Source: a virus
Lineage: Duplodnaviria; Heunggongvirae; Uroviricota; Caudoviricetes
Reading direction: 5' to 3' (one strand)
Virus record (IMG/VR): IMGVR_UViG_3300045988_115807
DNA: 46,701 bases
Part shown: one piece after another, positions 1 through 46,701 of the stretch
Numbering within the stretch: the stretch's first letter is position 1
How the letters are laid out: every line of letters starts with the position of its first letter
Made by a program: the position numbers and the translations under genes
The notes under the pieces: generated by a model
What the model was told of the DNA's origin: nothing
The model's database searches: none
The model's input: the letters and a program-made list of their open reading frames with translations, nothing else

Positions 1-206
1 GACGCGAAGAACAGGCGCGCGTTCTGGCAGAAACCCCCGGAATGACCGTGGAAACGGCCCGCCGCATTCTGGCCGCAGCACCACAGAGTGCACAGGCGCG
101 CAGTGACACTGCGCTGGATCGTCTGATGCAGGGTGCACCGGCACCACTGGCTGCAGGTAACCCGGCATCTGATGCCGTTAACGATTTGCTGAACACACCA
201 GTGTAA
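1..206 (+). CDS. C: C-terminal fragment of capsid assembly protease C / scaffold Nu3 (5' end lies at the window's far end)
   Basis: Frame 3 translates to ...ARRILAAAPQSAQARSDTALDRLMQGAPAPLAAGNPASDAVNDLLNTPV*, matching the lambda C/Nu3 C-terminus from memory; stop TAA at 204-206. Confidence 0.85.
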   Translation, partial: REEQARVLAETPGMTVETARRILAAAPQSAQARSDTALDRLMQGAPAPLAAGNPASDAVNDLLNTPV

Positions 207-215
207 GGGATGTTT

Positions 216-548
216 ATGACGAGCAAAGAAACCTTTACCCATTACCAGCCGCTGGGCAACAGTGACCCGGCTCATACCGCAACCGCGCCCGGTGGATTGA
301 GTGCGAAAGCGCCTGCAATGACCCCGCTGATGCTGGACACCGCCACCCGTAAGCTGGTTGCGTGGGATGGCACCACCGACGGTGCTGCTGTTGGCATTCT
401 GGCGGTTGCTGCTGACCAGACCAGCACCGCGCTGACGTTCTACAAGTCCGGCACGTTCCGTTATGAGGATGTGCTCTGGCCGGAGGCTGCCAGCGACGAG
501 ACGAAAAAACGGACCGCGTTTGCCGGAACGGCAATCAGCATCGTTTAA
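216..548 (+). CDS. D: head decoration protein D
   Basis: [27 protein letters not shown]... is near-identical to lambda gpD; the ORF track starts 2 codons upstream at 210. Confidence 0.95.
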
Positions 549-565
549 CCTTACCCTTCATCACT

Positions 566-590
566 AAAGGCCGCCTGTGCGGCTTTTTTT
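566..590 (+). terminator. hairpin plus T-run between D and E
   Basis: GGCCGCCTGTGCGGC stem-loop followed by TTTTTTT. Confidence 0.45.
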
Positions 591-603
591 ACGGGATTTT
601 TTT

Positions 604-1629
604 ATGTCGATGTACACAACCGCCCAGCTGCTGGCGGCAAATGAGCAGAAATTTAAGTTTGATCCGCTGTTTCTGCGTCTCTTTTTCCGTGAGAGCTATC
701 CCTTCACCACGGAGAAAGTCTATCTCTCACAAATTCCGGGACTGGTAAACATGGCGCTGTACGTTTCGCCGATTGTTTCCGGTGAGGTTATCCGCTCCCG
801 TGGCGGCTCCACCTCTGAATTTACGCCGGGATATGTCAAACCCAAGCATGAAGTGAATCCGCAGATGACCCTGCGTCGCCTGCCGGATGAAGATCCGCAG
901 AATCTGGCGGACCCGGCTTACCGTCGCCGTCGCATCATCATGCAGAACATGCGTGACGAAGAGCTGGCCATTGCCCAGGTGGAAGAGATGCAGGCAGTTT
1001 CTGCCGTGCTTAAGGGCAAATACACCATGACCGGTGAAGCCTTCGATCCGGTTGAGGTGGATATGGGCCGCAGTGCGGCCAACAACATCACGCAGTCCGG
1101 CGGCACGGAGTGGAGCAAGCGTGACAAGTCCACGTATGACCCGACCGACGATATCGAAGCCTACGCGCTGAACGCCAGCGGTGTGGTGAATATCATCGTG
1201 TTTGATCCGAAAGGCTGGGCGCTGTTCCGCTCCTTCAAGGCCGTCAAGGAGAAGCTGGATACCCGTCGCGGCTCTCATTCCGAGCTGGAGACAGCGGTAA
1301 AAGACCTGGGCAAAGCGGTGTCTTATAAGGGAATGTATGGCGATGTGGCCATCGTCGTGTATTCCGGACAGTACGTGGAAAACGGCGTCAAAAAGAACTT
1401 CCTGCCGGACAACACGATGGTGCTGGGGAACACTCAGGCACGCGGTCTGCGCACCTATGGCTGCATTCAGGATGCGGACGCACAGCGCGAAGGCATTAAC
1501 GCCTCTGCCCGTTACCCGAAAAACTGGGTGACCACCGGCGATCCGGCGCGTGAGTTCACCATGATTCAGTCAGCACCGCTGATGCTGCTGGCTGACCCTG
1601 ATGAATTCGTGTCTGTACAACTGGCGTAA
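604..1629 (+). CDS. E: major capsid protein E
   Basis: MSMYTTAQLLAANEQKFKFDPLFLRLFF... matches lambda gpE (341 aa); start chosen at the MSMY ATG rather than ORF-track 577. Confidence 0.95.
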   Translation: MSMYTTAQLLAANEQKFKFDPLFLRLFFRESYPFTTEKVYLSQIPGLVNMALYVSPIVSGEVIRSRGGSTSEFTPGYVKPKHEVNPQMTLRRLPDEDPQNLADPAYRRRRIIMQNMRDEELAIAQVEEMQAVSAVLKGKYTMTGEAFDPVEVDMGRSAANNITQSGGTEWSKRDKSTYDPTDDIEAYALNASGVVNIIVFDPKGWALFRSFKAVKEKLDTRRGSHSELETAVKDLGKAVSYKGMYGDVAIVVYSGQYVENGVKKNFLPDNTMVLGNTQARGLRTYGCIQDADAQREGINASARYPKNWVTTGDPAREFTMIQSAPLMLLADPDEFVSVQLA

Positions 1630-1669
1630 TCGTGGCCCTTCGGGGCCATTTCTCTCTGTGGAGGAGTCC

Positions 1670-2068
1670 ATGACGAAAGATGAACTGATTGCCCGTCTCC
1701 GGTCGTTGGGTGAGCAACTGAACCGTGATGTCAGCCTGACGGGGACGAAAGAAGAACTGGCGCTTCGTGTGGCAGAGCTGGAAGAGGAGCTTGATGACAC
1801 GGATGAAACTGCCGGTCAGGACACCCCTCTCAGCCCGGAAAATGTGCTGACCGGGCATGAAAATGAGGTGGTATCAGCGCAGCCGGATACCGTGATTCAG
1901 GATGCGTCTGATCTGGTCACGGTCGTGGCACTGGTGACGCTGCACACCGATGCACTTCACGCCATCCGGGATGAACCTGTGGCATTTGTGCTGCCGGGAA
2001 CGGCGTTTCGTGTCTCTGCCGGTGTGGCAGCCGAAATGACAGCGCGTAGCCTGGCCAGAATGCAATAA
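1670..2068 (+). CDS. FI: DNA packaging protein FI
   Basis: MTKDELIARLRSLGEQLNRDVSLTGTKEELALRVAELEEELDD... matches lambda FI; internal ATG of ORF 1601-2068. Confidence 0.9.
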   Translation: MTKDELIARLRSLGEQLNRDVSLTGTKEELALRVAELEEELDDTDETAGQDTPLSPENVLTGHENEVVSAQPDTVIQDASDLVTVVALVTLHTDALHAIRDEPVAFVLPGTAFRVSAGVAAEMTARSLARMQ

Positions 2069-2079
2069 CGGGAGGCGCT

Positions 2080-2433
2080 GTGGCTGATTTCGATAACCTG
2101 TTCGATGCTGCCATTGCCCGCGCCGATGAAACGATACGCGGGTACATGGGAACGTCAGCCACCATTACATCCGGTGAGCAGTCCGGTGCTGTGATACGTG
2201 GTGTTTTTGATGACCCTGAAAATATCAGCTATGCCGGACAGGGCGTGCGCGTTGAAGGCTCCAGCCCGTCCCTGTTTGTCCGGACTGATGATGTGCGGCA
2301 GCTGCGGCGTGGAGACACGCTGACCATCGGTGAGGAAAATTTCTGGGTAGACCGGGTTTCGCCGGATGATGGCGGAAGCTGTCATCTCTGGCTTGGACGG
2401 GGCGTACCGCCTGCCGTTAACCGTCGCCGCTGA
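2080..2433 (+). CDS. FII: head-tail joining protein FII
   Basis: MADFDNLFDAAIARADETIRGYMGTSATITSGEQSG... matches lambda FII (117 aa). Confidence 0.9.
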   Translation: MADFDNLFDAAIARADETIRGYMGTSATITSGEQSGAVIRGVFDDPENISYAGQGVRVEGSSPSLFVRTDDVRQLRRGDTLTIGEENFWVDRVSPDDGGSCHLWLGRGVPPAVNRRR

Positions 2434-2444
2434 AAGGGGGATGT

Positions 2445-3023
2445 ATGGCCATAAAAGGTCTTGAGCAGGCCGTTGAAAACCTCAGCCGTATCAGCAAAAC
2501 GGCGGTGCCTGGTGCCGCCGCAATGGCCATTAACCGCGTTGCTTCATCCGCGATATCGCAGTCTGCGTCACAGGTTGCCCGTGAGACAAAGGTACGCCGG
2601 AAACTGGTAAAGGAAAGGGCCAGGCTGAAAAGGGCCACGGTTAAAAATCCGCAGGCCAGAATCAAGGTTAACCGGGGGGATTTGCCCGTAATAAAGCTGG
2701 GTAACGCGCGGGTTGTCCTGTCCCGCCGCAGGCGTCGTAAAAAGGGGCAGCGTTCATCCCTGAAAGGTGGCGGCAGCGTGCTTGTGGTGGGAAACCGTCG
2801 TATTCCCGGCGCGTTTATTCAGCAACTGAAAAATGGCCGGTGGCATGTCATGCAGCGTGTGGCCGGGAAAAACCGTTACCCCATTGATGTGGTGAAAATC
2901 CCGATGGCGGTGCCGCTGACCACGGCGTTTAAACAGAATATTGAGCGGATACGGCGTGAGCGTCTTCCGAAAGAGCTGGGCTATGCGCTGCAGCATCAAC
3001 TGAGAATGGTAATAAAGCGATGA
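2445..3023 (+). CDS. Z: tail completion protein Z
   Basis: MAIKGLEQAVENLSRISKTAVPGAAAMAINRVASS... matches lambda Z (192 aa). Confidence 0.9.
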   Translation: MAIKGLEQAVENLSRISKTAVPGAAAMAINRVASSAISQSASQVARETKVRRKLVKERARLKRATVKNPQARIKVNRGDLPVIKLGNARVVLSRRRRRKKGQRSSLKGGGSVLVVGNRRIPGAFIQQLKNGRWHVMQRVAGKNRYPIDVVKIPMAVPLTTAFKQNIERIRRERLPKELGYALQHQLRMVIKR

Positions 3024-3415
3024 AACATACTGAACTCCGTGCAGCCGTACTGGATGCACTGGAGAAGCATGACACCGGGGCGACGCTTTTTGATGGTCGC
3101 CCCGCTGTTTTTGATGAGGAAGATTTTCCGGCAATTGCCGTTTATCTCACCGGCGCTGAATACACGGGCGAAGAGCTGGACAGCGATACCTGGCAGGCGG
3201 AGCTGCATATTGAAGTTTTCCTGCCTGCTCAGGTGCCGGATTCAGAGCTGGATGCGTGGATGGAGTCCCGGATTTATCCGGTGATGAGCGATATCCCGGC
3301 ACTGTCAGATTTGATCACCAGTATGGTGGCCAGTGGCTATGACTACCGGCGCGACGATGATGCGGGCCTGTGGAGTTCAGCCGATCTGACGTATGTCATT
3401 ACCTATGAAATGTGA
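3020..3415 (+). CDS. U: tail terminator protein U
   Basis: [33 protein letters not shown]... matches lambda U (131 aa); ATGA overlap with Z. Confidence 0.9.
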
Positions 3416-3422
3416 GGACGAT

Positions 3423-4163
3423 ATGCCTGTACCAAATCCTACAATGCCGGTGAAAGGTGCCGGGACCACACTGTGGGTTTATAAGGGGAACGGTGACCCT
3501 TATGCGAACCCGCTTTCAGACGTTGACTGGTCGCGTCTGGCAAAAGTTAAAGACCTGACGCCCGGCGAACTGACCGCTGAGTCCTATGACGACAGCTATC
3601 TCGATGATGAAGATGCGGACTGGACTGCGACCGGGCAGGGGCAGAAATCAGCCGGAGATACCAGCTTCACGCTGGCGTGGATGCCCGGAGAGCAGGGGCA
3701 GCAGGCGCTGCTGGCGTGGTTTAATGAAGGTGATACCCGTGCCTATAAAATCCGCTTCCCGAACGGCACGGTCGATGTGTTCCGTGGCTGGGTCAGCAGT
3801 ATCGGTAAAGCGGTGACGGCGAAGGAAGTGATCACCCGCACGGTGAAGGTCACCAATGTGGGACGCCCGTCGATGGCTGAAGATCGCAGTACGGTGACGG
3901 CAGCAACCGGCATGACGGTAACGCCAGCCAGTGCTTCCGTAGTGAAAGGGCAGAGCACCACGCTGACCGTGGCATTCCAGCCGGAAGGTGTAACCGACAA
4001 GAGCTTCCGTGCGGTGTCTGCGGATAAAACAAAAGCCACCGTGTCGGTCAGTGGTATGACCATCACCGTGAACGGCGTTGCTGCAGGCAAGGTCAACATT
4101 CCGGTTGTATCCGGTAATGGTGAGTTTGCTGCGGTTGCAGAAATTACCGTCACCGCCAGTTAA
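3423..4163 (+). CDS. V: major tail tube protein V
   Basis: [22 protein letters not shown]... matches lambda V (246 aa); internal start of ORF 3393-4163. Confidence 0.95.
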
Positions 4164-4178
4164 TCCGGAGAGTCAGCG

Positions 4179-4601
4179 ATGTTCCTGAAAACAGAATCAT
4201 TTGAACATAACGGCGTGACCGTCACGCTTTCTGAACTGTCAGCCCTGCAGCGTATTGAGCATCTTGCCTGGTTGAAAGAGCAGGAAAAAAAGGCTGAATC
4301 CAGTGGCAACCTGCAGGTGTCTGTAGAGGATCTTATCAGAAGCGGGGCGTTTCTGGTGGCGATGTCTCTGTGGCATAACCATCCGCAGAAGACAAAGCTG
4401 CCGTCCATGAATGAAGCCATTACGCAGATTGAGCAGGAAGTGCTTACCACCTGGCCCACGGAGGCAATTGCTCAGGCTGAAAACGTGGTGTTACGTCTGT
4501 CCGGAATGTCTGAGTTTGTGGTGAATAATGCCCCTGAACAGGCAGATGACGCCGGGCCTGCAGAGCCTGTTTCTGCGGGAAAGTGTTCGACGGTGAGCTG
4601 A
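4179..4601 (+). CDS. G: tail assembly chaperone G
   Basis: MFLKTESFEHNGVTVTLSELSALQRIEHLA... matches lambda G (140 aa). Confidence 0.9.
   Translation: MFLKTESFEHNGVTVTLSELSALQRIEHLAWLKEQEKKAESSGNLQVSVEDLIRSGAFLVAMSLWHNHPQKTKLPSMNEAITQIEQEVLTTWPTEAIAQAENVVLRLSGMSEFVVNNAPEQADDAGPAEPVSAGKCSTVS
4577..4583 (+). other. -1 programmed ribosomal frameshift slippery heptamer G GGA AAG (G to G-T fusion)
   Basis: GGGAAAG sits in the zero frame of G at codons Gly-Lys, exactly where the T frame (ORF 4583-5017) opens; same arrangement as lambda G/GT. Confidence 0.8.
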
Positions 4602-5017
4602 GTTTTGCCCTGAAACTGGCGCGTGAGATGGGGCGACCCGACTGGCGCGCCATGCTTGCCGGGATGTCATCCACGGAGTATGCCGACTGGCACCGTTTTT
4701 ACAGTACCCATTATTTTCATGATGTTCTGCTGGATATGCACTTTTCCGGGCTGACGTACACCGTGCTCAGCCTGTTTTTCAGCGATCCGGATATGCATCC
4801 GCTGGATTTCAGTCTGCTTAACCGGCGCGAGGCTGACGAAGAGCCTGAAGATGATGTGCTGATACAGAAAGCGGCAGGGCTTGCCGGAGGCGTCCGCTTT
4901 GGCCCGGACGGGAATGAAGTTATCCCCGTTTCCCCGGATGTGGCGGACATGACGGAGGATGACGTAATGCTGATGACAGTATCAGAAGGGATCGCAGGAG
5001 GAGTCCGGTATGGCTGA
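4583..5017 (+). CDS. T: tail assembly protein T portion (expressed as G-T fusion by -1 frameshift)
   Basis: ORF in the -1 frame overlapping the 3' end of G; 144 aa as in lambda T. Confidence 0.85.
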   Translation: MFDGELSFALKLAREMGRPDWRAMLAGMSSTEYADWHRFYSTHYFHDVLLDMHFSGLTYTVLSLFFSDPDMHPLDFSLLNRREADEEPEDDVLIQKAAGLAGGVRFGPDGNEVIPVSPDVADMTEDDVMLMTVSEGIAGGVRYG

Positions 5018-7589
5018 ACCGGTAGGCGATCTGGTCGTTGATTTAAGTCTGGATGCGGCCAGATTTGACGAGCAGATGGCCAGAGTCAGGCGTCATTTTT
5101 CCGGTACGGAAAGTGATGCGAAAAAAACAGCGGCAGTCGTTGAACAGTCGCTGAGCCGACAGGCGCTGGCTGCACAGAAAGCGGGGATTTCCGTCGGGCA
5201 GTATAAAGCCGCCATGCGTATGCTGCCTGCGCAGTTCACCGACGTGGCCACACAGCTTGCAGGGGGGCAGAATCCGTGGCTGATCCTGCTGCAACAGGGT
5301 GGTCAGGTGAAGGACTCCTTCGGCGGGATGATCCCCATGTTCAGGGGGCTTGCCGGTGCGATCACCCTGCCGATGGTGGGTATCACTTCGCTGGCGGTGG
5401 CGACCGGTGCGCTGGCGTATGCCTGGTATCAGGGTGACTCAACCCTGTCTAATTTCAACAAAACGCTGGTCCTTTCCGGTAATCAGGCGGGACTGACGGC
5501 AGATCGTATGCTGGTCCTGTCCAGAGCAGGGCAGGCGGCAGGGCTGACGTTTAACCAGACCAGCGAGTCACTGACGGCGCTGGTGAATGCCGGTGTGCGT
5601 GGTGGTGAGCAGTTTGAGGCAATCAGCCAGAGTGTGGCGCGTTTCTCCTCTGCATCCGGCGTGGAGGTGGACAAGGTCGCTGAAGCCTTCGGGAAGCTGA
5701 CCACTGACCCGACGTCGGGGTTGACGGCGATGGCGCGCCAGTTCCATAACGTGACGGCGGAACAGATTGCGTATGTTGCTCAGTTGCAGCGTTCCGGCGA
5801 TGGGGCCGGGGCATTGCAGGCGGCGAACGAGGCCGCAACGAAAGGGTTTGATGACCAGACCCGTAAACTGAAAGATAACATGGGTACGCTGGAGACCTGG
5901 GCAGACAAGACTGCACAGGCATTCAAATCCATGTGGGATGCGGTGCTGGATATTGGCCGCCCGGACTCCTCTGCAGATATGCTCGCCAAAGCTGAAAAGG
6001 CTTTTGATGAAGCGGATAAAAAATGGCAGTGGTATCAGAGCCGAAGCCACCGGCGCGGTAAAACTTCAGCATTTCTTGCCAATCTCCGGGGGGCATGGGA
6101 GAAGAGAGAGAATGCGCGACTTGGGCTTTCAGCCGCCACGTTGCAGGCAGATCTTGAAAAGGCCAGTGAGATGGCAGCAAAAGATCGGGCCGAGTCTGAG
6201 GCATCACGGCTGAAATATACCGAAGAGGCGCAGAAGGCTTACGAACGGCTGCAGACGCCGCTGGAGAAATATACCGCCCGTCAGGAAGAACTGAACAAGG
6301 CACTGAAAGACGGGAAAATCCTGCAGGCGGATTACAACACGCTGATGGCGGCGGCGAAAAAGGATTATGAAGCGACGCTGAAAAAGCCGAAACAGTCCGG
6401 CGTGAAGGTGTCTGCGGGCGATCGTCAGGAAGACAGTGCTCATGCTGCCCTGCTGACGCTTCAGGCAGAACTCCGGACGCTGGAGAAGCATGCCGGAGCG
6501 AATGAGAAAATCAGCCAGCAGCGCCGGGATTTGTGGAAGGCGGAGAGTCAGTTCGCGGTACTGGAGGAGGCGGCGCAACGTCGCCAGCTGTCTGCACAGG
6601 AGAAATCCCTGCTGGCGCATAAAGATGAGACGCTGGAGTACAAACGCCAGCTGGCTGCACTTGGCGACAAGGTTACGTATCAGGAGCGCCTGAACGCGCT
6701 GGCGCAGCAGGCGGATAAATTCGCACAGCAGCAACGGGCAAAACGGGCCGCCATTGATGCGAAAAGCCGGGGGCTGACTGACCGGCAGGCAGAACGGGAA
6801 GCCACGGAACAGCGCCTGAAGGAACAGTATGGCGATAATCCGCTGGCGCTGAATAACGTCATGTCAGAGCAGAAAAAGACCTGGGCGGCTGAAGACCAGC
6901 TTCGCGGGAGCTGGATGGCAGGCCTGAAATCCGGCTGGAGTGAGTGGAAAGAGAGCGCCACGGACAGCATGTCGCAGGTAAAAAGTGCAGCCACGCAGAC
7001 CTTTGATGGTATTGCACAGAATATGGCGGCGATGCTGACCGGCAGTGAGCAGAACTGGCGCAGCTTCACCCGCTCCGTGCTGTCCATGATGACAGAAATT
7101 CTGCTTAAGCAGGCAATGGTGGGGATTGTCGGGAGTATCGGCAGCGCCATTGGCGGGGCTGTTGGTGGCGGCGCATCCGCGTCAGGCGGTACAGCCATTC
7201 AGGCCGCTGCGGCGAAATTCCATTTTGCAACCGGAGGATTTACGGGAACCGGCGGCAAATATGAGCCAGCGGGGATTGTTCACCGTGGTGAATTTGTCTT
7301 CACGAAGGAGGCAACCAGCCGGATTGGCGTGGGAAATCTCTACCGGCTGATGCGCGGCTATGCGGAAGGTGGTTATGTGGGCGGTGCCGGAAGTCCGGCG
7401 CAGATGCGGCGGGCGGAAGGCATTAATTTTAATCAGAACAATCACGTGGTGATTCAGAACGACGGTACGAACGGGCAGATAGGTCCGGCTGCTCTGAAGG
7501 CGGTGTATGACATGGCCCGCAAGGGTGCCCGTGATGAAATTCAGACACAGATGCGTGATGGTGGCCTGTTCTCCGGAGGTGGACGATGA
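5010..7589 (+). CDS. H: tail tape measure protein H
   Basis: 859-aa ORF; N-terminus MAEPVGDLVVDLSLDAARFDEQMARVRRHF matches lambda gpH; position between T and M. Confidence 0.95.
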   Translation: MAEPVGDLVVDLSLDAARFDEQMARVRRHFSGTESDAKKTAAVVEQSLSRQALAAQKAGISVGQYKAAMRMLPAQFTDVATQLAGGQNPWLILLQQGGQVKDSFGGMIPMFRGLAGAITLPMVGITSLAVATGALAYAWYQGDSTLSNFNKTLVLSGNQAGLTADRMLVLSRAGQAAGLTFNQTSESLTALVNAGVRGGEQFEAISQSVARFSSASGVEVDKVAEAFGKLTTDPTSGLTAMARQFHNVTAEQIAYVAQLQRSGDGAGALQAANEAATKGFDDQTRKLKDNMGTLETWADKTAQAFKSMWDAVLDIGRPDSSADMLAKAEKAFDEADKKWQWYQSRSHRRGKTSAFLANLRGAWEKRENARLGLSAATLQADLEKASEMAAKDRAESEASRLKYTEEAQKAYERLQTPLEKYTARQEELNKALKDGKILQADYNTLMAAAKKDYEATLKKPKQSGVKVSAGDRQEDSAHAALLTLQAELRTLEKHAGANEKISQQRRDLWKAESQFAVLEEAAQRRQLSAQEKSLLAHKDETLEYKRQLAALGDKVTYQERLNALAQQADKFAQQQRAKRAAIDAKSRGLTDRQAEREATEQRLKEQYGDNPLALNNVMSEQKKTWAAEDQLRGSWMAGLKSGWSEWKESATDSMSQVKSAATQTFDGIAQNMAAMLTGSEQNWRSFTRSVLSMMTEILLKQAMVGIVGSIGSAIGGAVGGGASASGGTAIQAAAAKFHFATGGFTGTGGKYEPAGIVHRGEFVFTKEATSRIGVGNLYRLMRGYAEGGYVGGAGSPAQMRRAEGINFNQNNHVVIQNDGTNGQIGPAALKAVYDMARKGARDEIQTQMRDGGLFSGGGR

Positions 7590-7915
7590 AAACCTTCCGC
7601 TGGAAAGTGAAACCCGGTATGGATGTGGCTTCGGCCCCTTCTGTAAGAAAGGTGCGCTTTGGTGATGGCTATTCCCAGCGAGCGCCTGCCGGGCTGAATG
7701 CCAACCTGAAAACGTACAGCGTGACGCTTTCTGTCCCCCGTTGGGAGGCCACGGTACTGGAGTCGTTTCTGGAAGAGCACGGGGGCTGGAAAGCCTTTCT
7801 GTGGACGCCGCCTTATGAGTGGCGGCAGATAAAGGTGACCTGCGCAAAATGGTCGTCGCGGGTCAGTATGCTGCGTGTTGAGTTCAGCGCAGAGTTTGAA
7901 CAGGTGGTGAACTGA
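7586..7915 (+). CDS. M: tail tip protein M
   Basis: MKTFRWKVKPGMDVASAPSVRKVRFGDGYSQRAPAGLNANLKTYSVTLSVP... matches lambda M (109 aa). Confidence 0.9.
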   Translation: MKTFRWKVKPGMDVASAPSVRKVRFGDGYSQRAPAGLNANLKTYSVTLSVPRWEATVLESFLEEHGGWKAFLWTPPYEWRQIKVTCAKWSSRVSMLRVEFSAEFEQVVN

Positions 7916-8613
7916 TGCAGGATATCCGGCAGGAAACACTGAATGAATGCACCCGCGCGGAGCAGTCGGCCAGCGTGGTGCTCTGGGAAATCGACCTGAC
8001 AGAGGTCGGTGGAGAACGTTATTTTTTCTGTAATGAGCAGAACGAAAAAGGTGAGCCGGTCACCTGGCAGGGGCGACAGTATCAGCCGTATCCCATTCAG
8101 GGGAGTGGTTTTGAACTGAATGGCAAAGGCACCAGTACGCGCCCCACGCTGACGGTTTCTAACCTGTACGGTGTGGTCACCGGGATGGCGGAAGATCTGC
8201 AGAGTCTGGTCGGCGGAACGGTGGTCCGGCGTAAGGTTTACGCCCGTTTTCTGGATGCGGTGAACTTCGTCAACGGAAACAGCGAAGCCGATCCGGAGCA
8301 GGAGGTGATCAGCCGCTGGCGCATCGAGCAGTGCAGCGAACTGAACGCGGTTAGCGCGGCCTTTGTGCTGTCTACTCCGACGGAAACGGATGGTGCTGTT
8401 TTTCCGGGACGTATCATGCTGGCCAACACCTGCACCTGGACCTATCGCGGTGATGAGTGCGGTTATCACGGTCCGGCGGTCGCGGATGAATATGACCAGC
8501 CGACGTCCGATATCACGAAGGATAAATGCAGCAAATGTCTGAGCGGCTGTAAGTTCCGCAATAACGTCGGCAACTTTGGCGGTTTCCTTTCCATTAACAA
8601 ACTTTCGCAGTAA
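7915..8613 (+). CDS. L: tail tip protein L
   Basis: 232 aa as lambda L; MQDIRQETLNECTRAEQSASVVLWEIDLTEVGGERYFFCNE... Confidence 0.9.
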   Translation: MQDIRQETLNECTRAEQSASVVLWEIDLTEVGGERYFFCNEQNEKGEPVTWQGRQYQPYPIQGSGFELNGKGTSTRPTLTVSNLYGVVTGMAEDLQSLVGGTVVRRKVYARFLDAVNFVNGNSEADPEQEVISRWRIEQCSELNAVSAAFVLSTPTETDGAVFPGRIMLANTCTWTYRGDECGYHGPAVADEYDQPTSDITKDKCSKCLSGCKFRNNVGNFGGFLSINKLSQ

Positions 8614-8618
8614 ATCCC

Positions 8619-9362
8619 ATGACAGAGACAGAATCAGCGATTCTGGCGCACGCCCGGCGATGTGCGCCAGCGGAGTCGTGCGGCTTCGTGGTGAGAACGC
8701 CGGAGGGGGAAAGATATTTTCCCTGCGTGAATATTTCCGGTGAGCCGGAGGATTATTTCCGGATGGCTCCGGAGGACTGGCTGCAGGCAGAAATGCAGGG
8801 TGAGATTGTGGCGCTGGTCCACAGTCATCCCGGTGGTCTGCCCTGGCTGAGTGAGGCTGACCGGCGGCTGCAGGTGCAGAGTGATTTGCCGTGGTGGCTG
8901 GTCTGCCGGGGGGCGATTCACAAGTTCCGCTGTGTGCCGCATCTTACCGGGCGGCGCTTTGAGCACGGGGTGACGGACTGTTACACGCTGTTCCGGGATG
9001 CTTACCATCTGGCGGGGATTGAGATGCCGGATTTTCATCGCGGGGATGACTGGTGGCGTCACGGTCAGAATCTCTATCTTGACAATATGGAGGCGACTGG
9101 TTTTTACCGTGTCGCACTGACAGAGGCGCAGCCTGGCGACGTGCTGCTGTGCTGCTTTGGTTCATCGGTGCCGAATCATGCCGCCATTTACTGTGGTGAC
9201 GGCGAGCTGCTGCACCATATTCCTGAACAACTGAGCAAACGAGAGAGGTATACCGACAAATGGCAGCGACGCACACACTCCCTCTGGCGTCACCGGGCAT
9301 GGCACGCATCTGCCTTTACGGGGATTTGCAACGATTTGGCCGCCGCATCGATCTTCGTGTGA
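8619..9362 (+). CDS. K: tail tip assembly protein K (JAB/MPN plus NlpC/P60-like)
   Basis: MTETESAILAHARRCAPAESCGFVV...HSHPGG... lambda K-like; full ORF taken (an internal start near 8763 is possible); 3' end overlaps I by 103 nt. Confidence 0.85.
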   Translation: MTETESAILAHARRCAPAESCGFVVRTPEGERYFPCVNISGEPEDYFRMAPEDWLQAEMQGEIVALVHSHPGGLPWLSEADRRLQVQSDLPWWLVCRGAIHKFRCVPHLTGRRFEHGVTDCYTLFRDAYHLAGIEMPDFHRGDDWWRHGQNLYLDNMEATGFYRVALTEAQPGDVLLCCFGSSVPNHAAIYCGDGELLHHIPEQLSKRERYTDKWQRRTHSLWRHRAWHASAFTGICNDLAAASIFV

Positions 9363-9931
9363 AAACGGGGGCTGAAGCTATCCGGGCGCTGGCCACACAG
9401 CTCCCGGCGTTTCGTCAGAAACTGAGCGACGGCTGGTATCAGGTACGGATTGCCGGGCGGGATGTCAGCACGTCCGGATTAACGGCGCAGTTACATGAGA
9501 CTCTGCCTGATGGCGCTGTGATTCATATTGTTCCCAGAGTCGCCGGGGCCAAGTCAGGTGGTGTATTCCAGATTGTCCTGGGAGCTGCCGCCATTGCCGG
9601 ATCATTCTTTACTGCCGGAGCCACCCTTGCAGCATGGGGGGCAGCCATTGGGGCCGGTGGTATGACCGGCATCCTGTTTTCTCTCGGTGCCAGTATGGTG
9701 CTCGGTGGTGTGGCGCAGATGCTGGCACCGAAAGCCAGAACTCCCCGTACACAGACAACGGATAACGGCAAACAGAACACCTATTTTTCCTCACTGGATA
9801 ACATGGTTGCTCAGGGCAATGTTCTGCCTGTTCTGTACGGTGAAATGCGTGTGGGGTCGCGGGTGGTTTCTCAGGAGATCAGCACGGCAGACGAAGGGGA
9901 CGGTGGTCAGGTTGTGGTGATTGGTCGCTGA
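9260..9931 (+). CDS. I: tail tip assembly protein I
   Basis: 223 aa; MAATHTLPLASPGMARICLYGDLQRFGRRIDLRVKTGAEAIRALATQLPAFRQ... lambda I-like. Confidence 0.9.
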   Translation: MAATHTLPLASPGMARICLYGDLQRFGRRIDLRVKTGAEAIRALATQLPAFRQKLSDGWYQVRIAGRDVSTSGLTAQLHETLPDGAVIHIVPRVAGAKSGGVFQIVLGAAAIAGSFFTAGATLAAWGAAIGAGGMTGILFSLGASMVLGGVAQMLAPKARTPRTQTTDNGKQNTYFSSLDNMVAQGNVLPVLYGEMRVGSRVVSQEISTADEGDGGQVVVIGR

Positions 9932-9991
9932 TGCAAAATGTTTTATGTGAAACCGCCTCCGGGCGGTTTTGTCGTTTATGGAGCATGACGA

Positions 9992-12900
9992 ATGGGTAAA
10001 GGCAGCAGTAAGGGGCATACCCCGCGCGAAGCGAAGGATAACCTGAAATCCACGCAGTTACTGAGCGTGATTGATGCGATCAGTGAAGGGCCGATTGAAG
10101 GTCCGGTGGATGGATTAAAAAGCGTGCTGCTGAACAGTACGCCGGTGCTGGACAGTGAGGGGAATACCAATATATCCGGCGTCACGGTGGTGTTCCGGGC
10201 AGGTGAGCAGGAGCAGACACCGCCGGAGGGATTTGAATCCTCCGGCTCCGAGACGGTGCTGGGTACGGAAGTGAAGTACGACACGCCGATTACCCGGACC
10301 ATCACGTCTGCAAACATCGACCGTCTGCGCTTTACCTTCGGTGTGCAGGCACTGGTGGAAACCACCTCAAAGGGTGACAGGAATCCGTCGGAAGTCCGTC
10401 TGCTGGTTCAGATACAGCGTAATGGTGGCTGGGTGACGGAAAAAGACATCACCATTAAGGGCAAAACCACCTCGCAGTATCTGGCCTCGGTGGTGGTGGG
10501 TAACCTGCCGCCGCGCCCGTTTAATATCCGGATGCGCAGAATGACGCCGGACAGCACCACAGACCAGCTGCAGAACAAAACGCTCTGGTCGTCATACACC
10601 GAAATCATCGATGTGAAACAGTGCTACCCGAACACGGCACTGGTCGGCGTGCAGGTGGATTCGGAGCAGTTCGGCAGCCAGCAGGTGAGCCGTAATTATC
10701 ATCTTCGCGGGCGCATTCTGCAGGTGCCGTCGAACTATAATCCGCAGACGCGGCAATACAGCGGTATCTGGGACGGGACGTTTAAACCGGCATACAGCAA
10801 CAACATGGCCTGGTGTCTGTGGGATATGCTGACCCATCCGCGCTACGGCATGGGGAAGCGTCTCGGTGCGGCGGATGTGGACAAATGGGCGCTGTATGTC
10901 ATCGGCCAGAATTGCGACCAGTCGGTGCCGGACGGTTTTGGCGGCACGGAGCCGCGCATCACCTGTAACGCTTACCTGACCACACAGCGCAAGGCGTGGG
11001 ATGTGCTCAGTGATTTCTGCTCGGCGATGCGCTGTATGCCGGTATGGAACGGGCAGACGCTGACGTTCGTGCAGGACCGACCGTCGGATAAGGTGTGGAC
11101 CTATAACCGCAGTAATGTGGTGATGCCGGATGATGGCGCGCCGTTCCGCTACAGCTTCAGCGCCCTGAAGGACCGCCATAATGCCGTTGAGGTGAACTGG
11201 ATTGACCCGGATAACGGCTGGGAAACGGCAACAGAGCTTGTGGAGGACACGCAGGCCATTGCCCGTTACGGTCGTAACGTCACGAAGATGGATGCCTTTG
11301 GCTGTACCAGCCGGGGGCAGGCACACCGCGCCGGGCTGTGGCTGATTAAAACGGAACTGCTGGAAACGCAGACCGTGGATTTCAGCGTCGGCGCAGAAGG
11401 GCTTCGCCATGTACCGGGCGATGTTATTGAAATCTGTGATGATGACTATGCCGGTATCAGCACCGGTGGTCGTGTGCTGGCGGTGAACAGCCAGACCCGG
11501 ACGCTGACGCTCGACCGTGAAATCACGCTGCCATCCTCCGGTACCACGCTGATAAGCCTGGTTGACGGAAGTGGCAATCCGGTCAGCGTGGAGGTTCAGT
11601 CCGTCACCGATGGCGTGAAGGTAAAAGTGAGCCGTGTTCCTGATGGCGTTGCCGGATACAGCGTGTGGGGTCTGAAGCTGCCGACGCTGCGCCAGCGACT
11701 GTTCCGCTGCGTGAGTATCCGTGAGAACGACGACGGCACGTATGCCATCACTGCCGTGCAGCATGTACCGGAGAAAGAAGCCATCGTGGATAACGGGGCG
11801 CACTTTGACGGTGACCAGAGCGGCACGGTGAATGGTGTCACGCCGCCAGCAGTGCAGCACCTGACTGCCGAAGTCACCGCAGACAGCGGGGAATATCAGG
11901 TACTGGCGCGATGGGACACGCCGAAGGTGGTGAAGGGGGTGAGCTTTATGCTTCGCCTGACCGTGGCAGCGGATGACGGCAGTGAGCGGCTTGTCAGCAC
12001 AGCCCGGACGACGGAAACCACATACCGCTTCAGGCAACTGGCGCTGGGGCGTTACACGCTGACAGTCCGGGCAGTAAATGCGTGGGGGCAGCAGGGCGAT
12101 CCGGCGTCGGTATCGTTCCGGATTGCCGCACCGTCAGCGCCGTCGCGGATTGAGCTGACTCCGGGCTATTTTCAGATCACCGCCACGCCGCATCTTGCCG
12201 TTTATGACCCGACGGTACAGTTTGAGTTCTGGTTCTCGGAAAAGCGGATTGCGGATATCAGGCAGGTTGAAACCACAGCCCGCTATCTTGGCACGGCGCT
12301 GTACTGGATAGCTGCCAGTATCAATATCAGGCCGGGCCATGATTATTATTTTTACATCCGCAGTGTGAACACCGTTGGCAAATCGGCATTCGTGGAGGCT
12401 GTTGGCCAGCCGAGTGATGATGCATCCGGCTATCTGGATTTTTTCAAAGGAGAGATAGGGAAAACCCATCTGGCTCAGGAGTTGTGGACGCAGATTGATA
12501 ACGGTCAGCTTGCGCCTGACCTGGCGGAAATCAGAACGTCCATCACGGATGTCAGTAATGAAATCACGCAGACCGTCAATAAGAAACTGGAAGACCAGAG
12601 TGCAGCGATCCAGCAGATACAGAAGGTTCAGGTTGATACAAATAATAACCTGAACAGCATGTGGGCTGTGAAGCTGCAGCAGATGCAGGACGGACGCCTT
12701 TATATCGCGGGTATTGGTGCCGGTATTGAAAACACCCCTGACGGCATGCAGAGTCAGGTGCTGCTGGCGGCAGACAGGATTGCGATGATTAATCCTGCGA
12801 ATGGCAACACAAAGCCGATGTTTGTTGGGCAGGGCGATCAGATATACATGAATGAAGTGTTCCTGAAATATCTGACGGCTCCCACCATTACCAGCGGCGG

Positions 12901-13471
12901 TAATCCTCCGGCATTTTCCCTGACACCGGACGGGCGGCTGACGGCGAAAAATGCCGATATCAGCGGTAACGTGAATGCGAACTCCGGGACGCTCAACAAC
13001 GTCACGATTAACGAGAACTGTCGGGTTCTGGGAAAACTGTCCGCCAACCAGATTGAAGGTGATCTCGTTAAAACAGTGGGCAAAGCTTTCCCCCGTGACT
13101 CCCGTGCACCGGAACGGTGGCCATCAGGGACCATTACCGTCAGGGTTTATGACGATCAGCCGTTTGACCGGCAAATTGTTATTCCAGCGGTGGCTTTCAG
13201 CGGTGCCAGACATGAACGGGAGAATAGCGATACTTATTCGTCATGCCGCCTGATAGTGAAGAAAAACGGGGCTGAAATTTATAACCGAACGGCTCTGGAT
13301 AATACTCTGATTTACACGGGTGTTATTGATATGCCTGCAGGCAGTGGCGTAATGACACTGGAGTTTTCGGTATCAGCATGGTGGGTAAATGGCTGGTATC
13401 CCACAGCAAGTATCAGCGATTTGCTGGTTGTGGTGATGAAGAAAGCCACCGCAGGCATCAGTATCAGCTGA
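9992..13471 (+). CDS. J: central tail fibre / host specificity protein J
   Basis: 1159 aa; first ~1000 aa near-identical to lambda J from memory; the C-terminal ~150 aa diverge from the lambda LamB-binding domain. Confidence 0.95.
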
Positions 13472-13490
13472 ATTTTATAACCCCAATACG

Positions 13491-13516
13491 GGCGTCAGAA
13501 ATGACGCCTTTTTTAT
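13491..13516 (+). terminator. rho-independent terminator after J
   Basis: GGCGTCAGAAATGACGCC hairpin followed by TTTTTTAT. Confidence 0.6.
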
Positions 13517-13538
13517 TGCAGAAAAGCGAGAGGTAATT

Positions 13539-14138
13539 ATGCGTAAATTATGTGCTGTTATTCTGTCCGCAGTAGTCTGGCTGGTTGCCGCTGGTACGCC
13601 AGCGAGCGCAGCAGAGCATCAGTCCACACTAAGCGCCGGGTATCTTCAGGCCCATACTGATATGCCAGGCAGTGATGACCTGAAGGGCATTAACGTGAAA
13701 TACCGTTATGAATTTACGGACACGCTGGGGCTGGTGACGTCATTCAGTTATGCCAATGCCAAAGATGAGCAAAAAACGCATTACAGCGATACCCGCTGGC
13801 ATGAAGATTCAGTGCGTAACCGCTGGTTCAGCATGATGGCGGGGCCATCTGTACGCGTGAATGAATGGTTCAGTGCTTATGCGATGGCAGGTGTGGCTTA
13901 CAGCCGTGTTTCGACGTTCTCCGGGGATTATCTCCGCGTAACTGACAACAAGGGGAAAACGCACGATGTGCTGACCGGAAGTGATGACGATCGCCACAGC
14001 AACACGTCTCTGGCGTGGGGAGCTGGCGTGCAGTTTAACCCGACCGAATCCGTGGCCATTGATATTGCTTATGAAGGCTCCGGCAGTGGCGACTGGCGCA
14101 CTGACGGTTTCATCGTGGGTGTCGGTTATAAGTTCTGA
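13539..14138 (+). CDS. lom: Lom outer-membrane protein (Ail/OmpX family moron)
   Basis: MRKLCAVILSAVVWLVAAGTPASAAEHQSTLSAGYLQ...FIVGVGYKF matches lambda Lom; signal peptide present. Confidence 0.9.
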   Translation: MRKLCAVILSAVVWLVAAGTPASAAEHQSTLSAGYLQAHTDMPGSDDLKGINVKYRYEFTDTLGLVTSFSYANAKDEQKTHYSDTRWHEDSVRNRWFSMMAGPSVRVNEWFSAYAMAGVAYSRVSTFSGDYLRVTDNKGKTHDVLTGSDDDRHSNTSLAWGAGVQFNPTESVAIDIAYEGSGSGDWRTDGFIVGVGYKF

Positions 14139-14164
14139 TTAGCCAGGTAACACAGTGTTATGAC

Positions 14165-14191
14165 AGCCCGCCGGTTCAGGCGGGCTTTTTT
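14165..14191 (+). terminator. rho-independent terminator after lom
   Basis: AGCCCGCCGGTTCAGGCGGGCT hairpin followed by TTTTTT. Confidence 0.65.
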
Positions 14192-14202
14192 GTGGAGTGG
14201 AT

Positions 14203-16581
14203 ATGGCAGCAGTAAAAATCTCAGGTGTGCTGAAAGATGGTGCGGGAAAACCAATACAGAACTGCACTATTCAACTGAAGGCAAAGCGTAACAGCACCAC
14301 GGTACTGGTGAACACGGTGGCCTCTGAAAATCCGGATGAAGCCGGGCGTTACAGCATGGATGTTGAGTATGGTCAGTACAGCGTCACCCTGCTGGTTGAA
14401 GGTTTTCCGCCTTCACATGCCGGGACCATTACCGTCTATGAAGGTTCCAGACCAGGTACGCTGAATGATTTTCTCGGTGCCATGACGGAAGATGATGTCA
14501 TGCCGGAGGCATTGCGTCGTTTTGAGGCAATGGTGGAAGAAGCGGCACGCAACGCCGAAGCCGCCTCTCAGAGCGCAGCGGCGGCAAAGAAATCCGAAAC
14601 TGCAGCGGCTTCATCGAAGAACGCGGCGAAAACCTCAGAAACGAATGCAGCTAACAGCGCACAGGCGGCAGCGTCCTCGCAGACTGCATCGGCAAACTCC
14701 GCGACAGCAGCCAAAAAATCAGAAACCAACGCGAAAAACAGCGAGACAGCCGCAAAGACGAGCGAAACCAACGCGAAGTCCAGCCAGACGGCAGCGAAAA
14801 CCAGCGAAACGAATGCCAAAGCCAGTGAAACTGCCGCGAAAAATAGCCAGAATGCAGCAGCCGAAAGCGAGAGCGCGGCAGCCGGTTCTGCGACTTCAGC
14901 AGCTGGATCAGCAACTGCTGCGGCTAACAGCCAGAAAGCTGCGAAGACGAGTGAAACTAACTCAAAGTCCAGCCAGACGGCAGCGAAGACCAGCGAAACG
15001 AATGCCAAAGCCAGCGAAACTGCGGCGAAAAACAGTCAGGATGCAGCAGCCGAAAGCGAGAGTGCTGCAGCTGGCTCTGCAAGCGCGGCGGCTGCTTCTG
15101 CCACTGCATCAGCCAACAGTCAAAAAGCTGCAAAAACCAGTGAAACCAACGCAAAGGCGAGCGAGACTGCGGCGGCTAACTCGGCGAAAGCATCCGCAGC
15201 AAGCCAGACGGCTGCAAAAGCAAGTGAAGACGCAGCCAGAGAGTATGCAAGCCAGGCTGCGGAGCCGTATAAACAAGTTTTGCAGCCGCTTCCCGATGTG
15301 TGGATACCGTTTAACGATTCACTGGATATGATTACGGGCTTTTCGCCGTCATATAAAAAGATTGTTATTGGTGATGATGAAATAACGATGCCTGGCGATA
15401 AGGTTGTAAAGTTTAAACGCGCATCGAAAGCAACCTATATTAATAAATCTGGTGTGCTGACAGAGGCTGCCATTGACGAGCCACGATTTGAACGTGATGG
15501 CCTGCTTATTGAGGGGCAAAGAACAAACTACATGCTCAATTCGGAAAACCCTGCCAGTTGGGGGCGATCGTCAAATATGGATGTTCCCGAAACCGGGAAG
15601 GATAGTTTTGGTTTTACCTATGGAAAGTTCGTCTGTAACGATTCTCTGATTGGGCAAACCTCAGCCATTAATATGGCATCAATTGCTGCAACAAAGTCAG
15701 TTGATGTCTCAGGCGATAATAAATACGTGACAACCTCATGTCGTTTTAAAACAGAACTGCAGGTAAGGTTGCGTATCCGGTTTGATAAATATGACGGTAG
15801 CGCAACAACTTTTCTTGGTGATGCGTATATTGATACACAAACGCTTGAAATTAATATGACAGGCGGTGCTGCCTCAAGGATTACAGCGAGAGTCAGAAAG
15901 GACGAAGCTACCGGATGGATTTTTGCAGAGGCAACAATTCAGGCAATTGATGGGGAGTTAAAAATAGGTTCTCAGATACAGTATTCTCCTAAGCAGGGCG
16001 GGGCAACCGTATCTGGTGACTATATTTATCTGGCCACCCCACAAGTAGAAAATGGGCCTTGTGTATCATCTTTTATTATATCAGGAACGACGGCGGCGAC
16101 CCGCGCAAGCGATATAGTTACAGTTCCCATTAAGAATAATCTTTATAATCTTCCTTTTACGGTTCTTTGTGAGGTACATAAGAACTGGTATAAAACGCCA
16201 AATGCAGCGCCGCGTGTTTTTGATACCGGCGGTCATCAAACCGGAGCGGCTATTATTCTTGGGTTCGGATCTTCGGCAGATGGGCCAGACGGATTTCCTT
16301 ATTGCGATATTGGAGGAGCTAACAGACGGGTAAACGAAAACGCATCGCTTGAAAAAATGGTTATGGGGATGCGTGTAAAATCAGATCAGTCTACGTGCTC
16401 AGTAAGTAACGGGCGCATATCCAGCGAAAAAAAGACTACGTGGTCCTATATTCAGAACTCTGCAACCATCCGTATTGGAGGCCAGACTACAGCAGGGTTA
16501 CGTCATTTATTTGGTCATATCAGGAATTTCAGAATATGGCACAAGGCATTGACTGATGCTCAGGTGGGGGAGTCAATCTAA
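14203..16581 (+). CDS. stf: side tail fibre protein (lambda Stf-like N-terminus, Ala/Ser/Thr-rich repeat shaft, divergent C-terminal domain)
   Basis: MAAVKISGVLKDGAGKPIQNCTIQLKAKRNSTTVLVNTVASENPDEAGRYSMDVEYGQYSVTLLVEGFPPSHAGTITVYEG... matches the lambda Stf N-terminus; ATG at 14203 preferred over the GTG at 14197 used by the ORF track. Confidence 0.85.
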   Translation: MAAVKISGVLKDGAGKPIQNCTIQLKAKRNSTTVLVNTVASENPDEAGRYSMDVEYGQYSVTLLVEGFPPSHAGTITVYEGSRPGTLNDFLGAMTEDDVMPEALRRFEAMVEEAARNAEAASQSAAAAKKSETAAASSKNAAKTSETNAANSAQAAASSQTASANSATAAKKSETNAKNSETAAKTSETNAKSSQTAAKTSETNAKASETAAKNSQNAAAESESAAAGSATSAAGSATAAANSQKAAKTSETNSKSSQTAAKTSETNAKASETAAKNSQDAAAESESAAAGSASAAAASATASANSQKAAKTSETNAKASETAAANSAKASAASQTAAKASEDAAREYASQAAEPYKQVLQPLPDVWIPFNDSLDMITGFSPSYKKIVIGDDEITMPGDKVVKFKRASKATYINKSGVLTEAAIDEPRFERDGLLIEGQRTNYMLNSENPASWGRSSNMDVPETGKDSFGFTYGKFVCNDSLIGQTSAINMASIAATKSVDVSGDNKYVTTSCRFKTELQVRLRIRFDKYDGSATTFLGDAYIDTQTLEINMTGGAASRITARVRKDEATGWIFAEATIQAIDGELKIGSQIQYSPKQGGATVSGDYIYLATPQVENGPCVSSFIISGTTAATRASDIVTVPIKNNLYNLPFTVLCEVHKNWYKTPNAAPRVFDTGGHQTGAAIILGFGSSADGPDGFPYCDIGGANRRVNENASLEKMVMGMRVKSDQSTCSVSNGRISSEKKTTWSYIQNSATIRIGGQTTAGLRHLFGHIRNFRIWHKALTDAQVGESI
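14755..15132. repeat. 189-bp (63-codon) tandem duplication inside stf, built from 21-bp heptad-like subrepeats
   Basis: Protein segment KTSETNAKSSQTAAKTSETNAKASETAAKNSQNAAAESESAAAGSA... recurs 63 aa later; DNA copies begin at 14755 and 14944. Low-complexity shadow ORFs on both strands confirm the periodicity. Confidence 0.8.
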
Positions 16582-16862
16582 TGAAAGATTTAACACTCAA
16601 ATTTGCCGACAGGGCCGACTTTTCGGCCTTTATGGAGAGTGCTGGCTATTATGATGACGAGTCGATGCAGGATGATATTCTTATTGACGTGATAGGTAAC
16701 GTGTACAAAGAAACCGGAGAACTTACTGAAGATGGCGAGCCGGTATGTGTTAAGGAAGACGGATATTTTGTAAACGTGCGCATCATTAATGATGTGAAAA
16801 CACCGTCAATATTCGATGAATACGTGGTTGCTGTTGAGCATCAACTTCGTGGCTGGATGTGA
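16581..16862 (+). CDS. hypothetical protein (93 aa) downstream of stf
   Basis: ORF with start overlapping the stf stop (TAATG); acidic; no recognisable motif. Confidence 0.5.
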   Translation: MKDLTLKFADRADFSAFMESAGYYDDESMQDDILIDVIGNVYKETGELTEDGEPVCVKEDGYFVNVRIINDVKTPSIFDEYVVAVEHQLRGWM

Positions 16863-16871
16863 GGAAGAATA

Positions 16872-17912
16872 ATGGCTACATCGACAGTAATTCCTGATGA
16901 CATCAAAACGCTAAAATCCGATGTTAGCAAATTAAAAAACGATCAAGGAAGCTACGTAACAAAATCATATGTAGACAGCAAAAATGAAACCGTTGGTGAC
17001 TGGTCTGCTTCATGGTATCAGCAGGTATTGCCAACTAGCGGAGCTATATTTGGGAGAAAACTCCGCTCAACTCACAGGACGGCAGGTGTTGAGGATGCAT
17101 ATTGCGAACTATACCTCAAAAAATGGATAGACAGTCCAGGTAACGCAATGGCGCGCCTTAACCTGAACGATAACGGGACAAACATTTGCTGGGACTTTAC
17201 CAACCTTTATGGCGGTACGATGATTTTTCCCGGTGACAGCGGATACCTCAAAATGGGTAACTGCCTTATGTCATACAGCAAGCGTGGAAGTAACGCGCTT
17301 ATTAAATTTGATTACACCGACACATTACAGATCAAATATGCCAATCATGGGTCAACCATGACATTAAACACACAGGGAACCGCTTATGCTGGTGTTACTG
17401 CTCAATTGTGGGGCAACTCCAGCCGTCCTGTTGTTTATGAAGTCGGTGTTGATGGTGGCGCTTATATGTTCTATGCGCAGAAAACTACCAGCAATACCTA
17501 CGAATTAACGGTTAACGGCGCGTGCAATGCAAGTGCATTTAATCAAGGCTCTGACCGGGATCTGAAAGACAATATTCAGGTGATCGATAATGCAACCGAC
17601 CGCATCCGTAAAATGAACGGCTATACATACACGCTTAAAGAAAACGGTATGCCCTATGCTGGTGTCATTGCACAGGAAGCTCTGGAAGCAATCCCAGAAG
17701 TTGTAGGTTCCGCAATGAAATATCAGGACGGTGCAAGCGGATCGGAAGGTGAAGAAGGTGAACGTTATTACACAGTAGATTATTCTGGTGTTACTGGCTT
17801 GCTTGTTCAGGTAGCCAGAGAGTCAGACGACAGAATAACAGCACTGGAAGAAGAAAACGCAGAATTAAGACAAAGATTATCTGCAATTGAGGCGGCGCTT
17901 GCGTCTAAATAA
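16872..17912 (+). CDS. tail fibre protein with C-terminal intramolecular chaperone (peptidase S74-like) domain
   Basis: GAGGAAG RBS; C-terminal region ...NQGSDRDLKDNIQVIDNATDRIRKMNGYTYTLKENG...YAGVIAQEALEAIPEVV...YYTVDYSGVTGLL...ITALEEENAELRQRL resembles the self-cleaving chaperone domain of endosialidase/T5-type fibres. Confidence 0.7.
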   Translation: MATSTVIPDDIKTLKSDVSKLKNDQGSYVTKSYVDSKNETVGDWSASWYQQVLPTSGAIFGRKLRSTHRTAGVEDAYCELYLKKWIDSPGNAMARLNLNDNGTNICWDFTNLYGGTMIFPGDSGYLKMGNCLMSYSKRGSNALIKFDYTDTLQIKYANHGSTMTLNTQGTAYAGVTAQLWGNSSRPVVYEVGVDGGAYMFYAQKTTSNTYELTVNGACNASAFNQGSDRDLKDNIQVIDNATDRIRKMNGYTYTLKENGMPYAGVIAQEALEAIPEVVGSAMKYQDGASGSEGEEGERYYTVDYSGVTGLLVQVARESDDRITALEEENAELRQRLSAIEAALASK

Positions 17913-17917
17913 TATCA

Positions 17918-17940
17918 AGGGGCCGAGCGCCCCGTTTTAT
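17918..17940 (+). terminator. terminator after tail fibre gene
   Basis: GGGGCCGAGCGCCCC hairpin followed by GTTTTATT. Confidence 0.55.
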
Positions 17941-17954
17941 TGGGTAGGATGAAA

Positions 17955-18248
17955 ATGGATATAACACCTTTCCTTCATGCACTTTGTGCTGTGGCTGCGC
18001 AGGTACTGATTGGCCTTTTTACCGGAAACTGGGTTTACGGTGCGATAGCTGGTTGTACGTTCTTCATTGCGCGGGAACACACCCAGGCAGAATATCGCTG
18101 GATTGAAATGTTCGGGCATGGCAAGCGAATGAATATGCCGTGGTGGGGCGGTTTTGATCCGCGCGCGTGGGATGTGGCAAGCCTTATGGATTTTGCTGTA
18201 CCGATGGTGGCGTGTCTGCTGGTCTGGCTGTTGGTTTATCGTGGGTGA
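17955..18248 (+). CDS. hypothetical membrane protein
   Basis: ORF 17940-18248; ATG at 17955 with AGGA upstream; two hydrophobic segments (AVAAQVLIGLFTG, AVPMVACLLVWLLV). Confidence 0.45.
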   Translation: MDITPFLHALCAVAAQVLIGLFTGNWVYGAIAGCTFFIAREHTQAEYRWIEMFGHGKRMNMPWWGGFDPRAWDVASLMDFAVPMVACLLVWLLVYRG

Positions 18249-18382
18249 AAAAAGGTGAGCTGTATATGCAACGGAGGAAGAAACCCCGTTGCTGGAAGCC
18301 TGGAAAAAGTATCGGGTGTTGTTGAATCGTGTTGATACATCACTATCTCCAGATATCGAGTGGCCAAGTCAACCATAAATCA

Positions 18383-18407
18383 ATATCCCCTGCGATGCAG
18401 GGGATAT
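18383..18407. terminator. bidirectional hairpin between the tail-fibre region and the sopB 3' end
   Basis: ATATCCCCTGCGATGCAGGGGATAT perfect stem-loop followed by TTCTT. Confidence 0.5.
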
Positions 18408-18410
18408 TTC

Positions 18411-19376
18411 TTAATTATCAGTAGATTGTTCCTCTAGTAACAACTCAATTCTGCTTAGTATTTCTTTAGATATTTTTCGGCTATCAATTTTTATAGTTAC
18501 AAAATTACCTTTATATCTAGCCGTGATCCCTTCCCCATATTTTTTCTCGTCTTTTGTTTTTTCCTCGTCGCCAACCAGAACAGAGTCAGATAATATTTGT
18601 ATAATCCGTGAAGCTTCTAAATCCTCGCCGTTTTTTTTAATTGCCAGAAGATGATGAGCAGCATTGCTCATGGCAGCCATGTTTTTTTTGTAGACCTTAA
18701 ACAAAGAATCTCCAGCACGAGCTGACAGTTCTCCTGGATGATTGAAGATAGCTAATATATCTTTTGGTAGACCAGCTGTATTAATACAGCGAGTGATAAT
18801 ATTTCTGTCTATATTTTCAGCCTCGGCTAATGCTTTAACGTTACCATCAAAGTCATTTAGCTTGCGTAAGTATCTCTTTCCTCTTTCGTATGCACTAATA
18901 GGCCTATAATCGTTACCAATTTGGGATAACCAATGCATCTGTTCATCGTCGAGATCACCTATTAAGACGCGATAGTCACATCCTGTTAATATCGCTGCTT
19001 TTCTTCTACGTGAGCCGTCAGCGACTTCAACGACTCCAGACACTTTTCTGGCGAAAGCTGGATTTTGTTGTCCAGACGTTAGAAAAGATGGGATTAAATC
19101 GGCTAGAGAGGATTCATTTAATAAATCTTGATCGCGTTCATTACCTAGCCATACCATTGTTGCCATTTCAACTTTATCTGCGGGAATTGTCTCTAACTTA
19201 AAGTTAACATTACGTCCGCATACTGGCAAAGTTATGCTGTTACCGGTTAATGAACTCAGTTGACGTTTTAAATCACCAACCATAGGTGATACGGGCTGAT
19301 GTTCAGGGGCATGATGATTATTACTCATAATGCGATTAATATCTGGAGCATTTTTTAGAAGAGAGCGCTGTTTCAT
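18411..19376 (-). CDS. sopB: partition protein SopB (ParB-like centromere-binding protein)
   Basis: ...ITLPVCGRNVNFKLE...WLGNERDQDLLNE...LIPSFLTSGQQNPAFARKVSGVVEVADGSRRRKAA...GNDYRPISAYERGKRY... closely parallels F-plasmid SopB from memory. Confidence 0.9.
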   Translation of the reverse strand: MKQRSLLKNAPDINRIMSNNHHAPEHQPVSPMVGDLKRQLSSLTGNSITLPVCGRNVNFKLETIPADKVEMATMVWLGNERDQDLLNESSLADLIPSFLTSGQQNPAFARKVSGVVEVADGSRRRKAAILTGCDYRVLIGDLDDEQMHWLSQIGNDYRPISAYERGKRYLRKLNDFDGNVKALAEAENIDRNIITRCINTAGLPKDILAIFNHPGELSARAGDSLFKVYKKNMAAMSNAAHHLLAIKKNGEDLEASRIIQILSDSVLVGDEEKTKDEKKYGEGITARYKGNFVTIKIDSRKISKEILSRIELLLEEQSTDN

Positions 19377-20542
19377 TATTCGTTCTCCCAGCGAGGTTTT
19401 ATTAGATCATCAAAAATTTCTCGGCAAACAGGGTCCCATATAGAAACAGCATTTCTCCATGCATTCAATGTTGAACGTTGGTTTGCTGCTTGTTCAAATA
19501 CTGTTCTCATTTTTATCTGGCCTTTACCTACTTCATCGGTAACGCGTACAACCTGACGTAATACCATTGATCCCCATGTATTTCTTATTTGTTCTTCCAT
19601 CCATCGTGATTGATTCCCTGTAGTGAGACTATATTTAGTCAGAAGTAAGCGAACGGTTGGCTCAAATCCACCTAGGTCAACGCTTTCCAATAGATCGAGA
19701 AGCATTGTGAAAAACTGTAGAACAGAAGCGTAATCAAATAATTCTGCAGGTGTAGCAACAACAATAACGTCAGCGGCACAAACAACGTTAATGGTTCCTG
19801 TACCGAGGTTCGGAGCACTATCTATAACGATAACATCGTAGTTATCCCAAACTGATTCAATAGCTGCGCGCAGCATAAGGTGTGGAGGATGAGGCAATTT
19901 ACCCTGAGCATGATATTGCATGAGATCTGTTTCTATACGATGTAAAGCTAGGCAGCTAGGGATAATGTCTAGCCCAGGCCAACATGTTGGCTTTATAGCA
20001 TATTCAGCGTTATCGCGTTCTCCTAAGTAAAATGGCAGTAAAGTATCCTCGGCATGGATATGTAAATCAGGAACATAACCGTGATACATAGAGGCCGTGC
20101 CTTGAGGATCGTTACCTTCAACCAAAAGAACACGATGACCTTGTAATGCTAACCATTGAGCTTGATGTACCGCAGACGATGTTTTATAAACGCCGCCTTT
20201 GTGTGACATAACGGCAAGCACAACAGGGTTTTTATCTTGTGGTCGTTGGTTTGGGTTGCCAAAAACTGCTCGCATACTGTTGATTTGATCTATGGTATAA
20301 CCAGCACGACGTTCAATTCTTCCTCTCATTTCAAAGTCAGGTGCAGGTAAACGCCCGCTCTTCTCAGCATCTCTAATTGCTTGAGGAGTTACACCAATTA
20401 AATCTGCTACTTCAGTTATACCCCATCGGCGGGTGATACGCCGAGCTTCAGGACTATCATCACCGAATTGAGCGATAGCAATTGCTTGGGTCATTTCTTG
20501 ACCTCTCGTAACACAATCTTGCAATAACTTTTTCAAAGACAT
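19376..20542 (-). CDS. sopA: partition ATPase SopA (ParA, Walker-type)
   Basis: ...AIAIAQFGDDSPEARRITRRW...HKGGVYKTS...LLVEGNDPQGTASMYHGYVPDLHIHAEDTLLPFYLGE...IDSAPNLG... near-colinear with F SopA from memory. Confidence 0.95.
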   Translation of the reverse strand: MSLKKLLQDCVTRGQEMTQAIAIAQFGDDSPEARRITRRWGITEVADLIGVTPQAIRDAEKSGRLPAPDFEMRGRIERRAGYTIDQINSMRAVFGNPNQRPQDKNPVVLAVMSHKGGVYKTSSAVHQAQWLALQGHRVLLVEGNDPQGTASMYHGYVPDLHIHAEDTLLPFYLGERDNAEYAIKPTCWPGLDIIPSCLALHRIETDLMQYHAQGKLPHPPHLMLRAAIESVWDNYDVIVIDSAPNLGTGTINVVCAADVIVVATPAELFDYASVLQFFTMLLDLLESVDLGGFEPTVRLLLTKYSLTTGNQSRWMEEQIRNTWGSMVLRQVVRVTDEVGKGQIKMRTVFEQAANQRSTLNAWRNAVSIWDPVCREIFDDLIKPRWENE

Positions 20543-20650
20543 ACTGTCATCTCCAGCTTGTAACTTTGCTTAATAATTAAATCTTTGCTTATTTCTAGCA
20601 AATTTGCATGAAAAAGGCAAAGCAAAACGAAAAACGCAAAGTGGAATATT
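20543..20650 (-). promoter_or_regulatory. sopAB promoter/operator region with CTTTGC / GCAAAG repeats
   Basis: Sense strand upstream of sopA contains ACTTTGCG, TTTTGCTTTGCC and inverted GCAAAG copies, resembling the SopA-binding CTTTGC repeats of the F sopAB promoter. Confidence 0.45.
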
Positions 20651-20825
20651 TGAGCTAAATCATCTTTTGTTCCCCTCCCGAAATGCATAAAACGAACAAC
20701 GATATAATCATAACTAATTGATATTTATTATCTTTTTTTAAAGAAAGGAAATCATGTAAAACTAGGGAAACATGATAAGAATCATCAATGAGATACGTTT
20801 TCTCTATTAGTTCTCCCAATCTTAC

Positions 20826-21160
20826 CAATACAAGAACATAAACAGAGAACATAAAAATAAAGTAATGACACAAACACAATAAAGAACATAAATAAAGAAT
20901 TAGAACCAATGCTAAATAAAGCAGTACACAAAATGAGAACATTACACCAAATGAGAACATTAATCAAGAACATAACGAAACATAATTCCCCATTATACGC
21001 GCGTATAATGGGGAATTATGTGCTGATTTTCAGAACAAAGTCAAGGAACAAATTTTAACGTTCCGATATTGTGTTTTTATTTATTATCCGTTATTGTGTT
21101 CTGTTAGTTTGTGGCTAAGTTAACGCGTTATTAGTTATCTTATTCTCAAATTGTGTTACG
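20826..21160. repeat. AT-rich tos-like region: AGAACA(T) direct repeats left of, and inverted TGTTCT/TTGTGTT repeats right of, the telomere palindrome
   Basis: CAAGAACATA, GAGAACATA, AAGAACATAAAT, GAGAACATTA (x2), CAAGAACATAACG on the left; CAGAACAAAG, TATTGTGTT (x2), TGTGTTCTG on the right. Confidence 0.6.
20980..21021. other. telRL-like telomere resolution site (42-bp perfect palindrome, telO core)
   Basis: ACATAATTCCCCATTATACGCGCGTATAATGGGGAATTATGT is perfectly self-complementary; centre between 21000 and 21001; central CCATTATACGCGCGTATAATGG matches my recollection of the N15 telO core; 171 bp upstream of telN. Confidence 0.85.
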
Positions 21161-21191
21161 ATAATCCGAGCGGATAATCAGGAGAGGAAAG

Positions 21192-23093
21192 ATGAGCAAA
21201 GTAAAAATCGGTGAATTAATAAACTCACTTGTTAGCGATGTTGAGTCAATAGATAACTCTGACCGTCCTCAAGGGGAGAAAACAAAAAAAATAAAGGCTG
21301 TTGCATTAAAATTTAAAAATGCATTATTTAATGACAAGCGAAAGTTTAGGGGGAAAGGATTAGAAAAAAGAATTACAGCCAACACATTCAATGCCTATAT
21401 GAGCAGGGCCAGAAAACGGTTTGATGATAAACTTCATCATAGCTTTGAAAAAAATATACATCGCCTATCTGAAAAGTATCCTTTATATAATGAGGAGCTA
21501 TTGTCATGGCTTTCTCTACCTGCTGCCGATATTCGCCAGAGAATGTCAGCTTTACAGGCAAAATTAAAATTAATTCTCCCTCTATCAGAAGATTTATCTA
21601 ATATCAGAATTGGCGATAACAAAAGTCATAATAAGTTATTGAAATTATCAAATAAATATAAAGAGTGGCAATTCGCCATTTCTGATTTAACTAGCGATAA
21701 CTGGAAAGATAAGCGCGATTATTTATATAAATTACTACAGCAAGGATCTGCCTTACTTGAGGAGTTGAATCAGCTAAAAGTTAACCATGAGATTCTCTAT
21801 CATCTTCAACTAAGCCCTGCCGAACGTGCATCTATCCAGCAACGATGGGCGGACGTTCTGCACAATAAGAAACGTAACGTGGTGGTCATTGATTACCCTA
21901 AATATATGCAAGCTATTTACGATATTATAAATAGCCCTGCTACATTAAATAATCTAAACACTCGTTCAGGTATGGCTCCTTTGGCATTTGCACTTGCTGC
22001 ATTGTCAGGAAGACGAATGATTGAGATTATGTATCAAGGTACATTTACTGTTTCTGGTAAGTATACCGTTGATTTTTTAGGCCAAGCTAAAAAAAGAACT
22101 TCTGATAATATAACCAGAAAAATATATACATTATGCGAAGCAAAAACATTTGTTTATTTAATAAATGTACTTCGCTCATGCCCAGCAGCATCTGATTTTG
22201 ATGATGTCGTTAAAGGTTATGGAGATAACGACACACGCTCTGAAAACGGACGTATTAATGCCATATTAGCAAAGGCTTTTAACCCGTGGGTTAAATCATT
22301 TTTTAAAGATGACCGCCGTGTTTATAAAGATAGTCGTGCTATTTATGCCCGTATTGCGTATGAAATGTTTTTCCGCGTAGATCCTCGTTGGAAAAACGTA
22401 GATGAAGATGTTTTCTTTATGGAAATTTTAGGCCATGACGATGAAAACACTCAATTACACTATAAGCAATTCAAGCTGGCCAACTTCTCAAAGACATGGA
22501 GGCCAAATACTGGAAACGAAAATACCAGGCTGGAAGCATTGCAGCAGCTTGATGACGAAATGCCTGGATTCGCCAGAGGAGATGCCGGGGTTCGTCTGCA
22601 TAACACAGTTAAGCAGCTGGTAGAGCAGGACCCCTCTATAAAAATCACGAACAGCACTCTAAGAGCGTTCAAATTTAGCCCAACAATGATTAGTCGATAC
22701 CTGGAATTTGCTGCTGATGCTCTGGGGCAATTTGTTGGCGAAAACGGACAATGGCAACTGAAAATAGATACTCCAGAAATCGTTATGCCTGACGAAGAAG
22801 AACTGGAAGCAATACCTGAACTGGCGGATGAATTATCAGAGGATGACGATCTGGATGACGACGAAATTGAGATAGAGGAAGAGGAAGAGGAAGAGGAAGA
22901 TAGCGTAGAAGAACAGCAACCGCCTGCACCTTCTTCGCCTGTATCTAAGCCGGTATTTAAGCCGGTGAGAAATATTGGTGATGGCTCATACGTTGTTGAG
23001 TTTCATTATAATGGCCAGAATTATGCGTGGTCCGGCAGTGCAAACAGCCCCATGTCAGCAATGCAGTTAGCATGGCTGACATATTTCGGTTAA
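21192..23093 (+). CDS. telN: protelomerase TelN (telomere resolvase)
   Basis: 633 aa; MSKVKIGELINSLVSDVESIDNSDRPQGEKTKKIKA...RSGMAPLAFALAALSGRRMIEIM...HDDENTQLHYKQFKLANF... matches N15 TelN from memory; acidic Glu/Asp-rich C-terminal stretch. Confidence 0.95.
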   Translation: MSKVKIGELINSLVSDVESIDNSDRPQGEKTKKIKAVALKFKNALFNDKRKFRGKGLEKRITANTFNAYMSRARKRFDDKLHHSFEKNIHRLSEKYPLYNEELLSWLSLPAADIRQRMSALQAKLKLILPLSEDLSNIRIGDNKSHNKLLKLSNKYKEWQFAISDLTSDNWKDKRDYLYKLLQQGSALLEELNQLKVNHEILYHLQLSPAERASIQQRWADVLHNKKRNVVVIDYPKYMQAIYDIINSPATLNNLNTRSGMAPLAFALAALSGRRMIEIMYQGTFTVSGKYTVDFLGQAKKRTSDNITRKIYTLCEAKTFVYLINVLRSCPAASDFDDVVKGYGDNDTRSENGRINAILAKAFNPWVKSFFKDDRRVYKDSRAIYARIAYEMFFRVDPRWKNVDEDVFFMEILGHDDENTQLHYKQFKLANFSKTWRPNTGNENTRLEALQQLDDEMPGFARGDAGVRLHNTVKQLVEQDPSIKITNSTLRAFKFSPTMISRYLEFAADALGQFVGENGQWQLKIDTPEIVMPDEEELEAIPELADELSEDDDLDDDEIEIEEEEEEEEDSVEEQQPPAPSSPVSKPVFKPVRNIGDGSYVVEFHYNGQNYAWSGSANSPMSAMQLAWLTYFG

Positions 23094-23104
23094 AGCATAC
23101 AGTA

Positions 23105-23135
23105 AAGGCACCGAATTAACGGTGCCTTGTTGTGT
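23105..23135 (+). terminator. putative terminator after telN
   Basis: AAGGCACCGAATTAACGGTGCCTT hairpin followed by GTTGTGTG (weak U-tract). Confidence 0.4.
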
Positions 23136-23264
23136 GACCTACCTCGCCTGCCCCCTGCAAAGGGCAGAAGTAACGGAGGAAACGCGGCTGCAACCACAGA
23201 CATCACCGCCCCGACTGCGAGGCTTCCCTTCTCTAAGAAGGGCATAAATTCGGGCTGGTCAACC

Positions 23265-24047
23265 CTATTTATTGGTGATTTCTGCTGGCTTTAGCTGCGC
23301 GGATAACTGCTCAAGTTTTTGAACTGCCAGTTCAAAATGCGCGGGTAACGCCTTTTCCAGATCAGAGTTAATATCGGTGATGGGTAAATCACCACACGAC
23401 ATACTCCGCCTACCCCCACGAACAACATCACGCAACAACTCTCGTTCATACGTGCGCATGTTCCCCAATGCCGACTCAGCAGCCGTCAAAATCCGGCGCA
23501 GTTCTGCCGTAATTGCTGGCAAATCATCAACCGTTATGGGGTTCGGGGATGGATTACGACACGCCCGACGCAAAGCTAACCATACACCGCTAATCCAGGC
23601 ATTTCGGTACTGAAAACTTTGTGCTATATCGTTAATCAGCCCTCGCAGATACTCTTTCTGCCTCCAGTTCAACGGCTCCGCTGCTCGCATTGGCTCAGGC
23701 TCGATGTAAACGTACTCTCCATTTTTGCGAATAGAGGGCAAGACTTCGTTCGTTACCCATTTGCGAAACCGCCAAGCTGTTGTGCCTTGCTTCACCGCGT
23801 CACGGCAGCGGAGGATCAGGGTGTATAGACCTGACTCTGAAATAATATTTAGCTTTTGCTCTCCGCCAGGGGTGTAACTTAAAGTTACACCCTTTTCATC
23901 CTCATCCAGAGACATTAGCGCCTTCCGGGAATTAACGAGTCTTAAAGCATCACATACATCCTTAGCCACAAACCACGGCTCACCGTTAATCATCACTACA
24001 CGAACCTGATGCTCTTCCTGAAAGGAAAAGACTGCTAACGCGCTCAT
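23265..24047 (-). CDS. Bro-N domain antirepressor-like protein
   Basis: N-terminal ...VRVVMINGEPWFVAKDVCDALRLVNSRKALMSLDEDEKG... is typical of Bro-N/AntA phage antirepressor domains. Confidence 0.8.
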   Translation of the reverse strand: MSALAVFSFQEEHQVRVVMINGEPWFVAKDVCDALRLVNSRKALMSLDEDEKGVTLSYTPGGEQKLNIISESGLYTLILRCRDAVKQGTTAWRFRKWVTNEVLPSIRKNGEYVYIEPEPMRAAEPLNWRQKEYLRGLINDIAQSFQYRNAWISGVWLALRRACRNPSPNPITVDDLPAITAELRRILTAAESALGNMRTYERELLRDVVRGGRRSMSCGDLPITDINSDLEKALPAHFELAVQKLEQLSAQLKPAEITNK

Positions 24048-24277
24048 TCAGCCTCCTTATCGCGCAGCAAGTGCGACGAGAGAGACGCAGAATATCCCTG
24101 TGCTTCATGCGTTAACTCACACGCAATCTGCAGAAGTTTTCCAGCCTCTGAGAGGTAAATCGACGCCTCACAACTGGAGACTGTCCGATGGGCTGATGAT
24201 ACGAGCGCATAGACCTGAGCCAGACGTTCATCCAACGATTCCAGCAGGCCAACAGTGTTCATTTTTACCTGATTCAT
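24044..24277 (-). CDS. hypothetical protein (77 aa), second gene of the antirepressor operon
   Basis: ATGA overlap with the downstream antirepressor and with the upstream small ORF, indicating translational coupling. Confidence 0.6.
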   Translation of the reverse strand: MNQVKMNTVGLLESLDERLAQVYALVSSAHRTVSSCEASIYLSEAGKLLQIACELTHEAQGYSASLSSHLLRDKEAE

Positions 24278-24438
24278 GCAGCCACCTCGCGCACCGGAAT
24301 ACGGGCAGACAATACCAGGACAAACCGGCTGGCGAACTGGCGACGAGCTTCCCGTTCAGATGACGCGATAGTGGAAAGATGATGAATGTGGGACTTTTTG
24401 TCTGTGCGAACGACTGCCGCAAATTTGAATTTGAACAT
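24274..24438 (-). CDS. small ORF (54 aa), first gene of the antirepressor operon, icd-like position
   Basis: Hand-translated: MFKFKFAAVVRTDKKSHIHHLSTIASSEREARRQFASRFVLVLSARIPVREVAA*; GGAG about 12 nt upstream; stop overlaps the next start. Below the ORF-track size cutoff. Confidence 0.45.
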   Translation of the reverse strand: MFKFKFAAVVRTDKKSHIHHLSTIASSEREARRQFASRFVLVLSARIPVREVAA

Positions 24439-24700
24439 GGTATGCACTCCGTTTTATTGGTCGTGCTACCACCAGAGTTGCGAATCTCTTTATTGGTGGT
24501 AGCCCAGGCGGGGTTCGCAATACCGGTAAACGAAGAAACCGGCCCGACCGAAGTCAGCCCCACCTGAGCCACCATAATTCGGATATGCGCAGGTCTATAC
24601 ACACAAAAAAACACGCTGGCGCGTGTTGTGCGCTTCGTTTTGCCAGGATTGCGAAGTCCCGACTGCGGGATTTACCGCAGCGAGGTGACTTTACCTCCAA
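24439..24700 (-). ncRNA. structured leader of the antirepressor operon; candidate C4/CA-type processed regulatory RNA
   Basis: Minus strand has TTGACG-18nt-TAAAGT promoter-like hexamers near 24700-24670, a hairpin plus U7 (ACACGCGCCAGCGTGTTTTTTT) near 24630-24606, and a 10-bp stem GCTACCACCA / TGGTGGTAGC just upstream of the small ORF's RBS. Confidence 0.3.
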
Positions 24701-24737
24701 AACGACGCACACGTCAATAATTTGCAAAGACATTTTA

Positions 24738-24769
24738 CCCCGTGACCAGTCACGGGGACAGGTGTTTTT
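24738..24769. terminator. hairpin between the antirepressor leader and the lipoprotein gene
   Basis: CCCCGTGACCAGTCACGGGG perfect 20-bp palindrome, followed on the plus strand by ACAGGTGTTTTTA. Confidence 0.35.
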
Positions 24770-24818
24770 ATAGTTTGCTTGAACAAACGATCAGAACATG
24801 AACAATGTTATTGTTCCG

Positions 24819-25631
24819 TTATAAGAAAGCCTCACGCGAACGGAACACCCACTCTAGCTGTACTGGATAAATTTCTCCCGTTTTAATATTTATTAGGCGC
24901 GCGGCTAATAACTCACCCATAAAAACCTGAGTTTTATGGCTCATATCTGACGGGTTAAAAATAGTAGGTGATGTTATATCAATATGATTACTGCTTAACC
25001 CATTTATCTTTGCTAAATATTCAATTCTAAGGTCTTTTACATTAACATCTTTTGGTATTTGTCCTTTTATATCAATATCTGCCCATATTGTTTCAGGGTT
25101 CCCTTCATTTATTTGTGTACTACCAAAGATAATTTCGGCACCTAAAGTATTTAACACTTCTACATCAGCAGATATTCCAAAAGCATTAGCACCAACATAG
25201 CTTCCATGCTTTGTTATTTCAGAGGAATCGACATGAAAACCATACCATCCAGACATATCTCGAGATGTTATCACGCTATCACTACCGCTATTCTCAACAA
25301 AATCACGGTTAAGATATGTTCCTGAGTATGTGATACTTCTAGGGATAGACAAACCTTGAGATGTTAAAACGTTGTTGTATGGCGCGTATGTTAATGAGTG
25401 AACGACATATCCACGCCATGAACCATCATCTATCTTTGATGCAATAATTCTATTAAATTCCTTACCTGTGAGTATTTTGCTGCTAAAATCACCAACAGAG
25501 TTGATAGGTACTCTTTTTTCTTTTTCGAATTTATACTCAACGTCCGTTGATGCCTTATTATCATATTGATAAGTGCATCCAGATAATAACAAGATAGAGA
25601 GTAATAAAGCTGTTGTTTTTTTGTTACGCAT
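24819..25631 (-). CDS. hypothetical lipoprotein (270 aa), AT-rich moron
   Basis: MRNKKTTALLLSILLLSGCTYQ... has a signal peptide with lipobox LSGC; the gene is visibly more AT-rich than its flanks, with an AT-rich upstream region and a hairpin downstream. Confidence 0.8.
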   Translation of the reverse strand: MRNKKTTALLLSILLLSGCTYQYDNKASTDVEYKFEKEKRVPINSVGDFSSKILTGKEFNRIIASKIDDGSWRGYVVHSLTYAPYNNVLTSQGLSIPRSITYSGTYLNRDFVENSGSDSVITSRDMSGWYGFHVDSSEITKHGSYVGANAFGISADVEVLNTLGAEIIFGSTQINEGNPETIWADIDIKGQIPKDVNVKDLRIEYLAKINGLSSNHIDITSPTIFNPSDMSHKTQVFMGELLAARLINIKTGEIYPVQLEWVFRSREAFL

Positions 25632-25720
25632 AATATTAACTTAACCTATTTGATTAATAATATGTTATTCCATTAAATAAAATATGCCGAGAACGGTTTA
25701 ACTTGAACAGTCATCACTAT

Positions 25721-26116
25721 TCAATCAACTTTTTTAGCATCAGCCATACGCTTCAACCAGTAATCAACAATCGGCTGCTCATCCACAGAATGTTTACCTG
25801 GTATAACTCGCCAGCTATCTTGCGAAAATCTGCCGTACTTACGCGGGAATAGGCCTTTCTTTATCTCCCGCCATGTACTAGGAAAACCATCCACAAAAGT
25901 ACCAATTAACAGGAGAGGGACAAAAATCAGAGCTACAAACCATCGTGCAAGAAAGTGTTCAACAACAACATTTTCACCGTTGTAGTAATACGCATACGCA
26001 TCCAATATGCGAATTTTCCTTACCTTAAAAATAGCCTTATGCTGAGAACGACTTAACTTGATACGAATGTATCCCTTATCCAAAGGGGATTCGTATTTGT
26101 ATGATTGAACAGCCAT
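25721..26116 (-). CDS. hypothetical membrane protein (132 aa)
   Basis: ORF with one hydrophobic segment (WFVALIFVPLLLIGTFV); start chosen at MAVQSYKY, 2 nt after the upstream stop. Confidence 0.55.
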   Translation of the reverse strand: MAVQSYKYESPLDKGYIRIKLSRSQHKAIFKVRKIRILDAYAYYYNGENVVVEHFLARWFVALIFVPLLLIGTFVDGFPSTWREIKKGLFPRKYGRFSQDSWRVIPGKHSVDEQPIVDYWLKRMADAKKVD

Positions 26117-26118
26117 TT

Positions 26119-26445
26119 TTAACCCCACTCACCATCAGCAAACAAAGCGTTATACTCTGACAATGGTAGACGGTTGCCCTCGATGTAGAGATTCAGTTCA
26201 TACTTCGTCTCCGGGTTTTCCTTGTCGGCTCGTTCCCAACGCTCAGCAGCCTTACGCGCCAATAATTCCACTGCTTTCAGATAATCCTCCGTACGGAACC
26301 AGCCAAAGATAAGGCCACGATCTGTTACAGCCCAGGCGACCTTTTTTTCTTCCTCCTGGATAGCCCTAATGCGTCGTTCGCATTCATCCCGGCAGAACTG
26401 CAGCTGACGGTAATCAAGTTTGTCCAAAAATGCAGTAGTAGACAT
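26119..26445 (-). CDS. hypothetical protein (108 aa)
   Basis: ORF tightly packed between the repA-distal small ORF and the membrane protein gene. Confidence 0.55.
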   Translation of the reverse strand: MSTTAFLDKLDYRQLQFCRDECERRIRAIQEEEKKVAWAVTDRGLIFGWFRTEDYLKAVELLARKAAERWERADKENPETKYELNLYIEGNRLPLSEYNALFADGEWG

Positions 26446-26449
26446 ATTT

Positions 26450-26641
26450 TTACTCCCCGTTCACCGAAAATTCACGATAGAAACGTTTCCACATACGATA
26501 AGTCTGCGCAAATTGTTCACCACGAAACATCGCCTTCCTGGCCTTCATGTTTTCCTTGTGAGACTTTCGGTCTATGAACCAAAACCATTGATGGAACACA
26601 CAAAGCAAGAGACACAAAGATAATATCCAATCATTACCCAT
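26450..26641 (-). CDS. small hydrophobic protein (63 aa) overlapping the repA stop
   Basis: Internal ATG of ORF 26450-26758 (MGNDWILSLCLLLCVFHQWFWF...), overlapping the repA 3' end by 8 nt. Confidence 0.35.
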   Translation of the reverse strand: MGNDWILSLCLLLCVFHQWFWFIDRKSHKENMKARKAMFRGEQFAQTYRMWKRFYREFSVNGE

Positions 26642-29600
26642 AGAAAGCGCCCTGCTCTTCGTAGCTGCATGAGCTATTCCCCGTAATGTATTCACGTAAC
26701 CGCCGCAGCTCATTGCTGGAAAGGTGATCCATGAACTCTGTGAGGTACAGGGATGCAAACGTCATAGCTATGCTGGCTGATGACCATGATGACATAGTGG
26801 CCAACTCCTCACTGGAAAGCGCACTCATCGCCCAGGACTCAGGTACAGCCACTGGCAACACGGCCAAAGCCTCAGAAATTACTGAATGAGGGGCGTTTTG
26901 AACCTGCTCGTTTGTGGATCGCGTTTTATCATCCATATATATATTGAGATCCAAATCGCGATCCATTTCGATGGCTGTCTTCTCGGCTTTACGCGTTTTT
27001 AGGGTTAGGCCATCTTTCTGACGCTGAACAAGAATATCCAGCATAAATGCCGCTGATTCAGGCTCAACAAAACGCAAGGTTGGACGCTTATCGCCGTCTC
27101 TGCCGCGACGTTTACCTGTTTTAAGGCCAAGAGAGTCGCAAATGTTTTTAAACAACGCTTCCGGCACTTTAGGCTTCCCTTTTGGCGTCATAAAACCACC
27201 AATGTGCAGAACGTTATTCAACAGGTCACGGCGTTCGGCTGTCATGAGGTTATCTCGAGCGAATTTGAGACGCTCCTGAGTCGCCTCGCCGGTCATAGTC
27301 TCAGGGTTGATACCGCAGTCGATAAAGTACTGCCGGAGAGTTGCTGATTTAAGCGCATAGAAACCGCGCGCCCCGACTTCAACAGTAGGAGTAGCTTTTA
27401 CCTTGTGATCGATTATTCCAGGGAATTTAGTTTTAAAGACATCATCAGCCTGCTCGCGAGTCATCGCGGTCACTACAAAATATTGCCACTGTCCCGCCTG
27501 ACGGTATGTGTAGGTAAAATTGATGGCTGCTTCTTCCCGGTCGTAACGACGAGCTGTTACCTCATCTAAAAGCATTGTTTCATAGCGGCGAACTTTGTCT
27601 CGAGCACCATCGAAATAGAATTTCAGCGTGCCTTCTTCAACCGGTAGTTTCAGTTCGTTTTCAATATCCCAGCGGACAAGTTTTGCCTGTTCTTCAAGCG
27701 TCAGCGCGCGTTTTTTTAGCAGTTCTTCACGCTCTGATTCTTGTGGTGTTTCTGTATTGAGGTGCAGATCCAGTGTCTGTTCCCACACAATATCCCGCGC
27801 TTCTTTACGCAGATCTTTACCGATATCATTCGCAGCATAATCGGTGGCCAGCGGTGATACCTTATAACCGTCGCTGTGCATGATGCAGATCATGTTGCTG
27901 GCGTAGTCGTTACGCGCAGTCGCTTCAATTGCGGCTGCTTTAATTTTCATCCTGGTAAAGTCGGTATTGGCCACCCCCATTGATATACGGTCGCCATCGA
28001 AAACGACATCCGTAAGTTCACCGTTCATACCTGCGGTAGCAAGCAATGCCTGGGCGAATGCTCGTTCTATTTTTTGCGGGTCAGTTTCACGTTTTGCACG
28101 AGCTTTATCAAAGCCGATAATAAATTCTTTTGCTGTACGGTCGCGGCGTAGCATTTGCACTGCATCACTGGGTACAACTTCACCACAGAACATGCCGAAA
28201 TGACGGTCAAAATGTTTTTGCTCAATCGACACGCCGGATGAAATAGACGGGCTATAAATCAGGCCGTCGTATTTTTTGACCATCTTTTTCGGTTGATTGG
28301 TAAATGCTTCAACTTCTGGCTCTGGTTTGTTTTTCTGGTTTACACACAGAAATTTCTTACCAGGAAAATGCATTCTCAGGGTGGCTGTCACATCTTCTGC
28401 AAAGGTGGAGCTGTCGGTGGCCAACATGATTTTTTCGCCATCCGATACAGCTTTCACCACCTCGGTCATGATGCGATCTTTTTCTGTATAAAAAACCCGG
28501 ATTGGCTCACCTGTTTCGCGGTTGCGAACATCAACAGGTAATTCAATTACGTGGATCTGCAGCCATGCCGGTAAACCTAGTTCTTCACGGCGTTTCATAG
28601 CCAGTTCAGCCAGGTCAACCAGCAGATCGTTCGCATCAGCATCCACCATGATTGGGTGTTGTTCCGTTCTGGCCAGCGCGTCAATTAGCGTATTGAATAC
28701 AGCCACCGGGTTTTCCATAGCCCGACCGGAAAGAACGGCACGTAGCCCTTGTGTGGCCTCGTCAAAGCCAAAATAGTCGTGCTGGCGCATCAACGGTTGC
28801 CAGCAGTTTTTAACAATCGAGTTTATGCAGATGGTCAGTTTACTGGCGTATGGAGCCATTTCCTGATAGCCAGGGTCCTGATAGTGCAGGATATCGGTTT
28901 TTACACCTTTTCCTTCTGTCATCATTTCCCACAGGCCACCAATAAGGGAAACACGGTGAGCAACAGAGATACCACGTTCTGAGCTATGCATTAAAGGTCG
29001 TAACAATCCAGTAGATTTGCCGGAACCCATACCAGCACGAACGATGACTATCCCCTGTAGTGATTGCACATACTTCAGGACGTCATCGGTCATTACCGAA
29101 GTTTCAAAACGCTTATAGGTGATATGTTGAGGACGTTTATTGGGATCAGTTATGCGTTCGCTGAATGAGCGCGGAGCCTGGGCAATACGGCACTTTTTAT
29201 TCAGGCGACGGGCAATGTGGTCTTTTACCGTAGCGCGATAGATATTTTCCAGCCCCATTTCACGCAGAACGATGCAGAACATGTTAAATAAGTCTGACGG
29301 ACTGTTAGGAACCGGACAGGTTAGCATGCCAATATCCACCGCTCTCAGCAGCTCTTTGGCAAAAGTACGACGGTTATCCCGCTTAATTGTCTTCAGGCGG
29401 TTGAGCGTCAGAGATAGCAAATCAGTGCCGGTTTTCAGGCGGTTTGCAGTTGCAAACAGTTGACGTGCTGTTTCACGAAGTCCACGCAGTTTGTGCAGGT
29501 CGTTGAAGTCACTGCACTCCATTTGCGGATCGTCTTCAAAAGTTGGATAGACGCAGCGGACATCGTTGAATTTCGATAAGATTTCATAGCCAGTCCGCAG

Positions 29601-30629
29601 GCCGGTATTCCCTTTTCCTTCTGTGGCTGATTTCCGGTCATTATCCAGTGCGCAGGTGATTTTTGCCGCCGGGTACATGTTTACCAGTTGTTCCACAACA
29701 TGAACCATGTTATTAGCGGATACAGCGACAACCACAGCGTCAAAGCGTTTATCTTTTTTCGTGGCAAGCCAGATGGATGCACCAGTAGCAAAACCTTCTG
29801 TAACAGCGATGTTTTGCGCCCCTTTTAGCTCACCGATAACAAAGCAGGCACCGACGAAATCGCCGCTGGTTACGGCGCTGGTCTGGTATTTTCCACCTTG
29901 TTTGTCGATTCGCTGCCAACCCACAATACGACCATCGTAACGACCGTCCAGGTGAGCCAGAGGGATAGCCATATACGTGGTTGGCCCCCTGCTCCATTTT
30001 GCGCTGTCGTGACTGGTCACGCGACGCACATCACACGAATTAAAAACGTCACGAATACCTTTTTTAATCGCATATGGCCATGAGCCGTCTTCTGCAGGAG
30101 CATGTTCCCACGCGCTGTGGAATGCCAGCCATCCCAGCAAACGTTCATGGTCCATTTGGTTGTTTTTCAGGTCATTAATTCGTTTTTGTTCTTCACGGCG
30201 ACGACGTGCTTCGGCCTGACGTTCTATTCTTGCCCGTTCTTCTTCCGGTTGTGCGACCACGGTCGCATTATTCCGTTGTTGCTCACGGCGATATTCAGAA
30301 AACAGGAAGGAGAAACCGCTCCATGAGCCAGCATCGCTGCCTTTATGGACGAAGTTAATGAACGGGTAATCAATCCCTTTGCTGTGTTCCAGCCGGGAGT
30401 AAATTTCTACGCGTCCTTTGAGGCTCTTTTCGAGAGCTTCTGGAGATGTTTTATTGTATGAAGAGTAACGCTCAACACCCCCGCGAGGGTTGAGTTGGAT
30501 GTTGTCGGAACAGGCAGACCAGTTGATACCAGCCATCTGTGCCAGCTCGGTTAGTTCATCCCGTGCTGCTTCAATTAGCGAGAACGGATCGCTGCCAAAG
30601 CGATCCGCATAGAAATCGTTTAATGTCAT
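26634..30629 (-). CDS. repA: replication protein RepA (primase-helicase, N15 RepA-like)
   Basis: 1331-aa ORF; contains Walker-A-like GMGSGKST; size and position next to cB match N15 repA, whose 3' part is reported to contain the replication origin. Confidence 0.9.
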   Translation of the reverse strand: MTLNDFYADRFGSDPFSLIEAARDELTELAQMAGINWSACSDNIQLNPRGGVERYSSYNKTSPEALEKSLKGRVEIYSRLEHSKGIDYPFINFVHKGSDAGSWSGFSFLFSEYRREQQRNNATVVAQPEEERARIERQAEARRRREEQKRINDLKNNQMDHERLLGWLAFHSAWEHAPAEDGSWPYAIKKGIRDVFNSCDVRRVTSHDSAKWSRGPTTYMAIPLAHLDGRYDGRIVGWQRIDKQGGKYQTSAVTSGDFVGACFVIGELKGAQNIAVTEGFATGASIWLATKKDKRFDAVVVAVSANNMVHVVEQLVNMYPAAKITCALDNDRKSATEGKGNTGLRTGYEILSKFNDVRCVYPTFEDDPQMECSDFNDLHKLRGLRETARQLFATANRLKTGTDLLSLTLNRLKTIKRDNRRTFAKELLRAVDIGMLTCPVPNSPSDLFNMFCIVLREMGLENIYRATVKDHIARRLNKKCRIAQAPRSFSERITDPNKRPQHITYKRFETSVMTDDVLKYVQSLQGIVIVRAGMGSGKSTGLLRPLMHSSERGISVAHRVSLIGGLWEMMTEGKGVKTDILHYQDPGYQEMAPYASKLTICINSIVKNCWQPLMRQHDYFGFDEATQGLRAVLSGRAMENPVAVFNTLIDALARTEQHPIMVDADANDLLVDLAELAMKRREELGLPAWLQIHVIELPVDVRNRETGEPIRVFYTEKDRIMTEVVKAVSDGEKIMLATDSSTFAEDVTATLRMHFPGKKFLCVNQKNKPEPEVEAFTNQPKKMVKKYDGLIYSPSISSGVSIEQKHFDRHFGMFCGEVVPSDAVQMLRRDRTAKEFIIGFDKARAKRETDPQKIERAFAQALLATAGMNGELTDVVFDGDRISMGVANTDFTRMKIKAAAIEATARNDYASNMICIMHSDGYKVSPLATDYAANDIGKDLRKEARDIVWEQTLDLHLNTETPQESEREELLKKRALTLEEQAKLVRWDIENELKLPVEEGTLKFYFDGARDKVRRYETMLLDEVTARRYDREEAAINFTYTYRQAGQWQYFVVTAMTREQADDVFKTKFPGIIDHKVKATPTVEVGARGFYALKSATLRQYFIDCGINPETMTGEATQERLKFARDNLMTAERRDLLNNVLHIGGFMTPKGKPKVPEALFKNICDSLGLKTGKRRGRDGDKRPTLRFVEPESAAFMLDILVQRQKDGLTLKTRKAEKTAIEMDRDLDLNIYMDDKTRSTNEQVQNAPHSVISEALAVLPVAVPESWAMSALSSEELATMSSWSSASIAMTFASLYLTEFMDHLSSNELRRLREYITGNSSCSYEEQGAFYG
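30250..30266. repeat. sopC-like centromere palindrome (copy within the repA 5' region, 17/18 match)
   Basis: GTGCGACCACGGTCGCA(T); same dyad as the other four copies. Confidence 0.55.
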
Positions 30630-30682
30630 TTTTTAGCCATTCCATGCGAATTATGTTTTTTCGGGTTGAAAAAATCCGCAGG

Positions 30683-30739
30683 AGCAGCCACAATAAACGC
30701 ATCTTGAATTGACGGAATCCGTCGCGTTACTGTGGCTGC
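30683..30739. promoter_or_regulatory. 13-bp inverted repeat pair in the repA promoter region
   Basis: GCAGCCACAATAA ...30 bp... TTACTGTGGCTGC (one mismatch), enclosing TTGAATTGACGG. Confidence 0.35.
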
Positions 30740-30752
30740 TTCCTGAAAAGGA

Positions 30753-30780
30753 CCCGAGTTTGCCGACTCGGGTTTTTTTT
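30753..30780 (+). terminator. strong hairpin plus T8 between repA and cB
   Basis: CCCGAGTTTGCCGACTCGGG followed by TTTTTTTT on the plus strand; on the minus strand the same hairpin is followed by only TTTT. Confidence 0.55.
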
Positions 30781-30874
30781 CGTCTTTTTTCTGCTGCTGT
30801 AACCTGAGTCAACCCACAGAACATATGCTCTGCATTAAACCAGATTTACAGCAAACAATAAACCCCGTATTAAG

Positions 30875-31471
30875 TCATCTACCCTCAACCATGAATGATT
30901 TGATCGTTCCGACTATTTGGTGAACAAATTCAAGATCGCTTTTCCTGAAGATGGCGCGTTGTGAATTTGTTCCGTCCAGATAGTAATTTTCATCATCAAA
31001 ACGGGCCAGGCGCTGGATGGTGATATTTCCTGCAGTATCACGAACCAGAACATCCTCGCCGGGAACCAGTTCCAGCGCAGAATCGACCAGGAGAAAATCG
31101 CCTGGCTGATAGTTTCCCTGCGCCAGATTGCTGATAGTTAACGCATAAACAGTATTGCGCTGGCTGATGAATGGCAGGAATCGCTCAGTATTTGGAACCT
31201 GTCCTGGCTTCCACTCTTCATCAGGTCCACTTTCAGTTGTGCCAATAACAGGAATGCGATCAGGGTCATATTCTGTCCCATACAGCACCCAATGCACTGG
31301 CTTGCGTAAGCACTTAGCCAGGGCAATACCTATCTCCAGTGACGGCATTACGTCGCCACGTTCTAAGTTTTGGACGCCTGCAATAGAGATATCGACAGCC
31401 TCAGCAACTTCTCGCAACGTCAGCTTCATCTCTAAACGGCGTGCTTTCAGTCGTTCGCCTCGTGTTTTCAT
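30875..31471 (-). CDS. cB: prophage repressor CB (HTH N-terminus, CI/LexA-like C-terminal domain)
   Basis: MKTRGERLKARRLEMKLTLREVAEAVDISIAGVQNLERGDVMPS... HTH_XRE-type N-terminus; divergent from cro; position as N15 cB. Confidence 0.85.
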   Translation of the reverse strand: MKTRGERLKARRLEMKLTLREVAEAVDISIAGVQNLERGDVMPSLEIGIALAKCLRKPVHWVLYGTEYDPDRIPVIGTTESGPDEEWKPGQVPNTERFLPFISQRNTVYALTISNLAQGNYQPGDFLLVDSALELVPGEDVLVRDTAGNITIQRLARFDDENYYLDGTNSQRAIFRKSDLEFVHQIVGTIKSFMVEGR

Positions 31472-31493
31472 AGCTTAATCATAAATGATCTTC

Positions 31494-31535
31494 TTATAGC
31501 TGGCTATAAAATTTATTTATTATAGCTGGCTTTAA
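31494..31535. promoter_or_regulatory. candidate CB operators in the cB-cro divergent promoter region
   Basis: TTATAGCTGGCTATAA (31494-31509) and TTATAGCTGGCTTTAA (31520-31535), 26 bp apart; a TATAAT at 31551-31556 lies 6 nt before the second cro ATG. Confidence 0.5.
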
Positions 31536-31784
31536 ATGAGATTTATTGCTTATAATAACCGCATGAAACCAGAAGAACTTATTCGCCACTTTGGCAGTGT
31601 AGAAAAAGCAGCGGCTGGGGTAGGTGTAACACCCGGTGCTGTTTACCAATGGTTAACCGCTGGAGAGATTCCTTCATTGCGGCAAAGTGATATTGAAGTT
31701 CGTACTGCTTACAAGCTGAAGAGTGACTTTACAACTCGGCGGGTAAAGCAGTCGATTAAGGAGAGCCGTAAGCGTGGAGCTTGA
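31536..31784 (+). CDS. cro: Cro-like HTH regulator
   Basis: Small HTH protein (…GSVEKAAAGVGVTPGAVYQWL…) divergent from cB; true start may be the ATG at 31563 (MKPEEL). Confidence 0.7.
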   Translation: MRFIAYNNRMKPEELIRHFGSVEKAAAGVGVTPGAVYQWLTAGEIPSLRQSDIEVRTAYKLKSDFTTRRVKQSIKESRKRGA

Positions 31785-32484
31785 GTATATACGCAGCTGC
31801 GTATCCACGGCATTGGCTGATATTCATTATCGCCAGCGTGGCATCCTAGAGGTCCAGCTTGAGCAGATGCGTCTAGGCAGATCAGGACGCTTTAACAATA
31901 AACCAGTCCGGTCAATCAGTGTAGGTGATGATAACTCATACGAAGTGTCCGTTCCTGCTGAGCCGGTTAGATTCCACCAGGGGAAAACATTTAAACAATC
32001 ATCAATGTTGCTCACTGATATTGATTTTCAGAGCGCCAGCTGGCGCAGGGCTATTGGTCAGTTGAATAACGAGGAATCAGCCTGGCTTTATTATTGCTAC
32101 GGATGCAAGCCTGATTACAACAATGATGTGATTGTTTGTCAGTGGTTATGGCTTGATTTTCTGGTTGCTCATTCGGGGGGCGGCTTTAAAAAAATGAAGG
32201 CCTCCACGAAAAAAGCCATGCGGAAATTGATTTATTACGCGGCACAGCAGGTTAAATCAGAACTTACGTGTGCTGAGGCAGTTGATGAGAGAGAACAGGA
32301 CAGGCATCTGAGTTTTCTACTGAATATATCTATTGATAGCTGGAGACAAGATTATAAAGAACGCTGGCTTTTAATTAAGTCGCGATGTCTGAGCTTAAAT
32401 CGAACTGCATTATTAAATGCGGCGGAGAAGCGCAGTGAAATCATCAAACGCCATCGGGCAGGAAGTGCCATTCTGCCTTTGTAA
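31774..32484 (+). CDS. putative late-gene antiterminator (Q-like)
   Basis: 236-aa ORF immediately after cro, as in N15 (cB-cro-Q); Cys-containing YYCYGCKPD segment; assignment is by position, not strong sequence recall. Confidence 0.4.
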   Translation: MELEYIRSCVSTALADIHYRQRGILEVQLEQMRLGRSGRFNNKPVRSISVGDDNSYEVSVPAEPVRFHQGKTFKQSSMLLTDIDFQSASWRRAIGQLNNEESAWLYYCYGCKPDYNNDVIVCQWLWLDFLVAHSGGGFKKMKASTKKAMRKLIYYAAQQVKSELTCAEAVDEREQDRHLSFLLNISIDSWRQDYKERWLLIKSRCLSLNRTALLNAAEKRSEIIKRHRAGSAILPL

Positions 32485-32494
32485 ACAAGTTATG

Positions 32495-32737
32495 TTCAGG
32501 AAACCGTCGAAGCCAGAATTAAGGTATTCGGGGGTAAGAAATGAATATGTTATCTGGTGTCCAACTTGTGGTTACAGGACACGACCAGATAGTAATAAGC
32601 AGTCTGTAATTGCCGATTGGTATTTATCAAATCAGCCAGGTAATAAGCATATAGAAAATCTTTGGATTAAGCGTTACTTGGAAATCAGAGAGGGTGCGAC
32701 CGTGGTCGCACAAGAAAATGAAAATAACGCCATTTAA
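32495..32737 (+). CDS. small hypothetical protein with zinc-ribbon-like motif
   Basis: MFRKPSKPELRYSGVRNEYVIWCPTCGYRTRPDS...; internal start of ORF 32417-32737; no clear RBS. Confidence 0.3.
   Translation, partial: FRKPSKPELRYSGVRNEYVIWCPTCGYRTRPDSNKQSVIADWYLSNQPGNKHIENLWIKRYLEIREGATVVAQENENNAI
32694..32711. repeat. sopC-like centromere palindrome
   Basis: GTGCGACCGTGGTCGCAC: 8-bp inverted arms with a 2-bp spacer. Confidence 0.65.
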
Positions 32738-32921
32738 GCAGGGGCCGATGACGCATGATGAAGCAGAGCGTCTTTCAGATACTTATCGGCGGCGTGGTAA
32801 GAAAGTTCTGGTTGTTCGTTCTGATTTTTTAGGTGATGGATATTGCGTTTATGTTCATTTACCTGAATCAGAAAGAACGCCAAAACCATCCAGAACATAT
32901 CAACAGAAAATTTGGGTATAG
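32718..32921 (+). CDS. small hypothetical protein (68 aa)
   Basis: MKITPFKQGPMTHDEAERLSDTYRRRGKKVLVVRSDFLGDGYCVYVHLPE...; weak translation signals. Confidence 0.3.
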   Translation: MKITPFKQGPMTHDEAERLSDTYRRRGKKVLVVRSDFLGDGYCVYVHLPESERTPKPSRTYQQKIWV

Positions 32922-32944
32922 ATAAACGTTGAGGAGAATTATTC

Positions 32945-33544
32945 GTGACTAATCAGATTATTTACGACAGGAAACGGTCTGATGTAATGATTGACCTTGA
33001 AACAATGGGTACTAACACATGTGCTCCAATTGTTTCTATCGGGGCAGTGTTTTTTTCTCCAGAAAGTGAGGAATTAGGTCCTACTTTTTATGTACCAGTG
33101 AATCTCAGAAGCTCGATGTTGAATGGTGGTGTCGCCGATGGTGATACCATTTTATGGTGGTTGAAACAGAGCAAGGAAGCCAGAGCCGCAATTTGTACTA
33201 ATGATGCCCTTGATATTAAGGATGCACTTTTTGAATTATCACACTTTATTACTTGCCATGCATGTAATTTAAAAAAATTGAAAGTATGGGGAAATGGAGC
33301 AACGTTCGATAATGTAATTTTACGCGGTGCTTATGAGCGCGTTGGCTTAGCCTGTCCGTGGGAATATTTTAATGATCAGGATGTTCGAACAATCGTTAAC
33401 CTTGGTCAGTTTATTGGTTTTAATCCTAAAAAAGATATGCCATTTGATGGCGAACGACACAATGCCCTGGCTGATGCTATTCATCAGGCTAAATATGTAT
33501 CAGCAATTTTCTCCCGTCTTGTAAAAGGGCAAGGAGAATCGTAA
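32945..33544 (+). CDS. 3'-5' exonuclease, DEDDh (DnaQ/RNase T-like) family
   Basis: GTG start with GAGGAG RBS; motifs MIDLETMG (Exo I), WGNGATFD (Exo II), HNALADA (Exo III). Confidence 0.8.
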   Translation: MTNQIIYDRKRSDVMIDLETMGTNTCAPIVSIGAVFFSPESEELGPTFYVPVNLRSSMLNGGVADGDTILWWLKQSKEARAAICTNDALDIKDALFELSHFITCHACNLKKLKVWGNGATFDNVILRGAYERVGLACPWEYFNDQDVRTIVNLGQFIGFNPKKDMPFDGERHNALADAIHQAKYVSAIFSRLVKGQGES

Positions 33545-33963
33545 TGGCAAAGGCTTTTACACCAGAACAGAGGGAAGAACTGAATAAACAAATTGTGGAA
33601 CTCGTGCGCCTGAATGGACGAGGAACGGTTAGGCAACTTGCGGATGAAACTGGTATTAGCCGGTGTGCTGTTAGTCGTTTATCAAGAGAGCTTGCTGCCA
33701 GTGGTGATTTGTATATCTCTGGCTCCGGGATATTTCTGTCTGCACAAGCACGCAAGGACTGGCAAAACGCCCGTAAAAAACTATCAAGAGTAAAGCCGAA
33801 GACATCGGTAGTGGTTGATCCAGACCTTATCTGGTCATTACCTGACGGAGAAATACGTCGTTACGACAGGCGCTTGAACATGATTTGTCACGATTGCCGG
33901 AAAAGTGAAGTTATGCAGCGTGTGCTGGCTTTTTATCAGGGAAATTTTCAGGAGGTGGCGTAG
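33544..33963 (+). CDS. hypothetical DNA-binding protein (winged-helix-like)
   Basis: ATG overlaps the upstream stop; ...RGTVRQLADETGISRCAVSRLSRELAASGDLY... HTH-like segment. Confidence 0.55.
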   Translation: MAKAFTPEQREELNKQIVELVRLNGRGTVRQLADETGISRCAVSRLSRELAASGDLYISGSGIFLSAQARKDWQNARKKLSRVKPKTSVVVDPDLIWSLPDGEIRRYDRRLNMICHDCRKSEVMQRVLAFYQGNFQEVA

Positions 33964-34253
33964 TGAATATCGACACCACGATAACGATCGATACGGCCAT
34001 AAATATCGGTCTGGCACTTCTCGGTTGGTTTTACATCATGTTCAGTGCGGGGAAGTGGGCGGCCTCTGTTTTTCTAAAGCAGTGGGGAAAGCACCGCAAA
34101 CAGGAAAGACGCCAGAAAGTGTTAGAGGCGTTCTATGACGCATTTGAACTTAGCCGCATTGAGCCAGGCACAACAGCCAAGATAGCGACAAAAGGCGACC
34201 TGATGATAGTGATGTTCCGACAGGAGAGAGCAGAGAAAGGGGAATCAGCATGA
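33963..34253 (+). CDS. small membrane protein
   Basis: GTG start; hydrophobic N-terminus INIGLALLGWFYIMF. Confidence 0.45.
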   Translation: MNIDTTITIDTAINIGLALLGWFYIMFSAGKWAASVFLKQWGKHRKQERRQKVLEAFYDAFELSRIEPGTTAKIATKGDLMIVMFRQERAEKGESA

Positions 34254-34828
34254 AATTTTCCAAATTTTCTGAGTTGGTGAATCGTATTTTGTCCAACAAC
34301 CACAGCCATCGTCGCGATATGGATGTAACAATCGTTATTCATTCGCCTGGCAGCATTGGTTCAACACCTTCAGTTGAGGTTCAGTCAATTCACGCTGGTT
34401 TTGATTGGGATTCCGGGAAAGTGCTTATTTTCCCATCACAGCCACTGACCACGCTAACACCAGAACAGATTACTGATATCACTGATAGTGTGCGCAAAGG
34501 TCAGTCCTGGCACGCATATCAGGAATACAAAAAGCATAAAGAGCAGTTGGAAAAATTGTCTATTGAGCTGGAAGCTGCAAGAAAGCGAATTTCAGAACAG
34601 GGAAATAAAGTAATACCAGTGTCAGCTGAATTGCCACCTGCAAATGAAAGTGTTCTGTTATTTGATGCTAACGGAGAAGGCTGGCTGATTGGCTGGCGTT
34701 CTCTCTGGTACACCTGGGGACAAAAGGAAACCGGAGAATGGCAGTGGACATTTCAGGTCGGGGATCTTGAAAACGTCAATATCACTCATTGGGCAGTAAT
34801 GCCGAAAGCACCGGAGGCTGGAGCATAA
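34250..34828 (+). CDS. hypothetical protein with DUF551-like Trp-rich C-terminus
   Basis: C-terminal ...GEGWLIGWRSLWYTWGQKETGEWQWTFQVGDLENVNITHWAVMPKAPE resembles the DUF551 hallmark ending. Confidence 0.6.
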   Translation: MKFSKFSELVNRILSNNHSHRRDMDVTIVIHSPGSIGSTPSVEVQSIHAGFDWDSGKVLIFPSQPLTTLTPEQITDITDSVRKGQSWHAYQEYKKHKEQLEKLSIELEAARKRISEQGNKVIPVSAELPPANESVLLFDANGEGWLIGWRSLWYTWGQKETGEWQWTFQVGDLENVNITHWAVMPKAPEAGA

Positions 34829-35385
34829 TGATCACGTTTACCGACAAAGAACTGATTAAAGAAATCAAAGAGCGAATCGGTAGCCTGGACGTTCGAGACA
34901 ATATTGAGCGCCGTGCTTATGAAATTGCACTGGCATCGCTGGAAGCAGATCCAGTTGCTTATATTTTCAAACATCCGGCTGGAAAATTATTCTGGGCTTT
35001 AACGGATGAAAGCAATAAAGAGCAATCGGACGTTATTCCTGTTTATGCCGCCCCTCCAGTGCCAGTAGTACCTGAAGAAAAACCAATGCCTAACCCTCTT
35101 AAAATGTACGCGGTTGATGCTGTTGCCGCTATTGCAGAGGTGAGAGGCTGGAACGCCTGTCGTGCCGCTATGCTTCAGAGTCAAGGTAATTGCATTAAGG
35201 ATGGTTGGATAAGCTGTAGTGAGCAAATGCCAGATGATGGTCGTATTCAGTTTTCTGTTTCACTTCCAGCAGCATGTGGTGGAGATAAATATTTTATTGA
35301 TGGTGTATTTCAACCTTTGAGATATGAGCGTGACTGTGAAAAAGCGGTTGTGGCCGCTGGCGGTGTAGTTAATTGGGTTAAGTAA
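34828..35385 (+). CDS. hypothetical protein (185 aa)
   Basis: ATG overlapping the previous stop (TAATG); start of ORF 34789-35385 moved to the first ATG. Confidence 0.55.
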   Translation: MITFTDKELIKEIKERIGSLDVRDNIERRAYEIALASLEADPVAYIFKHPAGKLFWALTDESNKEQSDVIPVYAAPPVPVVPEEKPMPNPLKMYAVDAVAAIAEVRGWNACRAAMLQSQGNCIKDGWISCSEQMPDDGRIQFSVSLPAACGGDKYFIDGVFQPLRYERDCEKAVVAAGGVVNWVK

Positions 35386-35400
35386 TTTTTAGGAGGATTT

Positions 35401-35727
35401 ATGGCGCTGACACCGGCAGAACGGCAAAGAAGACGCAGGGAACGGTTGAAGAAGGAAGGAACATCAAGACGTGACTGGATTCTGGAACCTGACGAGTTAC
35501 GTATGTTGGGGGAAATTTGTGTATTGCGTAGACCAGGGCGAGTTCCATATTCAGAGAACGAAGTCATCGGACTGCTGATCAGGAAAAACTATAAGGAGTT
35601 GCAGAAACAGCTATCTACTACTTGTCCGCGATGTGGTCAAAAAATGCCTGTTTCAGAATGCATTTTTGATGGTGAAGGCTCATGCCACCTTACAACCACG
35701 AGGCTGAAACTTGCGCTCAAAGTGTGA
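35401..35727 (+). CDS. hypothetical protein with basic N-terminus and CxxC motif
   Basis: GGAGGA RBS; MALTPAERQRRRRERLKKEG...CPRCGQ... Confidence 0.55.
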   Translation: MALTPAERQRRRRERLKKEGTSRRDWILEPDELRMLGEICVLRRPGRVPYSENEVIGLLIRKNYKELQKQLSTTCPRCGQKMPVSECIFDGEGSCHLTTTRLKLALKV

Positions 35728-35745
35728 CTGGTCACGGAGGGATAA

Positions 35746-35901
35746 ATGGACAAAAAGGCATTGCTTTTTGAAATGATACGAAAACGGAGCGAAAAGAGCT
35801 TTTCTGATGGTGGTGATGGGCTTTTGAAAGTGGTTGGGCGAGGCGTAGGAAGGGAACATAAGTATCAGACTACAAAGATATTTAACCAGTTAATCCATTG
35901 A
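35746..35901 (+). CDS. small ORF (51 aa)
   Basis: GGAGGG RBS 6 nt upstream; MDKKALLFEMIRKRSEKSFSDGGDG...; below ORF-track cutoff. Confidence 0.3.
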   Translation: MDKKALLFEMIRKRSEKSFSDGGDGLLKVVGRGVGREHKYQTTKIFNQLIH

Positions 35902-35927
35902 AAGTTGGCTATAAAATTTGAGTTTTA

Positions 35928-35947
35928 CCCTGTAATTTTATACAGTA
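35928..35947. promoter_or_regulatory. LexA (SOS) box
   Basis: CCCTGTAATTTTATACAGTA fits the CTGT-N8-ACAG consensus (taCTGTatatatatACAGta), with an AT-rich spacer and flanking TA. Confidence 0.65.
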
Positions 35948-35969
35948 TCAAATAACCTTTTTTAATTAA

Positions 35970-36188
35970 ATGGTATTAGATTCAATGACTGAAGCACCTG
36001 TATCAACTCTTGAAGAACTCGGATCAAACCTAAAAGACATCGACGCCGTTTTGGATCTGGTTAGCGTTGCTCTGGCTTCTCCAGAAGCCAGCTTGCATCT
36101 TGGCGAGATTTCACGACTTGTTAGTATGTCGCGGGAGATTGCTCAGAATTGCCAACAAGTTATTGCTGTTGAGTGTTTGCATCATTGA
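35970..36188 (+). CDS. small protein downstream of the LexA box; candidate SOS-inducible antirepressor (AntC-like by position)
   Basis: 72-aa acidic ORF; the promoter region upstream carries the LexA box and a TTGGCTATAAAATTT half-site also present in the cB-cro operator. Confidence 0.45.
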   Translation: MVLDSMTEAPVSTLEELGSNLKDIDAVLDLVSVALASPEASLHLGEISRLVSMSREIAQNCQQVIAVECLHH

Positions 36189-36231
36189 TACACACCCCGC
36201 CCTTCTGGACGGGGTAGCGAAAAGGGTCTAA

Positions 36232-36519
36232 TCAATAGACGGCATTAATATTAATCGTTGCACCGCATGCTTGGGCATATTTTGATAAAGTTTTCATGCT
36301 TGCCCCTAAAGGATTGCTTTCCAGGCGGCTGATAGCTGACGGGCGCAATCCCATTCGTTCAGCCAGAGCTGACTTCGTTAAACCTGCTCTTTCCCTCATT
36401 TCGTATAACATTTCGACCATCTCCAGCTCTTTATCGGCCTCTTCATATCCTTTGATGGCTTCTGGAGTGTTGAGAAGTTTTTCTTTTACTTCGTTAAACG
36501 GGATGCCTTTCGCTTTCAT
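36232..36519 (-). CDS. HTH (XRE-family) antitoxin, HigA-like
   Basis: ...RERAGLTKSALAERMGLRPSAISRLESN... HTH; start overlaps the toxin stop by 1 nt (TGATG). Confidence 0.7.
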   Translation of the reverse strand: MKAKGIPFNEVKEKLLNTPEAIKGYEEADKELEMVEMLYEMRERAGLTKSALAERMGLRPSAISRLESNPLGASMKTLSKYAQACGATININAVY

Positions 36520-36830
36520 CAGTTCATCTCCTTCAGGCGAGTTCTGGCGATTTCGATAGCCTTCACCGGTGTTTTCTGTGTCTTTTTTACAAATGCATGC
36601 AATAGATAAATTTCGTTACCAGTCGCGTAGGCGTACAGCGTTCTTGCGATGTTTTTATCCCCTACTCGTAGTTCAAAAAGCCCTCCACCTATTACACGGC
36701 TATGGGGCATCTTCAGTTTGTTGCCTTCCTTCTCCAGTCGCTCAATTAATCTGGTCATGCGACCTCGCAAATCATCTGGTAGTTCAAGCAGTTCATCCAG
36801 TGCTGCAGGGTGGGTTATCACGTTAAACAT
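36519..36830 (-). CDS. RelE/ParE-superfamily toxin, HigB/Gp49-like
   Basis: 103 aa; toxin-first operon order with a downstream HTH antitoxin, typical of HigBA / Gp49-like modules. Confidence 0.7.
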   Translation of the reverse strand: MFNVITHPAALDELLELPDDLRGRMTRLIERLEKEGNKLKMPHSRVIGGGLFELRVGDKNIARTLYAYATGNEIYLLHAFVKKTQKTPVKAIEIARTRLKEMN

Positions 36831-36888
36831 ATTATAGCCTCCATAGCCATAAAATACACCAAAACAAGAAAAAAGCGCAAATTAAAAA

Positions 36889-36906
36889 TTTCACTAAAAA
36901 GTGAAA
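36889..36906. promoter_or_regulatory. inverted repeat in the toxin-antitoxin promoter region (candidate operator)
   Basis: TTTCAC-TAAAAA-GTGAAA, about 60 bp upstream of the toxin start. Confidence 0.35.
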
Positions 36907-36995
36907 AATAACACTGGATGTGTTCGTTTGGCAGAGTTACAGTTCGTGTCATTGAGGGGCAATAACCCACTAACTATATGAATTTGGAGGATATT

Positions 36996-37217
36996 ATGAA
37001 TTATCAAGGTAACGAAAAAATGCGCGACGACGTTGCGGAGATAGCTAACGAACTGTATGAGTTGTGGCAGAAGGTTGAACGTTTCGAAAAGGAATATGGT
37101 TTCAACAGTACCAACCTGGCAGACCGACTGGCTGGTCGCTTAGTTGGGACTATGGGGCCAAAACTGGCTGAGTTGAACCGCTTTATGGCTGATGTTGATT
37201 TCCAGTTTCAAGATTGA
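36996..37217 (+). CDS. hypothetical protein (73 aa)
   Basis: GGAGGA RBS; MNYQGNEKMRDDVAEIANELYELWQKVERFEKEYG... Confidence 0.5.
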   Translation: MNYQGNEKMRDDVAEIANELYELWQKVERFEKEYGFNSTNLADRLAGRLVGTMGPKLAELNRFMADVDFQFQD

Positions 37218-37230
37218 TTAGAGAGGCGTT

Positions 37231-37458
37231 ATGAATATTAATGAAATTCGTGGAAATATGACTGAAGCGGCCCTGAGTGTGGAATGTGTTATGCGTGGAT
37301 ACCCACGCATTTCCCTGAAAGAGTTAAGCGAAGCCTGTTTTTTGAGTCAAGCTGCCGTTGAATTTATCATCGAACAGATGATCTGTTTTGGGGTTGCAAA
37401 GCGTAGCGGGTCTGGTCGATATTCTTTGACCGATGAATATAAGCAGGCAACTTTCTAA
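37231..37458 (+). CDS. hypothetical protein (75 aa)
   Basis: GAGAGG RBS; ORF followed by a centromere palindrome and a terminator. Confidence 0.5.
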   Translation: MNINEIRGNMTEAALSVECVMRGYPRISLKELSEACFLSQAAVEFIIEQMICFGVAKRSGSGRYSLTDEYKQATF

Positions 37459-37463
37459 AAACT

Positions 37464-37481
37464 GTGCGACCACGGTCGCAC
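37464..37481. repeat. sopC-like centromere palindrome
   Basis: GTGCGACCACGGTCGCAC (extends to CTGTGCGACCACGGTCGCACAG). Confidence 0.65.
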
Positions 37482-37566
37482 AGCACAAAAACGAAAAAGC
37501 TTGGCAAAATTACGGTTTTTAGTTATTGTTTTGTTAAGTTGGGTTTTTTGTACCCAACAGCCAACA

Positions 37567-37592
37567 AGCCGCCTTTATGGCGGTTTTTTTGT
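37567..37592 (+). terminator. rho-independent terminator
   Basis: AGCCGCCTTTATGGCGGTT followed by TTTTTTG. Confidence 0.6.
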
Positions 37593-37725
37593 GCCTGAAA
37601 AGTGGGCGCAGGACAAGTTGCAGCTTGTCCTGCGGTCAACCCATGCCAGAGCTATAGGCTGAACCTAAAGCCCACCCGCGATGCGCATCGCCGGGTTAGC
37701 TTACCCAGGCAAAAAAATAATAGCT

Positions 37726-38802
37726 ATGTTCAAAACCACTAATATTCATGGCGCGCAACTCGTTTGCGCAGATTCTCTGCAATTTATCAAAACCATCCCT
37801 GATAACTCGGTCAATTTGATTGCAACAGACCCACCATACTTCGGCGTAAAGGCTAACGCATGGGATAACCAGTGGGATAGCGATGCTGACTTTTTGGGGT
37901 GGATTGATGAATTTTTGGCAGAATTTTGGCGGATATTGGCCCCTAATGGCAGCCTGTATATGTTTACCGGCTCTCGCCTTGCGTCAAAAATTGAATTATT
38001 AACTCGCGACCGTTTCAATGTTCTGAACCATATCATTTGGGCTAAACCCAGTGGTATGTGGCGCGGTTGTCATAAAGAAAGTTTAAGGGCTTATTTTCCT
38101 GCCACTGAAAGAATATTATTTGCAGAGCATTACGGCGCGTCAGGTTATGCTAAAGGTCAGTCAGGTTATGCTTCAAAATGTGCAGATTTAAGAAAAAATA
38201 TTTTTTCTCCACTAATTGATGCTTTTTCGCTGGCTCGCCGTCAGTTAGATATATCAGCCGCAGACATTAATTCAGCAACAGGAAAGCAGATGTGTTCGCA
38301 CTGGTTTTCTTATTCGCAGTGGCGGCTTCCATCATTAAGTGATTTTAATAAACTATGCGAATTATTTCGCAGGAAGGCAGATTCACTCGGTGTCCCGTGT
38401 CCATATCCTTTTAATGTTGATTATTCAGAACATGAAAAGCGTTATAGCGATCTGAAATTGCGTTATGAGGAAGTAAAGAAGCAGTATGATGATTTGAAGG
38501 CTCAGTATGAAAATTTGCGCCGCCCATTTCATGTTACTGCTGATGTACCTTATACCGATGTATGGGAGTTTCCTCCTGTGCAATATTATCCTGGCAAGCA
38601 CCCATGTGAAAAACCTGCAGCGATGATGGAACATATTATAAAAAGTAGTTCCCGCCCCGGAGATATCGTTGCCGATTTCTTTATGGGATCAGGCTCTACT
38701 ATTAAAGCCGCGCTGAAGTTAGGTCGTCAGGCAATCGGTATTGAGATTGAGGGTGAACGTTATCTTCAGACAGTTGATGAAGTGAAAAAGTTATTTGAGT
38801 AA
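37726..38802 (+). CDS. DNA methyltransferase (DPPY motif; N6-adenine or N4-cytosine, beta-class)
   Basis: LIATDPPYF (motif IV) near the N-terminus and FFMGSGST (motif I) near the C-terminus; start could instead be 37681. Confidence 0.8.
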   Translation: MFKTTNIHGAQLVCADSLQFIKTIPDNSVNLIATDPPYFGVKANAWDNQWDSDADFLGWIDEFLAEFWRILAPNGSLYMFTGSRLASKIELLTRDRFNVLNHIIWAKPSGMWRGCHKESLRAYFPATERILFAEHYGASGYAKGQSGYASKCADLRKNIFSPLIDAFSLARRQLDISAADINSATGKQMCSHWFSYSQWRLPSLSDFNKLCELFRRKADSLGVPCPYPFNVDYSEHEKRYSDLKLRYEEVKKQYDDLKAQYENLRRPFHVTADVPYTDVWEFPPVQYYPGKHPCEKPAAMMEHIIKSSSRPGDIVADFFMGSGSTIKAALKLGRQAIGIEIEGERYLQTVDEVKKLFE

Positions 38803-38897
38803 CTGAAGAATATATTCCCCTGCCGTTTTTGATGGGGTTATTTCTCGCCGTATAGTTTCCAAGCCGAAACCTCAGCAACTATTGCGAGGTAAGAGAT

Positions 38898-39170
38898 ATG
38901 AAGATGGATGAACGATACAGCAGCGCATCTTATGGTAGTGCTGGTCTTACTGCGTTCTTTGCCAGCCTGTCATTGCAGGATTGGGGCTTCATTATCGGTG
39001 TCGCGTTCAGCATTATCCTCGGTGTACTTACATACCGGCTCAATAAACGCGAGCAGATGAAGCGCACGAAGATATTGCAGGACATATTGGATAAAACTGA
39101 TGCCAATAATATTTCCGCCACGGCGATGGTTATTGGTGAATTGGGAAAGAGAGCACCGAAGGAAATATGA
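38898..39170 (+). CDS. holin (dual-start MKM motif)
   Basis: MKMDERY... dual-start holin/antiholin pattern; hydrophobic segments; immediately upstream of the endolysin. Confidence 0.7.
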
Positions 39171-39667
39171 TGCAGTCATCATTACGCAAAGCTGTCGCAA
39201 CTGCTATTGGTGGCGGGGCTATTGCCATAGCATCTGTGCTCATCTCTGGTCCGAGCGGCAACGATGGTCTGGAAGGTGTGAGACATAACCCCTACAAAGA
39301 CATCGTTGGTGTATGGACTGTATGTTACGGGCATACAGGAAAAGACATTATGCTCGGTAAAACGTATACCGAAGCAGAATGCAAAGCTCTCCTGAATAAA
39401 GACCTTGCTACTGTCGCCAGACAAATTAACCCGTACATCAAAGTCGATATACCGGAAACAACGCGTGGTGCTCTTTACTCGTTCGTTTACAACGTGGGTG
39501 CAGGCAATTTCAGAACATCGACACTTCTTCGCAAAATCAACCAGGGCGATATCAAAGGTGCATGTGATCAACTACGTCGCTGGACATATGCTGGCGGCAA
39601 GCAATGGAAAGGGCTGATGACTCGCCGTGAGATTGAGCGTGAAGTCTGTTTGTGGGGGCAGCAATGA
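39167..39667 (+). CDS. SAR endolysin (T4-type lysozyme, GH24)
   Basis: N-terminal signal-anchor-release-like segment [20 protein letters not shown] followed by lysozyme-like domain (…VCYGHTG…); start overlaps the holin stop. Confidence 0.85.
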
Positions 39668-40131
39668 GCAGAGTAACCGCAATTATTTCCGCACTGGTTA
39701 TCTGCATCATCGTCTGCCTGTCGTGGGCTGTTAATCATTACCGTGATAACGCCATCGCCTACAAAGAACAGCGTGATAAAAAAGTCAGTGAGCTGAAGCA
39801 GGCGACCGCCACCATCGCTGACATGCAGCAGCGTCAGCGTGATGTTGCTGCGCTCGATGCAAAATACACGAAGGAGTTGGCTGATGCGAAAGCTGAAAAT
39901 GATGCTCTTCGGCGCAAGCTTGATAATGGTGGTCGGGTGCTCGTCAAAGGAAAATGCTCTGTGCCATCCTCAGCCGAAACCTCCAGCGCCTCCGGCATGG
40001 GCAATGATGCCACCGTCGAACTCTCTCCAGTTGCTGGACGAAACGTTCTCGGTATCCGGGACGGAATCATCAGAGACCAGACAGCACTGAGAACGCTTCA
40101 GGAATACATCAAGACGCAATGCCCGAATTAA
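39664..40131 (+). CDS. i-spanin Rz
   Basis: [24 protein letters not shown]... N-terminal TM anchor followed by coiled-coil; position after endolysin. Confidence 0.8.
39884..40090 (+). CDS. o-spanin Rz1 (lipoprotein embedded in the +1 frame of Rz)
   Basis: [22 protein letters not shown]... lipobox VVGC followed by Pro-rich [16 protein letters not shown], like lambda Rz1. Confidence 0.7.
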
Positions 40132-40172
40132 TCCCTCTGTATCAAAAACGAACTCAATTTGTTGGATAGTGA

Positions 40173-40484
40173 ATGAAAATTTATATTGCCGGGCCAATGA
40201 CTGGATATGAGAACTTTAATCGTGACGCCTTTAATAAAGAGGCAGATCGTTTGTCACGACATGGTCACTCTGTCTTGAATCCAGCCACTTTGCCTAATGG
40301 TCTGACACAACGTGAATACATGGATATTTGCTTTGCAATGCTTCGTTGTGCTGATGCTATTTTGATGCTTCCTGGCTGGAAAGCGTCTGCTGGAGCAACT
40401 GCTGAGTATCATTACGCATACAAGATGGAGATGCCGGTATTCACTACGCTGAATTACCCGCCAGCTTGTTCCTCTGTAGCATAA
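40173..40484 (+). CDS. DUF4406 / nucleoside 2-deoxyribosyltransferase-like protein
   Basis: MKIYIAGPMTGYENFNRDAFNKEADRLSRHGHSVLNPA... N-terminal IYIAGPMTG motif is characteristic of this Rossmann-like family. Confidence 0.65.
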   Translation: MKIYIAGPMTGYENFNRDAFNKEADRLSRHGHSVLNPATLPNGLTQREYMDICFAMLRCADAILMLPGWKASAGATAEYHYAYKMEMPVFTTLNYPPACSSVA

Positions 40485-40503
40485 AAATCTCTTTGTTTCT
40501 CGT

Positions 40504-40521
40504 GTGCGACCGTGGTCGCAC
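40504..40521. repeat. sopC-like centromere palindrome
   Basis: GTGCGACCGTGGTCGCAC. Confidence 0.65.
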
Positions 40522-40722
40522 ATTAAATACCGCGCTGCATCGTCGCCGTATTTCCGCATTAACCATGACCGTAGCCCGACGGGGAACTCCTCTGCGCGAG
40601 TGTGCGGAAATAATCAAAAACGATGCACACCGGGTTTTTACCGCGCTAATGATTCGCGGGTTTGTCCCTCATGCTCGCCAGTCCTGTGCGAGGGTGGAAG
40701 AAACAGGGCATGTATTCAGGAG

Positions 40723-40740
40723 CGTGCGACCGTGGTCGCA
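40723..40740. repeat. sopC-like centromere palindrome
   Basis: GTGCGACCGTGGTCGCAC. Confidence 0.65.
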
Positions 40741-40764
40741 CGGTATCTTTGTCAGGAGGTTTTG

Positions 40765-41079
40765 ATGAAAGAGTTGCAAAAAATTAATTCAATAATGGAA
40801 AGGTTAAGTGCTCTTGAGCGTAAGCTGGACGATTGTGGAAAGCTGTGTGTTGAAAAGCAAAATGAGCTTTACCGGGAATTTTTTACAATCGTAAGTGAGC
40901 TGATGCCAATTGTTAATAACTGCCTGATGACATCCAGATTTTTTAATGTCGATGCTACTACATCCAGAAAATTTTCTGTGAAAATTCAAGAAAGGGTTTC
41001 TGGTAGTGTGACAAGAGAGATGGCTGAACAGTTGGTGGCAATGAGCAATAAAACAAAAAGAAAAAAGCATTGCTTGTAA
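40765..41079 (+). CDS. hypothetical protein (104 aa)
   Basis: AGGAGGT RBS 5 nt upstream; MKELQKINSIMERLSALERKLDDCGKL...; the upstream part of ORF 40504-41079 is judged non-coding. Confidence 0.5.
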   Translation: MKELQKINSIMERLSALERKLDDCGKLCVEKQNELYREFFTIVSELMPIVNNCLMTSRFFNVDATTSRKFSVKIQERVSGSVTREMAEQLVAMSNKTKRKKHCL

Positions 41080-41129
41080 CAGCAAATCAGCTTTCAGGGC
41101 GCGTTGACTTTCAGGTGTTGCGGCATGCA

Positions 41130-41369
41130 GATGATAATTATTATCATTGCGGGTCCTTTCCAGTGATCCGACAGGTTACGGGGCGGAAGGCGCGCGGGTT
41201 TTCGCTATTTATGAAAATTTTCCGGTTTAAGGCGTTTCCGTTCTTCTTCTCCGTAACTTAATGTTTTTATTTAAAACACCCCCTGAAAAGAAAGGAAACG
41301 ACAGGTGCTGAAAACAGGCCTTTTGGCCTCTGTCGTTTCCTTTCTCTGTTTTTGTCCGTGGAATGAACA
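41130..41369 (+). other. cos region (cosQ-cosN-cosB); predicted 12-nt cohesive end GGGCGGAAGGCG at 41181-41192
   Basis: Sequence aligns base-for-base with my recollection of the lambda cos junction (…GATCCGACAGGTTACG | GGGCGG… CGCGGGTTTTCGCTATTTATGAAAATTTTCCGG…, R3/R2/R1-like GTTTCC repeats) except within the cohesive-end dodecamer and a few cosB positions. Confidence 0.8.
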
Positions 41370-41889
41370 ATGGAAGTCAACAAAAAGCAGCTGGCTGAAA
41401 TTTTCGGTGCGAGTATCCGTACCATTCAGAACTGGCAGGAGCAGGGAATGCCCGTTCTGCGAGGCGGTGGAAAGGGTAATGAGGTGCTTTATGACTCTGC
41501 CGCCGTCATAAAATGGTATGCCGAAAGGGATGCTGAAATTGAGAACGAAAAGCTGCGCCGGGAGGTTGAAGAATTACGGCTGGCCAGCGAGGCAGATCTT
41601 CACCCCGGAACACTTGAATTTGAGCGCCATCGCCTGACTCGTGCTCAGGCGACGGCGCAGGAACTGAAAAATGCCAAAGAATCGGCTGAAGTGGTGGAAA
41701 CCGCATTCTGTACTTTCGTGCTGTCGCGTATAGCAAGGGAAATATCCAGTATTCTCGACGGTATTCCTCTGTCGGTGCAGCGACGTTTTCCTGAGCTGGA
41801 TAACCGGCATATTGATTTCCTGAAACGGGATATCATCAAAGCCATGAACAAAGCAGCCGCGCTGGATGAACTGATACCGGGGTTGCTGA

Positions 41890-41915
<26 letters not shown>
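41370..41915 (+). CDS. nu1: terminase small subunit Nu1
   Basis: MEVNKKQLAEIFGASIRTIQNWQEQGMPVLRGGGKGNEVLYDSAAVIKWY... near-identical to lambda Nu1 (181 aa). Confidence 0.95.
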
Positions 41916-45596
<3,681 letters not shown>

Positions 45597-45616
<20 letters not shown>

Positions 45617-46701
45617 TCTCCCGCATATTGCCAGCATGGCCTTTAATGAGCCGCTGATGCTTGAACCCGCCTATGCGCGGGTTTTCTTTTGTGCGCTTGC
45701 AGGCCAGCTTGGGATCAGCCGCCTGACGGATGCGGTGTCCGGTGACAGCCTGACTGCCGGAGAGGCACCCGCGACGCTGGCGTTATCCGTTGATGATGAC
45801 GGACCACGACAGGCCCGCAGTTATCAGGTCATGAACGGCATCGCCGTGCTGCCGGTGTCCGGCACGCTGGTCAGCCGGACGCGGGCGCTGCAGCCGTATT
45901 CGGGGATGACCGGTTACAACGGCATTATCGCCCGTCTGCAACAGGCTGCCAGCGATCCGATGGTGGACGGCATTCTGCTTGATATGGACACGCCCGGCGG
46001 GATGGTGGCGGGGGCATTTGACTGCGCTGACATCATCGCCCGTGTGCGTGACATAAAACCTGTGTGGGCGCTGGCCAACGACATGAACTGCAGTGCAGGT
46101 CAGCTGCTTGCCAGTGCCGCCTCCCGGCGTCTGGTCACGCAGACCGCCCGGACAGGCTCCATCGGCGTCATGATGGCTCACAGTAATTACGGTGCTGCGC
46201 TGGAGAAACAGGGTGTGGAAATCACGCTGATTTACAGCGGCAGCCATAAGGTGGATGGCAACCCCTACAGCCATCTTCCGGATGACGTCCGGGAGACACT
46301 GCAGTCCCGGATGGATGCAACCCGCCGGATGTTTGCGCAGAAGGTGTCGGCATATACCGGCCTGTCTGTGCAGGCTGTGCTGGATACAGAGGCTGCAGTG
46401 TACAGCGGTCAGGAGGCCATTGATGCCGGACTGGCTGATGAACTTGTCAACAGCACCGATGCGATCACCGTTATGCGTGATGCACTGGATGCACGTAAAT
46501 CCCGTCTCTCAGGAGGGCGAATGACCAAAGAGACTCAATCAACAACTGTTTCAGCCACCGCTTCGCAGGCTGACGTTACTGACGTGGTGCCAGCGACGGA
46601 GGGCGAAAACGCCAGCGCGGCGCAGCCGGACGTGAACGCGCAGATCACCGCAGCGGTTGCGGCAGAAAACAGCCGCATTATGGGGATCCTCAACTGTGAG
46701 G
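45597..46701 (+). CDS. C: capsid assembly protease C with nested scaffold Nu3 (3' end runs off the window and resumes at position 1)
   Basis: GTG start; MTAELRNLPHIASMAFNEPLMLEPAYARVFFCALAGQLGIS... matches lambda gpC; the last codons ...GILNCE join the window start in frame, apart from roughly 9 nt not present in the window. Confidence 0.9.

Follow-up and report, generated by a model that had tools for sequence, protein, structure and literature searches.

A 46,701-nt stretch of viral DNA (the window, meaning the whole stretch that was analysed) carries near-identical 18-bp dyads scattered among its genes. The question they raise is whether they form a centromere for plasmid partition or are instead operators of another regulator, a repeat common among hosts, or hairpins in transcripts. 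The first-pass annotation had described five dispersed copies and likened them to the core of the F-plasmid sopC centromere. The whole-element pattern search that it proposed was run with the pattern GTGCGACC-NN-GGTCGCAC and up to 2 mismatches, and returned exactly five matches, four perfect and one with a single mismatch. The chance expectation from 100 shuffles is 0.03, and none of the 100 shuffles gave five matches, so the presence of five dispersed dyads is borne out. Relaxing the search to 3 mismatches gained no further dyads in the window. Three of the starts first given (32694, 37464 and 40504) were correct, while two were off by one, 30250 and 40723 becoming 30251 and 40724.

An N15-like element with its own sop genes

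The window represents an N15-like (Ravinvirus) phage-plasmid, complete and circularly permuted, with sopA/sopB, a protelomerase gene, telRL, repA, and a structural arm resembling that of lambda. Its structural genes are about 97–99% identical to those of lambdoid prophages; the early region is only ~75% identical to N15. The genes and sites of partition, telomere resolution, and replication are as follows:

18411..19376, minus strand: sopB, encoding a ParB-family centromere-binding protein with a SopB helix-turn-helix domain, 73% identity to N15 SopB
19376..20542, minus strand: sopA, encoding a Walker-type partition ATPase, 93% identity to N15 SopA, Pfam AAA_31/CbiA
20980..21021, unstranded: telRL palindrome, the telomere resolution site, centre at 21000/21001
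21192-23093: protelomerase gene, next to telRL
26634-30629, minus strand: repA open reading frame, 1331 aa

SopB matches the Pfam domain SoPB_HTH (E = 7e-25) and the F SopB structures 3MKY, 3MKW, and 3MKZ, with the ELSAR(A/S)GD stretch aligned and conserved. Cognate SopA and SopB are thus encoded on the same replicon as the dyads, as expected of a dispersed centromere of the N15 type, and the combination of protelomerase, telRL, and repA is that of a linear plasmid-prophage. In prophage coordinates all five sites lie 9–20 kb from the telN-side telomere, and sopAB lies at the other end, 24–35 kb from the five sites.

In the F plasmid, sopC consists of 43-bp repeats arrayed in tandem immediately 3' of sopB. 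The window and F share the SopB family and a 7-2-7 dyad architecture, and the proposed likeness to the F core holds in that 14 of 16 bases are shared with TGGGACCNNGGTCCCA; arm position 3 is C here and G in F, giving one difference per arm. No tandem sopC-like array is present beside sopAB, which upholds the earlier description of the dyads as dispersed rather than arrayed there. With the array absent and each dyad 2 bases off the F core, we rejected a centromere of the F sopC type. N15 sites are not used by F SopB (PMC7205306).

Among the closest counterparts is N15, whose centromere sites IR1–IR4 read GTGCGACC-NN-GGTCGCAC (PMC7205306 Table 4). On an array of such sites (4xIR), N15 SopB gathers into foci (PMC7205306), and N15 is cited for its dispersed centromere-like sites (PMC3235114). 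The dyad arms in the window match those of IR1–IR4 base for base, apart from one mismatch at site 1, whereas the central dinucleotides differ. In N15 the motif occurs at 33479 inside repA, at 35930 following Q, at 41124 ahead of the late promoter, and at 45561. Both elements have a protelomerase, telRL, and dispersed sites far from sopAB, and both place sites in repA, after Q, and 19–20 bp before the late-promoter -35 element; there are five sites here and four in N15. Given a motif shared exactly with the N15 sites, orthologous positions for sites 1–4, cognate sop genes on the element, and an enrichment far above chance, we conclude with a probability of roughly 0.9 that the five dyads constitute the dispersed SopB centromere of a linear, N15-like E. 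coli plasmid-prophage.

The sites in their contexts and in related phages

The five sites and their neighbouring features are as follows:

30251..30268, unstranded: site 1, orthologue of N15 IR1, GTGCGACCACGGTCGCAT with one mismatch, within repA
32694..32711, unstranded: site 2, a perfect dyad orthologous to N15 IR2, 210 bp 3' of the Q antiterminator gene
37464..37481, unstranded: site 3, a perfect dyad orthologous to N15 IR3, 19 bp ahead of the late-promoter -35
37501..37529, plus strand: late-promoter-like TTGGCA-17-TATTGT, homologous to the annotated N15 late promoter
37566-37586: terminator after the late promoter
40173-40484: DUF4406 gene
40504..40521, unstranded: site 4, perfect dyad, 20 bp 3' of the DUF4406 gene
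40532..40713, plus strand: the island, a conserved lambdoid non-coding element that is a candidate for a structured RNA on the strand of the late transcript
40724..40741, unstranded: site 5, an extra perfect dyad in a terminator-like context

Sites 1–3 are positional orthologues of N15 IR1–IR3 with flanks that align. Site 1 lies inside the 1331-aa repA frame, as the first-pass annotation had it, and is spanned by codons 121–127, of which codons 122–126 encode A-T-V-V-A. The flanks of site 2 are homologous to those of the N15 site at 35930 and of the phiKO2 site at 40345 (‘putative plasmid partitioning site’). The 19–20 bp spacing between site 3 and the -35 element recurs in N15 and phiKO2. Site 4, downstream of the DUF4406 gene, occupies the place of the fourth site in phiKO2 and PY54. 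N15 IR4 is its analogue in position, but the flanks of the two are non-homologous because the N15 cytosine methylase gene is inserted between DUF4406 and IR4. Site 5 has no counterpart in N15 or phiKO2, and a 104-aa open reading frame (40765-41079) begins 24 bp downstream of it.

Klebsiella phage phiKO2 carries four sites of identical motif, all predicted and annotated as ‘putative plasmid partitioning site’, including, as in the window, the GGTCGCAT variant of the 18-bp sequence within repA. Their four relative positions are those seen here, one being directly 3' of a DUF4406 (nucleoside 2-deoxyribosyltransferase-like) gene; the fifth site and the lambdoid island are absent. Dispersed dyads also occur in Yersinia phage PY54 (spyAB), likewise a linear plasmid-prophage; among them, one occupies the repA codons that hold site 1 here and another follows the DUF4406 gene. 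However, the PY54 dyads are of the F type (TGGGACC-NN-GGTCCCA, eight perfect copies) and its SopB homologue is only 56% identical. The repA site therefore sits at identical codons in the window, N15, phiKO2, and PY54, and in PY54 the F-type site changes the peptide from ATVVA to GTTVP, indicating that the site is conserved there and not the protein sequence.

Exact single copies of the motif in many unrelated genomes and viral contigs might suggest that the dyads serve another phage regulator as operators, or belong to a repeat widespread in hosts or mobile DNA that has no link to partition. A scan of the exact motif over 596 Gb of species-representative genomes gave at least 120 loci. Some 140 chance matches are expected in a sample of this size (596e9/4^16), with which the single matches are consistent; those among the matches listed fall in high-GC taxa (median GC 67%). 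Multi-copy loci, by contrast, carry N15-like repA, Q, and methylase genes, and among the matches listed the only identifiable element with the motif in multiple copies was an N15-like 46-kb contig. A Stellaceae MAG contig, from an unrelated taxon, also has a pair of motifs among the matches listed. The host-repeat reading was rejected since, in the scans of viral and genome collections and with that two-site contig aside, the multi-copy loci listed are N15-like and the rest are lone matches at the level expected by chance. In the N15 annotation, the operators of the CB repressor lie at places other than the dyads. Together, the operator and repeat explanations appear extremely improbable.

Hairpins, the island, and integrated lambdoid prophages

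Another explanation sees the dyads, or sites 4 and 5 if not all of them, as late-region RNA hairpins or intrinsic terminators instead of centromere sites bound by a protein. Site 5 scored as terminator-like, with an 8-bp stem followed by GTATCTTTGT, and the N15 record labels IR4 a ‘putative rho-indep. transcription terminator’. In the integrating lambdoid phage 2B8 the site-5 position reads GTGCAACCGTGGTTGCAC, with two symmetric changes that leave the hairpin intact, and the module of site 4, island, and site 5 is maintained in prophages lacking sop genes. Five terminators, however, would have no need to share a single 16-bp sequence. Site 1 is in a coding region, site 3 is upstream of a promoter, and site 4 lacks a T-run 3' of the dyad. 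In some lambdoid contexts the palindrome decays asymmetrically (GTGTGACTGTGGTCGCAA), which argues against hairpin selection in those contexts, and the dyad sequence is the same as that of the N15 SopB sites (PMC7205306). We consider the hairpin explanation very unlikely and retain the dispersed centromere as the preferred reading; site 5 may have both terminator and SopB-site roles.

Sites 4 and 5 are spaced 202 bp apart. The first-pass annotation had them bracketing a 200-bp non-coding island and took the placement of the dyads as a hint that partition-protein binding may also influence replication or late-gene expression. The position of the island between two dyads and its non-coding nature were confirmed: every frame is interrupted in at least one homologue, and a 1-bp indel between homologues argues that the island is non-coding, so that a coding sequence was rejected. 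The connection to partition did not stand, since the island is a conserved lambdoid element that also occurs in sop-less prophages. Homologues in >400 lambdoid phage records led us to reject a sop-specific regulatory region. An Rfam scan of 30000-41500 (E <= 1) for known RNA families gave four weak sub-threshold hits, none of them in the island or at the dyads. The whole module, 100% identical, is present in an integrated lambdoid prophage without SopA, SopB, TelN, or RepA. Retention of sites 4 and 5 in such a prophage means that the motif alone is no proof of partition function at these two sites.

Proposed mechanism and use in annotation

For the dispersed centromere, we infer from the N15 experiments that SopB would bind the dyads and that the dyads would stabilise the plasmid. 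Ravin and Lane reportedly described the N15 Sop system and its centromere sites in 1999, with SopB binding and SopAB-dependent stabilisation, and Grigoriev and Lobocka are said to have treated the same system in 2001. A SopB dimer would recognise each 16–18-bp palindrome via its helix-turn-helix domain and nucleate a partition complex; the SopA ATPase would move these SopB complexes such that plasmid copies reach both daughter cells.

Because its 19–20-bp spacing to the late-promoter -35 is conserved, site 3 probably has a second role in linking SopB binding to late transcription, a link reported for N15. Work by Ravin, Rech and Lane from 2008 is said to connect N15 partition sites with late-gene expression, and the earlier suggestion that the dyads may influence late genes would be in line with it. 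Site 5 is an added copy that would have arisen in a late-region module comprising the DUF4406 gene, site 4, the lambdoid element, and site 5, a module that is swapped with integrating lambdoid phages.

Two further roles are conceivable, and we hold them to be very unlikely. Either two SopB sites around the island, just upstream of cos, could insulate or gate a possibly structured late-transcript element and late read-through, or orphan modules in integrated prophages could act as SopB-titrating decoys that destabilise competing N15-like plasmid-prophages. If the decoy role were true, centromere-based incompatibility would be a phage–phage weapon.

A dispersed SopB-site system has already been worked out experimentally in phage N15, and the finding here is correct but ordinary. 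Its main use is in annotation, where the five dyads can be entered as N15-type SopB centromere sites for E. coli phage-plasmids of this group; the records of the close relatives PhiR46_1 and YDC107_1 carry no such site features. YDC107_1 (CP025712.1) is only about 98% identical to the window, and in its annotation the telN-repA arm is duplicated in inverted orientation. Three points, all minor, are new: the number of sites varies within the family (4, 5, or 8), the repA-embedded site stays at the same codons even when specificity switches, and the late-gene module carries centromere sites into lambdoid prophages that integrate, which leaves those sites orphaned.

The replicon and its five dyads

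The window shares 98% identity with the Escherichia phages PhiR46_1 and YDC107_1 (genus Ravinvirus), and its repA-cB-Q region, which includes the Q antiterminator gene, is about 75% identical to those of N15 and phiKO2. One related contig spans the junction from the window's end to its start with an alignment gap of just 9 bp, indicating that the window holds a whole genome of ~46.7 kb, circularly permuted.

Features of the window, with sites 1-5 as located by pattern search
18411-19376, minus strand: SopB, 73% identical to N15 SopB, with a Pfam SoPB_HTH domain
19376-20542, minus strand: SopA, 93% identical to N15 SopA
20980-21021 (centre 21000/21001): telRL site, a 42-bp perfect palindrome
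21192-23093: protelomerase
26634-30629, minus strand: RepA, 1331 aa
30251-30268: site 1, GTGCGACCACGGTCGCAT, one mismatch
32694-32711: site 2, perfect
37464-37481: site 3, perfect
40504-40521: site 4, perfect, 20 bp after the DUF4406 gene (40173-40484)
40724-40741: site 5, perfect
41181-41192: lambda-like cos

Crystal structures of F SopB are homologous to the SopB encoded here, and the conserved ELSAR(A/S)GD stretch aligns between them. Directly left of the telRL palindrome lies an 18-bp tandem repeat, TACACAAAATGAGAACAT (2.1 copies, 20925-20962), which may be a protelomerase-flanking repeat. The YDC107_1 record (CP025712.1) is annotated with an inverted duplication of the telN-repA arm, in which a protelomerase region and repA each occur twice, in opposite orientation; sopAB is not annotated. 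The duplication could be an assembly run through the hairpin telomere.

The first-pass annotation had described five near-identical dyads, and its coordinates were right to within one base. A pattern search allowing up to two mismatches returned exactly five matches to GTGCGACCNNGGTCGCAC in the window, against a mean of 0.03 in dinucleotide-preserving shuffles, and at three mismatches no extra site appeared in the window. Site 1 lies within repA at RepA codons 122-126, encoding A-T-V-V-A, while site 3 is followed after 19-20 bp by the late-promoter -35 element (TTGGCA at 37501). In prophage coordinates the five sites are 9.3, 11.7, 16.5, 19.5, and 19.7 kb from the telN-side telomere, with sopBA at 44-46 kb at the opposite end of the molecule.

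Correspondence with known centromere sites

The analysis supports reading the five dyads as an N15-type dispersed Sop centromere in an N15 relative, with one extra site, much as had been proposed from the sequence at first sight. The natural centromere sites of N15, with flanks, are GTGCGACCACGGTCGCAC (IR1 and IR4), GTGCGACCTCGGTCGCAC (IR2), and GTGCGACCATGGTCGCAC (IR3) (PMC7205306 Table 4); foci form on a 4xIR array with N15 SopB, and F SopB does not use the N15 sites (PMC7205306). The dyad arms of IR1-IR4 are identical to those of the window sites, and pairwise alignments show the flanks of IR1, IR2, and IR3 to be homologous to those of sites 1, 2, and 3.

Positions of the motif in N15
33479: inside gene 37 (repA)
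35930: 183 bp past Q
41124: 20 bp ahead of the annotated late-promoter -35
45561: after gene 58

In the phiKO2 GenBank record, four copies of the same 18-mer carry the annotation "putative plasmid partitioning site": one within repA, one following Q, one 19 bp ahead of the putative late-promoter -35, and one 17 bp beyond gp58, a DUF4406-like gene. Because site 4 likewise follows its DUF4406 gene, it is the positional equivalent of this fourth site, which leaves site 5 as the extra copy. The suggested likeness to the F sopC core is real: in each arm, every window site has a single-base difference from TGGGACCNNGGTCCCA. In PY54, eight perfect F-type dyads (TGGGACC-NN-GGTCCCA) are scattered along the genome, one of them at 31240-31255. 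Site number thus varies within the family, from four (N15, phiKO2) through five (the window) to eight (PY54), making five unremarkable.

The site embedded in repA occupies the same codons, 122-126, and encodes A-T-V-V-A in the window, N15, and phiKO2. PY54 has an F-type dyad at exactly these codons with the peptide G-T-T-V-P, so the DNA site is kept here at the expense of the protein sequence. Such retention would be expected if the dyad were a functional SopB target co-evolving with SopB specificity.

That the dyads are instead a host repeat, or sites for an unrelated regulator, is not supported by their distribution. The exact motif occurs in many IMG/VR contigs, where multi-site loci carry N15-like repA, cB, Q, methylase, and DUF4406 genes. 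A scan of bacterial genomes (one per species, 596 Gb) found at least 120 loci, and among the matches listed almost all were single and in unrelated high-GC bacteria (median GC 67%). By our arithmetic, ~140 chance matches are expected in 596 Gb for a palindrome with 16 specified bases, consistent with these single occurrences. Among the matches listed, just one identifiable element, an N15-like Pseudocitrobacter contig of 46 kb, had several sites at one locus, and a Stellaceae MAG contig had two. Site 5 and N15 IR4 may plausibly have a secondary role as terminators or hairpins, but such a role cannot account for the recurrence of one 16-bp sequence at five positions, one of them within a gene and another ahead of a promoter.

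If the system works as its homologues in N15 and F do, each dyad would be bound by SopB dimers, partition complexes would assemble on the bound dyads, and SopA would segregate them; on this basis we infer that these sites bind SopB and stabilize this element. The spacing from site 3 to the late-promoter -35 is 19-20 bp in the window, N15, and phiKO2. Ravin, Rech & Lane reportedly proposed in 2008 that late-gene expression is aided by the Sop system of N15, and the kept spacing fits that claim.

The island between sites 4 and 5

Sites 4 and 5 are separated by 202 bp containing a core of ~180 bp (40532-40713, plus strand). The first-pass annotation described a 200-bp non-coding island bracketed by two sites. 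The core is indeed non-coding, since every reading frame is interrupted in at least one copy and copies differ by a 1-bp indel. It matches >400 lambdoid phage records at 80-99% identity, including Stx phages, mEp460, Lambda_4C10, and 2B8, between lysis/accessory genes and cos or terminase.

The core had no Rfam match. RNAalifold of the late-transcript strand predicts one long and two short hairpins, with several G-U pairs that the other strand would not tolerate. In a set of 35 distinct copies, pairing is kept in 98.9% of cells and five pairs show compensatory changes, in an alignment of close relatives representing few independent events. We consider the core a candidate for an undescribed, conserved structured RNA element of lambdoid late regions, unrelated to sop. 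In a single strand of 40500-40745, the identical palindromes of sites 4 and 5 can pair together, and in the predicted minimum-free-energy fold a 19-bp stem closes the whole island. Close relatives have a second, diverged copy of the element (92% identity; PhiR46_1 19604-19775 and relative L007 6003-6190) directly upstream of cos, where it has no dyads; both this copy and the ~1.4 kb preceding it are missing from the window.

At its right edge the core gives way, across a mosaic junction, to many different sequences, a subset of which carry the dyad, exact in some and decayed (GTGTGACTGTGGTCGCAA) in others. Integrase-carrying lambdoid phage 2B8 (NC_049952.1, 48654-48671) has GTGCAACCGTGGTTGCAC at the site-5 position, ~90 bp before cosN. 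Its two substitutions are symmetric and keep the dyad, which could reflect chance, a hairpin, or another binding specificity.

Orphan sites in integrated prophages

The full stretch from the DUF4406 end through site 4, the island, and site 5 was present in 26 of 5426 complete E. coli genomes at 96-100% identity; 11 of the copies are chromosomal and ~15 are on 36-75-kb plasmid records. E. coli MS1657 (NZ_CP135957.1, 1965360-2005720; locus L361) carries it in a classical integrated lambdoid prophage adjoining sbcB, with integrase, N, cI/cro/cII, nin genes, and Q. Its sites (locus positions 20065 and 20285) and island are 100% identical to those of the window, and the prophage is 97-99% identical to it from Rz through cos and over the whole head-tail arm. 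SopA, SopB, TelN, and RepA are all absent from this prophage.

Presence in a sop-less integrated prophage indicates that sites 4 and 5 belong to a late-region module that N15-like phage-plasmids exchange with integrating lambdoid phages. N15, phiKO2, and PY54 all share the DUF4406-plus-dyad arrangement, so the lambdoid prophages probably acquired the module from the phage-plasmid lineage. We regard it as very improbable that SopB gates the bracketed lambdoid element or that the orphan copies act as centromere decoys; most simply, dyads in lambdoid prophages are passengers, orphan centromere sites.

Follow-up and report, generated by a model that had tools for sequence, protein, structure and literature searches.

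A putative antisense RNA opposite the repA leader of an N15-like telomere phage-plasmid

Abstract

We have analysed the region between repA and cB of an N15-like telomere phage-plasmid. Judging from its sequence, the region very probably encodes a predicted RNA of about 80 nt that is antisense to the untranslated leader of repA. It is probably the copy-number control module of an N15-type RepA replicon, in which this RNA would act against the repA leader. As aligned here, the antisense-RNA control region is an already known feature, carried as putative in N15 since 1996 (Lobocka et al.). Below we document how the region is built, how it corresponds by homology to the N15 annotation, and how it is conserved and co-varies among related elements; we infer that the RNA is made, pairs as proposed and lowers RepA.

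Background

In the CopA/CopT system of R1 (IncFII) and the Inc RNA systems of ColIb-P9 (IncI) and IncB, a short, structured, constitutive RNA that ends at an intrinsic terminator lies opposite the rep leader and finds its target in a leader stem-loop. The interaction region varies among related replicons of these systems, with promoter and terminator fixed. pT181, pIP501 and pAMbeta1 are Gram-positive plasmids with unrelated Rep proteins. Regulation of repA in N15 is reportedly discussed by Mardanov and Ravin (2006) and by Ravin (2011).

In N15 and phiKO2, the repressor CB binds OL operators, affecting repA transcription and copy number, and the operators have the form TA-N10-TA (PMC4997575). 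The N15 immB record (U45242.1) annotates "Pinc; promoter of putative antisense RNA", a "putative terminator of RNA antisense to repA transcript", a "putative terminator of repA leader transcript", and CB operators OL1 and OL2 over "PL; putative promoter of repA gene". A second N15 record (AF064539) gives a "putative rho-indep. transcription terminator", and the phiKO2 record (AY374448) marks the terminator in the Gp35-Gp36 intergenic region as "putative bidirectional". In a search of the full-text literature outside the primary N15 papers, we found no mention of the antisense RNA beyond CB binding at the OL operators, and no report of an antisense RNA family or of its diversification.

Results and discussion

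The window, by which we mean the whole 46,701-nt stretch of DNA that was analysed, is an N15-like telomere phage-plasmid. Its repA control region is 100% identical to that of Escherichia phage PhiR46_1 and about 80-81% identical to that of N15 over 300 nt, and the repA product shares 83% amino acid identity with N15 gp37/RepA across the first 300 residues. Homologues of repA are annotated as primase or replication protein in PhiR46_1, N15 and phiKO2. The region sits between cB and repA, which run in the same direction, and this is the N15-type placement. As the sequence-only reading had stated, the nearest plus-strand gene lies more than 7 kb upstream: the long ORF (at least 90 aa) at 21192..23093 ends 7.6 kb away. 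Features are collected in Table 1.

Table 1. Features of the repA-cB region and flanking genes (positions in the window)
Feature	Position	Strand	Details
repA, replication initiator, 1331 aa	26634..30629	-	ORF list; start codon 30629-30627
repA ribosome-binding region	30634..30646	-	leader reads ...CAUGGAAUGGCUAAAAAAUG; aligns with ribosome_binding_site 23-35 of U45242.1; assigned by homology
Pinc-type promoter	30666..30694	+	-35 TTGAAA 30666-30671; 17-nt spacer; -10 CACAAT 30689-30694
Left repeat arm, 3' arm of repA-leader hairpin	30679..30700	-	holds complement of Pinc -10; invariant in N15-like elements
Predicted antisense RNA, ~80 nt	30701..30780	+	5' tail of ~13 nt, single-stranded; stem-loop I 30714-30743; terminator stem-loop; U8
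Hypervariable segment	30701..30745		antisense 5' tail and stem-loop I; also loop and 5' arm of leader hairpin
Right repeat arm, 5' arm of repA-leader hairpin	30724..30745	-	inverted-repeat search, folds
Intrinsic terminator of predicted antisense RNA	30746..30780	+	A tract; stem 30753-30759 / 30766-30772; T8 30773-30780
Probable CB operator OL1	30824..30839		TATGCTCTGCATTAAA; overlaps repA promoter -10 TTTAAT (complement of 30834-30839); assigned by homology
Probable CB operator OL2	30847..30862		TACAGCAAACAATAAA; overlaps repA promoter -35 TTTATT (complement of 30857-30862); assigned by homology
cB, prophage repressor, 198 aa	30875..31471	-	ORF list; cI/CB in PhiR46_1, N15 and phiKO2

All control elements of U45242.1 align base for base with the window, and the order is the same: repA start, ribosome-binding site, Pinc, inverted repeat, hairpin CCCGAGTTTGCCGACTCGGG followed by T8, two CB operators over PL, and cB. 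The promoter block and the terminator are identical to those of N15. The two elements differ in the 45 nt between transcript start and terminator, which are strongly divergent and so give a different RNA/target pair sequence. The operators also differ at several positions, and the ribosome-binding region by one change (GGAAUGG in the window, GGAAAGG in N15). In phiKO2 the hairpin and its position are homologous to those of the window, the record annotates the terminator only, without an antisense promoter, and the variable segment is 4 nt longer and of different sequence. When positions 30000-32500 were scanned against Rfam, no family reached its gathering threshold; the best match, NsiR1, fell on the terminator hairpin and scored 26.4 bits where its threshold is 39.

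Both 16-bp operator candidates fit the TA-N10-TA form, overlap the predicted repA promoter and are probable CB operators by homology. The OL1 candidate aligns with the protein_bind feature "CB, operator OL1" and the PL -10 of U45242.1, and the OL2 candidate with the second CB-binding site and the PL -35. The OL2 candidate also resembles a site at 31542-31557 in the cB-cro region of the window.

The promoter of the predicted RNA is the Pinc homologue. Its hexamers, on the strand opposite to repA and about 36 nt from the repA start codon, are identical in sequence and spacing to those of N15 Pinc (U45242.1 positions 56-61 and 79-84). The promoter scan gave 9/12 consensus matches with a predicted start at about 30700-30702; the -10 CACAAT is an imperfect match to the consensus, as are the PL hexamers. 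An exact 33-nt Pinc block was present in all 47 of the N15-like loci found through the protein, and an xAxAAT -10 and a -35 keep this position in lineages whose RepA identity is as low as 41-64%. The sequence-only reading had placed promoter-like hexamers between the arms of an inverted repeat, which does not hold: the conserved promoter has its -10 inside the left arm. TTGAAT/TTGACG, the candidate between the arms (30705-30714), has no -10 partner and lies in hypervariable, unconserved sequence.

Between this promoter and the intrinsic terminator, a short RNA is delimited opposite the rep leader, and its length falls within the range of about 50-150 nt for countertranscripts. The RNA folds at -30.4 kcal/mol (z = -3.84), its three-part shape was predicted in 37/37 unique homologues and again in distant lineages, and the predicted RNAs span 70-109 nt across 20 representative lineages. 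The 5' segment folds better on the plus strand in 37/37 (-11.5 versus -4.6 kcal/mol), where its z-scores run from -0.5 to -2.8, with values near 0 for the minus strand; G+U composition could explain part of this strand asymmetry. Co-variation within stem-loop I was weak, with cognate 5' and 3' halves only 1 kcal/mol better than chimeras, and a sequence-based alignment with RNAalifold gave little, namely two compensatory pairs. An RNA antisense to the repA 5' end had been proposed from the sequence alone; the N15 annotation and the conservation support such an RNA, with the correction that it overlaps the leader and not the 5' end of the coding sequence.

The terminator has the form that was first noticed, a perfect, canonical hairpin oriented with the plus strand (CCCGAGT, loop TTGCCG, ACTCGGG) and followed by T8. 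It scores z = -3.8 on the plus strand and was the only terminator-like site in 29500-32000 in the terminator scan. As in the N15-type hairpin CCCGAG...CTCGGG, its antisense side carries a T run and its opposite side an A tract; the core is identical in N15 and phiKO2, and the stems vary between lineages in compensatory fashion. Its homologues are the two terminators annotated in U45242.1 and the one that phiKO2 labels "putative bidirectional". Read in the minus direction, the hairpin is followed by UCCUUUUC, a U tract shorter than the CCUUUUUC of N15, and it is predicted to form a weaker terminator or attenuator of the repA leader and of cB read-through.

This dual orientation raises the reading that the hairpin is essentially a bidirectional terminator or attenuator of minus-strand transcripts (cB read-through and the PL leader), with the plus-strand hexamers inactive and no RNA made. 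The flanking A tract, which supplies a U-rich tail minus-ward too, agrees with it, as do the leader-terminator label in N15 and the bidirectional label in phiKO2. The hairpin is the sole terminator-like site between cB and repA, and repA must logically be uncoupled to some extent from the constitutive transcription of cB. The T tract on the antisense side, however, holds 7-8/8 in all 14 lineages measured, whereas the leader-side U tract holds 3-6/8 and is essentially absent in PY54-like elements (UUCGUA). The position and form of the -35 and -10 are moreover kept across lineages without detectable DNA similarity and are invariant in the N15-like loci, and a terminator alone leaves unaccounted for a hypervariable segment bounded exactly by transcript start and terminator. 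We consider this reading unlikely, and the bidirectional role that it describes is compatible with an antisense RNA. A bidirectional cB terminator had also been suggested at the outset; this matches the phiKO2 and N15 annotations, but minus-strand transcription from the repA promoter would reach the hairpin downstream, within the leader, so that in this direction it would attenuate the leader instead of simply ending cB transcripts. Hexamer position and T-tract asymmetry favour the antisense RNA over the bidirectional cB terminator as the conserved primary role.

The inverted repeat belongs to the leader. The 13-bp pair first noticed, GCAGCCACAATAA (30684-30696) and TTACTGTGGCTGC (30727-30739), is present and 12/13 complementary. 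The inverted-repeat search returned 14 nt at 93% (30683-30696 / 30727-30740), and pairing reaches about 22 bp with one bulge per side. Only 10 inverted repeats of this kind (13 nt or more, no further than 60 nt apart) occur in the window, this one included. The 79-nt segment of the leader hairpin folds at -38.2 kcal/mol, compared with -18.7 +/- 3.1 for shuffles (z = -6.35; 0/200 as good). Since the Pinc -10 falls within its left arm, the inverted repeat can only be the repA-leader hairpin and not a promoter-flanking element. On the plus strand, the bases of the right arm form the 3' half of antisense stem-loop I. The complement of the antisense 5' tail lies in the apical loop of the leader hairpin, which places the target in a structured rep-mRNA leader, assuming that the leader starts at the PL homologue.

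The right arm varies yet still pairs with the invariant left arm. In group B, 3/11 pairs in the arms are altered on both sides (e.g. AU:3, GC:2, CG:1), and U.G pairs on the leader strand would be A.C mismatches on the opposite strand. Similar compensatory arm changes occur in the N15-like group plus lineages L110, L112 and L114. These changes bear on the view that the repeat is a DNA-level site, a protein operator or cruciform that controls Pinc or repA without an RNA hairpin. Its left arm does overlap the promoter -10, a typical place for an operator, both DNA strands carry the symmetry, and the plus-strand fold equals or exceeds the leader fold in 9/37 N15-like sequences and in several distant lineages. 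The arms are nevertheless bulged and stand 25-60 nt of variable sequence apart, unlike a dimer-binding operator, and sites of the CB operator form lie elsewhere, at 30824-30862. The compensatory changes, together with U.G pairs possible only on the leader strand (also in N15 and in L124/L125), point to selection for RNA pairing and away from a sequence recognised by a protein, and we regard a DNA-level site as very unlikely.

An ORF spans the leader (30824..30651, 57 codons, ATG start, ending 22 nt before the repA start), and the KpLi5 record has a hypothetical protein at the equivalent place; both would fit a small leader protein whose translation is coupled to repA, as in IncFII, IncI and IncB. 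Among the homologues, however, start codon, frame and presence vary, which speaks against coupling of the IncFII tap or IncI repY type. The ATG is confined to the lineage of the window, with TTG or no ORF elsewhere, and the ORF is absent in phiKO2 and in KpLi5-type sequences. Three different frames are seen at its end, since the variable segment carries indels of lengths not divisible by three, and its start is at or upstream of the predicted 5' end of the leader. Such coupling is extremely improbable.

Conservation is distributed unevenly over the region. Among 30 unique loci found through the protein, the 45-nt hypervariable segment has a mean pairwise identity of 60.9% (minimum 38.8%), set between a block from the ATG to the transcript start at 94.8% and a terminator at 97.9%, with adjacent coding DNA at 88-92%. 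The segment is thus bounded by conserved blocks and is a candidate specificity (incompatibility) determinant. The same architecture was found in 20 representative lineages, among them PY54 and relatives whose RepA identity is 41-64%. In each, 17-18 nt separate a -35 from an xAxAAT -10 that lies in the left arm of a long inverted repeat, and the loop and right arm of this repeat precede a terminator with a T run. A scan of genome contigs with RepA added one extra locus only. The region is missing from Kpn_R1, whose record is partial and unverified. In VP882/phiHAP-like replicons there may be a countertranscript that is analogous but arranged differently. We tentatively extend the proposal, at somewhat less than even confidence, to a modular cassette of antisense RNA and leader hairpin in all enterobacterial telomere-phage RepA replicons, in which diversifying selection would act on the 45-nt segment and give rise to mutually orthogonal specificity (incompatibility) types; "all" here means the N15-, phiKO2- and PY54-like replicons and two or more additional lineages, with RepA identity down to 41%.

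We propose the following mechanism. Transcription of repA would run leftward from a CB-repressed promoter (about 30834-30862) and give a leader of about 200 nt, which would first meet the hairpin 30772-30753, a weak terminator in this direction, and would next fold into a long hairpin from both repeat arms (30745-30679). From about 30701, the Pinc-type promoter would drive constitutive synthesis of an RNA of about 80 nt that ends at the hairpin and U8 (30780) and is fully complementary to the repA leader. The 5' tail of this RNA would match the large apical loop of the leader hairpin on its 3' side, so that pairing would most likely begin at this loop and spread into the 5' arm. After pairing, RepA synthesis would drop in proportion to plasmid copy number, whether by cleavage or decay of the leader, by a block of translation or by attenuation.

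Thermodynamic folding was used to weigh the second of these options. Blocking the part of the leader complementary to the antisense RNA left the accessibility of the repA ribosome-binding region unchanged in 37 N15-like sequences and shifted it in mixed directions in 15 distant ones. A translational switch was set aside, as this accessibility did not change consistently in the folded leaders. Pairing of the left arm with codons 2-4 occurred only in the lineage of the window; neither pairing of the U tract with the Shine-Dalgarno sequence nor an anti-Shine-Dalgarno beside the 3' arm, as in PY54 and group B, held across lineages.

Attenuation of transcription, as in pT181 and pIP501, would have antisense binding decide whether the leader hairpin, or a second hairpin and U run just ahead of the repA ribosome-binding site, stops the polymerase before repA. 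The leader inverted-repeat hairpin is in fact followed by CGGA-UUUUUU, and PY54-like and group-B lineages have a second hairpin with U4-U8 directly before the ribosome-binding region (in PY54, UGCGCAACUGUGCA-GAGCUUUUUUUU, flagged by the terminator scan). In N15-like elements, on the other hand, the U run begins 4 nt past the stem, and no U run follows the second hairpin, which is an A/U stem. Full antisense pairing would also destroy rather than create the inverted-repeat hairpin, which implies activation and not inhibition. We know of no precedent for antisense transcription attenuation in enterobacterial plasmids, and we judge this route improbable.

Returning to the antisense RNA against the repA leader, its comparable anatomy, known here from sequence, resembles that of the CopA and Inc RNA systems in outline. 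Unlike them, it has no sequence or Rfam relationship and no conserved leader peptide, 70 nt or more separate its target from the repA start further downstream, and the phage repressor CB is an additional control. A conserved pseudoknot between loop and ribosome-binding site was looked for in the leader and none was found, which is a further difference from those systems. With pT181, pIP501 and pAMbeta1 the region shares alternative leader pairings, an antisense RNA against the 5' part of the leader and U runs after leader hairpins, but in N15-like elements the hairpin and U run are not arranged as in an efficient terminator.

Conclusions

The annotation of the region is tidied, in that an "orphan" plus-strand terminator gains a plausible small transcript and the inverted repeat is assigned to the repA leader. 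With promoter and terminator fixed on either side of 45 nt that evolve fast, and with an architecture that persists well past detectable DNA similarity, this arrangement is of modest wider use: it could serve for compatibility-group typing of phage-plasmids, as a source of orthogonal copy-control parts, or for the definition of an RNA family. The region also underlies the N15-derived linear cloning vectors (pJAZZ, PMC2847241). The region matched 214 plasmid records, and it is predicted to set the copy number of a linear phage-plasmid whose family is widespread in clinical Klebsiella and E. coli. If the modular cassette holds true, several N15-like phage-plasmids could coexist in one Klebsiella or Escherichia cell.

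Results

Over the 701 bases around the region between repA and cB, identity is 100% to Escherichia phage PhiR46_1 (46290 bp), 98.4% to phage YDC107_1 and ~78-81% to the linear phage-plasmids N15 and phiKO2 and several Klebsiella and Enterobacter relatives. The YDC107_1 record has the length of the window (46701 bp), yet shares 98.4-98.7% identity across the region. A further 214 plasmid records match the region, most of which carry a 'plasmid replication protein, CyRepA1 family' beside an XRE/LexA-type regulator. The region occurs twice on some plasmid records and on IMG/VR contigs such as UViG_2703718687_000004 (loci L011/L043) and UViG_3300045988_113976 (L019/L024); where strands are known (the IMG/VR contigs), the copies are inverted, as expected from read-through hairpin telomeres or assembled head-to-head dimers.

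Every feature annotated at the homologous site in GenBank U45242.1 (N15 immB region) aligns to the window. The region is directly homologous to the N15 Pinc/PL control region and belongs to that type. In the complete N15 record the hairpin is labelled a rho-independent terminator and the operators CB-binding, and the phiKO2 record labels the hairpin 'putative bidirectional'. In N15 and phiKO2, CB is reported to bind the OL operators and to affect repA transcription and copy number (PMC4997575, PMC4488713). These papers on CB binding at OL make no mention of an antisense RNA, which is thus documented here solely as a 'putative' annotation. The elements of the region had been annotated as putative in 1996, and nothing is new for the window itself.

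Features of the repA-cB region. Identities are mean pairwise values; features with a U45242.1 label align to that record, and OL and PL positions are by alignment with N15.
Feature	Window position	Strand	U45242.1 label	Identity (%)	Remark
repA	26634..30629	minus			1331 aa, flanking ORF
repA, first 57 nt				87.7	
repA ribosome-binding site			ribosome-binding site		
repA start codon to predicted RNA start				94.8	
Pinc-type promoter	TTGAAA 30666-30671, CACAAT 30689-30694	plus	'Pinc; promoter of putative antisense RNA'		17-nt spacer; same hexamers as N15; -10 in left arm
Inverted repeat (repeat finder)	30683-30696 / 30727-30740				14 nt at 93%
Inverted repeat, one bulge per side	30679-30700 / 30724-30745				~22 bp
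Variable 45 nt	30701-30745			60.9	minimum 38.8, with indels
Terminator hairpin	stem 30753-30759 / 30766-30772; T8 30773-30780	plus	'putative terminator of RNA antisense to repA transcript'	97.9	
Leader terminator		other strand	'putative terminator of repA leader transcript'		
Operator/promoter stretch				87.7	
OL1	30824-30839		CB-binding operator		probable CB operator
OL2	30847-30862		CB-binding operator		probable CB operator
PL -10, TTTAAT	complement of 30834-30839	minus	'PL; putative promoter of repA gene'		
PL -35, TTTATT	complement of 30857-30862	minus			
cB end				91.9	
cB	30875..31471	minus			prophage repressor gene, 198 aa, flanking ORF

The sequence-only reading had noted a hairpin and T8 oriented to end plus-strand transcripts, with the nearest plus-strand gene more than 7 kb upstream, and both points hold: the closest long plus-strand ORF upstream (at least 90 aa; 21192..23093, 633 aa) ends 7.6 kb off. 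A perfect 42-bp palindrome (20980-21021, ACATAATTCCCCATTATACGC / GCGTATAATGGGGAATTATGT) lies 170 nt upstream of this ORF and is a candidate telomere-resolution site (telRL/telO) of the kind that adjoins the protelomerase gene in N15. Within cB, a 107-codon plus-strand ORF (31155..31478) runs antisense to the gene; its equivalent in U45242.1 is an 'unknown' CDS (580-942), for which that record gives a separate ribosome-binding site; the 3' part of cB has a perfect 11-bp inverted repeat (30922-30932 / 30962-30972, GAACAAATTCA / TGAATTTGTTC).

Pinc is the sole plus-strand promoter-like site of the region, and the hairpin with T8 is the sole terminator-like site within 29500-32000. The position of PL gives a repA leader of ~200 nt. 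Since the hairpin lies downstream of PL in the minus direction, it would affect both the repA leader and read-through from cB. The T tract on the antisense side is 7-8 of 8 in all 14 lineages measured, whereas on the leader side the U tract is 3-6 of 8, and PY54-like elements lack it. It is this asymmetry that argues best for termination of a plus-strand transcript as the hairpin's conserved role; minus-strand termination or attenuation is an extra, lineage-dependent role.

The 13-bp inverted repeat reported earlier exists as a pair, although its complementarity is 12/13; the promoter-like hexamers between its arms, which it was said to bracket, lack a -10 partner and fall in a non-conserved segment, so this one detail does not hold. 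Only ten inverted repeats of such size and spacing occur in the whole window. Against shuffles, the repeat segment folds with z = -6.35 (minus strand) and -6.45 (plus strand). Because the Pinc -10 is inside the left arm, an RNA started at Pinc carries the right arm only, and both arms occur together only in the minus-strand repA leader, where they are predicted to form a long hairpin with an apical loop of ~25 nt that includes the complement of the antisense RNA 5' tail. The right arm supplies the 5' side of this leader hairpin and, in the antisense RNA, the 3' half of stem-loop I; the left arm is invariant because it doubles as hairpin 3' arm and carrier of the Pinc -10. That the repeat acts as an operator at the DNA level is unlikely, given the variable spacing of its arms, its bulges and the wobble pairs on the leader strand. 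An invariant GCTGCT just past the terminator (30792-30799) repeats the motif of the right arm; when constrained folds released the left arm of the leader, that arm paired with the complement of this GCTGCT.

The plus strand at ~30701-30780 is predicted to fold (-30.4 kcal/mol, z = -3.84) into a single-stranded 5' tail of ~13 nt, stem-loop I and a terminator stem-loop, a shape predicted in 37/37 unique homologues notwithstanding their sequence differences. Over the tail and stem-loop I, the plus-strand fold beats the minus in all 37 (means -11.5 vs -4.6 kcal/mol); against dinucleotide shuffles, plus z values run from -0.5 to -2.8 and minus values scatter around zero. Direct co-variation is weak (two compensatory pairs in a sequence-based alignment), and cognate half-molecules fold only ~1 kcal/mol better than chimeras, so stem-loop I is likely real, not proven.

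N15-like loci were gathered by DNA pattern (49 IMG/VR loci) and, independently of that pattern, through RepA protein (47 loci). The exact 33-nt Pinc block occurs in 47/47 protein-ascertained loci. Segment identities among the 30 unique sequences of this set show that the hypervariable stretch spans the predicted plus-strand RNA start to its terminator. A variable 45 nt in a fixed frame is the pattern that would be expected of a diversifying antisense/target interaction region with constant expression signals. Across 30701-30745 of the window and the homologous loci L065-L113, 23 distinct RNA sequences were found, which may represent different specificity or incompatibility types. In the unverified partial genome of Klebsiella phage Kpn_R1 (PQ800144, L061, ~1470-1510), repA codon ~10 is joined directly to the stem-loop I segment, without the invariant block from repA start to Pinc; the element is defective or the assembly in error.

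Distant lineages, found by profile search with RepA N-termini and supplemented with PY54, share 41-64% RepA identity and have an intergenic region without detectable DNA similarity. The order of elements was the same in 20/20 representatives examined: repA start, 29-39 nt, -35 (TTGAAA or TTGCGC), a 17-18 nt spacer, a -10 (CACAAT, CAGAAT, TACAAT, TAAAAT or TATCAT) that falls within the left arm of a long inverted repeat, loop, right arm, and a GC-rich hairpin with a T run, with predicted RNAs of 70-109 nt. The arms vary in compensatory fashion (CCACAAT/ATTGTGG vs CCAGAAT/..TCTGG; CTTAGC/GCTAAG vs CGTGGC/GCCACA vs TTTGGC/GCCAAA), and further compensatory arm pairs occur in the N15-like group with L110/L112/L114. 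RNAalifold on six leaders of group B, a group among these lineages, found both sides changed in 3/11 basal pairs, and leader-strand U.G pairs whose opposite-strand counterparts would be mismatches. Terminator stems also differ between lineages and include CCCGAG/CTCGGG, CCCAGC/GCTGGG, CCCGGT/ACCGGG and GCCCCGG/CCGGGGC.

VP882/phiHAP-like loci (L134, L136, L139, L140, L142; 26-32% RepA identity) have a promoter-like TTGACG/TTGACT/TTGACA-17-TAAACT (AAAACT in L142) on the strand opposite repA, followed ~100-130 nt downstream by a strong GC-rich hairpin that has a T-rich tail and is located upstream of repA. These replicons may have an analogous, differently laid out countertranscript.

Discussion

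The sequence-only reading had offered a copy-number control RNA antisense to repA or a bidirectional cB terminator; the data support its interpretation, and among elements of this family such a feature is ordinary. A regulatory plus-strand RNA is probably made here. In the best-supported account, a cis-encoded countertranscript would pair with the repA leader, most likely beginning between the RNA 5' tail and the leader hairpin loop, and this pairing would lower RepA synthesis; repression of PL by CB and partial termination within the leader would add further layers of control. When the antisense-complementary part of N15-like leaders was forced single-stranded, predicted ribosome-binding accessibility was unchanged; in other lineages it shifted in inconsistent directions. 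An attenuation variant of antisense control is conceivable, as U runs come after leader hairpins and in PY54 the ribosome-binding site is directly preceded by a terminator-like hairpin, but the hairpin/U-run geometry is poor in N15-like elements.

The IncFII, IncI and IncB countertranscript controls are alike in outline, but the window's region shares no sequence with them, matches no Rfam family and is without a leader peptide, a conserved one in the repA leader having been excluded. On the comparative data above, all enterobacterial telomere-phage RepA replicons may share the antisense cassette, and its 45-nt segment may set their compatibility types.

Follow-up and report, generated by a model that had tools for sequence, protein, structure and literature searches.

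Is the small gene that lies behind a LexA box in this element controlled by the prophage repressor CB as well as by LexA? The question is raised by a 14-base word, TGGCTATAAAATTT, that occurs exactly twice in the window (the whole 46,701-nucleotide stretch of viral DNA analyzed here, IMGVR_UViG_3300045988_115807), once in the interval between the repressor gene cB and cro and once in front of the LexA box. An earlier note on this DNA had taken the recurrence as a sign of dual control. Our analysis supports the LexA part of that proposal, but the part that relies on a CB half-site is unsupported: one half of the operator-like sequence is degenerate, the site is solitary, and it is absent in relatives. 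The shared word is real, and comparison of related sequences leads us to regard it as most likely a lineage-specific coincidence lying outside the standard N15-type circuit.

The element and its lysis-lysogeny circuit

The window is a linear phage-plasmid of the N15 type, equipped with the known repressor operators and the known LexA-controlled antirepressor gene. It is 97% identical to the phages PhiR46_1 and YDC107_1 and has the gene order of the N15 group; in the immB region, its identity to N15 and phiKO2 is about 75%. Synteny and homologous operators confirm that the cB/cro switch region recognized earlier is of the N15 type, and the lysis-lysogeny circuit carried by the window is the standard N15/phiKO2 circuit, a type already known. 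The genes that matter here are the following.

30875-31471, minus strand: cB, prophage repressor of 198 aa, with an HTH_3 domain and a degenerate S24-like C-terminal domain
31563-31784, plus strand: cro, 73 aa, Pfam P22_Cro (1.7e-22), start aligned with that of N15 gene 39
31774-32484, plus strand: Q-like antiterminator, Pfam Phage_antiter_Q (2e-84)
35746-35901, plus strand: short homologue of N15 gene 47, TGA stop at 35899-35901
35986-36188, plus strand: antC homologue, 67 aa, presumed LexA-controlled CB antirepressor, 54% identical to an N15 ORF
36232-36830, minus strand: convergent toxin-antitoxin pair that serves as the synteny anchor common to the window and N15 genes 48 and 49; HTH antitoxin at 36232-36519, Gp49/RelE-like toxin at 36519-36830

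In the circuit as we picture it, CB would occupy three OR operators in the cB-cro interval and two OL operators in front of repA. The separate small gene antC would be transcribed from a weak sigma-70 promoter (TTGAGT, 17 nt, TACAGT), the -10 region of which is predicted to lie under the LexA box. By homology to N15, DNA damage would lead to cleavage of LexA, AntC would be made, and CB, presumably non-cleavable, would be inactivated.

CB and its operators

CB has a Pfam HTH_3 match (3.4e-11), and its Peptidase_S24 score of 21.3 bits lies under the 23.3-bit cut-off. The CB proteins of phiKO2 and N15-type elements are about 78% identical to that of the window and are associated with the same OR3. 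Because the stretch GVQNLERGDVMPSLEIG, within the HTH_3 match, is identical in the window, N15, and phiKO2, published rules of CB binding can be transferred to the window. All CB operators have T-A-N10-T-A in common, the outermost bases set their specificity, and isolated OR3 half-sites were unbound in published assays (PMC4997575). The CB of phiKO2 has a rather low binding specificity, and CB forms tetramers, perhaps octamers (PMC4997575). The Ser/Lys dyad has been lost from the N15 and phiKO2 repressors (PMC4997575), and the N15 repressor has been shown to be non-proteolytic (PMC10432266). Five operators were found by homology; scores are from a position weight matrix (PWM).

30823-30838: OL2 homologue, ATATGCTCTGCATTAA, between cB and repA, 9.9-11.1 bits
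30846-30861: OL1 homologue, TTACAGCAAACAATAA, with the same synteny as N15 TTATAGTCAGCAATAA, 14.9-17.8 bits
31494-31509: OR3, TTATAGCTGGCTATAA, a 7+2+7 dyad identical to OR3 of N15 and phiKO2
31520-31535: OR2, TTATAGCTGGCTTTAA, N15 counterpart TTATACCTAGCTTTAA
31543-31558: OR1, TTATTGCTTATAATAA, N15 counterpart TTATTGATTATAATAA, which ends the annotated protein_bind feature

All five are homologous in both sequence and position to CB operators of N15 and phiKO2 and map onto the CB-binding features annotated in N15; OL2 is syntenic with the annotated N15 CB protein_bind feature at 34056-34094. OR3 and OR2 are the two dyads that had been described in the cB-cro region, and both stand as described; OR1, which overlaps the TATAAT hexamer upstream of cro, and the two OL operators had been overlooked. 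Neighboring operators are spaced, center to center, at 26 bp (OR3-OR2) or 23 bp (OR2-OR1 and OL2-OL1). OR3, which is bound by CB and Cro (PMC4997575), was unchanged in all 30 related loci in which the cB-cro spacer was read.

antC and its presumed LexA-controlled promoter

The N15 counterpart of antC is an unannotated ORF at the same position, between genes 47 and 48, with 54% amino-acid identity. We take the exact coordinates and promoter mapping of N15 antC to be those read from the sequence. The Pfam search matched the window's antC homologue to no family. Its start was put at the second ATG because the sister lineage reads ATG GTA TGA in the frame of the first. Papers citing the original work describe N15 AntC as an antirepressor that is under LexA control and inactivates CB (Mardanov and Ravin 2007, cited in PMC3121763 and PMC4488713); by homology, the AntC of the window is presumed to bind and inactivate CB, and LexA to bind the box.

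35918-35923, plus strand: putative -35 hexamer TTGAGT of PantC (TTGCGG in N15), placed by conservation and by its 17-nt spacing to TACAGT
35930-35945: LexA box CTGTAATTTTATACAG, overlapping the putative -10 hexamer TACAGT at 35941-35946

The 20-mer at 35928-35947 matches the LexA consensus TACTGTATATATATACAGTA at 15 of 20 positions, and CTGTAATTTTATACAG is the only A/T-rich CTGT-N8-ACAG in the window. This motif is kept in every related locus but phiKO2, which has ATGT, a single mismatch. The hexamers of PantC are weak (8 of 12 matches), and a consensus promoter scan at a 9-of-12 threshold returned nothing for PantC. The 32 nt that run from the -35 hexamer through the LexA box are invariant in the three lineages that share this CB.

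An operator-like sequence upstream of antC

31501-31514, plus strand: first copy of the 14-mer, comprising the central TG, the right half-site of OR3, and five flanking bases, AATTT
35906-35919, plus strand: second copy, its last two bases being the first two of the putative -35 hexamer
35899-35914: operator-like 16-mer TGAAAGTTGGCTATAA, matching OR3 at 13 of 16 positions; its right half is perfect, its left half degenerate

The second copy exists as reported, 3 nt away from the position given earlier (about 35903-35916). It does lie just upstream of the LexA box, ending 10 nt before it; the box is conserved, and the small ORF behind it is the antC homologue. One functional reading of the copy is a weak CB operator particular to this lineage, at which CB bound to TGAAAGTTGGCTATAA, about 46.5 bp upstream of the predicted start, would lower antC transcription alongside LexA. 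We consider this unlikely. The perfect right half-site and center and the 13 of 16 positions shared with OR3 speak for it, as does the character of CB itself, a rather unspecific protein whose tetramers or perhaps octamers would permit looping (PMC4997575). The left half, TGAAAGT, speaks against it. This half takes its first three bases from the TGA stop codon of the gene 47 homologue, and the base that should be the invariant T of T-A-N10-T-A is fixed by that codon as G. Positions 2-3 of the 16-mer consequently read G-A and positions 14-15 read T-A, whereas T-A is present in all 18 half-sites of the nine reference operators, and half-sites alone are unbound (PMC4997575).

The PWM search for further copies, which the earlier note had proposed, gave a divided answer. 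The candidate 16-mer scores 13.8 bits (left half, 3.3; right half, 10.5) and ranks 6-8 in the window, no better than coding-sequence matches at 23090, 34987, and 19198, yet above the window's own OL2. A conserved match in the immA leader at 24768 also scores 13.8 bits and may be a real CB site. Since the candidate equals this match and exceeds OL2, the score alone cannot dismiss it.

Position weighs further against a weak operator. The 16-mer ends 3 bp upstream of the putative -35 hexamer and overlaps neither that nor the -10 hexamer; its center falls at about -46.5 relative to the start site predicted from the promoter assignment. Over the 80 bp that precede the LexA box, no other site rose above background, which leaves the candidate with no cooperating neighbor at a spacing of 23-26 bp. 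A repressor that blocked its own antirepressor would, moreover, oppose SOS induction. Altogether, four of five sequence properties sought in a repressor site for joint control are lacking from the candidate, and in the fifth its halves score 10.5 and 3.3 bits.

Chance expectation

Repeated 14-mers are common in this DNA. The window contains 90 of them, about a dozen being isolated pairs without obvious significance, against 13-32 (about 20) when the window is simulated with an order-3 Markov model. That any 14-mer of the 91-bp cB-cro spacer should turn up again in the window has a probability of 0.018-0.048, the value varying with the Markov order, and the shared 14-mer thus exceeds chance only weakly. 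The frequency of the word in unrelated DNA, which had been proposed as a check, also tells against a specific role: at least 110 unrelated viral contigs in IMG/VR carry TGGCTATAAAATTT, and 110 of the 119 occurrences among the matches listed are in unrelated contexts.

As a counterpoint, a nominal probability of 0.02-0.05 is fairly small, and antC, whose promoter the second copy adjoins, is the only gene with a product directed against CB.

Variation among related elements

Among the related loci compared, the candidate 16-mer was found in the window lineage only. The sister lineage has TGACCGTAAAGTTT at the homologous position in 11 loci (PWM, 4.5); in those contigs that include the cB-cro region, CB is 99.5-100% identical, and neither OR3 nor its flank differs. 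An Escherichia albertii element with a 99% identical CB has unrelated sequence there (PWM, 0.6), N15-type elements score at most 6.1 despite an identical OR3, and phiKO2 has no TTA...TAA-type site at this position, though its OR3 is identical as well. Elements that share the repressor therefore do not keep the 16-mer at this position. Complete E. coli genomes gave a similar picture: of 16 plasmids that have this promoter, 10 belong to the 87-89% identity band of the sister lineage, the half-site is absent from both of those that were fetched (2 of 10), and fetched plasmids of the two types encode the same CB protein, WP_001495876.1. Because same-CB elements, N15, and phiKO2 all lack the site, the circuit works without it, and this absence counts against a weak operator.

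Within the window lineage the pattern is more favorable to such an operator. The candidate site is invariant in all 16 sequences, except for one change that improves it: in one metagenome variant (L038), the base corresponding to 35905 is C, which extends the identity with OR3 to 17 nt and the operator match to 14 of 16. Base 35904 (G), outside the 14-mer, also matches OR3 and appears derived, so that this base and the variant both shift the site toward OR3. A given substitution in the site would improve the match with a probability of roughly 0.06-0.09. If CB did act here, CB and AntC would form a double-negative loop that could sharpen or delay SOS induction; the operator would have been created recently by point mutations in one N15-like sub-lineage, with L038 perhaps showing further improvement, and the threshold or kinetics of induction would differ from those of sister elements that have an identical repressor but no site.

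Origin of the second copy

The reading that we prefer, a lineage-specific coincidence, draws on how the region appears to have changed. The 14-mer sits in a fast-evolving stretch, the 21 nt that separate the upstream gene's stop codon from the -35 hexamer, and this stretch differs at five positions between the window and sister lineages. The ancestral sequence upstream of antC was approximately TGGCTGTAAAGTTT, which already shared about 12 of 14 bases with the 14-mer; two G-to-A transitions in this lineage would then have made it match the right half of OR3 and its A/T-rich flank perfectly. CB is expected, on the published binding rules, to bind the resulting 16-mer weakly or not at all.

The same transitions bear on a quite improbable proposal, compatible with coincidence and not an alternative to it, in which ATAAAAT directly upstream of the -35 hexamer tunes the promoter through an UP-element-like contact with the alpha subunit; the likeness to the OR3 flank would be a by-product of A/T selection or drift, and CB would have no role. 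Proximal UP subsites lie at about -38 to -46, and both derived changes in the 14-mer, being G to A, raise the A/T content at about these positions, in front of a promoter whose weak hexamers (8 of 12) could make upstream contacts matter. Other lineages, however, are without a comparable A-tract there, and the UP consensus is matched in part only.

Copying of OR3 and its flank onto the partly similar antC upstream sequence by short-patch recombination or gene conversion, with no functional consequence, seems to us highly improbable. It would account for an identity that runs 5 nt past the operator into flank unneeded for operator function, and that L038 extends to 17 nt; the roughly 12 of 14 ancestral bases would offer microhomology. 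Tracts of 14-17 nt are, however, far below usual conversion lengths, flanking similarity is by inspection no better than chance (8 of 16 upstream, 4 of 12 downstream), and two point transitions are the simpler account.

Comparison with known systems

The immB switch of N15 and phiKO2 (Lobocka 1996; Hammerl 2015, 2016: PMC4488713, PMC4997575) has the same order, repA, OL, cB, OR, cro, Q, as the window. OR3 is the same, and each of the other four operators (OR2, OR1, OL1, and OL2) has a close variant at the corresponding position, although in the window, unlike in N15 and phiKO2, OR2 nearly copies OR3 (one base apart). The OR3 flank is AAATTT in the window, as in phiKO2, and TTTTT in N15. A weak S24-like C-terminal domain below the Pfam threshold is a further likeness among the repressors, even though the window and N15 proteins are only 78% identical overall.

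The resemblance to N15 extends to antC, in both elements a small ORF flanked by the gene 47 homologue on one side and the convergent RelE/HTH pair on the other, with the CTGT-N8-ACAG box equally far from the start codon and the same arrangement of -35 hexamer, 17-nt spacer, and TACAGT. Sequence upstream of the -35 hexamer is unconserved between the two, and it is there that the window happens to resemble an OR3 half-site.

The modules of Tum of phage 186 and GfoA and GftA of the Gifsy phages pair a non-cleavable repressor with a small, directly LexA-controlled antirepressor gene outside the immunity region (PMC3121763), an arrangement like the one presumed for the window. For none of them has an operator for the phage's own repressor been reported at the antirepressor promoter. 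Their proteins are unrelated to those of the window.

PrstA of CTX-phi, reportedly under the joint control of RstR, the phage's repressor, and host LexA, is the known precedent for the dual control proposed in the earlier note. There, both sites are demonstrated and conserved, and the promoter is that of the early operon; in the window, by contrast, conservation is limited to the LexA box, and an antirepressor gene would be the target.

The shared 14-mer and the CB operators

In the 46.7-kb window, the 14-mer TGGCTATAAAATTT has exactly two copies, at 31501-31514 and 35906-35919. Its first copy comprises the central TG and right half-site GCTATAA of the OR3 dyad TTATAGCTGGCTATAA, together with five flanking bases. 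An earlier note on this DNA had described two dyads between cro and cB, the gene for the prophage repressor CB; both are present, as is a third operator, OR1, that its reader overlooked. The note's statement that the word recurs upstream of a LexA box is confirmed by the second copy, but the position it assigned was 3 nt too far left.

CB operators of the window
31494-31509, OR3 dyad TTATAGCTGGCTATAA, identical to N15 OR3
31520-31535, OR2 dyad TTATAGCTGGCTTTAA, counterpart of the N15 operator at the same place
31543-31558, OR1 TTATTGCTTATAATAA, counterpart of the N15 operator at the same place
30846-30861, OL1, counterpart of the N15 operator at the same place
30823-30838, OL2, counterpart of the N15 operator at the same place

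The CB-binding features annotated in the N15 record (34729-34793 and 34056-34094), when checked against the sequence, correspond to three OR and two OL 16-mers. OR3 was unchanged in all 30 loci in which the cB-cro spacer was read, and a promoter scan identified at OR3 a leftward promoter in front of cB (TAGCCA, 17 nt, TATGAT). In published work on N15 and phiKO2, CB binds all five operators, which have the pattern T-A-N10-T-A in common, and the smallest target it recognizes is 18 bp long; OR3 halves are unbound, and the outermost bases set specificity (PMC4997575, PMC4488713). Because the window CB is 78% identical to N15 CB, with residues GVQNLERGDVMPSLEIG within the HTH_3 match identical, the published binding rules should apply to the window.

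Element identity and gene order

The window belongs to the linear phage-plasmids of the N15 type. Over this stretch it shares 97% identity with Escherichia phages PhiR46_1 and YDC107_1, and its immunity region is about 75% identical to those of N15 and phiKO2. ORFs and Pfam matches in the window follow the gene order of N15.

Genes of the immunity region and right arm
26634-30629, minus strand, repA (ORF and Pfam match, N15 order)
30875-31471, minus strand, cB (HTH_3 plus S24-like domain below threshold)
31563-31784, cro (P22_Cro family)
31774-32484, Q (ORF and Pfam match, N15 order)
Between Q and the toxin-antitoxin pair, early genes, then homologues of N15 genes 46 and 47, then the small ORF
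36232-36830, after the small ORF, convergent RelE/HTH toxin-antitoxin pair

A long perfect palindrome, ACATAATTCCCCATTATACGCGCGTATAATGGGGAATTATGT, at about 20981-21021 upstream of a 633-aa ORF (21192-23093), is the counterpart of the telRL protelomerase target site in N15-type phages. Another palindrome, GCGACCACGGTCGC (full form GTGCGACCACGGTCGCAC), occurs in five copies dispersed on the right arm (30251-30268, 32694-32711, 37464-37481, 40504-40521, and 40724-40741), one of them, after Q, lying within the range of the finding. Because the phiKO2 record annotates a "putative plasmid partitioning site" at syntenic positions, these copies probably represent the dispersed sopC-like centromere sites that N15-type plasmids carry.

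antC and its promoter

In N15, induction begins with antC, the product of which acts against CB and is under LexA control (PMC4488713, PMC3121763). The small ORF of the window is 54% identical to an unannotated N15 ORF that lies between genes 47 and 48 with a LexA box, CTGTGTTTATATACAG, ahead of it. From its synteny and its LexA box, we take this N15 ORF to be antC. The LexA box of the window is the sole A/T-rich CTGT-N8-ACAG within it, and the second copy of the 14-mer ends 10 nt upstream.

35930-35945, LexA box CTGTAATTTTATACAG, 15 of 20 positions of the LexA consensus

Homology and conservation give good support to LexA control of the small ORF, one half of the regulation that the earlier note proposed. 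Comparison of lineages places the antC start at the second ATG (35986; 67 aa), because a sister lineage with the same CB reads ATG GTA TGA in the frame of the first. Alignment with N15 and conservation point to TTGAGT (35918-35923), a 17-nt spacer, and TACAGT (35941-35946) as the antC promoter, PantC, the -10 hexamer and part of the spacer being covered by the LexA box. A consensus promoter scan of 35700-36300 gave no promoter at a threshold of 9/12 matches, and the placement of PantC therefore draws on conservation only. Other arrangements were rejected: TATAAA (35910-35915) as the -10 of a second promoter has no acceptable -35 hexamer 16-18 nt upstream, and as an extended -10 its TG is one base out of register, while a leftward promoter with TAGCCA as the -35, as at OR3, would have TGGTTA at the -10 position in the antC copy. 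A profile search of genome contigs with the AntC alignment returned one locus only, and a word-indexed protein search with AntC returned close AntC relatives only.

Ahead of the antC start (35970-35985, and at the same place in sister-lineage loci L013-L020) lies the motif ATGGTAT.AGATT.AATG, which is kept from N15 to the window and is non-coding in the sister lineage, given the in-frame TGA. No clear Shine-Dalgarno sequence was found ahead of the start codon; the motif may be a conserved leader feature affecting translation.

The candidate site upstream of antC

The operator-like sequence at the second copy of the 14-mer is the 16-mer TGAAAGTTGGCTATAA (35899-35914), identical to OR3 at 13/16 positions. 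Its right half is perfect; in its left half, which opens with the stop codon (TGA) of the upstream ORF, a G occupies a position that is T in every known half-site. In a half-site weight matrix built from nine operators of N15 and the window, the right and left halves scored 10.5 and 3.3 bits. The total of 13.8 bits exceeded that of the window's own OL2 and ranked 6th-8th in the window, level with matches at 23090, 24768, 34987, and 19198. Because the score fails to part the candidate from real weak operators or from matches in coding sequence, it was not used as a deciding argument. The candidate is solitary, whereas known operators lie 23-26 bp apart. It stops 3 bp short of the -35 hexamer, on the upstream side, and, centred near -46.5, does not overlap the promoter core. 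Judged by its sequence, it fails four of five criteria for a CB operator; on the fifth, that of two recognizable half-sites, its perfect right half contrasts with a poor left half.

Repeated 14-mers number 90 in the window, and roughly a dozen of these are isolated pairs without evident meaning; order-3 Markov simulations of the window gave 13-32. The chance for some 14-mer of the 91-bp cB-cro spacer to recur elsewhere in the window was 0.018-0.048, depending on the Markov order. Among the at least 119 IMG/VR matches listed for the 14-mer, 110 were in unrelated contexts, 8 at OR3, and 1 at the antC promoter. The earlier note had held that its idea would fall if the word were common in unrelated A/T-rich DNA, and the 110 of 119 listed matches go toward this, as raw counts and not per-base frequencies. 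A duplicated segment was rejected, since identity in the flanks (8/16 bases upstream, 4/12 downstream) was at chance level; a recombination footprint is most improbable.

Comparison across lineages

The antC region was compared in 30 IMG/VR loci, one Pseudocitrobacter genome, one E. albertii contig, and 8 metagenome contigs plus N15 and phiKO2. Unlike OR3, the half-site beside antC was not conserved among the collected loci. The window lineage (AntC 94-100% identical) has the 14-mer at antC, and the sister lineage (L013-L020, L034, L036, and L039) has TGAAAATTGACCGTAAAGTTTGAGT there, with a matrix score of 4.5, its antC promoter sequence at the candidate position being TGAAAATTGACCGTAAAG. On those sister contigs that include cB-cro, CB is 99.5-100% identical, and Cro and OR3 with its flank (TTATAGCTGGCTATAAAATTT) are identical. 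An E. albertii element that lacks the gene 47 homologue and has a CB 99% identical carries unrelated sequence at the site (score 0.6), N15-type elements score at most 6.1 at the antC position, and phiKO2, the OR3 of which carries the same 14-mer, has a different inverted repeat upstream of antC.

Among 5,426 complete E. coli genomes, PantC was found on 16 plasmids, 6 at 96% identity or more to the window and 10 at 87-89%; the 14-mer was present at PantC in the one plasmid fetched from the former group and absent from both of those fetched from the latter. A single protein, WP_001495876.1, is the CB of both pAH01-1, which has the 14-mer, and pG749_3, which does not, and p13TMH22-2, also without it, encodes a CB identical to that of the window. 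The circuit therefore works without the candidate site.

The 32 nt that span the -35 hexamer and the LexA box do not vary among the three lineages sharing this CB. The 21 nt just upstream of the -35 differ at 5 positions between the window and the sister lineage, a rate similar to that of the flanking gene. Constraint at the antC promoter thus covers the -35 hexamer through the LexA box and not the 14-mer stretch. With N15-type sequences as the outgroup, the ancestral word was approximately TGGCTGTAAAGTTT, which two G-to-A transitions would have turned into the exact 14-mer match. A small effect of this A/T-rich stretch on promoter strength, in the manner of an UP element, is compatible with coincidence; as a separate explanation it seems quite unlikely.

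In the E. albertii contig JAWJKF010000023.1 (L033, 5891-5935), deletion of the gene 47 homologue has left the gene 46 stop codon and a GTGACTGGTCAC palindrome joined almost directly to the antC -35 hexamer; retention of the module therefore requires nothing upstream of about -40.

Does CB act at antC?

Dual control of the small ORF by CB and LexA through the 14-mer, as the earlier note proposed, is not supported, given the failed operator criteria and the lack of the site in elements with the same repressor. We consider it probable that the 14-mer at antC is a coincidence in an unconstrained A/T-rich spacer. That it marks a weak, lineage-specific CB site with a regulatory effect at antC is unlikely, although several observations favor such a site. 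The second copy adjoins the one gene whose product targets CB, and beyond the 14-mer the G at 35904 also matches OR3 and is apparently derived. In metagenome contig OARM01000140.1 (L038), otherwise 98.9% identical to the window in the segment, C replaces T at the position of 35905, giving AGCTGGCTATAAAATTT (TGAAAGCTGGCTATAA at the candidate position), which lengthens the OR3 identity to 17 nt and raises the operator match to 14/16. The chance that a substitution in the site improves the match is about 0.06-0.09, in a comparison made post hoc, and this change is suggestive, not significant.

The intergenic leader of the immA-like antirepressor operon holds a match as strong as the antC candidate, TTATAGTTTGCTTGAA (24768-24783). 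This match is conserved in N15, where TTATAGTTTGCTTTAC at this place conforms to T-A-N10-T-A. It may represent a sixth CB operator, located at the immA promoter, and since it may thus be a real CB site that stands alone, solitary sites of such strength are possible in principle. An upstream immA promoter is reported by Ravin (1999) to be sensitive to CB; a literature search on the CB sensitivity of this promoter, Pa, gave nothing usable.

The 12-bp palindrome GTGAC(C/T)(A/G)GTCAC has three copies, one in the immA-like leader (24742-24753), one inside repA (30009-30020), and one at the gene 46/47 junction (35724-35735), which lies about 190 bp ahead of the antC promoter. N15 conserves the first and third copies, and the palindrome may be bound by another regulator.

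Were CB to act at the antC promoter, the arrangement would be a natural repressor-antirepressor toggle with built-in controls, in the form of sister plasmids with the same repressor and without the site, and would offer a modest, tidy system for the evolution of SOS induction thresholds. Coincidence remains our preferred reading of the 14-mer. The genes and operators are correctly assigned, and work on N15 and phiKO2 had already described them; the region is a clean further example of the N15 circuit, with five operators and a LexA-gated antC.

Follow-up and report, generated by a model that had tools for sequence, protein, structure and literature searches.

A predicted DexA-like DEDDh 3'-5' exonuclease encoded among the early genes of an N15-like linear phage-plasmid from Escherichia coli

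The exonuclease gene described here lies in a 46,701-nucleotide stretch of viral DNA (hereafter the window), which we found to be an N15-like linear phage-plasmid of E. coli carrying a protelomerase, SopA/SopB and a RepA of 1331 aa. The window also encodes a CI-like repressor, Cro, Q, and a lambda-type terminase with structural genes, and an integrating phage was rejected as the carrier of the gene. A perfect palindrome precedes the protelomerase gene; both its location and its form are those expected for a telRL site, and we refer to it as telRL-like. The two landmarks of the linear element are as follows:

20980-21021, perfect 42-bp palindrome, about 170 bp upstream of the protelomerase gene
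21192..23093, TelK/TelN-type protelomerase gene

The exonuclease gene is found in the rightward operon, in the order cro, Q, a Lar-like ORF, a small ORF, the exonuclease, DUF977, DUF4752 and two DUF551 genes. It is co-oriented with cro and Q, and the genes are tightly packed. The features used below are:

31536..31784, plus strand, cro (PF14549 P22_Cro, E = 2.4e-22)
31774..32484, plus strand, antiterminator Q (PF06323 Phage_antiter_Q, E = 2e-84)
32417..32737, plus strand, 106-aa ORF with four Cys that overlaps the 3' end of Q, weak Lar-like zinc-ribbon
32931..32936, plus strand, GAGGAG, Shine-Dalgarno-like, 8 nt 5' of the GTG
32945..33544, plus strand, exonuclease CDS (199 aa, stop included), GTG start and TAA stop
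32987..32989, plus strand, alternative ATG start (M15), giving the 185-aa product called by PGAP (WP_032143256.1 in NZ_LT906558.1)
32987..33010, plus strand, Exo I, MIDLETMG, residues 15-22 (D17 at 32993-32995, E19 at 32999-33001)
33287..33310, plus strand, Exo II, WGNGATFD, residues 115-122 (D122 at 33308-33310)
33458..33478, plus strand, Exo III, HNALADA, residues 172-178 (H172 at 33458-33460, D177 at 33473-33475)
33544..33963, plus strand, DUF977 winged-helix gene (PF06163, E = 1e-29)

The three motifs that the first-pass annotation had quoted are read directly in the 199-aa ORF. The sole caveat on this ORF is its start codon, and the choice between GTG and ATG is uncertain. The GAGGAG at 32931..32936 favours the 199-aa form starting with the GTG at 32945, while the NCBI PGAP start is the ATG at 32987, giving 185 aa. 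In an alignment of 21 relatives, the close relatives carry about 4 residues ahead of the MIDLE motif, and residues 1-8 of the longer form are predicted to be disordered in the AF2 model. Public protein collections contain both forms: 228 contigs carry the exact 185-aa sequence (P0122), and 171 carry a 199-aa protein (P0123) of the same 90% cluster. The enzyme core and its catalysis are independent of the start choice.

We then asked to which family the protein belongs. The Pfam scan assigned it to PF16473 (Rv2179c-like 3'-5' exonuclease) with E = 4.4e-68 and 228.9 bits against a cutoff of 27, and the match spans profile positions 2-176 of 177. PHROG 255 'exonuclease' also matched, with E = 1.7e-81. 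Searching a database at E <= 1e-5 gave 2642 relatives, with PF16473 present in all of the best 120. The protein is a single-domain, typical PF16473 member. In the PDB, T4 DexA chains (8KEL, 8KEN) were the sole significant matches both in a search with the single sequence (E = 1.4e-7) and in a profile search (8KEL, E = 6e-15). A direct hhalign comparison with DexA gave a probability of 98.5%, and T4 DexA itself also scores in PF16473, at 79.9 bits. No Rv2179c-type chain came up in either of these PDB searches, so it is the Pfam profile alone that links the protein to Rv2179c.

The structural comparison led to the same relatives. An AF2 model built from 21 sequences reached a pLDDT of 85.4 and a pTM of 0.84, and it shows the RNase H-like alpha/beta fold of the DEDDh superfamily. 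The best Foldseek match of this model was DexA 8kel (E = 1.3e-10, TM 0.72), and DexA chains of 8kel and 8ken occupied ranks 1-5, followed by RNase T, a DnaQ domain, REXO2 and the oligoribonuclease Orn. There were 130 PDB matches at E <= 0.001, the best 50 of which were all DEDDh exonucleases.

The predicted catalytic residues are conserved throughout. D17, E19, D122, H172 and D177 were invariant in the 21 relatives, which share 57-99% identity, and the same five did not vary in two bridging alignments extending to T4 DexA, at 22-25% identity, and to T4-like DexA proteins. In these alignments D17 and E19 fall on the acids of DexA IIDFETMG, D122 on D119, and H172 and D177 on H186 and D191; the five residues thereby share the columns of the DexA catalytic set named by Kang et al. 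2025 (PMC12153337). The protein accordingly carries the D-x-E of Exo I, the acid of Exo II and the H-x4-D of Exo III, with His and not Tyr, that define the DEDDh superfamily, and it keeps the TI-x-WW-x2-QS-x-EAR helix of the PF16473 family. Profile comparison was where the first-pass annotation had staked its reading, naming misaligned catalytic residues as one outcome that would speak against it, and there the residues do align. Its description of a compact, stand-alone DEDDh 3'-5' exonuclease is borne out by the profile, the fold and the residue alignment, and the protein is very probably catalytically competent as such an enzyme.

The further label 'DnaQ-like' holds at the level of the superfamily, given the DEDDh fold and residues, but not at that of the DnaQ/RNase T family, since PF00929 scored only 13.9 bits against a cutoff of 24 and covered the Exo I segment only. 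NCBIfam PRK09145 scored 11.2 bits against a cutoff of 189, and no NCBIfam family or equivalog scored above its cutoff. Oligoribonuclease was likewise rejected as the family, which is Rv2179c/DexA (PF16473). The name 'exodeoxyribonuclease VIII', given in PV340565.1 and some Shigella records, is a mislabel with no RecE similarity, because the Pfam scan at E <= 1 gave only PF16473 and PF00929. In RefSeq the identical protein is named '3'-5' exonuclease'. Taken together, these results identify the gene as an intact, already annotated member of the large Rv2179c/DexA family of phage exonucleases.

The position of the gene bears on when it may be expressed. The exonuclease stop codon and the ATG of DUF977 share 1 nt in the sequence TAATG, and translational coupling of the two genes is probable from this overlap. 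In a crude promoter scan, no sigma-70 promoter was predicted directly upstream of the exonuclease gene, and just a 9-of-12 match was seen inside the gene, at 33210-33239; a scan for strong terminators between Q and the exonuclease gene found none. By analogy with phiKO2, the late promoter would be situated past this region, ahead of the methylase and lysis genes. The first-pass annotation had placed the gene in the early region. We agree with this placement, because the gene follows cro and the antiterminator gene Q on the same strand and upstream of the late and lysis genes, the scan gave no convincing promoter or terminator that would set it apart, and the phiKO2-like late promoter would lie further on. 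Gene order and the crude promoter scan suggest that the exonuclease gene is probably silent in the repressed prophage. The 106-aa ORF upstream matches PF14354 with E = 3.6e-4 and 21.1 bits, under the cutoff of 28.6, and is present in identical form, unannotated, in PV340565.1.

We further studied the distribution of the gene. Of 5426 complete E. coli genomes, 17 carry this allele at >=98% DNA identity, in 20 places that are all on plasmids; none is chromosomal. The allele is also found in two phage records, PhiR46_1 and YDC107_1, and 29 plasmid records have an intact copy of the gene with >=95% protein identity. Relatives at the protein level turned up in 722 of 50,697 phage records, with hosts in many genera, and in 98 plasmid records. 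The plasmids are non-mobilizable in 92 of the 98 cases, many of which we take to be phage-plasmids. In chromosomal lambdoid prophages, the leftward early operon has relatives with 58-71% identity at its distal end, beside xis/int, where YfdP/YfdQ-type genes accompany them. The PF16473 family also occurs in lytic phages.

Some neighbourhoods of homologues point to DNA end processing or nucleotide metabolism. In a P22-like phage (g341c), the recombination module includes a 56%-identical homologue, flanked by erf/ssb on one side and abc2 on the other. At another locus (L040), a gene of the PF04447 dATP/dGTP pyrophosphohydrolase family is immediately upstream of the homologue, and one protein (P0112) combines PF16473 and PF04447 domains. 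In another prophage a 5'-deoxynucleotidase is encoded six genes upstream of the homologue in one operon, and in Bacillus phage PK-3 an HD-domain protein is encoded immediately upstream. Beside the gene in the window, no erf/bet/recT-type recombinase was recognisable, so the argument from recombination modules is borrowed from other phages; the nucleotide-hydrolase neighbours seen elsewhere are likewise absent from the window.

On these grounds we propose the following function. The gene would be transcribed within the rightward early operon, as its order suggests, and the protein would appear chiefly once the prophage is induced or when a cell is infected, rather than while the prophage is repressed. 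Judging from the sequence and the model, two Mg2+ would be coordinated by D17 and E19 of Exo I, D122 of Exo II and D177 of Exo III, the water that attacks would be activated by H172, and 5'-monophosphates would be released singly from a free 3'-OH end. By analogy with T4 DexA, the substrate would most likely be DNA, and the 3' ends of host or phage DNA may be trimmed or degraded during lytic growth. This trimming may feed nucleotide salvage and/or recombination-type end processing, which is the weakest step of the proposal. Considered as a whole, a metal-dependent DexA-like 3'-5' exonuclease of the early operon that trims DNA 3' ends in lytic growth is the best explanation of the gene, and we hold it with somewhat more belief than doubt. 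For the role in particular, namely the trimming of DNA ends in the lytic phase in aid of salvage or recombination, we see the odds as about even. Recombination, replication fidelity and the degradation of defence RNAs, as raised by the first-pass annotation, are possible roles.

A homologue with reported antiphage activity allowed a closer comparison. Kang et al. 2025 (PMC12153337) reported that EcD, a DexA homologue of E. coli, digests T4 DNA while sparing unmodified dsDNA and shields E. coli against T4 even when its expression is only leaky, and they termed it HREX. In the same work, W152 of DexA stacks on 5hmC, and D90 of DexA is a tetramer residue that is Ala78 in EcD. We recovered an EcD-type sequence from IMG/VR through the 17-nt forward cloning primer printed in that paper, which matched 26 loci, seven of them with an EcD-type gene; five of the seven are near-identical among themselves, and L032 and L037 make up the rest. 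The 23-nt string of the reverse primer had no match in IMG/VR, and the one match of a 20-nt version, at a place without an exonuclease ORF, was dismissed as chance. The recovered sequence has 189 aa, starts with MIDTET and carries Ala at 78 as the paper states. We accepted it as EcD because the Ala78 and the MIDTET start both agree; the printed reverse primer has one extra A relative to the recovered C-terminus, where the match to HAK9828821.1 may be inexact. Given that the EcD-type gene is found on viral contigs of IMG/VR, EcD itself is phage- or prophage-borne.

The substrate is the point at which an RNA-directed role would depart from the proposal above: as an RNA 3'-end exonuclease like Rv2179c or RNase T, the protein would act during phage development by trimming or degrading transcripts of the host or the phage, the tails of tRNAs or sRNAs, or short oligoribonucleotides. 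PF16473 takes its name from the M. tuberculosis exoribonuclease Rv2179c; this founding member is reportedly an exoribonuclease, which keeps RNA among the possible substrates. RNase T, REXO2 and Orn are the next structural neighbours after DexA, and many database records name the relatives '3'-5' exoribonuclease'. However, these names have spread by homology and not by experiment, the PDB searches led to DexA and to no Rv2179c-type chain, and DexA and EcD, the closest members with biochemistry, were both assayed on DNA. RNase T acts on DNA too, and the fold therefore leaves the substrate undecided. On balance we consider an RNA-directed role unlikely. A role in defence has been considered on the model of EcD: a superinfection-exclusion nuclease would selectively digest the incoming modified DNA (5hmC or other) of T-even-like phages and so protect the carrier cells. 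EcD is a PF16473-type homologue with reported activity against T4 (Kang et al. 2025, PMC12153337), and the EcD-type sequence, 35% identical to the exonuclease, is itself on phage or prophage DNA. Against this, the residue signature of that paper is missing (F142, Q155/F156 and D93 stand in its place), and the gene lies past cro and Q in a repressor-controlled early operon, which is atypical for genes expressed from a prophage. We lowered the defence reading for these two reasons and regard it as quite unlikely. PADLOC gave no defence-effector match and only a weak match to a generic Cas-associated DEDDh profile (E = 0.0017), and so offers no tie to a known defence system.

The opposite role, already raised by the first-pass annotation, in which the enzyme destroys linear nucleic acids of host immunity such as retron msDNA, cDNA made by reverse transcriptases or linear oligonucleotide signals, would suit an early gene amid small accessory genes, with a weak Lar-like (restriction-alleviation) ORF just upstream, and stand-alone exonucleases are widespread in unrelated phages. 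Yet the Lar-like match is under the Pfam cutoff. A DEDDh exonuclease requires a free 3'-OH end, and on established enzymology cyclic oligonucleotides, which the first-pass annotation had put forward for assay and which have no 3' end, would be unlikely substrates for a strict exonuclease. One literature search on DEDDh, phage and anti-defense returned nothing on the PF16473 family, and a search for PF16473 returned nothing. We consider anti-defence very unlikely. A role specific to hairpin-ended linear replicons, in telomere or cos-end processing or in the switch between plasmid and lytic replication, has in its favour that N15 gp41 and phiKO2 gp39, both DEDDh exonucleases, and the present exonuclease are all encoded after Q. 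There is also a distant PF16473-type match in the Vibrio telomere phage Valp1, whose authors list exonucleases among genes 'often associated with telomeric bacteriophages'. This association comes from three genomes, without statistics, and PF16473 is common in integrating lambdoid prophages, beside xis/int, and in lytic phages, so the family is not tied to linear replicons. To our knowledge, plasmid maintenance of N15 needs only repA, telN and the telomere site, which also speaks against such a role, and we rate it as extremely unlikely. A broader proposal, that N15-like telomere phage-plasmids keep a post-Q DEDDh exonuclease of either PF00929 or PF16473 for a specific job, whether in the linear-replicon life cycle or as an exclusion nuclease recognising a non-5hmC modification through F142 and Q155, appears decidedly unlikely. 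The DexA-like early exonuclease acting on DNA 3' ends is the reading we carry forward.

The exact protein is already in public databases and belongs to a known family. It is a routine member of a very large family of phage exonucleases, has been annotated before, and has small discovery value in itself. It has modest value as context, since it allows an enterobacterial subfamily to be set against EcD, the closest relative with activity data at 35% identity. An exonuclease that lacks the EcD recognition signature is also a useful comparison for testing the HREX model.

Among known systems, T4 DexA is the best structural and PDB sequence match and is likewise a phage-encoded, stand-alone, non-polymerase 3'-5' exonuclease. 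However, the two share only 22-27% identity, and DexA, with 227 aa, has insertions of 7 residues past the second strand and of 13 residues ahead of the Trp152 region, and it ends in a long acidic tail. F142 stands where DexA has W152, and the region around D169 differs in shape. DexA comes from a lytic phage whose DNA contains hmC, whereas the present gene belongs to a temperate phage-plasmid. RNase T and oligoribonuclease/REXO2 share the DEDDh fold (Foldseek E 8e-9 to 1e-5, TM 0.6-0.7) but have a sequence identity of 16-22%.

EcD is similar in its PF16473-type fold, its size, its conserved catalytic residues and its occurrence on E. coli mobile elements, and aligns with the exonuclease at 35% identity over 184 residues (E = 4e-32). 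The residues by which Kang et al. account for 5hmC recognition and for dimer-only behaviour differ. The Trp of EcD corresponding to DexA W152 is F142 here, while EcD-type sequences and most enterobacterial relatives have Trp in this column. The Glu of EcD at DexA D169 corresponds to Q155/F156, with no Asp or Glu within three positions, and Ala78 of EcD, at DexA D90, corresponds to D93, so that the loss of the tetramer Asp reported for HREX is not seen. At 25-35% identity this residue mapping is uncertain by about one position, including in the Q155/F156 loop. The context also differs, as the present gene lies in a repressed early operon.

The closest likeness in gene position is to N15 and phiKO2, in which a stand-alone DEDDh exonuclease of PF00929 (gp41 and gp39, respectively) is the first annotated gene after Q. 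In all three elements the exonuclease is just downstream of Q in the early-right operon, with two small ORFs in between in the window. The N15 and phiKO2 proteins share the DEDDh chemistry but belong to another Pfam family. Beyond the Exo I motif, homology to either was undetectable (hhalign probability 0.8%), and shared descent was rejected. N15 gp41 has a C-terminal Lar-like domain, and the window has its weak Lar-like ORF just upstream of the exonuclease. BLASTP found no homology between this ORF and the gp41 domain, the Lar-like call being weak, and no Lar-like element was found beside phiKO2 gp39. From the sequences, the post-Q exonuclease of N15-like elements looks like a case of non-orthologous replacement. 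Given that two unrelated DEDDh families occupy one operon position, these three genomes suggest that the exonuclease activity itself is useful and selected there, which is testable by deletion.

The exonuclease of the window (199 aa, PF16473) is labelled 'exodeoxyribonuclease VIII', the name of RecE, in PV340565.1 (10625-11224), a public record carrying the same gene region, and in Shigella sonnei protein records (P0123, a member of its 90% cluster). This identity was rejected because no RecE-like similarity was detectable in the protein, and on sequence comparison the label is an annotation error inherited from other records. In a comparison of the whole element with Escherichia phage YDC107_1 (CP025712.1), the match lay on the opposite strand and reached only 96.9-98.3% identity over 91% of the tested half. 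On one of two readings, the window may come from another isolate of the phage-plasmid type to which YDC107_1 belongs.

Three further features of the window are as follows.

20980-21021, a perfect 42-bp palindrome with halves ACATAATTCCCCATTATACGC and GCGTATAATGGGGAATTATGT
36519-36830, minus strand, a toxin gene of the Gp49/HigB type (PF05973, E = 2.5e-29)
37681-38802, plus strand, an N6/N4 DNA methylase gene (373 aa), which precedes the lysis genes

The protelomerase gene (21192..23093) lies about 170 bp downstream of the palindrome, whose place and form are both those expected of the telRL telomere-resolution site. In related plasmids, the counterpart of the toxin gene is annotated as a RelE/ParE toxin, with an HTH antitoxin adjacent.

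We found that nucleotide-hydrolase genes repeatedly adjoin or stand near PF16473 exonuclease genes elsewhere (loci L040 2703-4570, L004 1097-4570 and L011 1-973, and the database protein P0112). A gene of the PF04447 dATP/dGTP pyrophosphohydrolase family lies directly upstream of one such exonuclease gene, and the two domains are also joined in a single two-domain protein; elsewhere, an HD-domain gene is directly upstream, and a YfdR-like 5'-deoxynucleotidase gene is found six genes upstream. The recurrence of these neighbours hints at a nucleotide-pool function for PF16473 exonucleases. A homologue with 56% identity to the window exonuclease is located within the P22-type recombination module of Salmonella phage g341c (L005 2769-4849), between erf/ssb and abc2 (anti-RecBCD).

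EcD, a PF16473-type exonuclease of E. coli, was described as a 'bacterial' anti-T4 exonuclease (Kang et al. 2025, PMC12153337). Using the forward primer printed in that paper, we found an EcD-type sequence on the IMG/VR contigs L016, L021, L031, L034 and L037. The printed reverse primer is one base off relative to the C-terminus of the recovered sequence. Since the sequence sits on contigs of a viral collection, EcD appears to be cargo of phage or prophage DNA.

The genes behind the antiterminator gene Q were compared with those of N15 and phiKO2.

Window 32417-32737, plus strand, a 106-aa ORF overlapping the 3' end of Q
N15 (L012) 12161-13075, gp41, the first annotated gene after Q, a stand-alone DEDDh exonuclease (PF00929)
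phiKO2 (L047) 14575-15183, gp39, the first annotated gene after Q, a stand-alone DEDDh exonuclease (PF00929)

The window ORF carries four cysteines in the pattern CLC...CPTC, and it matched the Lar-like restriction-alleviation family PF14354 weakly, under the cutoff (E = 3.6e-4). PV340565.1 contains an identical copy, and no CDS is annotated at this position in either PV340565.1 or NZ_LT906558.1. In N15 gp41, a Lar-like domain is fused to the exonuclease. In the window, two small ORFs separate Q from an exonuclease of a different family, PF16473 (32945-33544). Neither gp41 nor gp39 showed detectable homology to the window exonuclease; the conserved position behind Q in the three elements thus looks to have undergone non-orthologous replacement.

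Follow-up and report, generated by a model that had tools for sequence, protein, structure and literature searches.

A LexA box and a small acidic gene as the probable antC antirepressor module of an N15-like plasmid-prophage

The window analysed here, a 46,701-nucleotide stretch of viral DNA (IMG/VR record IMGVR_UViG_3300045988_115807), very probably carries the antC module of an N15-like plasmid-prophage, in which a LexA-controlled antirepressor would inactivate the non-cleavable repressor CB. The initial annotation had proposed an N15-style antirepressor under LexA control at this locus; the proposal is supported by a homologous and syntenic N15 ORF with a LexA box of its own, by the window's CB and by the N15 literature.

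The predicted LexA (SOS) box, CCCTGTAATTTTATACAGTA, lies at 35928..35947 (no strand assigned), with its CTGT-N8-ACAG core at 35930-35945. An SOS operator was taken to be a 20-bp palindrome of the form TACTGT-(AT)4-ACAGTA with an AT-rich spacer, placed on a promoter, and CCCTGTAATTTTATACAGTA appears to be such a site: CTGT and ACAG are both intact and 8 bp apart, the spacer is all A/T, and 15/20 positions agree with TACTGTATATATATACAGTA. The exact CTGT-N8-ACAG pattern occurs twice in the window (0.47 expected), and 10/100 shuffles hold at least two copies; the bare pattern alone is weak evidence for a LexA site. Because the pattern is not rare by chance, LexA-like sites across the window were ranked by a symmetrised weight matrix, an approximate one built on 21 published E. 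coli SOS boxes. CCCTGTAATTTTATACAGTA scored 19.9 bits, where the reference boxes (n=21) span 13-27 bits, and it led the second-ranked LexA-like site in the window (11.4 bits) by ~8.4 bits. A score of 19.9 bits was attained anywhere in 2/300 first-order Markov shuffles of the whole window. With its core intact and the top score in the window, the site bears out the good match to the CTGT-N8-ACAG consensus that had been claimed for it. The second CTGT-N8-ACAG, at 7080, was rejected as a LexA site: its score is only 6.9 bits, its spacer contains GC, and an ORF of 859 aa encloses it.

The box is conserved well beyond the window. Our comparative set (n=60 loci) consisted of the window, 7 phage records, 50 IMG/VR loci and 2 bacterial genomes. 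All 60, representing 21 distinct upstream sequences, have a LexA box of 18-26 bits that lies 54-58 nt upstream of a conserved ATG, and the clades that keep the box have diverged flanks and coding sequences down to 51-59% protein identity. Homologous upstream regions were also aligned across E. coli, Enterobacter and Klebsiella elements (20 distinct sequences, 71% mean identity per column). The invariant blocks in this alignment are exactly TTTG, TGT, TATACAGTA, GGTA and ATG (35985). TTTG, at 35917-35920, is thus unchanged in 20 diverged regions, and within the box, where 14/20 positions are invariant across clades, the constant blocks are TGT and TATACAGTA. Read from sequence, the pattern of invariant blocks looks like the footprint expected of a LexA-occluded promoter.

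The putative promoter consists of a -35 hexamer, TTGAGT (35918..35923, + strand), 17 bp upstream of a -10 hexamer, TACAGT (35941..35946, + strand), which lies within the right half of the LexA box and is invariant in 20/20 upstream regions. The initial annotation had the box overlapping promoter-like hexamers, and this arrangement was found, with the -10 in the box. The match to the sigma-70 consensus is weak (8/12 positions), below the 9/12 threshold of our promoter scan, and the promoter is therefore absent from the scan list. Directly after TACAGT, TATCAA (35946-35951) may serve as an alternative -10, and the same position reads TATAAT in phiKO2; either hexamer would be overlapped by the box.

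Downstream of the promoter, a Shine-Dalgarno-like GGTA (35972..35975, + strand), whose role is presumed, is invariant and lies 9 nt before the conserved ATG. It is a poor match and overlaps a first ATG (35970) that is not conserved, reading ATG-GTA-TGA in the YDC107_1 clade and ACG or CTG in Klebsiella phages. A 72-aa reading from ATG 35970 was rejected, as in sister clades a stop codon follows or the ATG is missing. The ATG at 35985 is invariant and was chosen by NCBI PGAP in a 99.9%-identical plasmid, and the product is therefore most likely a protein of 67 aa starting at 35985. The 72-aa acidic ORF described initially does exist (35970-36188; 11 D+E against 3 K+R, pI 4.4) and its acidity stands; it is the start that most likely has to move.

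The antC-like coding sequence, at 35985..36188 (+ strand), accordingly spans 67 codons plus stop and specifies an acidic protein (pI 4.5) predicted to form a helical hairpin. All 31 distinct variants, 67-71 aa long, keep the reading frame open, dN/dS is 0.16-0.37, and substitutions fall mostly at third codon positions. It is a genuine gene under purifying selection. An AlphaFold2 model of the 67-aa protein (mean pLDDT 86) places helices at residues 4-30 and 39-66 in a two-helix hairpin. Across the aligned family 21 residues never vary, among them those of D-x-D-A-x-L-D and S-x-E-A-S-L-H, and the invariant SPEASLH motif sits within and beside the inter-helix loop of the model.

The family to which this protein belongs is little described. 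The 67-aa protein matches PHROG 6301 (E=3.6e-36) and, weakly, PHROG 10889, labelled 'anti-repressor' (E=1.4e-6); the latter agrees with an antC identity. No match was found in Pfam (E<=0.01), NCBIfam, PADLOC or the PDB sequences, and no fold in the viral and PDB libraries matched the AlphaFold2 model at E<=0.001, generic helical hairpins being all that was returned. An exhaustive HMMER search of 1.84 billion representative proteins yielded 4 matches and no distant annotated relative, and the family is therefore narrow. By tblastn the protein has matches in 13 phage records, and all those inspected are N15-like, N15 included. At least 1000 E. coli and Shigella contigs carry the exact window protein. 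None of the family members looked up in public databases carries the name AntC; they appear as hypothetical or uncharacterised proteins, or as 'Gp47' in phiKO2.

The tblastn match in N15 is an ORF at 39604-39807 (57% identity over 94% of the query, E=2e-17). In the N15 record NC_001901 the antC-type ORF (39604-39831) is unannotated. Gene order is the same in N15 and the window (gp46, gp47, the ORF, convergent gp48/gp49, gp50, gp51), and across N15, phiKO2, YDC107_1 and the 50 IMG/VR loci the ORF follows gp46/gp47 and lies outside immB. The small ORF thus occupies the same slot between gp47 and the gp48/gp49 pair, in keeping with the earlier remark that its position is consistent with the N15 mechanism. 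CTGTGTTTATATACAG precedes the N15 ORF at the same distance as the window's box precedes its own.

Strong LexA boxes number just two in N15. One, very strong at 25 bits, occupies 21658-21677 ahead of the umuD-like gene 26, and the other lies at 39562, ahead of the ORF at 39604. The window has no homologue of gene 26, and the antC box is therefore its only strong LexA box. In the N15 literature, antC is a locus apart from immA and immB, and under LexA control (PMC4488713, PMC3121763, PMC11652158). Full-text literature searches found no statement of the antC coordinates in N15. Mardanov and Ravin 2007 (J Bacteriol 189:6333) reportedly describe N15 antC as a LexA-repressed antirepressor acting on CB. 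N15 antC is probably the unannotated ORF at 39604, from that description and by elimination, as the other of the two strong boxes stands before the umuD-like gene 26.

The SOS promoter might be real and the small protein act otherwise, for example in modulation of RecA/LexA like DinI or in cell division, with the antirepressor encoded elsewhere, as by an immA-like antA/antB. A protein without a match in Pfam, NCBIfam, PADLOC or the PDB, and with the fold of a generic hairpin, would suit such a role, and the window's immA-like region does encode an Ant-like protein of 260 aa (23265-24047). However, that region has no LexA box, all other sites in the window scoring <=11.4 bits; the other strong box of N15 precedes a UmuD-like gene rather than an antirepressor; the literature holds antC to be LexA-controlled and apart from immA/immB (PMC4488713, PMC3121763); and the weak PHROG match points to an antirepressor. 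We consider this alternative very unlikely, and prefer an antC-type antirepressor.

The element itself is a relative of N15. Aligned blocks of N15 and the window show 68-77% DNA identity (73-77% save one block), and the window has homologues of the N15 genes for TelN, RepA, ParA/ParB, the terminase and the immA region. From these block identities and shared genes, the window is identified by sequence as an N15-like (Ravinvirus) linear plasmid-prophage rather than as N15. The initial annotation had drawn its parallel with N15, of which the phage, at about 73-77% identity, is a relative. The Ravinvirus phages YDC107_1 and PhiR46_1 are ~93% identical to the region around the antC-like locus, and several E. 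coli and E. fergusonii plasmids match the antC-like region at 99.8-99.9%. In the YDC107_1 record the antC-like locus is not at a position matching that in the window. In several cases a single IMG/VR contig holds the locus twice, in inverted orientation (locus pairs L063/L064, L088/L089, L099/L108, L100/L103 and L102/L107); this arrangement would be compatible with the assembly of linear plasmids with hairpin ends as head-to-head dimers.

The antirepressor presumably targets the prophage repressor encoded by cB (30875..31471, - strand), an HTH_3 protein 78% identical to N15 CB. Its C-terminal domain gives a Peptidase_S24 match below the Pfam cut-off. In an alignment with LexA and lambda CI, the window's CB has Gln where LexA has Lys156 and lambda CI has Lys192, an Ala-Gly cleavage site is missing, and the position of the catalytic Ser is ambiguous. 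With the catalytic Lys missing, another route of damage sensing would be needed. N15 CB has been reported to lack the Ser/Lys active site and the cleavage site (PMC4997575), and by experiment it is non-proteolytic and stays uncleaved on SOS induction (PMC10432266). The latter upholds the earlier statement that N15 is not induced through RecA-mediated repressor cleavage. By its sequence, the window's CB would fit a non-cleavable repressor in need of an antirepressor.

Two OR operators, TTATAGCTGGCTATAA and TTATAGCTGGCTTTAA, were located between cB and cro (31494..31535, no strand assigned) as 16-bp T-A-N10-T-A sites. TTATAGCTGGCTATAA is identical to an N15 OR operator and falls in a stretch that the N15 record marks as bound by CB. 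Sequence comparison gave no signal of co-variation between CB and AntC. The CBs compared are 77-100% identical, and the comparison is uninformative because near-identical CBs (99.5-100%) occur with two AntC types that are 78% identical to each other.

An operator-like sequence, TGAAAGTTGGCTATAA, lies close to the antC promoter at 35899-35914, where it runs from the upstream gene's stop codon to within 3 bp of the -35 hexamer. Its agreement with the OR operator TTATAGCTGGCTATAA extends to 13/16 positions, including 8/8 in the right half, which makes it the best match in the window outside OR. It is found in all loci of the window's clade and is missing from the YDC107_1 clade despite the same CB and operators there. 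Five N15 operator-like sequences, compared by eye, have three invariant bases in the left half, and two of these are missing from TGAAAGTTGGCTATAA. We did not accept TGAAAGTTGGCTATAA as an established CB operator, given the missing left-half bases and its absence from the YDC107_1 clade.

The gene upstream is the gp47 homologue (35746-35901), which has 51 aa in the window and 80 aa in YDC107_1 and PhiR46_1, owing to an in-frame deletion of 87 bp followed by a diverged stretch; these 87 bp are present in YDC107_1 and absent from the window. PGAP left the gp47 homologue unannotated in the 99.9%-identical plasmid. Our scan found no terminator-like site between the upstream genes and the ORF, and this, with the weak promoter hexamers and a CTGT-N8-ACAG pattern that is not rare by chance, is what could be said for a palindrome that is no working LexA site, the ORF being the last early rightward gene, read through from PR after CB had been inactivated by other means; yet such a reading is highly improbable given that 14/20 box positions and the distance to the ATG are fixed despite diverged flanks and coding sequence, that the score is in the range of genuine SOS boxes, and that a CB without the catalytic Lys needs another damage-sensing route (PMC10432266).

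At its 3' end antC converges on a gene pair (36232-36830, - strand) that encodes a Gp49/DUF891 (RelE-like) toxin and an HTH_3 antitoxin, homologues of N15 gp49/gp48, which form a tad-ata-type stabilisation module (PMC2701414). Between antC and the antitoxin gene is a GC-rich hairpin (36194..36215, no strand assigned), with predicted RNA folds of -14.1 kcal/mol (z -0.8) on the + strand and -24.9 kcal/mol (z -4.3) on the - strand. No U-run follows it on either strand. The hairpin is identical in YDC107_1 and PhiR46_1, with variable flanks. With no clear terminator for antC on the + strand, SOS-induced transcripts might enter the convergent tad-ata operon antisense. We see a slim chance that antC takes part in further regulation, either because CB may bind TGAAAGTTGGCTATAA beside its promoter, as a double lock or feedback loop, or because its transcripts may run antisense into tad-ata.

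Rfam gave no RNA family at the antC-like locus. In a 2-kb search, a sub-threshold RyhB match was seen at 36882-36953 (- strand; 26 bits, gathering score 55, E=0.04). The site, in the spacer upstream of the toxin gene, includes a terminator-like hairpin with a T-run behind it. Chance probably accounts for the match.

Together with the N15 literature, the locus suggests the following course of induction. In the lysogen, host LexA bound at 35928-35947 would cover the spacer and -10 of the sigma-70 promoter, so that the antC promoter would be shut. On DNA damage, active RecA would promote LexA self-cleavage, and the promoter would open. The antC transcript, with a leader of probably ~30 nt, would then be translated from ATG 35985 to give the 67-aa acidic helical hairpin. 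By analogy with N15, AntC would bind CB, which cannot cleave itself, so that CB would leave OR and OL; its removal would allow expression of cro, Q and repA, and lytic growth would follow. LexA control, the action against CB and the non-proteolytic nature of CB are taken from work on N15 (PMC4488713, PMC3121763, PMC11652158, PMC10432266, PMC4997575). For the window phage, we infer the binding of LexA, the start of transcription and the contact between AntC and CB.

The N15 mechanism has been established since 2007, and the window locus leaves the picture of prophage induction unchanged. Its value is in the annotation gap that it exposes: the gene is absent from the N15 reference record and the family is unnamed in the databases. 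N15-like plasmid-prophages are common in clinical Enterobacteriaceae, and since induction would go through LexA and AntC, SOS-inducing antibiotics are predicted to induce them. CB and one OR operator vary little within the group, and for this reason the AntC of one element probably acts also on related co-resident elements.

Among known systems the closest is N15 antC itself, which shares with the window a 57% identical protein, the position between gp47 and the tad-ata-type pair, the distance from box to ATG, the kind of CB and one OR operator. The two differ in the box spacer (AATTTTAT in the window, GTTTATAT in N15), and the C-terminal third of the window protein is unrelated in sequence to that of N15. 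N15 also has a strong bidirectional terminator, whereas the window has a weaker hairpin without a U-run. Gp47 of phiKO2 and the ORFs of Klebsiella N15-like phages (KpLi5, NAR688 and others) are alike in identity (~50%), in synteny and in a box 54-58 nt before the ATG. In phiKO2, however, the left half of the box reads ATGT, and both the -35 (TTGCCA) and the Shine-Dalgarno sequence (GGGTAGG) of the Klebsiella clade are better than those of the window.

More distant parallels are Tum of coliphage 186 and GfoA/GftA of the Salmonella Gifsy phages, each a small LexA-controlled protein encoded outside the immunity region that binds and inactivates a non-cleavable repressor (PMC3121763). Tum differs in its length of 146 aa and its DinI-like half (PMC3121763). 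A sequence relationship of the window's AntC to these proteins did not emerge from the Pfam search (E<=0.01), which gave no match of any kind and showed no DinI-like domain that would place the 67-aa protein with the Tum/DinI fusions. The antirepressors P22 Ant, P1 Ant1/2 and N15 immA AntA/AntB likewise act against a prophage repressor. Ant-type antirepressors are much larger proteins with Pfam domains of the Ant/Bro type. Unlike the antC-type gene, they are controlled by small antisense RNA or secondary repressors and not by LexA (PMC4488713, citing Ravin 1999).

Follow-up and report, generated by a model that had tools for sequence, protein, structure and literature searches.

A reverse higBA-type toxin–antitoxin gene pair on an N15-like linear phage-plasmid and its probable role in plasmid addiction

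Why do two small genes lie on the minus strand within a long run of rightward phage genes, and what would they do for the element that carries them? The question is raised by a locus in IMG/VR record IMGVR_UViG_3300045988_115807 (Caudoviricetes), the whole analysed stretch of which, 46,701 nt, will be called hereafter the window. A reading made from the sequence alone had taken the two genes for a HigB/HigA-like toxin–antitoxin (TA) pair that could contribute to linear-plasmid maintenance or to an abortive-infection-type defence. The analysis presented here indicates that the pair is a type II TA operon of the reverse higBA, or tad-ata, kind, orthologous to genes 49/48 of N15, which would act through post-segregational killing on behalf of a linear plasmid prophage; we put the probability of this reading at about 0.88, and plasmid maintenance is the best-supported role. 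The module itself is already known, namely as the addiction system of N15-type linear phage-plasmids, and it is annotated in RefSeq copies. Two points possibly go beyond the existing annotation: the N15 'terminator' stem-loop as an operator of Gp48, and a slot that holds either higBA or hicAB.

Gene structure and protein families

The first gene of the pair (36519..36830, minus strand), identified from the ORF list and its match to Pfam Gp49, encodes the 103-aa toxin and is the orthologue of higB and N15 gene 49. The second (36232..36519, minus strand), identified from the same list and its match to Pfam HTH_3, encodes the 95-aa antitoxin (higA, N15 gene 48 orthologue). As described in the sequence-only reading, the toxin stop codon TGA (36521-36519) and the antitoxin ATG (36519-36517) have one base in common (TGATG); in 20 homologous loci the overlap was 1, 4, 8 or 11 nt. 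The Shine-Dalgarno motifs were read from the sequence: that of the toxin gene, GGAGG (36838..36842, minus strand), is invariant among the aligned relatives, and that of the antitoxin gene, AAGGAG (36528..36533, minus strand), lies within the 3′ end of the toxin gene. Given the TGATG overlap and the location of the antitoxin Shine-Dalgarno inside the toxin gene, the two ORFs are therefore expected to be translationally coupled. After the antitoxin stop codon, RNA folding revealed a G+C-rich hairpin on the minus strand (36191..36219; -20.6 kcal/mol, z=-3.2), located between the antitoxin gene and the convergent gp47-like ORF, which is likely to be the 3′ end of the operon. This hairpin is devoid of a T-run, and no terminator was called, there or elsewhere, in a scan of 36100-37100.

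The toxin gave a full-length match to Pfam Gp49 (PF05973; E=2.5e-29, 101.6 bits for a cut-off of 23.9), with residues 12-100 aligning to positions 1-90 of the 90-position profile. This family, also designated DUF891 or COG4679, comprises the 'Tad' or Gp49-type HigB toxins of the RelE/ParE superfamily, takes its name from the N15 gp49 protein and was the sole Pfam family matched at E<=0.01. At that same threshold no match was found to the ParE toxin profiles, that is, to the gyrase-poison branch of the superfamily, and an NCBIfam search returned no specific model matching the toxin. The solved relatives recovered by sequence and profile searches of the PDB were all HigB mRNases. A profile of the toxin family matched S. 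pneumoniae HigB (6AF3) with E=2.5e-13 and M. tuberculosis HigB1 (7NBU/7AWK) with E~5e-9, pairwise similarity being low (E=5.5e-05 for 6AF3, E~0.04 for HigB1). A single-sequence AlphaFold2 model had a mean pLDDT of 45, too weak for a fold search; its order of secondary structures, H-H-E-E-E-E-H, is compatible with the RelE-like fold, i.e. N-terminal helices, a four-stranded antiparallel sheet and a long C-terminal helix.

Among 106 distinct toxin homologues, E53, R55, F80 and K82 are invariant, R63 is 99% and Q85 91% conserved, and K83 and R98 also count among the invariant or nearly invariant positions. In M. tuberculosis HigB-TAC, the proposed pocket is made up of E66, R68, N73, R77, F93, K95, Q98 and K99, and a K95A substitution led to loss of toxicity (PMC9098466). 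The residues aligned to this pocket in the window toxin are E53, R55, N60, R63, F80, K82, Q85 and K86, where the equivalence of R63 requires a one-residue realignment of a loop. The product of the toxin gene is, judged from these matches, a predicted Gp49-type mRNA endonuclease of the RelE superfamily.

The antitoxin is composed of an N-terminal extension followed by a C-terminal XRE-type HTH, which matched HTH_3 with E=1.6e-12 (residues 38-88). Its PDB sequence matches were HipB, HigA2 (7EWC, a weak match with E=0.005) and S. pneumoniae HigA (chain 6af3_B), and in NCBIfam it gave sub-threshold HTH matches only. The HTH_3 and PDB matches provide the XRE/Cro-type HTH of a higBA antitoxin, and two small neighbouring genes on the same strand with the toxin first constitute the layout of a reverse higBA operon. 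The profile search, which had been proposed as a check on the sequence-only reading, is thus in agreement with the assignment of a RelE/ParE-superfamily, Gp49/HigB-like toxin and an XRE-HTH antitoxin.

The slot and the distribution of the module

The window corresponds to an N15-like linear phage-plasmid encoding a TelK/TelN protelomerase, SopA, SopB, RepA and a CB-like repressor. Partition by SopAB is also carried by N15-type plasmids. The repressor gene (30875..31471, minus strand) ends just short of 31.5 kb. That the pair represents the only minus-strand genes between 31.5 and 41 kb was borne out by the annotation of N15, of phiKO2 and of YDC107_1, a phage ~97% identical to the window: in all three, every annotated gene from the repressor to the terminase is on the plus strand, except for the TA pair. 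The other minus-strand ORFs in this region are all nested in longer plus-strand ORFs. The three elements have a common gene order, consisting of gp46, gp47, gp48+gp49 on the opposite strand, gp50, gp51 and the methylase gene. The slot is filled in N15, phiKO2 and Klebsiella and E. coli relatives; that is, the pair can be called 'inserted' antisense on an evolutionary scale only, the slot being already occupied across these relatives. In one Ravinvirus relative, a hicAB toxin–antitoxin pair is found in the same slot, replacing higBA. From these sequences, the slot may behave as a TA exchange site that takes up higBA or hicAB.

Outside the window, the module was identified in 16 of 5426 complete E. 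coli genomes, and all copies were plasmid-borne, with 0 on chromosomes. An identical 679-bp module is present on RefSeq E. coli plasmids, annotated as a RelE/ParE toxin and an HTH regulator. Furthermore, a 93%-identical copy adjoins repA on an IncFIA/FIC conjugative plasmid, and the toxin is 100% identical in phages YDC107_1 and PhiR46_1. A cassette of ~690 bp is hence common to N15-type phage-plasmids and conjugative IncF plasmids. The module can be used as a marker, and may help to explain the persistence of ~46-kb phage-plasmids in E. coli, E. fergusonii and Klebsiella.

The upstream dyad and the promoter

The TTTCAC-N6-GTGAAA dyad pointed out in the sequence-only reading is present upstream of the toxin gene at 36889..36906 and extends to 7-bp arms (TTTCACT-TTTT-AGTGAAA). 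The match is unique in the window, even when one mismatch is allowed; at that stringency 0.25 matches are expected per window and a match occurred in 23% of the shuffles, which is borderline against chance. When the 147-bp intergenic region was dinucleotide-shuffled, 5.9% of the shuffles contained a perfect inverted repeat of 7 bp or longer and 21% one of 6 bp or longer. Because the dyad taken alone is only borderline against chance, its significance rests on the comparative data, which make it a probable operator of the antitoxin or of the toxin–antitoxin complex. Its arms are unchanged in N15, phiKO2 and YDC107_1. Across 41 distinct relatives, 93% of the cells are paired, three positions are altered in both arms, and covariation scores 0.126 versus 0.058 in shuffles, a level reached by none of 500. 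Quite a few close relatives have an imperfect dyad, and its C-G pair is broken in 11 of the 41 sequences. Moreover, the left edge of the dyad is where homology to the copy on the IncF plasmid, and to the phage with hicAB, starts or stops; going by these alignments, the dyad may be the upstream boundary of a mobile cassette.

The most likely promoter, P2 (36851..36880, minus strand), comprises a -35 box TTGCGC (36880-36875), an 18-nt spacer and a -10 box TATTTT (36856-36851). Of 55 distinct relatives, 37 have a best sigma-70 match whose -10 box ends 17-25 nt before the toxin ATG, examples being TTGACA-17-TATATT in L132 and TTTACA-18-TATAAT in L133; the window's own P2 is weak (7/12, under the threshold of the consensus scan). 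An alternative, P1 (36905..36934, minus strand), consists of a -35 box CTGCCA, an 18-nt spacer and an extended -10 box TGtTATTTT that abuts the left arm of the dyad. P1 is the best-scoring match (8/12) in the window's own lineage only, and its -35 box falls outside the part of the cassette common to the IncF plasmid. In this lineage the promoter is thus weak and ambiguous between P1 and P2. A promoter-like site at 37000..36973, from the scan of 36100-37100, was rejected as the TA promoter, its frequency being below chance expectation and the site not being conserved in N15. The sequence-only reading had placed the dyad in the promoter, and this is approximately right, the dyad being located 8 bp upstream of the P2 -35 box or just downstream of the P1 -10 box. 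With P2, the centre of the dyad would be ~53 bp upstream of the predicted start, an unusual location for a repressor site.

In the N15 record the sequence of the dyad, at 40551-40571 on the gene-49 strand, carries the label 'putative rho-independent transcription terminator'. In our view it is probably an operator of the antitoxin instead, and it is unlikely that the dyad functions as a transcribed hairpin, be it a weak intrinsic terminator, an attenuator or an RNA-stabilising stem. The RNA would form a hairpin with 7 bp in the stem, UUUU in the loop and U5 directly after it (-6.2 kcal/mol, z=-3.3), and variants compatible with G-U pairing are kept (three GU and two UG at one pair, three UG at another), yet such an A/U-rich 7-bp stem makes a poor terminator and was not called by the terminator scan. 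The symmetric covariation fits a hairpin and a palindrome equally well. In the IncF copy both arms have changed (from CAC/GTG to CAT/ATG) while the recognition helix of the antitoxin is unchanged, which would suit a hairpin; however, phages whose toxins are 100% identical often show single-arm mismatches that would break the stem (TTTAAC, TTTCTC, TTTCCC), and a single-arm variant, GTTAAA, occurs in Klebsiella. In addition, the dyad is upstream of the cross-lineage promoter and would therefore be outside the TA transcript, and there is no upstream leftward unit to terminate because all neighbouring genes are rightward. Its core and spacing also fit the experimentally defined operator of M. tuberculosis HigA2: this site, defined by EMSA as ATATCAC-N6-GTGATAT (PMC11205783), has the same inverted CAC...GTG core and 6-bp spacer, although it is situated within the higB2 coding region, whereas the window dyad is upstream and intergenic, and the flanks differ.

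Other candidate features around the dyad were discarded. Across lineages, no clean correspondence of the kind expected from a simple code was found between the recognition helix and the arms of the dyad: the L012 and L010 antitoxins have the same SAITRLE helix, yet the arms are CAC in the former and CTC in the latter. The dyad region is repeated directly, in degenerate form (17 of 23 bases), 35 bp further downstream over the P2 spacer and -10 box (36851-36873), and as a second operator this copy is indistinguishable from T-rich composition. All six matches to Rfam at a permissive threshold were far under the gathering scores, and the RyhB-like one covering the dyad (26 bits versus 55) is a chance match to a hairpin followed by a U-run.

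Proposed role and known systems

Linear-plasmid maintenance, one of the two roles put forward in the sequence-only reading, is supported by the synteny and orthology with N15 (92% and 86% identity for toxin and antitoxin) and by the location of 16 out of 16 E. coli copies on plasmids. By analogy with characterised Gp49-type HigB toxins, the following mechanism can be drawn. Transcription in the lysogen would start from the weak sigma-70 promoter that immediately precedes the toxin gene and would yield one bicistronic mRNA, on which the two ORFs would be translated in a coupled manner via TGATG. The N-terminal part of the antitoxin would bind and neutralise the toxin and its C-terminal XRE HTH would dimerise and bind DNA, the antitoxin or the toxin–antitoxin complex repressing the operon from the dyad. 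In a plasmid-free daughter cell, the labile antitoxin would be degraded, and the freed toxin would enter the ribosomal A site and cleave mRNA, such that plasmid-free segregants would stop growing. In this scheme, toxicity and stabilisation are taken from the relatives in N15, SXT, pAMI2 and A. baumannii, ribosome-dependent mRNA cleavage from M. tuberculosis HigB-TAC, and autorepression with a co-repressor from A. baumannii HigBA2; we infer the lability of the antitoxin, the operator role of the dyad and the choice of promoter.

Prophage-borne type II TA modules can also act in anti-phage defence. The main role might thus be abortive infection or superinfection exclusion, plasmid stabilisation being a side effect: once an invader had stopped host transcription, decay of the labile antitoxin would leave HigB to halt translation before the cycle is completed. 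The toxin has a partial match in PADLOC to NsnC (E=2.6e-07; residues 43-95 versus positions 229-282 of the 293 in the model) and the matches of the antitoxin there are of a generic HTH type, but no complete system signature was found in PADLOC-DB 2.0, and the NsnC match involves only the RelE-like core, in the C-terminal 54 positions. The slot appears to be a TA exchange hotspot (hicAB in one relative), and such turnover is also typical of defence islands; however, all E. coli copies are plasmid-borne and one close copy lies beside an IncF replication gene, both of which fit addiction, and literature searches not aimed at defence yielded no phenotype paper for the subfamily. We therefore regard defence as the main role as quite improbable, and the earlier suggestion of an abortive-infection-type function found no support, the one partial match being to one protein. 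It would be exceedingly improbable that the toxin is catalytically weak or inactive and that the pair mainly regulates transcription of phage or host genes via the HTH protein. There are precedents in M. tuberculosis, where HigB2 and HigB3 of the Gp49 family are not toxic (PMC9098466) and HigA2 regulates several genes beyond its own operon (PMC11205783). In the window toxin, however, the equivalents of the HigB-TAC pocket are present and invariant in the family, and the 92%-identical N15 protein is mentioned, in a citing passage of PMC5906591, as part of a validated TA module; moreover, the dyad occurs once in the 46.7-kb window, even with one mismatch, so that there is no second target on the element. 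Highly improbable, too, is the joint reading in which the location of the cassette, antisense within the early rightward operon and with the Q gene on one side and the late promoter on the other, ties the release of toxin to the state of the phage. In the lysogen the weak TA promoter would be unopposed; upon induction, rightward transcription would collide with it and produce antisense RNA, less antitoxin would be made, and the freed HigB would contribute to stopping translation in the host or penalise failed inductions. Selection on the slot would then favour 'any TA', accounting for the replacement by hicAB, and an operator upstream of the -35 box would act on a UP-element-dependent promoter.

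A plasmid addiction module of the reverse higBA type is thus the reading that we retain, and its closest known counterpart is the N15 gp49/gp48 pair. The proteins have the same lengths (103 and 95 aa), the toxins being 92.2% and the antitoxins 86% identical (8 and 13 amino-acid substitutions, respectively), and both pairs have a one-base overlap and the same upstream dyad, and both lie antisense in the slot that separates gp47 from gp50 on a linear phage-plasmid. Relative to N15, the window promoter lacks 1 nt and its -10 box is weaker, and the hairpin downstream is a different one, N15 having a strong canonical terminator (-38 kcal/mol plus a T-run) at the equivalent place. The title of Dziewit et al. 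(2007, J Bacteriol 189:1983), and the passages of PMC2701414 and PMC5906591 that cite this work, present the N15 genes as forming a TA system with a stabilising function. The Tad-Ata pair (plasmid pAMI2 of Paracoccus aminophilus) and the s044-s045 pair (SXT) likewise combine a COG4679/DUF891/Gp49 toxin, encoded first, with an XRE-HTH antitoxin, and are plasmid-stabilising (PMC2701414; PMC2654960), although their sequences are distant and neither is carried by a phage-plasmid, pAMI2 being a circular plasmid and SXT an integrative conjugative element. An unstable plasmid was stabilised by the SXT homologues, whereas the native element was lost no more often once the pair had been deleted (PMC2654960); stabilisation of a test plasmid is not proof of a role on the native replicon.

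S. pneumoniae HigBA (6AF3) and M. tuberculosis HigB-TAC (7NBU, 7AWK) have the E, R, R, F, K and Q of the pocket in common with the window toxin, and the long C-terminal helix of the Gp49-type toxin structures is also predicted for it by the low-confidence model. HigB-TAC, the mRNA cleavage of which is ribosome-dependent (PMC9098466), differs in that a SecB-like chaperone is also required, and no chaperone gene is found at the window module. The HigBA2 system of an A. baumannii plasmid has a Gp49-domain toxin and a reverse operon as well; it stabilises plasmids, its toxin is an RNase, and HigA2 represses its own promoter with HigB2 as co-repressor (PMC5906591). Its reported identity to Tad-type toxins is ~20%, and an unusually large hetero-oligomer is described for it (PMC5906591). 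The phd-doc pair of phage-plasmid P1 belongs to unrelated families (Fic/Doc kinase and Phd) and has the antitoxin gene first, but, as cited in a passage of PMC12977533, it is likewise an addiction module on a prophage that replicates as a plasmid.

The minus-strand gene pair

Judged from sequence, the gene content of the window is that of an N15-type linear phage-plasmid, with a TelK/TelN-type protelomerase (21192..23093), SopA- and SopB-like partition proteins (18411..20542), a 1331-aa RepA (26634..30629) and a CB-like repressor with HTH and S24 peptidase domains (30875..31471). The right half shows 97% identity, across 90% of its length, to Escherichia phage YDC107_1 (genus Ravinvirus), and 99% identity to plasmids from E. 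fergusonii and E. coli. In the ORF list, a 103-aa toxin ORF (36519..36830, minus strand) precedes a 95-aa antitoxin ORF (36232..36519, minus strand). One base is common to the toxin stop codon TGA (36521-36519) and the antitoxin start codon ATG (36519-36517); that is, the 1-nt overlap proposed in the sequence-only reading is borne out. Both ORFs have good Shine-Dalgarno motifs, GGAGG 7 nt ahead of the toxin ATG and, within the toxin gene, AAGGAG 8 nt ahead of the antitoxin ATG. The TTTCAC-N6-GTGAAA dyad that had been noticed upstream of the pair is indeed present (36889..36906, 59-76 nt upstream of the toxin ATG) and occurs only once in the window. The claim that the toxin-antitoxin (TA) genes are the only minus-strand genes in a plus-strand run is also correct, since in YDC107_1, N15 and phiKO2 all annotated genes past the repressor, from cro, Q, exonuclease and others up to the lysis and terminase genes, are rightward with the pair as sole exception. 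There is a low probability that this antisense placement has regulatory meaning.

The 3′ end of the TA operon varies among close relatives, and the stretch from gp47 to the antitoxin gene cannot be aligned. A canonical terminator, with a stem and a T-run, stands there in the N15, phiKO2 and Klebsiella copies (N15 segment: 5625-5665 of locus L003, -38 kcal/mol); in its place the window carries a G+C-rich hairpin (36191-36219, -20.6 kcal/mol), unrelated to it and lacking a T-run. Elsewhere, several Rfam matches to hairpin-type RNAs (AgrB, ctRNA_pGA1, Trp leader), none reaching its gathering score, cluster at 37459-37680 on the plus strand, between a gp51-like ORF and a 373-aa DNA methylase gene. 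At the syntenic position N15 and phiKO2 annotate a late promoter and then a terminator (Q-antitermination site).

Profile searches agreed with the earlier call of a RelE/ParE-superfamily, Gp49/HigB-like toxin with an XRE-HTH antitoxin. The toxin gave a full-length match to Pfam Gp49 (PF05973; E=2.5e-29). It is 92.2% identical to N15 gp49, from which that family takes its name, and phages YDC107_1 and PhiR46_1 encode identical (100%) proteins. In the antitoxin, which is 86% identical to N15 gp48, residues 38-88 make up an XRE-type helix-turn-helix (HTH_3, E=1.6e-12). Among solved structures, a profile of 25 diverse toxin-family members matched S. pneumoniae HigB (6AF3, E=2.5e-13) and M. tuberculosis HigB1, or HigB-TAC (7NBU and 7AWK, E~5e-9), and the antitoxin gave weak matches to HipB, HigA2 and 6af3_B, the partner chain of S. 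pneumoniae HigB. HigB-TAC is a ribosome-dependent mRNase with a catalytic pocket made up of E66, R68, N73, R77, F93, K95, Q98 and K99, of which K95A is non-toxic (Mansour et al., PMC9098466). Pairwise alignments (chain numbering offsets +6 for 7NBU and +20 for 6AF3) place the equivalents in the window toxin at E53, R55, N60, R63, F80, K82, Q85 and K86, the R63 equivalence requiring a one-residue loop shift in the HigB1 alignment. Across 106 distinct homologues from genomes and viral contigs, E53, R55, F80, K82, K83 and R98 are invariant, and R63, H78 and Q85 are conserved in 99%, 98% and 91%, respectively. The window toxin thus bears the features of an active Gp49-type HigB.

Distribution and predicted function

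Gp49-family toxins occur in 3723 plasmid records, mainly as distant relatives in Klebsiella, and toxins at least 80% identical to that of the window in 329. The exact 679-bp module is found in 16 of 5426 complete E. coli genomes, always on plasmids, which are usually ~46 kb in size. PGAP labels it 'type II toxin-antitoxin system RelE/ParE family toxin' plus an HTH regulator, so the feature is already annotated in public records. A 93%-identical TA cassette, including dyad and promoter, lies on E. coli O6:H16 plasmid NZ_CP022914.1 (1120-1799 of locus L005), an IncFIA/FIC conjugative plasmid, ~1 kb downstream of an IncFII-family repA.

Enterobacter phage MStein-2023a (CP115603.1), a Ravinvirus, has a gp50 homologue and no Gp49 toxin. 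Its minus-strand segment equivalent to window 36232-36906 (1459-2420 of locus L156) instead encodes HicA (a 60-aa toxin; PF07927, E=6.8e-10) with a 143-aa HicB-like antitoxin, after which comes what is left of a gp48-type antitoxin, truncated to 63 aa. This indicates that the slot between the gp47- and gp50-like genes exchanges non-homologous TA cassettes.

The module had been proposed to contribute to linear-plasmid maintenance or to abortive-infection-type defence. Plasmid addiction is the best-supported function, because the pair is orthologous to the N15 module, was found only on plasmids in the genomes above and has a copy next to a replication gene of an IncF plasmid; a role in anti-phage defence is possible but without positive support. 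Dziewit et al. are cited in PMC2701414 for the N15 pair as a stabilising TA system. A family member of A. baumannii stabilises plasmids; its toxin has RNase activity, and its antitoxin represses the promoter with the toxin as co-repressor (PMC5906591). SXT homologues stabilised a test plasmid, but their deletion did not destabilise SXT (PMC2654960), and SopAB partition genes are also carried by these phage-plasmids; any contribution of the module in its native replicon is therefore a predicted one. No feature of the sequence was found to call for a new mechanism. The observation of the pair is thus confirmed and its interpretation supported, for a feature that is already known.

Promoters, cassette boundary and the dyad

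In 37 of 55 distinct relatives the -10 of the best sigma-70 match ends 17-25 nt ahead of the ATG, and in diverged lineages the match is near consensus (TTGACA-17-TATATT). Its equivalent in the window, candidate promoter P2 (TTGCGC-18-TATTTT, 36880-36851, minus strand), is weak, with the dyad centre ~53 bp upstream of the predicted start. An alternative, P1 (CTGCCA-18-TGtTATTTT, 36934-36905, minus strand), scores slightly above P2 in the window's lineage; with P1 in use, the transcript would start at the dyad. The dyad region is repeated in direct, degenerate form 35 bp downstream (36851-36873; 17 of 23 bases), across the spacer and -10 of P2, and N15 shows a comparable TTTTTAGTATATTT at that place. 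This copy may act as a second, weak operator or simply reflect T-rich composition.

Two natural cassette comparisons set the boundary just upstream of the dyad: homology of the IncF copy runs only from ~5-10 bp upstream of it to the antitoxin stop codon, and in MStein-2023a homology to the window ends at the expected start of the dyad. A block at 36915-36955 (minus-strand reading GACACGAACTGTAACTCTG...CACATCCAG), lying between the dyad and the start of gp50, is shared by N15, phiKO2, Klebsiella phage-plasmids and the phage with hicAB; in the IncF copy it is not conserved. This assigns it to the phage backbone, not to the TA cassette, and it could serve gene 50 as a promoter or regulatory site.

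The dyad can also be read as TTTCACT-TTTT-AGTGAAA. By itself it is not compelling: 5.9% of dinucleotide shuffles of the 147-bp A+T-rich spacer also contain a perfect inverted repeat of 7 bp or longer. In N15, phiKO2, YDC107_1 and one Klebsiella phage-plasmid, however, the arms are conserved whereas the sequence from dyad to ribosome-binding site drifts. Across 41 distinct upstream regions, complementarity holds in 93% of cells for the seven proposed pairs, with both-sided change at three positions, and the covariation score exceeds 500 of 500 column shuffles and every slid register. Variants include TTTCTA...TAGAAA in relative locus L011, TTTCTC...GAGAAA in Xenorhabdus, TTTATC...GATAAA in locus L140 and Gilliamella, and TTTAGTTATAACTAAA in Erwinia; on the IncF plasmid both arms are symmetrically altered (TTTCAT...ATGAAA), and the antitoxin recognition helix is the same as in the window.

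Such pairing could also reflect an RNA hairpin or rho-independent terminator, as the N15 record labels the same stem-loop ('putative rho-independent terminator'), and the RNA would form a weak stem (-6.2 kcal/mol) followed by U5. We rate this lower than an operator, as single-arm mismatches are common even between phages with identical toxins. Among phage-plasmids with toxins 92-100% identical (loci L089, L090, L095, L098, L107 and L113), the inner bases of the left arm (36901-36903) are polymorphic (CAC, CGC, AAC, CTC, CCC, ATC) and the right arm AGTGAAA is nearly fixed; many Klebsiella-type copies have AGTTAAA. This asymmetry could reflect relaxed or tuned autorepression, or a right arm doubling as part of an UP-like element.

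Given its conservation and covariation, the position of the cassette boundary and the parallel with HigA2, the dyad is best read as a putative operator bound by the HTH antitoxin as a dimer. In M. tuberculosis, HigA2, which pairs with a Gp49-type toxin, binds an EMSA-defined site, ATATCAC-N6-GTGATAT, with which the dyad has the CAC-N6-GTG core and the spacing in common (PMC11205783).

Follow-up and report, generated by a model that had tools for sequence, protein, structure and literature searches.

Mom of phage Mu acts late as a broad-spectrum modification of adenine that is toxic to the host and shields the DNA of the phage. Enzymes of the M.EcoGII family, which are used for chromatin and RNA footprinting, modify adenine by methylation. 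M.EcoGII itself is a non-specific adenine methyltransferase from a prophage of E. coli O104:H4 C227-11 (Murray et al. 2018, PMC5778455); it is unexpressed in its own lysogen, its constitutive expression is deleterious, and it binds and methylates RNA in vitro (PMC5778455). [quoted passage not shown] A reconstructed ancestor of the family, Anc284/SUPREM, was found experimentally to be largely sequence independent, and among site-specific relatives the nearest is M.PflMI, which shares 27% identity with M.EcoGII and has no charged linker (PMC11551740). A further relative is gene 52 of N15 (Ravin et al. 2000; NC_001901). In PY54, phages with an insertion in the methylase gene are still capable of lysis and lysogeny (PMC10612081), which fits an accessory anti-restriction gene.

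The DNA analyzed here (the window) is 46,701 nucleotides long and, judged by its genes and similarity to known genomes, is an N15-like linear plasmid-prophage of the genus Ravinvirus. It is 94 to 100% identical to Escherichia phage YDC107_1 of that genus, and it encodes a protelomerase (TelN; 21192 to 23093), SopB and SopA (18411 to 20542), a large RepA, a CI-like repressor, and lambda-like head, tail, and terminase proteins; a tRNA scan of the window found none. In a whole-window BLAST comparison, CP025712.1 was 100% identical to the window over the methyltransferase region and 94 to 98% identical elsewhere, and it differs from the window in having a 20-kb inverted duplication. Among 5426 complete E. 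coli genomes, all 16 matches to the methylase region lie on plasmids of 36 to 75 kb, and none is chromosomal. The genes and protein motifs that concern us are as follows.

31774 to 32484, plus strand: Q antiterminator gene (PF06323, E = 2e-84), whose product presumably activates read-through to the methylase gene
37726 to 38802, plus strand: DNA adenine methyltransferase coding sequence (358 aa), M.EcoGII family, ortholog of N15 gene 52
37828 to 37839, plus strand: catalytic motif IV, DPPY, residues 35 to 38, matching the DPPY of M.EcoGII and M.RsrI on alignment
38167 to 38514, plus strand: central helical TRD and charged helical linker, residues ~148 to 263, from the AF2 model and identity with M.EcoGII
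38680 to 38694, plus strand: SAM-binding motif I, F-M-G-S-G, residues 319 to 323, from the homolog alignment
38898 to 40131, plus strand: lysis cassette in the methylase's transcription unit, with genes for a holin-like protein (38898 to 39170), an endolysin (39167 to 39667), and Rz (39652 to 40131)

The analysis confirmed that 37726 to 38802 encodes a real, intact, orphan beta-class amino-methyltransferase. The initial annotation had proposed a beta-class DPPY enzyme just upstream of the lysis cassette and with no nuclease partner, and all three parts of that description hold. The protein matches Pfam PF01555 (N6_N4_Mtase) with an E value of 1.3e-46 and 159.7 bits against a cutoff of 26.7, and its motifs stand in the beta-class order, with IV (DPPY) followed by the TRD and then by I (FxGxG). 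It is thus not an alpha-class enzyme of the Dam/Hia5 type, in which motif I precedes motif IV. The catalytic motifs are retained on alignment, with both DPPY and F-M-G-S-G unchanged in 30 of 30 homologs. The AF2 model (mean pLDDT, 82.8) shows a split Rossmann-type catalytic domain with a central all-helical insert comprising helices at residues 148 to 174, 178 to 185, 204 to 221, and 233 to 263, the last of which is a predicted charged linker of ~30 residues that reads EHEKRYSDLKLRYEEVKKQYDDLKAQYENLRR. The top Foldseek matches of this model are CcrM, M.BceJIV, MboIIA, and RsrI, with a probability of 1.00.

The maximal open reading frame around the gene in the window's ORF list extends from 37681 to 38802 on the plus strand. 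The start at 37726 (MFKTT...) is backed by homologs, as M.EcoGII, the N15 protein, and 30 relatives align from residue 1. An in-frame start 15 codons upstream, at 37681 (peptide MRIAGLAYPG...), was rejected as coding since the extension contains stop codons in two of the related loci (L022 and L023), and its conservation is explained by helix P4 of the structured element described below. Opposite-strand open reading frames within the gene are short and without support.

Upstream of the gene lie two small proteins of unassigned function, homologs of N15 gp50 and gp51 (PHROG 4830 and 331). The downstream genes were identified by Pfam as those of a holin, an endolysin (phage lysozyme, E = 5e-48), and Rz (E = 6.5e-31). 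Related phages have comparable arrangements. In SfV, the order is Q, terminator, orf47, the structured element, the methyltransferase gene (orf48, whose product is 80% identical to M.EcoGII), and then S-R-Rz, and in Aeromonas phage phiARM81ld, it is a Com-like gene, the methyltransferase gene, and a holin gene. A Com-like zinc-ribbon gene precedes the methylase gene in four further loci (L033, L034, L067, and L075) as it does in phiARM81ld. The ORF list of the window has no com-like zinc-ribbon reading frame between 37459 and 37725, and the Mu-type com-mom layout is thus not found here.

No restriction nuclease gene adjoins the methylase gene, and PADLOC returned methyltransferase models on the methylase, the best being Type II MTase (E = 1.6e-118), and nothing on its neighbors. 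The strength of that match, along with the presence of a toxin-antitoxin pair nearby (36232 to 36830), could be taken to indicate that the methylase is the half that remains of a decayed restriction-modification or other defense system serving superinfection exclusion. However, neither an adjacent nuclease gene nor a remnant of one is present in the window, N15, SfV, or phiARM81ld, and the position as first late gene, ahead of the lysis cassette, is conserved across phage types. We therefore regard this origin as very improbable.

The methylase is 82% identical to N15 gp52, and in both genomes the gene occupies the slot between gp51 and the holin gene. The two loci also share the upstream IR3 site, the promoter, the terminator, and the leader. 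In the N15 record, gene 52 is given as 284 aa from an internal Met, which leaves out the DPPY motif, whereas the N15 reading frame really reads 362 aa and includes it. N15 differs further in carrying a second methylase gene, gene 58, for a C5 enzyme that is absent from the window. The methylase is 56% identical to M.EcoGII over residues 1 to 357 (358 versus 349 aa; E = 1e-143), including the TRD and linker; the M.EcoGII query was machine-read from Supplementary Table S1 of PMC11551740. Both are orphan, prophage-borne, beta-class enzymes of ~350 aa with the same domain order, a TRD, and a charged linker. They differ in 44% of their residues and in their setting, as the carrier here is a linear plasmid-prophage and a SopB centromere site flanks the late promoter. 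By sequence, the methylase is thus a member of the known and characterized M.EcoGII family, which, taken alone, is an ordinary finding.

Identity with the reconstructed ancestor Anc284/SUPREM is 61%, so that the methylase is bracketed between two enzymes of little or no sequence preference. The initial annotation had left the target specificity as unknown; this can now be refined, since an ortholog of N15 gene 52 that is also a full-length member of the M.EcoGII family is likely to carry out non-specific, context-free m6A methylation. The specificity could differ from that of M.EcoGII, as the identity is just 56%.

An improbable alternative is that the methylase is a sequence-specific orphan with a role like that of Dam or CcrM, expressed in the lysogen and either acting epigenetically on phage or host genes or guarding against one restriction system. 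The solved beta-class relatives that were found (RsrI, MboIIA, CcrM, and M.BceJIV) are all site specific, the TRD of the AF2 model has a helix-turn-helix-like appearance, and the best NCBIfam model is that of the site-specific YhdJ family, although its 118 bits are far under the cutoff of 292. However, the solved site-specific enzymes align with the methylase over the two catalytic halves only, whereas the homology to M.EcoGII runs through the whole protein. The location of the gene also speaks against expression in the lysogen. The initial annotation had offered regulation of gene expression as a possible role, and for the lysogen this appears unlikely because the methylase gene lies 3' of an intrinsic terminator in what is, by analogy, a Q-dependent late unit. 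The features between the upstream genes and the methylase start codon are as follows.

37462 to 37483, no strand: 22-bp palindrome ctgtGCGACCACGGTCGCacag, predicted SopB centromere site equivalent to N15 IR3, from comparison with N15
37501 to 37529, plus strand: putative Q-dependent late promoter (-35 TTGGCA, 17-bp spacer, -10 TATTGT), from a promoter scan
37566 to 37590, plus strand: intrinsic terminator, tR'-like, GCCGCC-TTTAT-GGCGG followed by T7, from a terminator scan
37593 to 37710, strand unsettled with pairing that favors minus: structured element of ~115 nt with helices P0 to P4, from covariation
37602 to 37607 with 37670 to 37675: helix P1 of the element
37608 to 37633: helix P2
37634 to 37665: helix P3
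37676 to 37695: helix P4
37698 to 37703, minus strand: hexamer TAAGCT (AGCTTA on the plus strand), suggested as a candidate -10 of an antisense promoter

The structured element and the SopB site in this 5' region were not mentioned in the initial annotation.

The terminator lies ~40 nt 3' of the promoter, and homologous -35 and -10 boxes and a homologous terminator stem-loop are annotated in the N15 record. The -35 and -10 boxes have 9 of 12 consensus matches, a score no commoner in the window than in shuffles. The promoter, the terminator, and the initially transcribed TTTTTCTAAGTTGGG are conserved across 17 divergent loci whose methylases are 60 to 100% identical. The promoter-terminator unit is putatively of the lambda PR'-tR' type, and "late" and "Q-dependent" are applied to it by analogy. 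As in lambda, a promoter and then a close terminator stand 5' of the lysis and packaging genes, and a Q-family gene is present; unlike in lambda, the methylase gene and the ~115-nt element are placed between terminator and holin gene, and a partition-protein site abuts the -35 box. Because promoter and terminator lie in this order ahead of the lysis and packaging genes and Q is encoded, the methylase gene would thus stand first in the Q-dependent late unit. Its start codon has no Shine-Dalgarno sequence, which holds in every class for the start codon downstream of the structured element.

The 14-bp core of the palindrome, GCGACCACGGTCGC, is present in five copies in the window, where 0.29 would be expected, and in four copies in N15, which carries the site at the corresponding position. 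IR3 of N15 belongs to the set of four SopB centromere sites that have been used in experiments (PMC7205306, Table 4). Relatives whose partition specificity differs have an altered palindrome (TGGGACCACGGTCCCA or GGGGCCATGGCCCC) that keeps its position beside the -35 box. SopB bound at this site beside the late promoter may add to silencing.

The stretch of ~130 nt from the terminator to the ATG is conserved and has a stable predicted fold (z = -4.1 on the plus strand). Alignment of divergent loci reveals a multihelix structure with many compensatory changes. In a set of 24 distinct sequences, both partners vary in 34 of the 39 pairs, and the covariation score of 0.483, against 0.142 in shuffles, is reached by none of 500 shuffles and approached by no slid register. 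Canonical pairs fill 84.3% of the paired cells on the plus strand in these 24 sequences, compared with 64.1% in shuffles. The element is thus conserved, covarying, unannotated, and RNA-like. The P0 pairing (GCCUG/CAGGC) was rejected as a general feature, since it is found in classes A and B only. Rfam 15 had no match to the element on either strand in the window and five other loci; at E <= 10, the matches were chance ones near the terminator only (AgrB, RNAI, and ctRNA). The searchable literature yielded no mention of the element sequence and none of an antisense RNA for the mom or methylase genes.

A covariance model places the element directly 5' of the methylase gene, or of com and the methylase gene, in all but one class of locus, the exception being a group of AT-rich loci that have a simple terminator and a ribosome site. 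A pattern scan blind to the methylase returned 114 element sites, 83 of which are followed at a fixed distance by an M.EcoGII-like gene. The other 31 divide into 14 that look like genuine copies and 17 that look like chance matches in unrelated sequence. The 14 copies precede genes for Mom-family proteins (PF25680, E = 7e-71), C5-methyltransferases (PF00145, E = 1.5e-41), or holins, and because three loci have the element directly before the holin gene, its link to modification genes is strong and not absolute. The element was also considered as part of the late terminator instead of the downstream gene. This was rejected, as ~35 loci that have the late terminator pattern and no modification gene do not have the element. 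Of the 5426 complete E. coli genomes, 1057 (~20%) carry the SfV-type copy, with no RNA feature annotated there. A pattern scan of the genome collection was swamped by chance matches, with at least six true copies among the matches listed, and blastn of the Mom-type element against phage records gave no match.

Which strand would be transcribed was considered from the pairing itself. When identical columns are compared, canonical pairs make up 93.5% of cells for minus against 84.3% for plus, and 93.8% against 72.1% in helix P3. Paired columns read on the plus strand contain 100 A.C or C.A oppositions and 16 G.U pairs, and since those oppositions become G.U wobbles on the minus strand, the pairing favors minus. 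The minimum free energy is lower on the minus strand in 96 of 102 element instances, and the shuffle-normalized z is -3.3 for minus versus -2.3 for plus. The minus-strand hexamer TA(G/A)(G/A)CT keeps a constant spacing from P4 in 111 of 111 unique instances, and in 76 of them TGn precedes it, as in an extended -10; this TGn is absent in the window. Matches to a minus-strand -35 are poor and barely above those in shuffles, and a minus-strand intrinsic terminator was rejected as weak, with only 3 to 5 U after closing helix P1.

Other observations fit transcription of the plus strand, on which the element would be a structured 5' untranslated region and would control the modification gene through translation or stability, perhaps as an autoregulatory site, in which the conserved A.C mismatches would be easily flipped adenines, or as a standby site compensating for the absent Shine-Dalgarno sequence. 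The orientation of the element to the downstream gene is always the same, and the distance is fixed, with the conserved hexamer 22 to 25 nt from the start codon of whichever gene follows. On the plus strand, the linkers left unpaired are rich in A, the fold score is the one given above, and in class D relatives a hairpin with a GAAA loop lies over the ribosome site of com. The RNA binding and methylation by M.EcoGII (PMC5778455) and the lack of a convincing antisense -35 or terminator point the same way. However, the excess of A.C and C.A oppositions over G.U, the deficit of canonical pairs in P3, and the higher folding energies and weaker z on this strand argue against a plus-strand leader. 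Autoregulation by one enzyme family would also not be general, as the element stands before Mom, C5-methyltransferase, and holin genes as well. We consider a plus-strand cis leader possible and on balance unlikely, and an antisense RNA that counters the leakage of late transcripts is rated likelier, with a chance that we put at even or slightly better.

Short cis-antisense RNAs are familiar in phages, such as OOP and paQ of lambda and Sar of P22. If transcribed from the minus strand, the element would resemble them in being short, structured, and complementary to the leader of a gene that has to remain off in lysogens. It differs from them in having no sequence or Rfam relationship to any of the three, and its promoter and 3' end are candidates only. 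With somewhat less than even confidence, we propose that the element is an undescribed RNA gene or regulator through which host-toxic DNA modification genes come under shared control, its likeliest form being an antisense RNA of ~100 nt produced during lysogeny. On this same tentative reading, the control module would span temperate phages of Enterobacterales, Vibrio, Aeromonas, and relatives, and would serve beta-class m6A methyltransferases, Mom, and C5-methyltransferases.

Taken as a whole, the locus probably provides an M.EcoGII-family methylase whose Q-dependent late expression would give the progeny DNA m6A and a broad protection against restriction. Q would render RNA polymerase resistant to the terminator, such that the methylase gene is transcribed with the lysis and packaging genes, and because of the strong intrinsic terminator ~40 nt after the promoter, this transcription would be expected only with Q. 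The enzyme would then methylate adenines of the progeny DNA, with little or no sequence preference, shortly before packaging. Once released, these genomes would be shielded in their next host from many restriction systems of Types I, II, and III. During lysogeny, the terminator would keep the gene off, as uncontrolled non-specific methylation would be harmful. Additional silencing may come from SopB at the centromere site, from the missing Shine-Dalgarno sequence, and from the structured leader RNA, most likely as an antisense RNA.

The silence of M.EcoGII in its lysogen and its toxicity, the dispensability of the PY54 gene, and the late position together suggest a dispensable, late, host-toxic modification function. 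Protection against host restriction, which the initial annotation had named as one possible role, is the best supported. It may not be the sole role of the methylase, given that M.EcoGII methylates RNA in vitro. The likeness to Mom and Com of Mu extends beyond the role to the Com-like gene ahead of the methylase gene in relatives and to the element ahead of true Mom-family genes, whereas Mom has an acyltransferase fold and the window has no com. Hia5 and Hin1523 of Mu-like prophages have this role in common, and were rejected as relatives of the methylase because they are Dam-like alpha-class enzymes and not homologous to it (PMC3299994).

A comparison of lysogen and nonlysogen methylomes, as the initial annotation had suggested, would be expected to show nothing, and no difference would not refute the function, since the gene is expected to be silent in lysogens, as M.EcoGII itself is (PMC5778455). 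Such methylases look inactive in lysogen methylomes, and virion DNA is the proper test material.

The context of the methylase is of more interest than the enzyme: it is the first late gene, a partition site adjoins its promoter, and the element before it is common to Mom and C5-methylase genes. The methylase itself carries modest weight, adding an N15-type phage-plasmid member to the M.EcoGII family, and it supports context-free adenine methylation as a common late-gene anti-restriction device parallel to Mom of Mu. If the element is a functional RNA, it would be a very widespread unannotated regulator that ties three unrelated modification enzymes to one control. It would then offer a handle on how phages silence lethal modification genes and on the safe expression of such genes.

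A conserved, covarying structured element precedes M.EcoGII-like, Com+MTase, Mom, and C5-MTase modification genes, and Rfam contains no entry for it. Pairing statistics favor the minus strand over the plus strand for the element, and 1057 of 5426 complete E. coli genomes carry a copy of the type found in phage SfV.

Window 37593-37710, minus strand favored: structured element, located by conservation and covariation
L184 (compared locus), 2357-2506: further copy
L186 (compared locus), 2196-2346: further copy
L224 (Mom-carrying locus), ~7553-7680: further copy
L187 (C5-MTase locus), ~3307-3430: further copy

In L224, a tRNA gene (7427-7492; 36 bits in Rfam) is found about 60 nt 5' of the element in a phage that carries Mom, which places the element in the typical lambdoid late-leader region.

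Several genes in the vicinity of the window element have homologs in N15.

Window 36232-36830, minus strand: Gp49/HigB-like toxin and HTH antitoxin gene pair, homologs of N15 genes 48 and 49
Window 37231-37458: gp51 homolog of 75 aa (PHROG 331), with weak winged-helix matches
Window 40173-40484: DUF4406/nucleoside 2-deoxyribosyltransferase-like gene (N15 gp57 homolog), 3' of the lysis cassette

The toxin-antitoxin pair is transcribed in the direction opposing the late genes. Small proteins resembling the gp51 homolog are encoded directly 5' of the element or methylase in other classes, and SfV orf47 has weak similarity to it (28% identity; E value, 8e-4). The gp51 homolog may be a syntenic partner or regulator.

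In the N15 record (NC_001901), gene 52 is annotated as a 284-aa protein that begins at an internal Met and lacks the DPPY catalytic motif. Its frame remains open for 78 additional codons upstream, and the full reading frame (11388-12476) encodes a 362-aa protein that includes DPPY. N15 also has a second methylase, the C5 enzyme of gene 58, at the exact place where the window has a 206-bp noncoding spacer; gene 58 is therefore absent from the window phage. On each side of the spacer is GCGACCACGGTCGC, the SopB centromere palindrome, which occurs five times in the window (14-bp cores at 30253, 32696, 37466, 40506, and 40726) versus four in N15. The spacer lies between the last two, and gene 58 was possibly lost via recombination between inverted repeat copies.

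Window 20980-21021: perfect 42-bp palindrome, ~170 bp 5' of the protelomerase gene (21192-23093)

Telomere resolution presumably occurs at this palindrome, which would be the telRL core. Among named phages, YDC107_1 (CP025712.1) is the closest, and its public record contains a 19.9-kb inverted duplication (26776-46701; 99.9% identical) with two protelomerase copies, which looks like assembly read-through of a hairpin telomere; the window has no counterpart of this duplication.

Only an A-rich tract, with no Shine-Dalgarno sequence, is found ahead of the methylase ATG (window 37700-37725), and Shine-Dalgarno sequences are likewise absent in every relative class, those with Mom or C5-MTase among them. 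Such a pattern suggests that translation initiation is noncanonical or deliberately weak. In the C5-MTase and Mom versions, LexA-box-like sequences (TACTGTATAAATGACCAGTA and TACTGTATATATGACC) lie 3' of the element, ahead of the start codon.

L187, ~3410-3435: LexA-box-like stretch, by sequence likeness
L224, ~7655-7680: LexA-box-like stretch, by sequence likeness

These sequences overlap a -10-like hexamer (TATAAA/TATATA), an arrangement that may point to SOS control.
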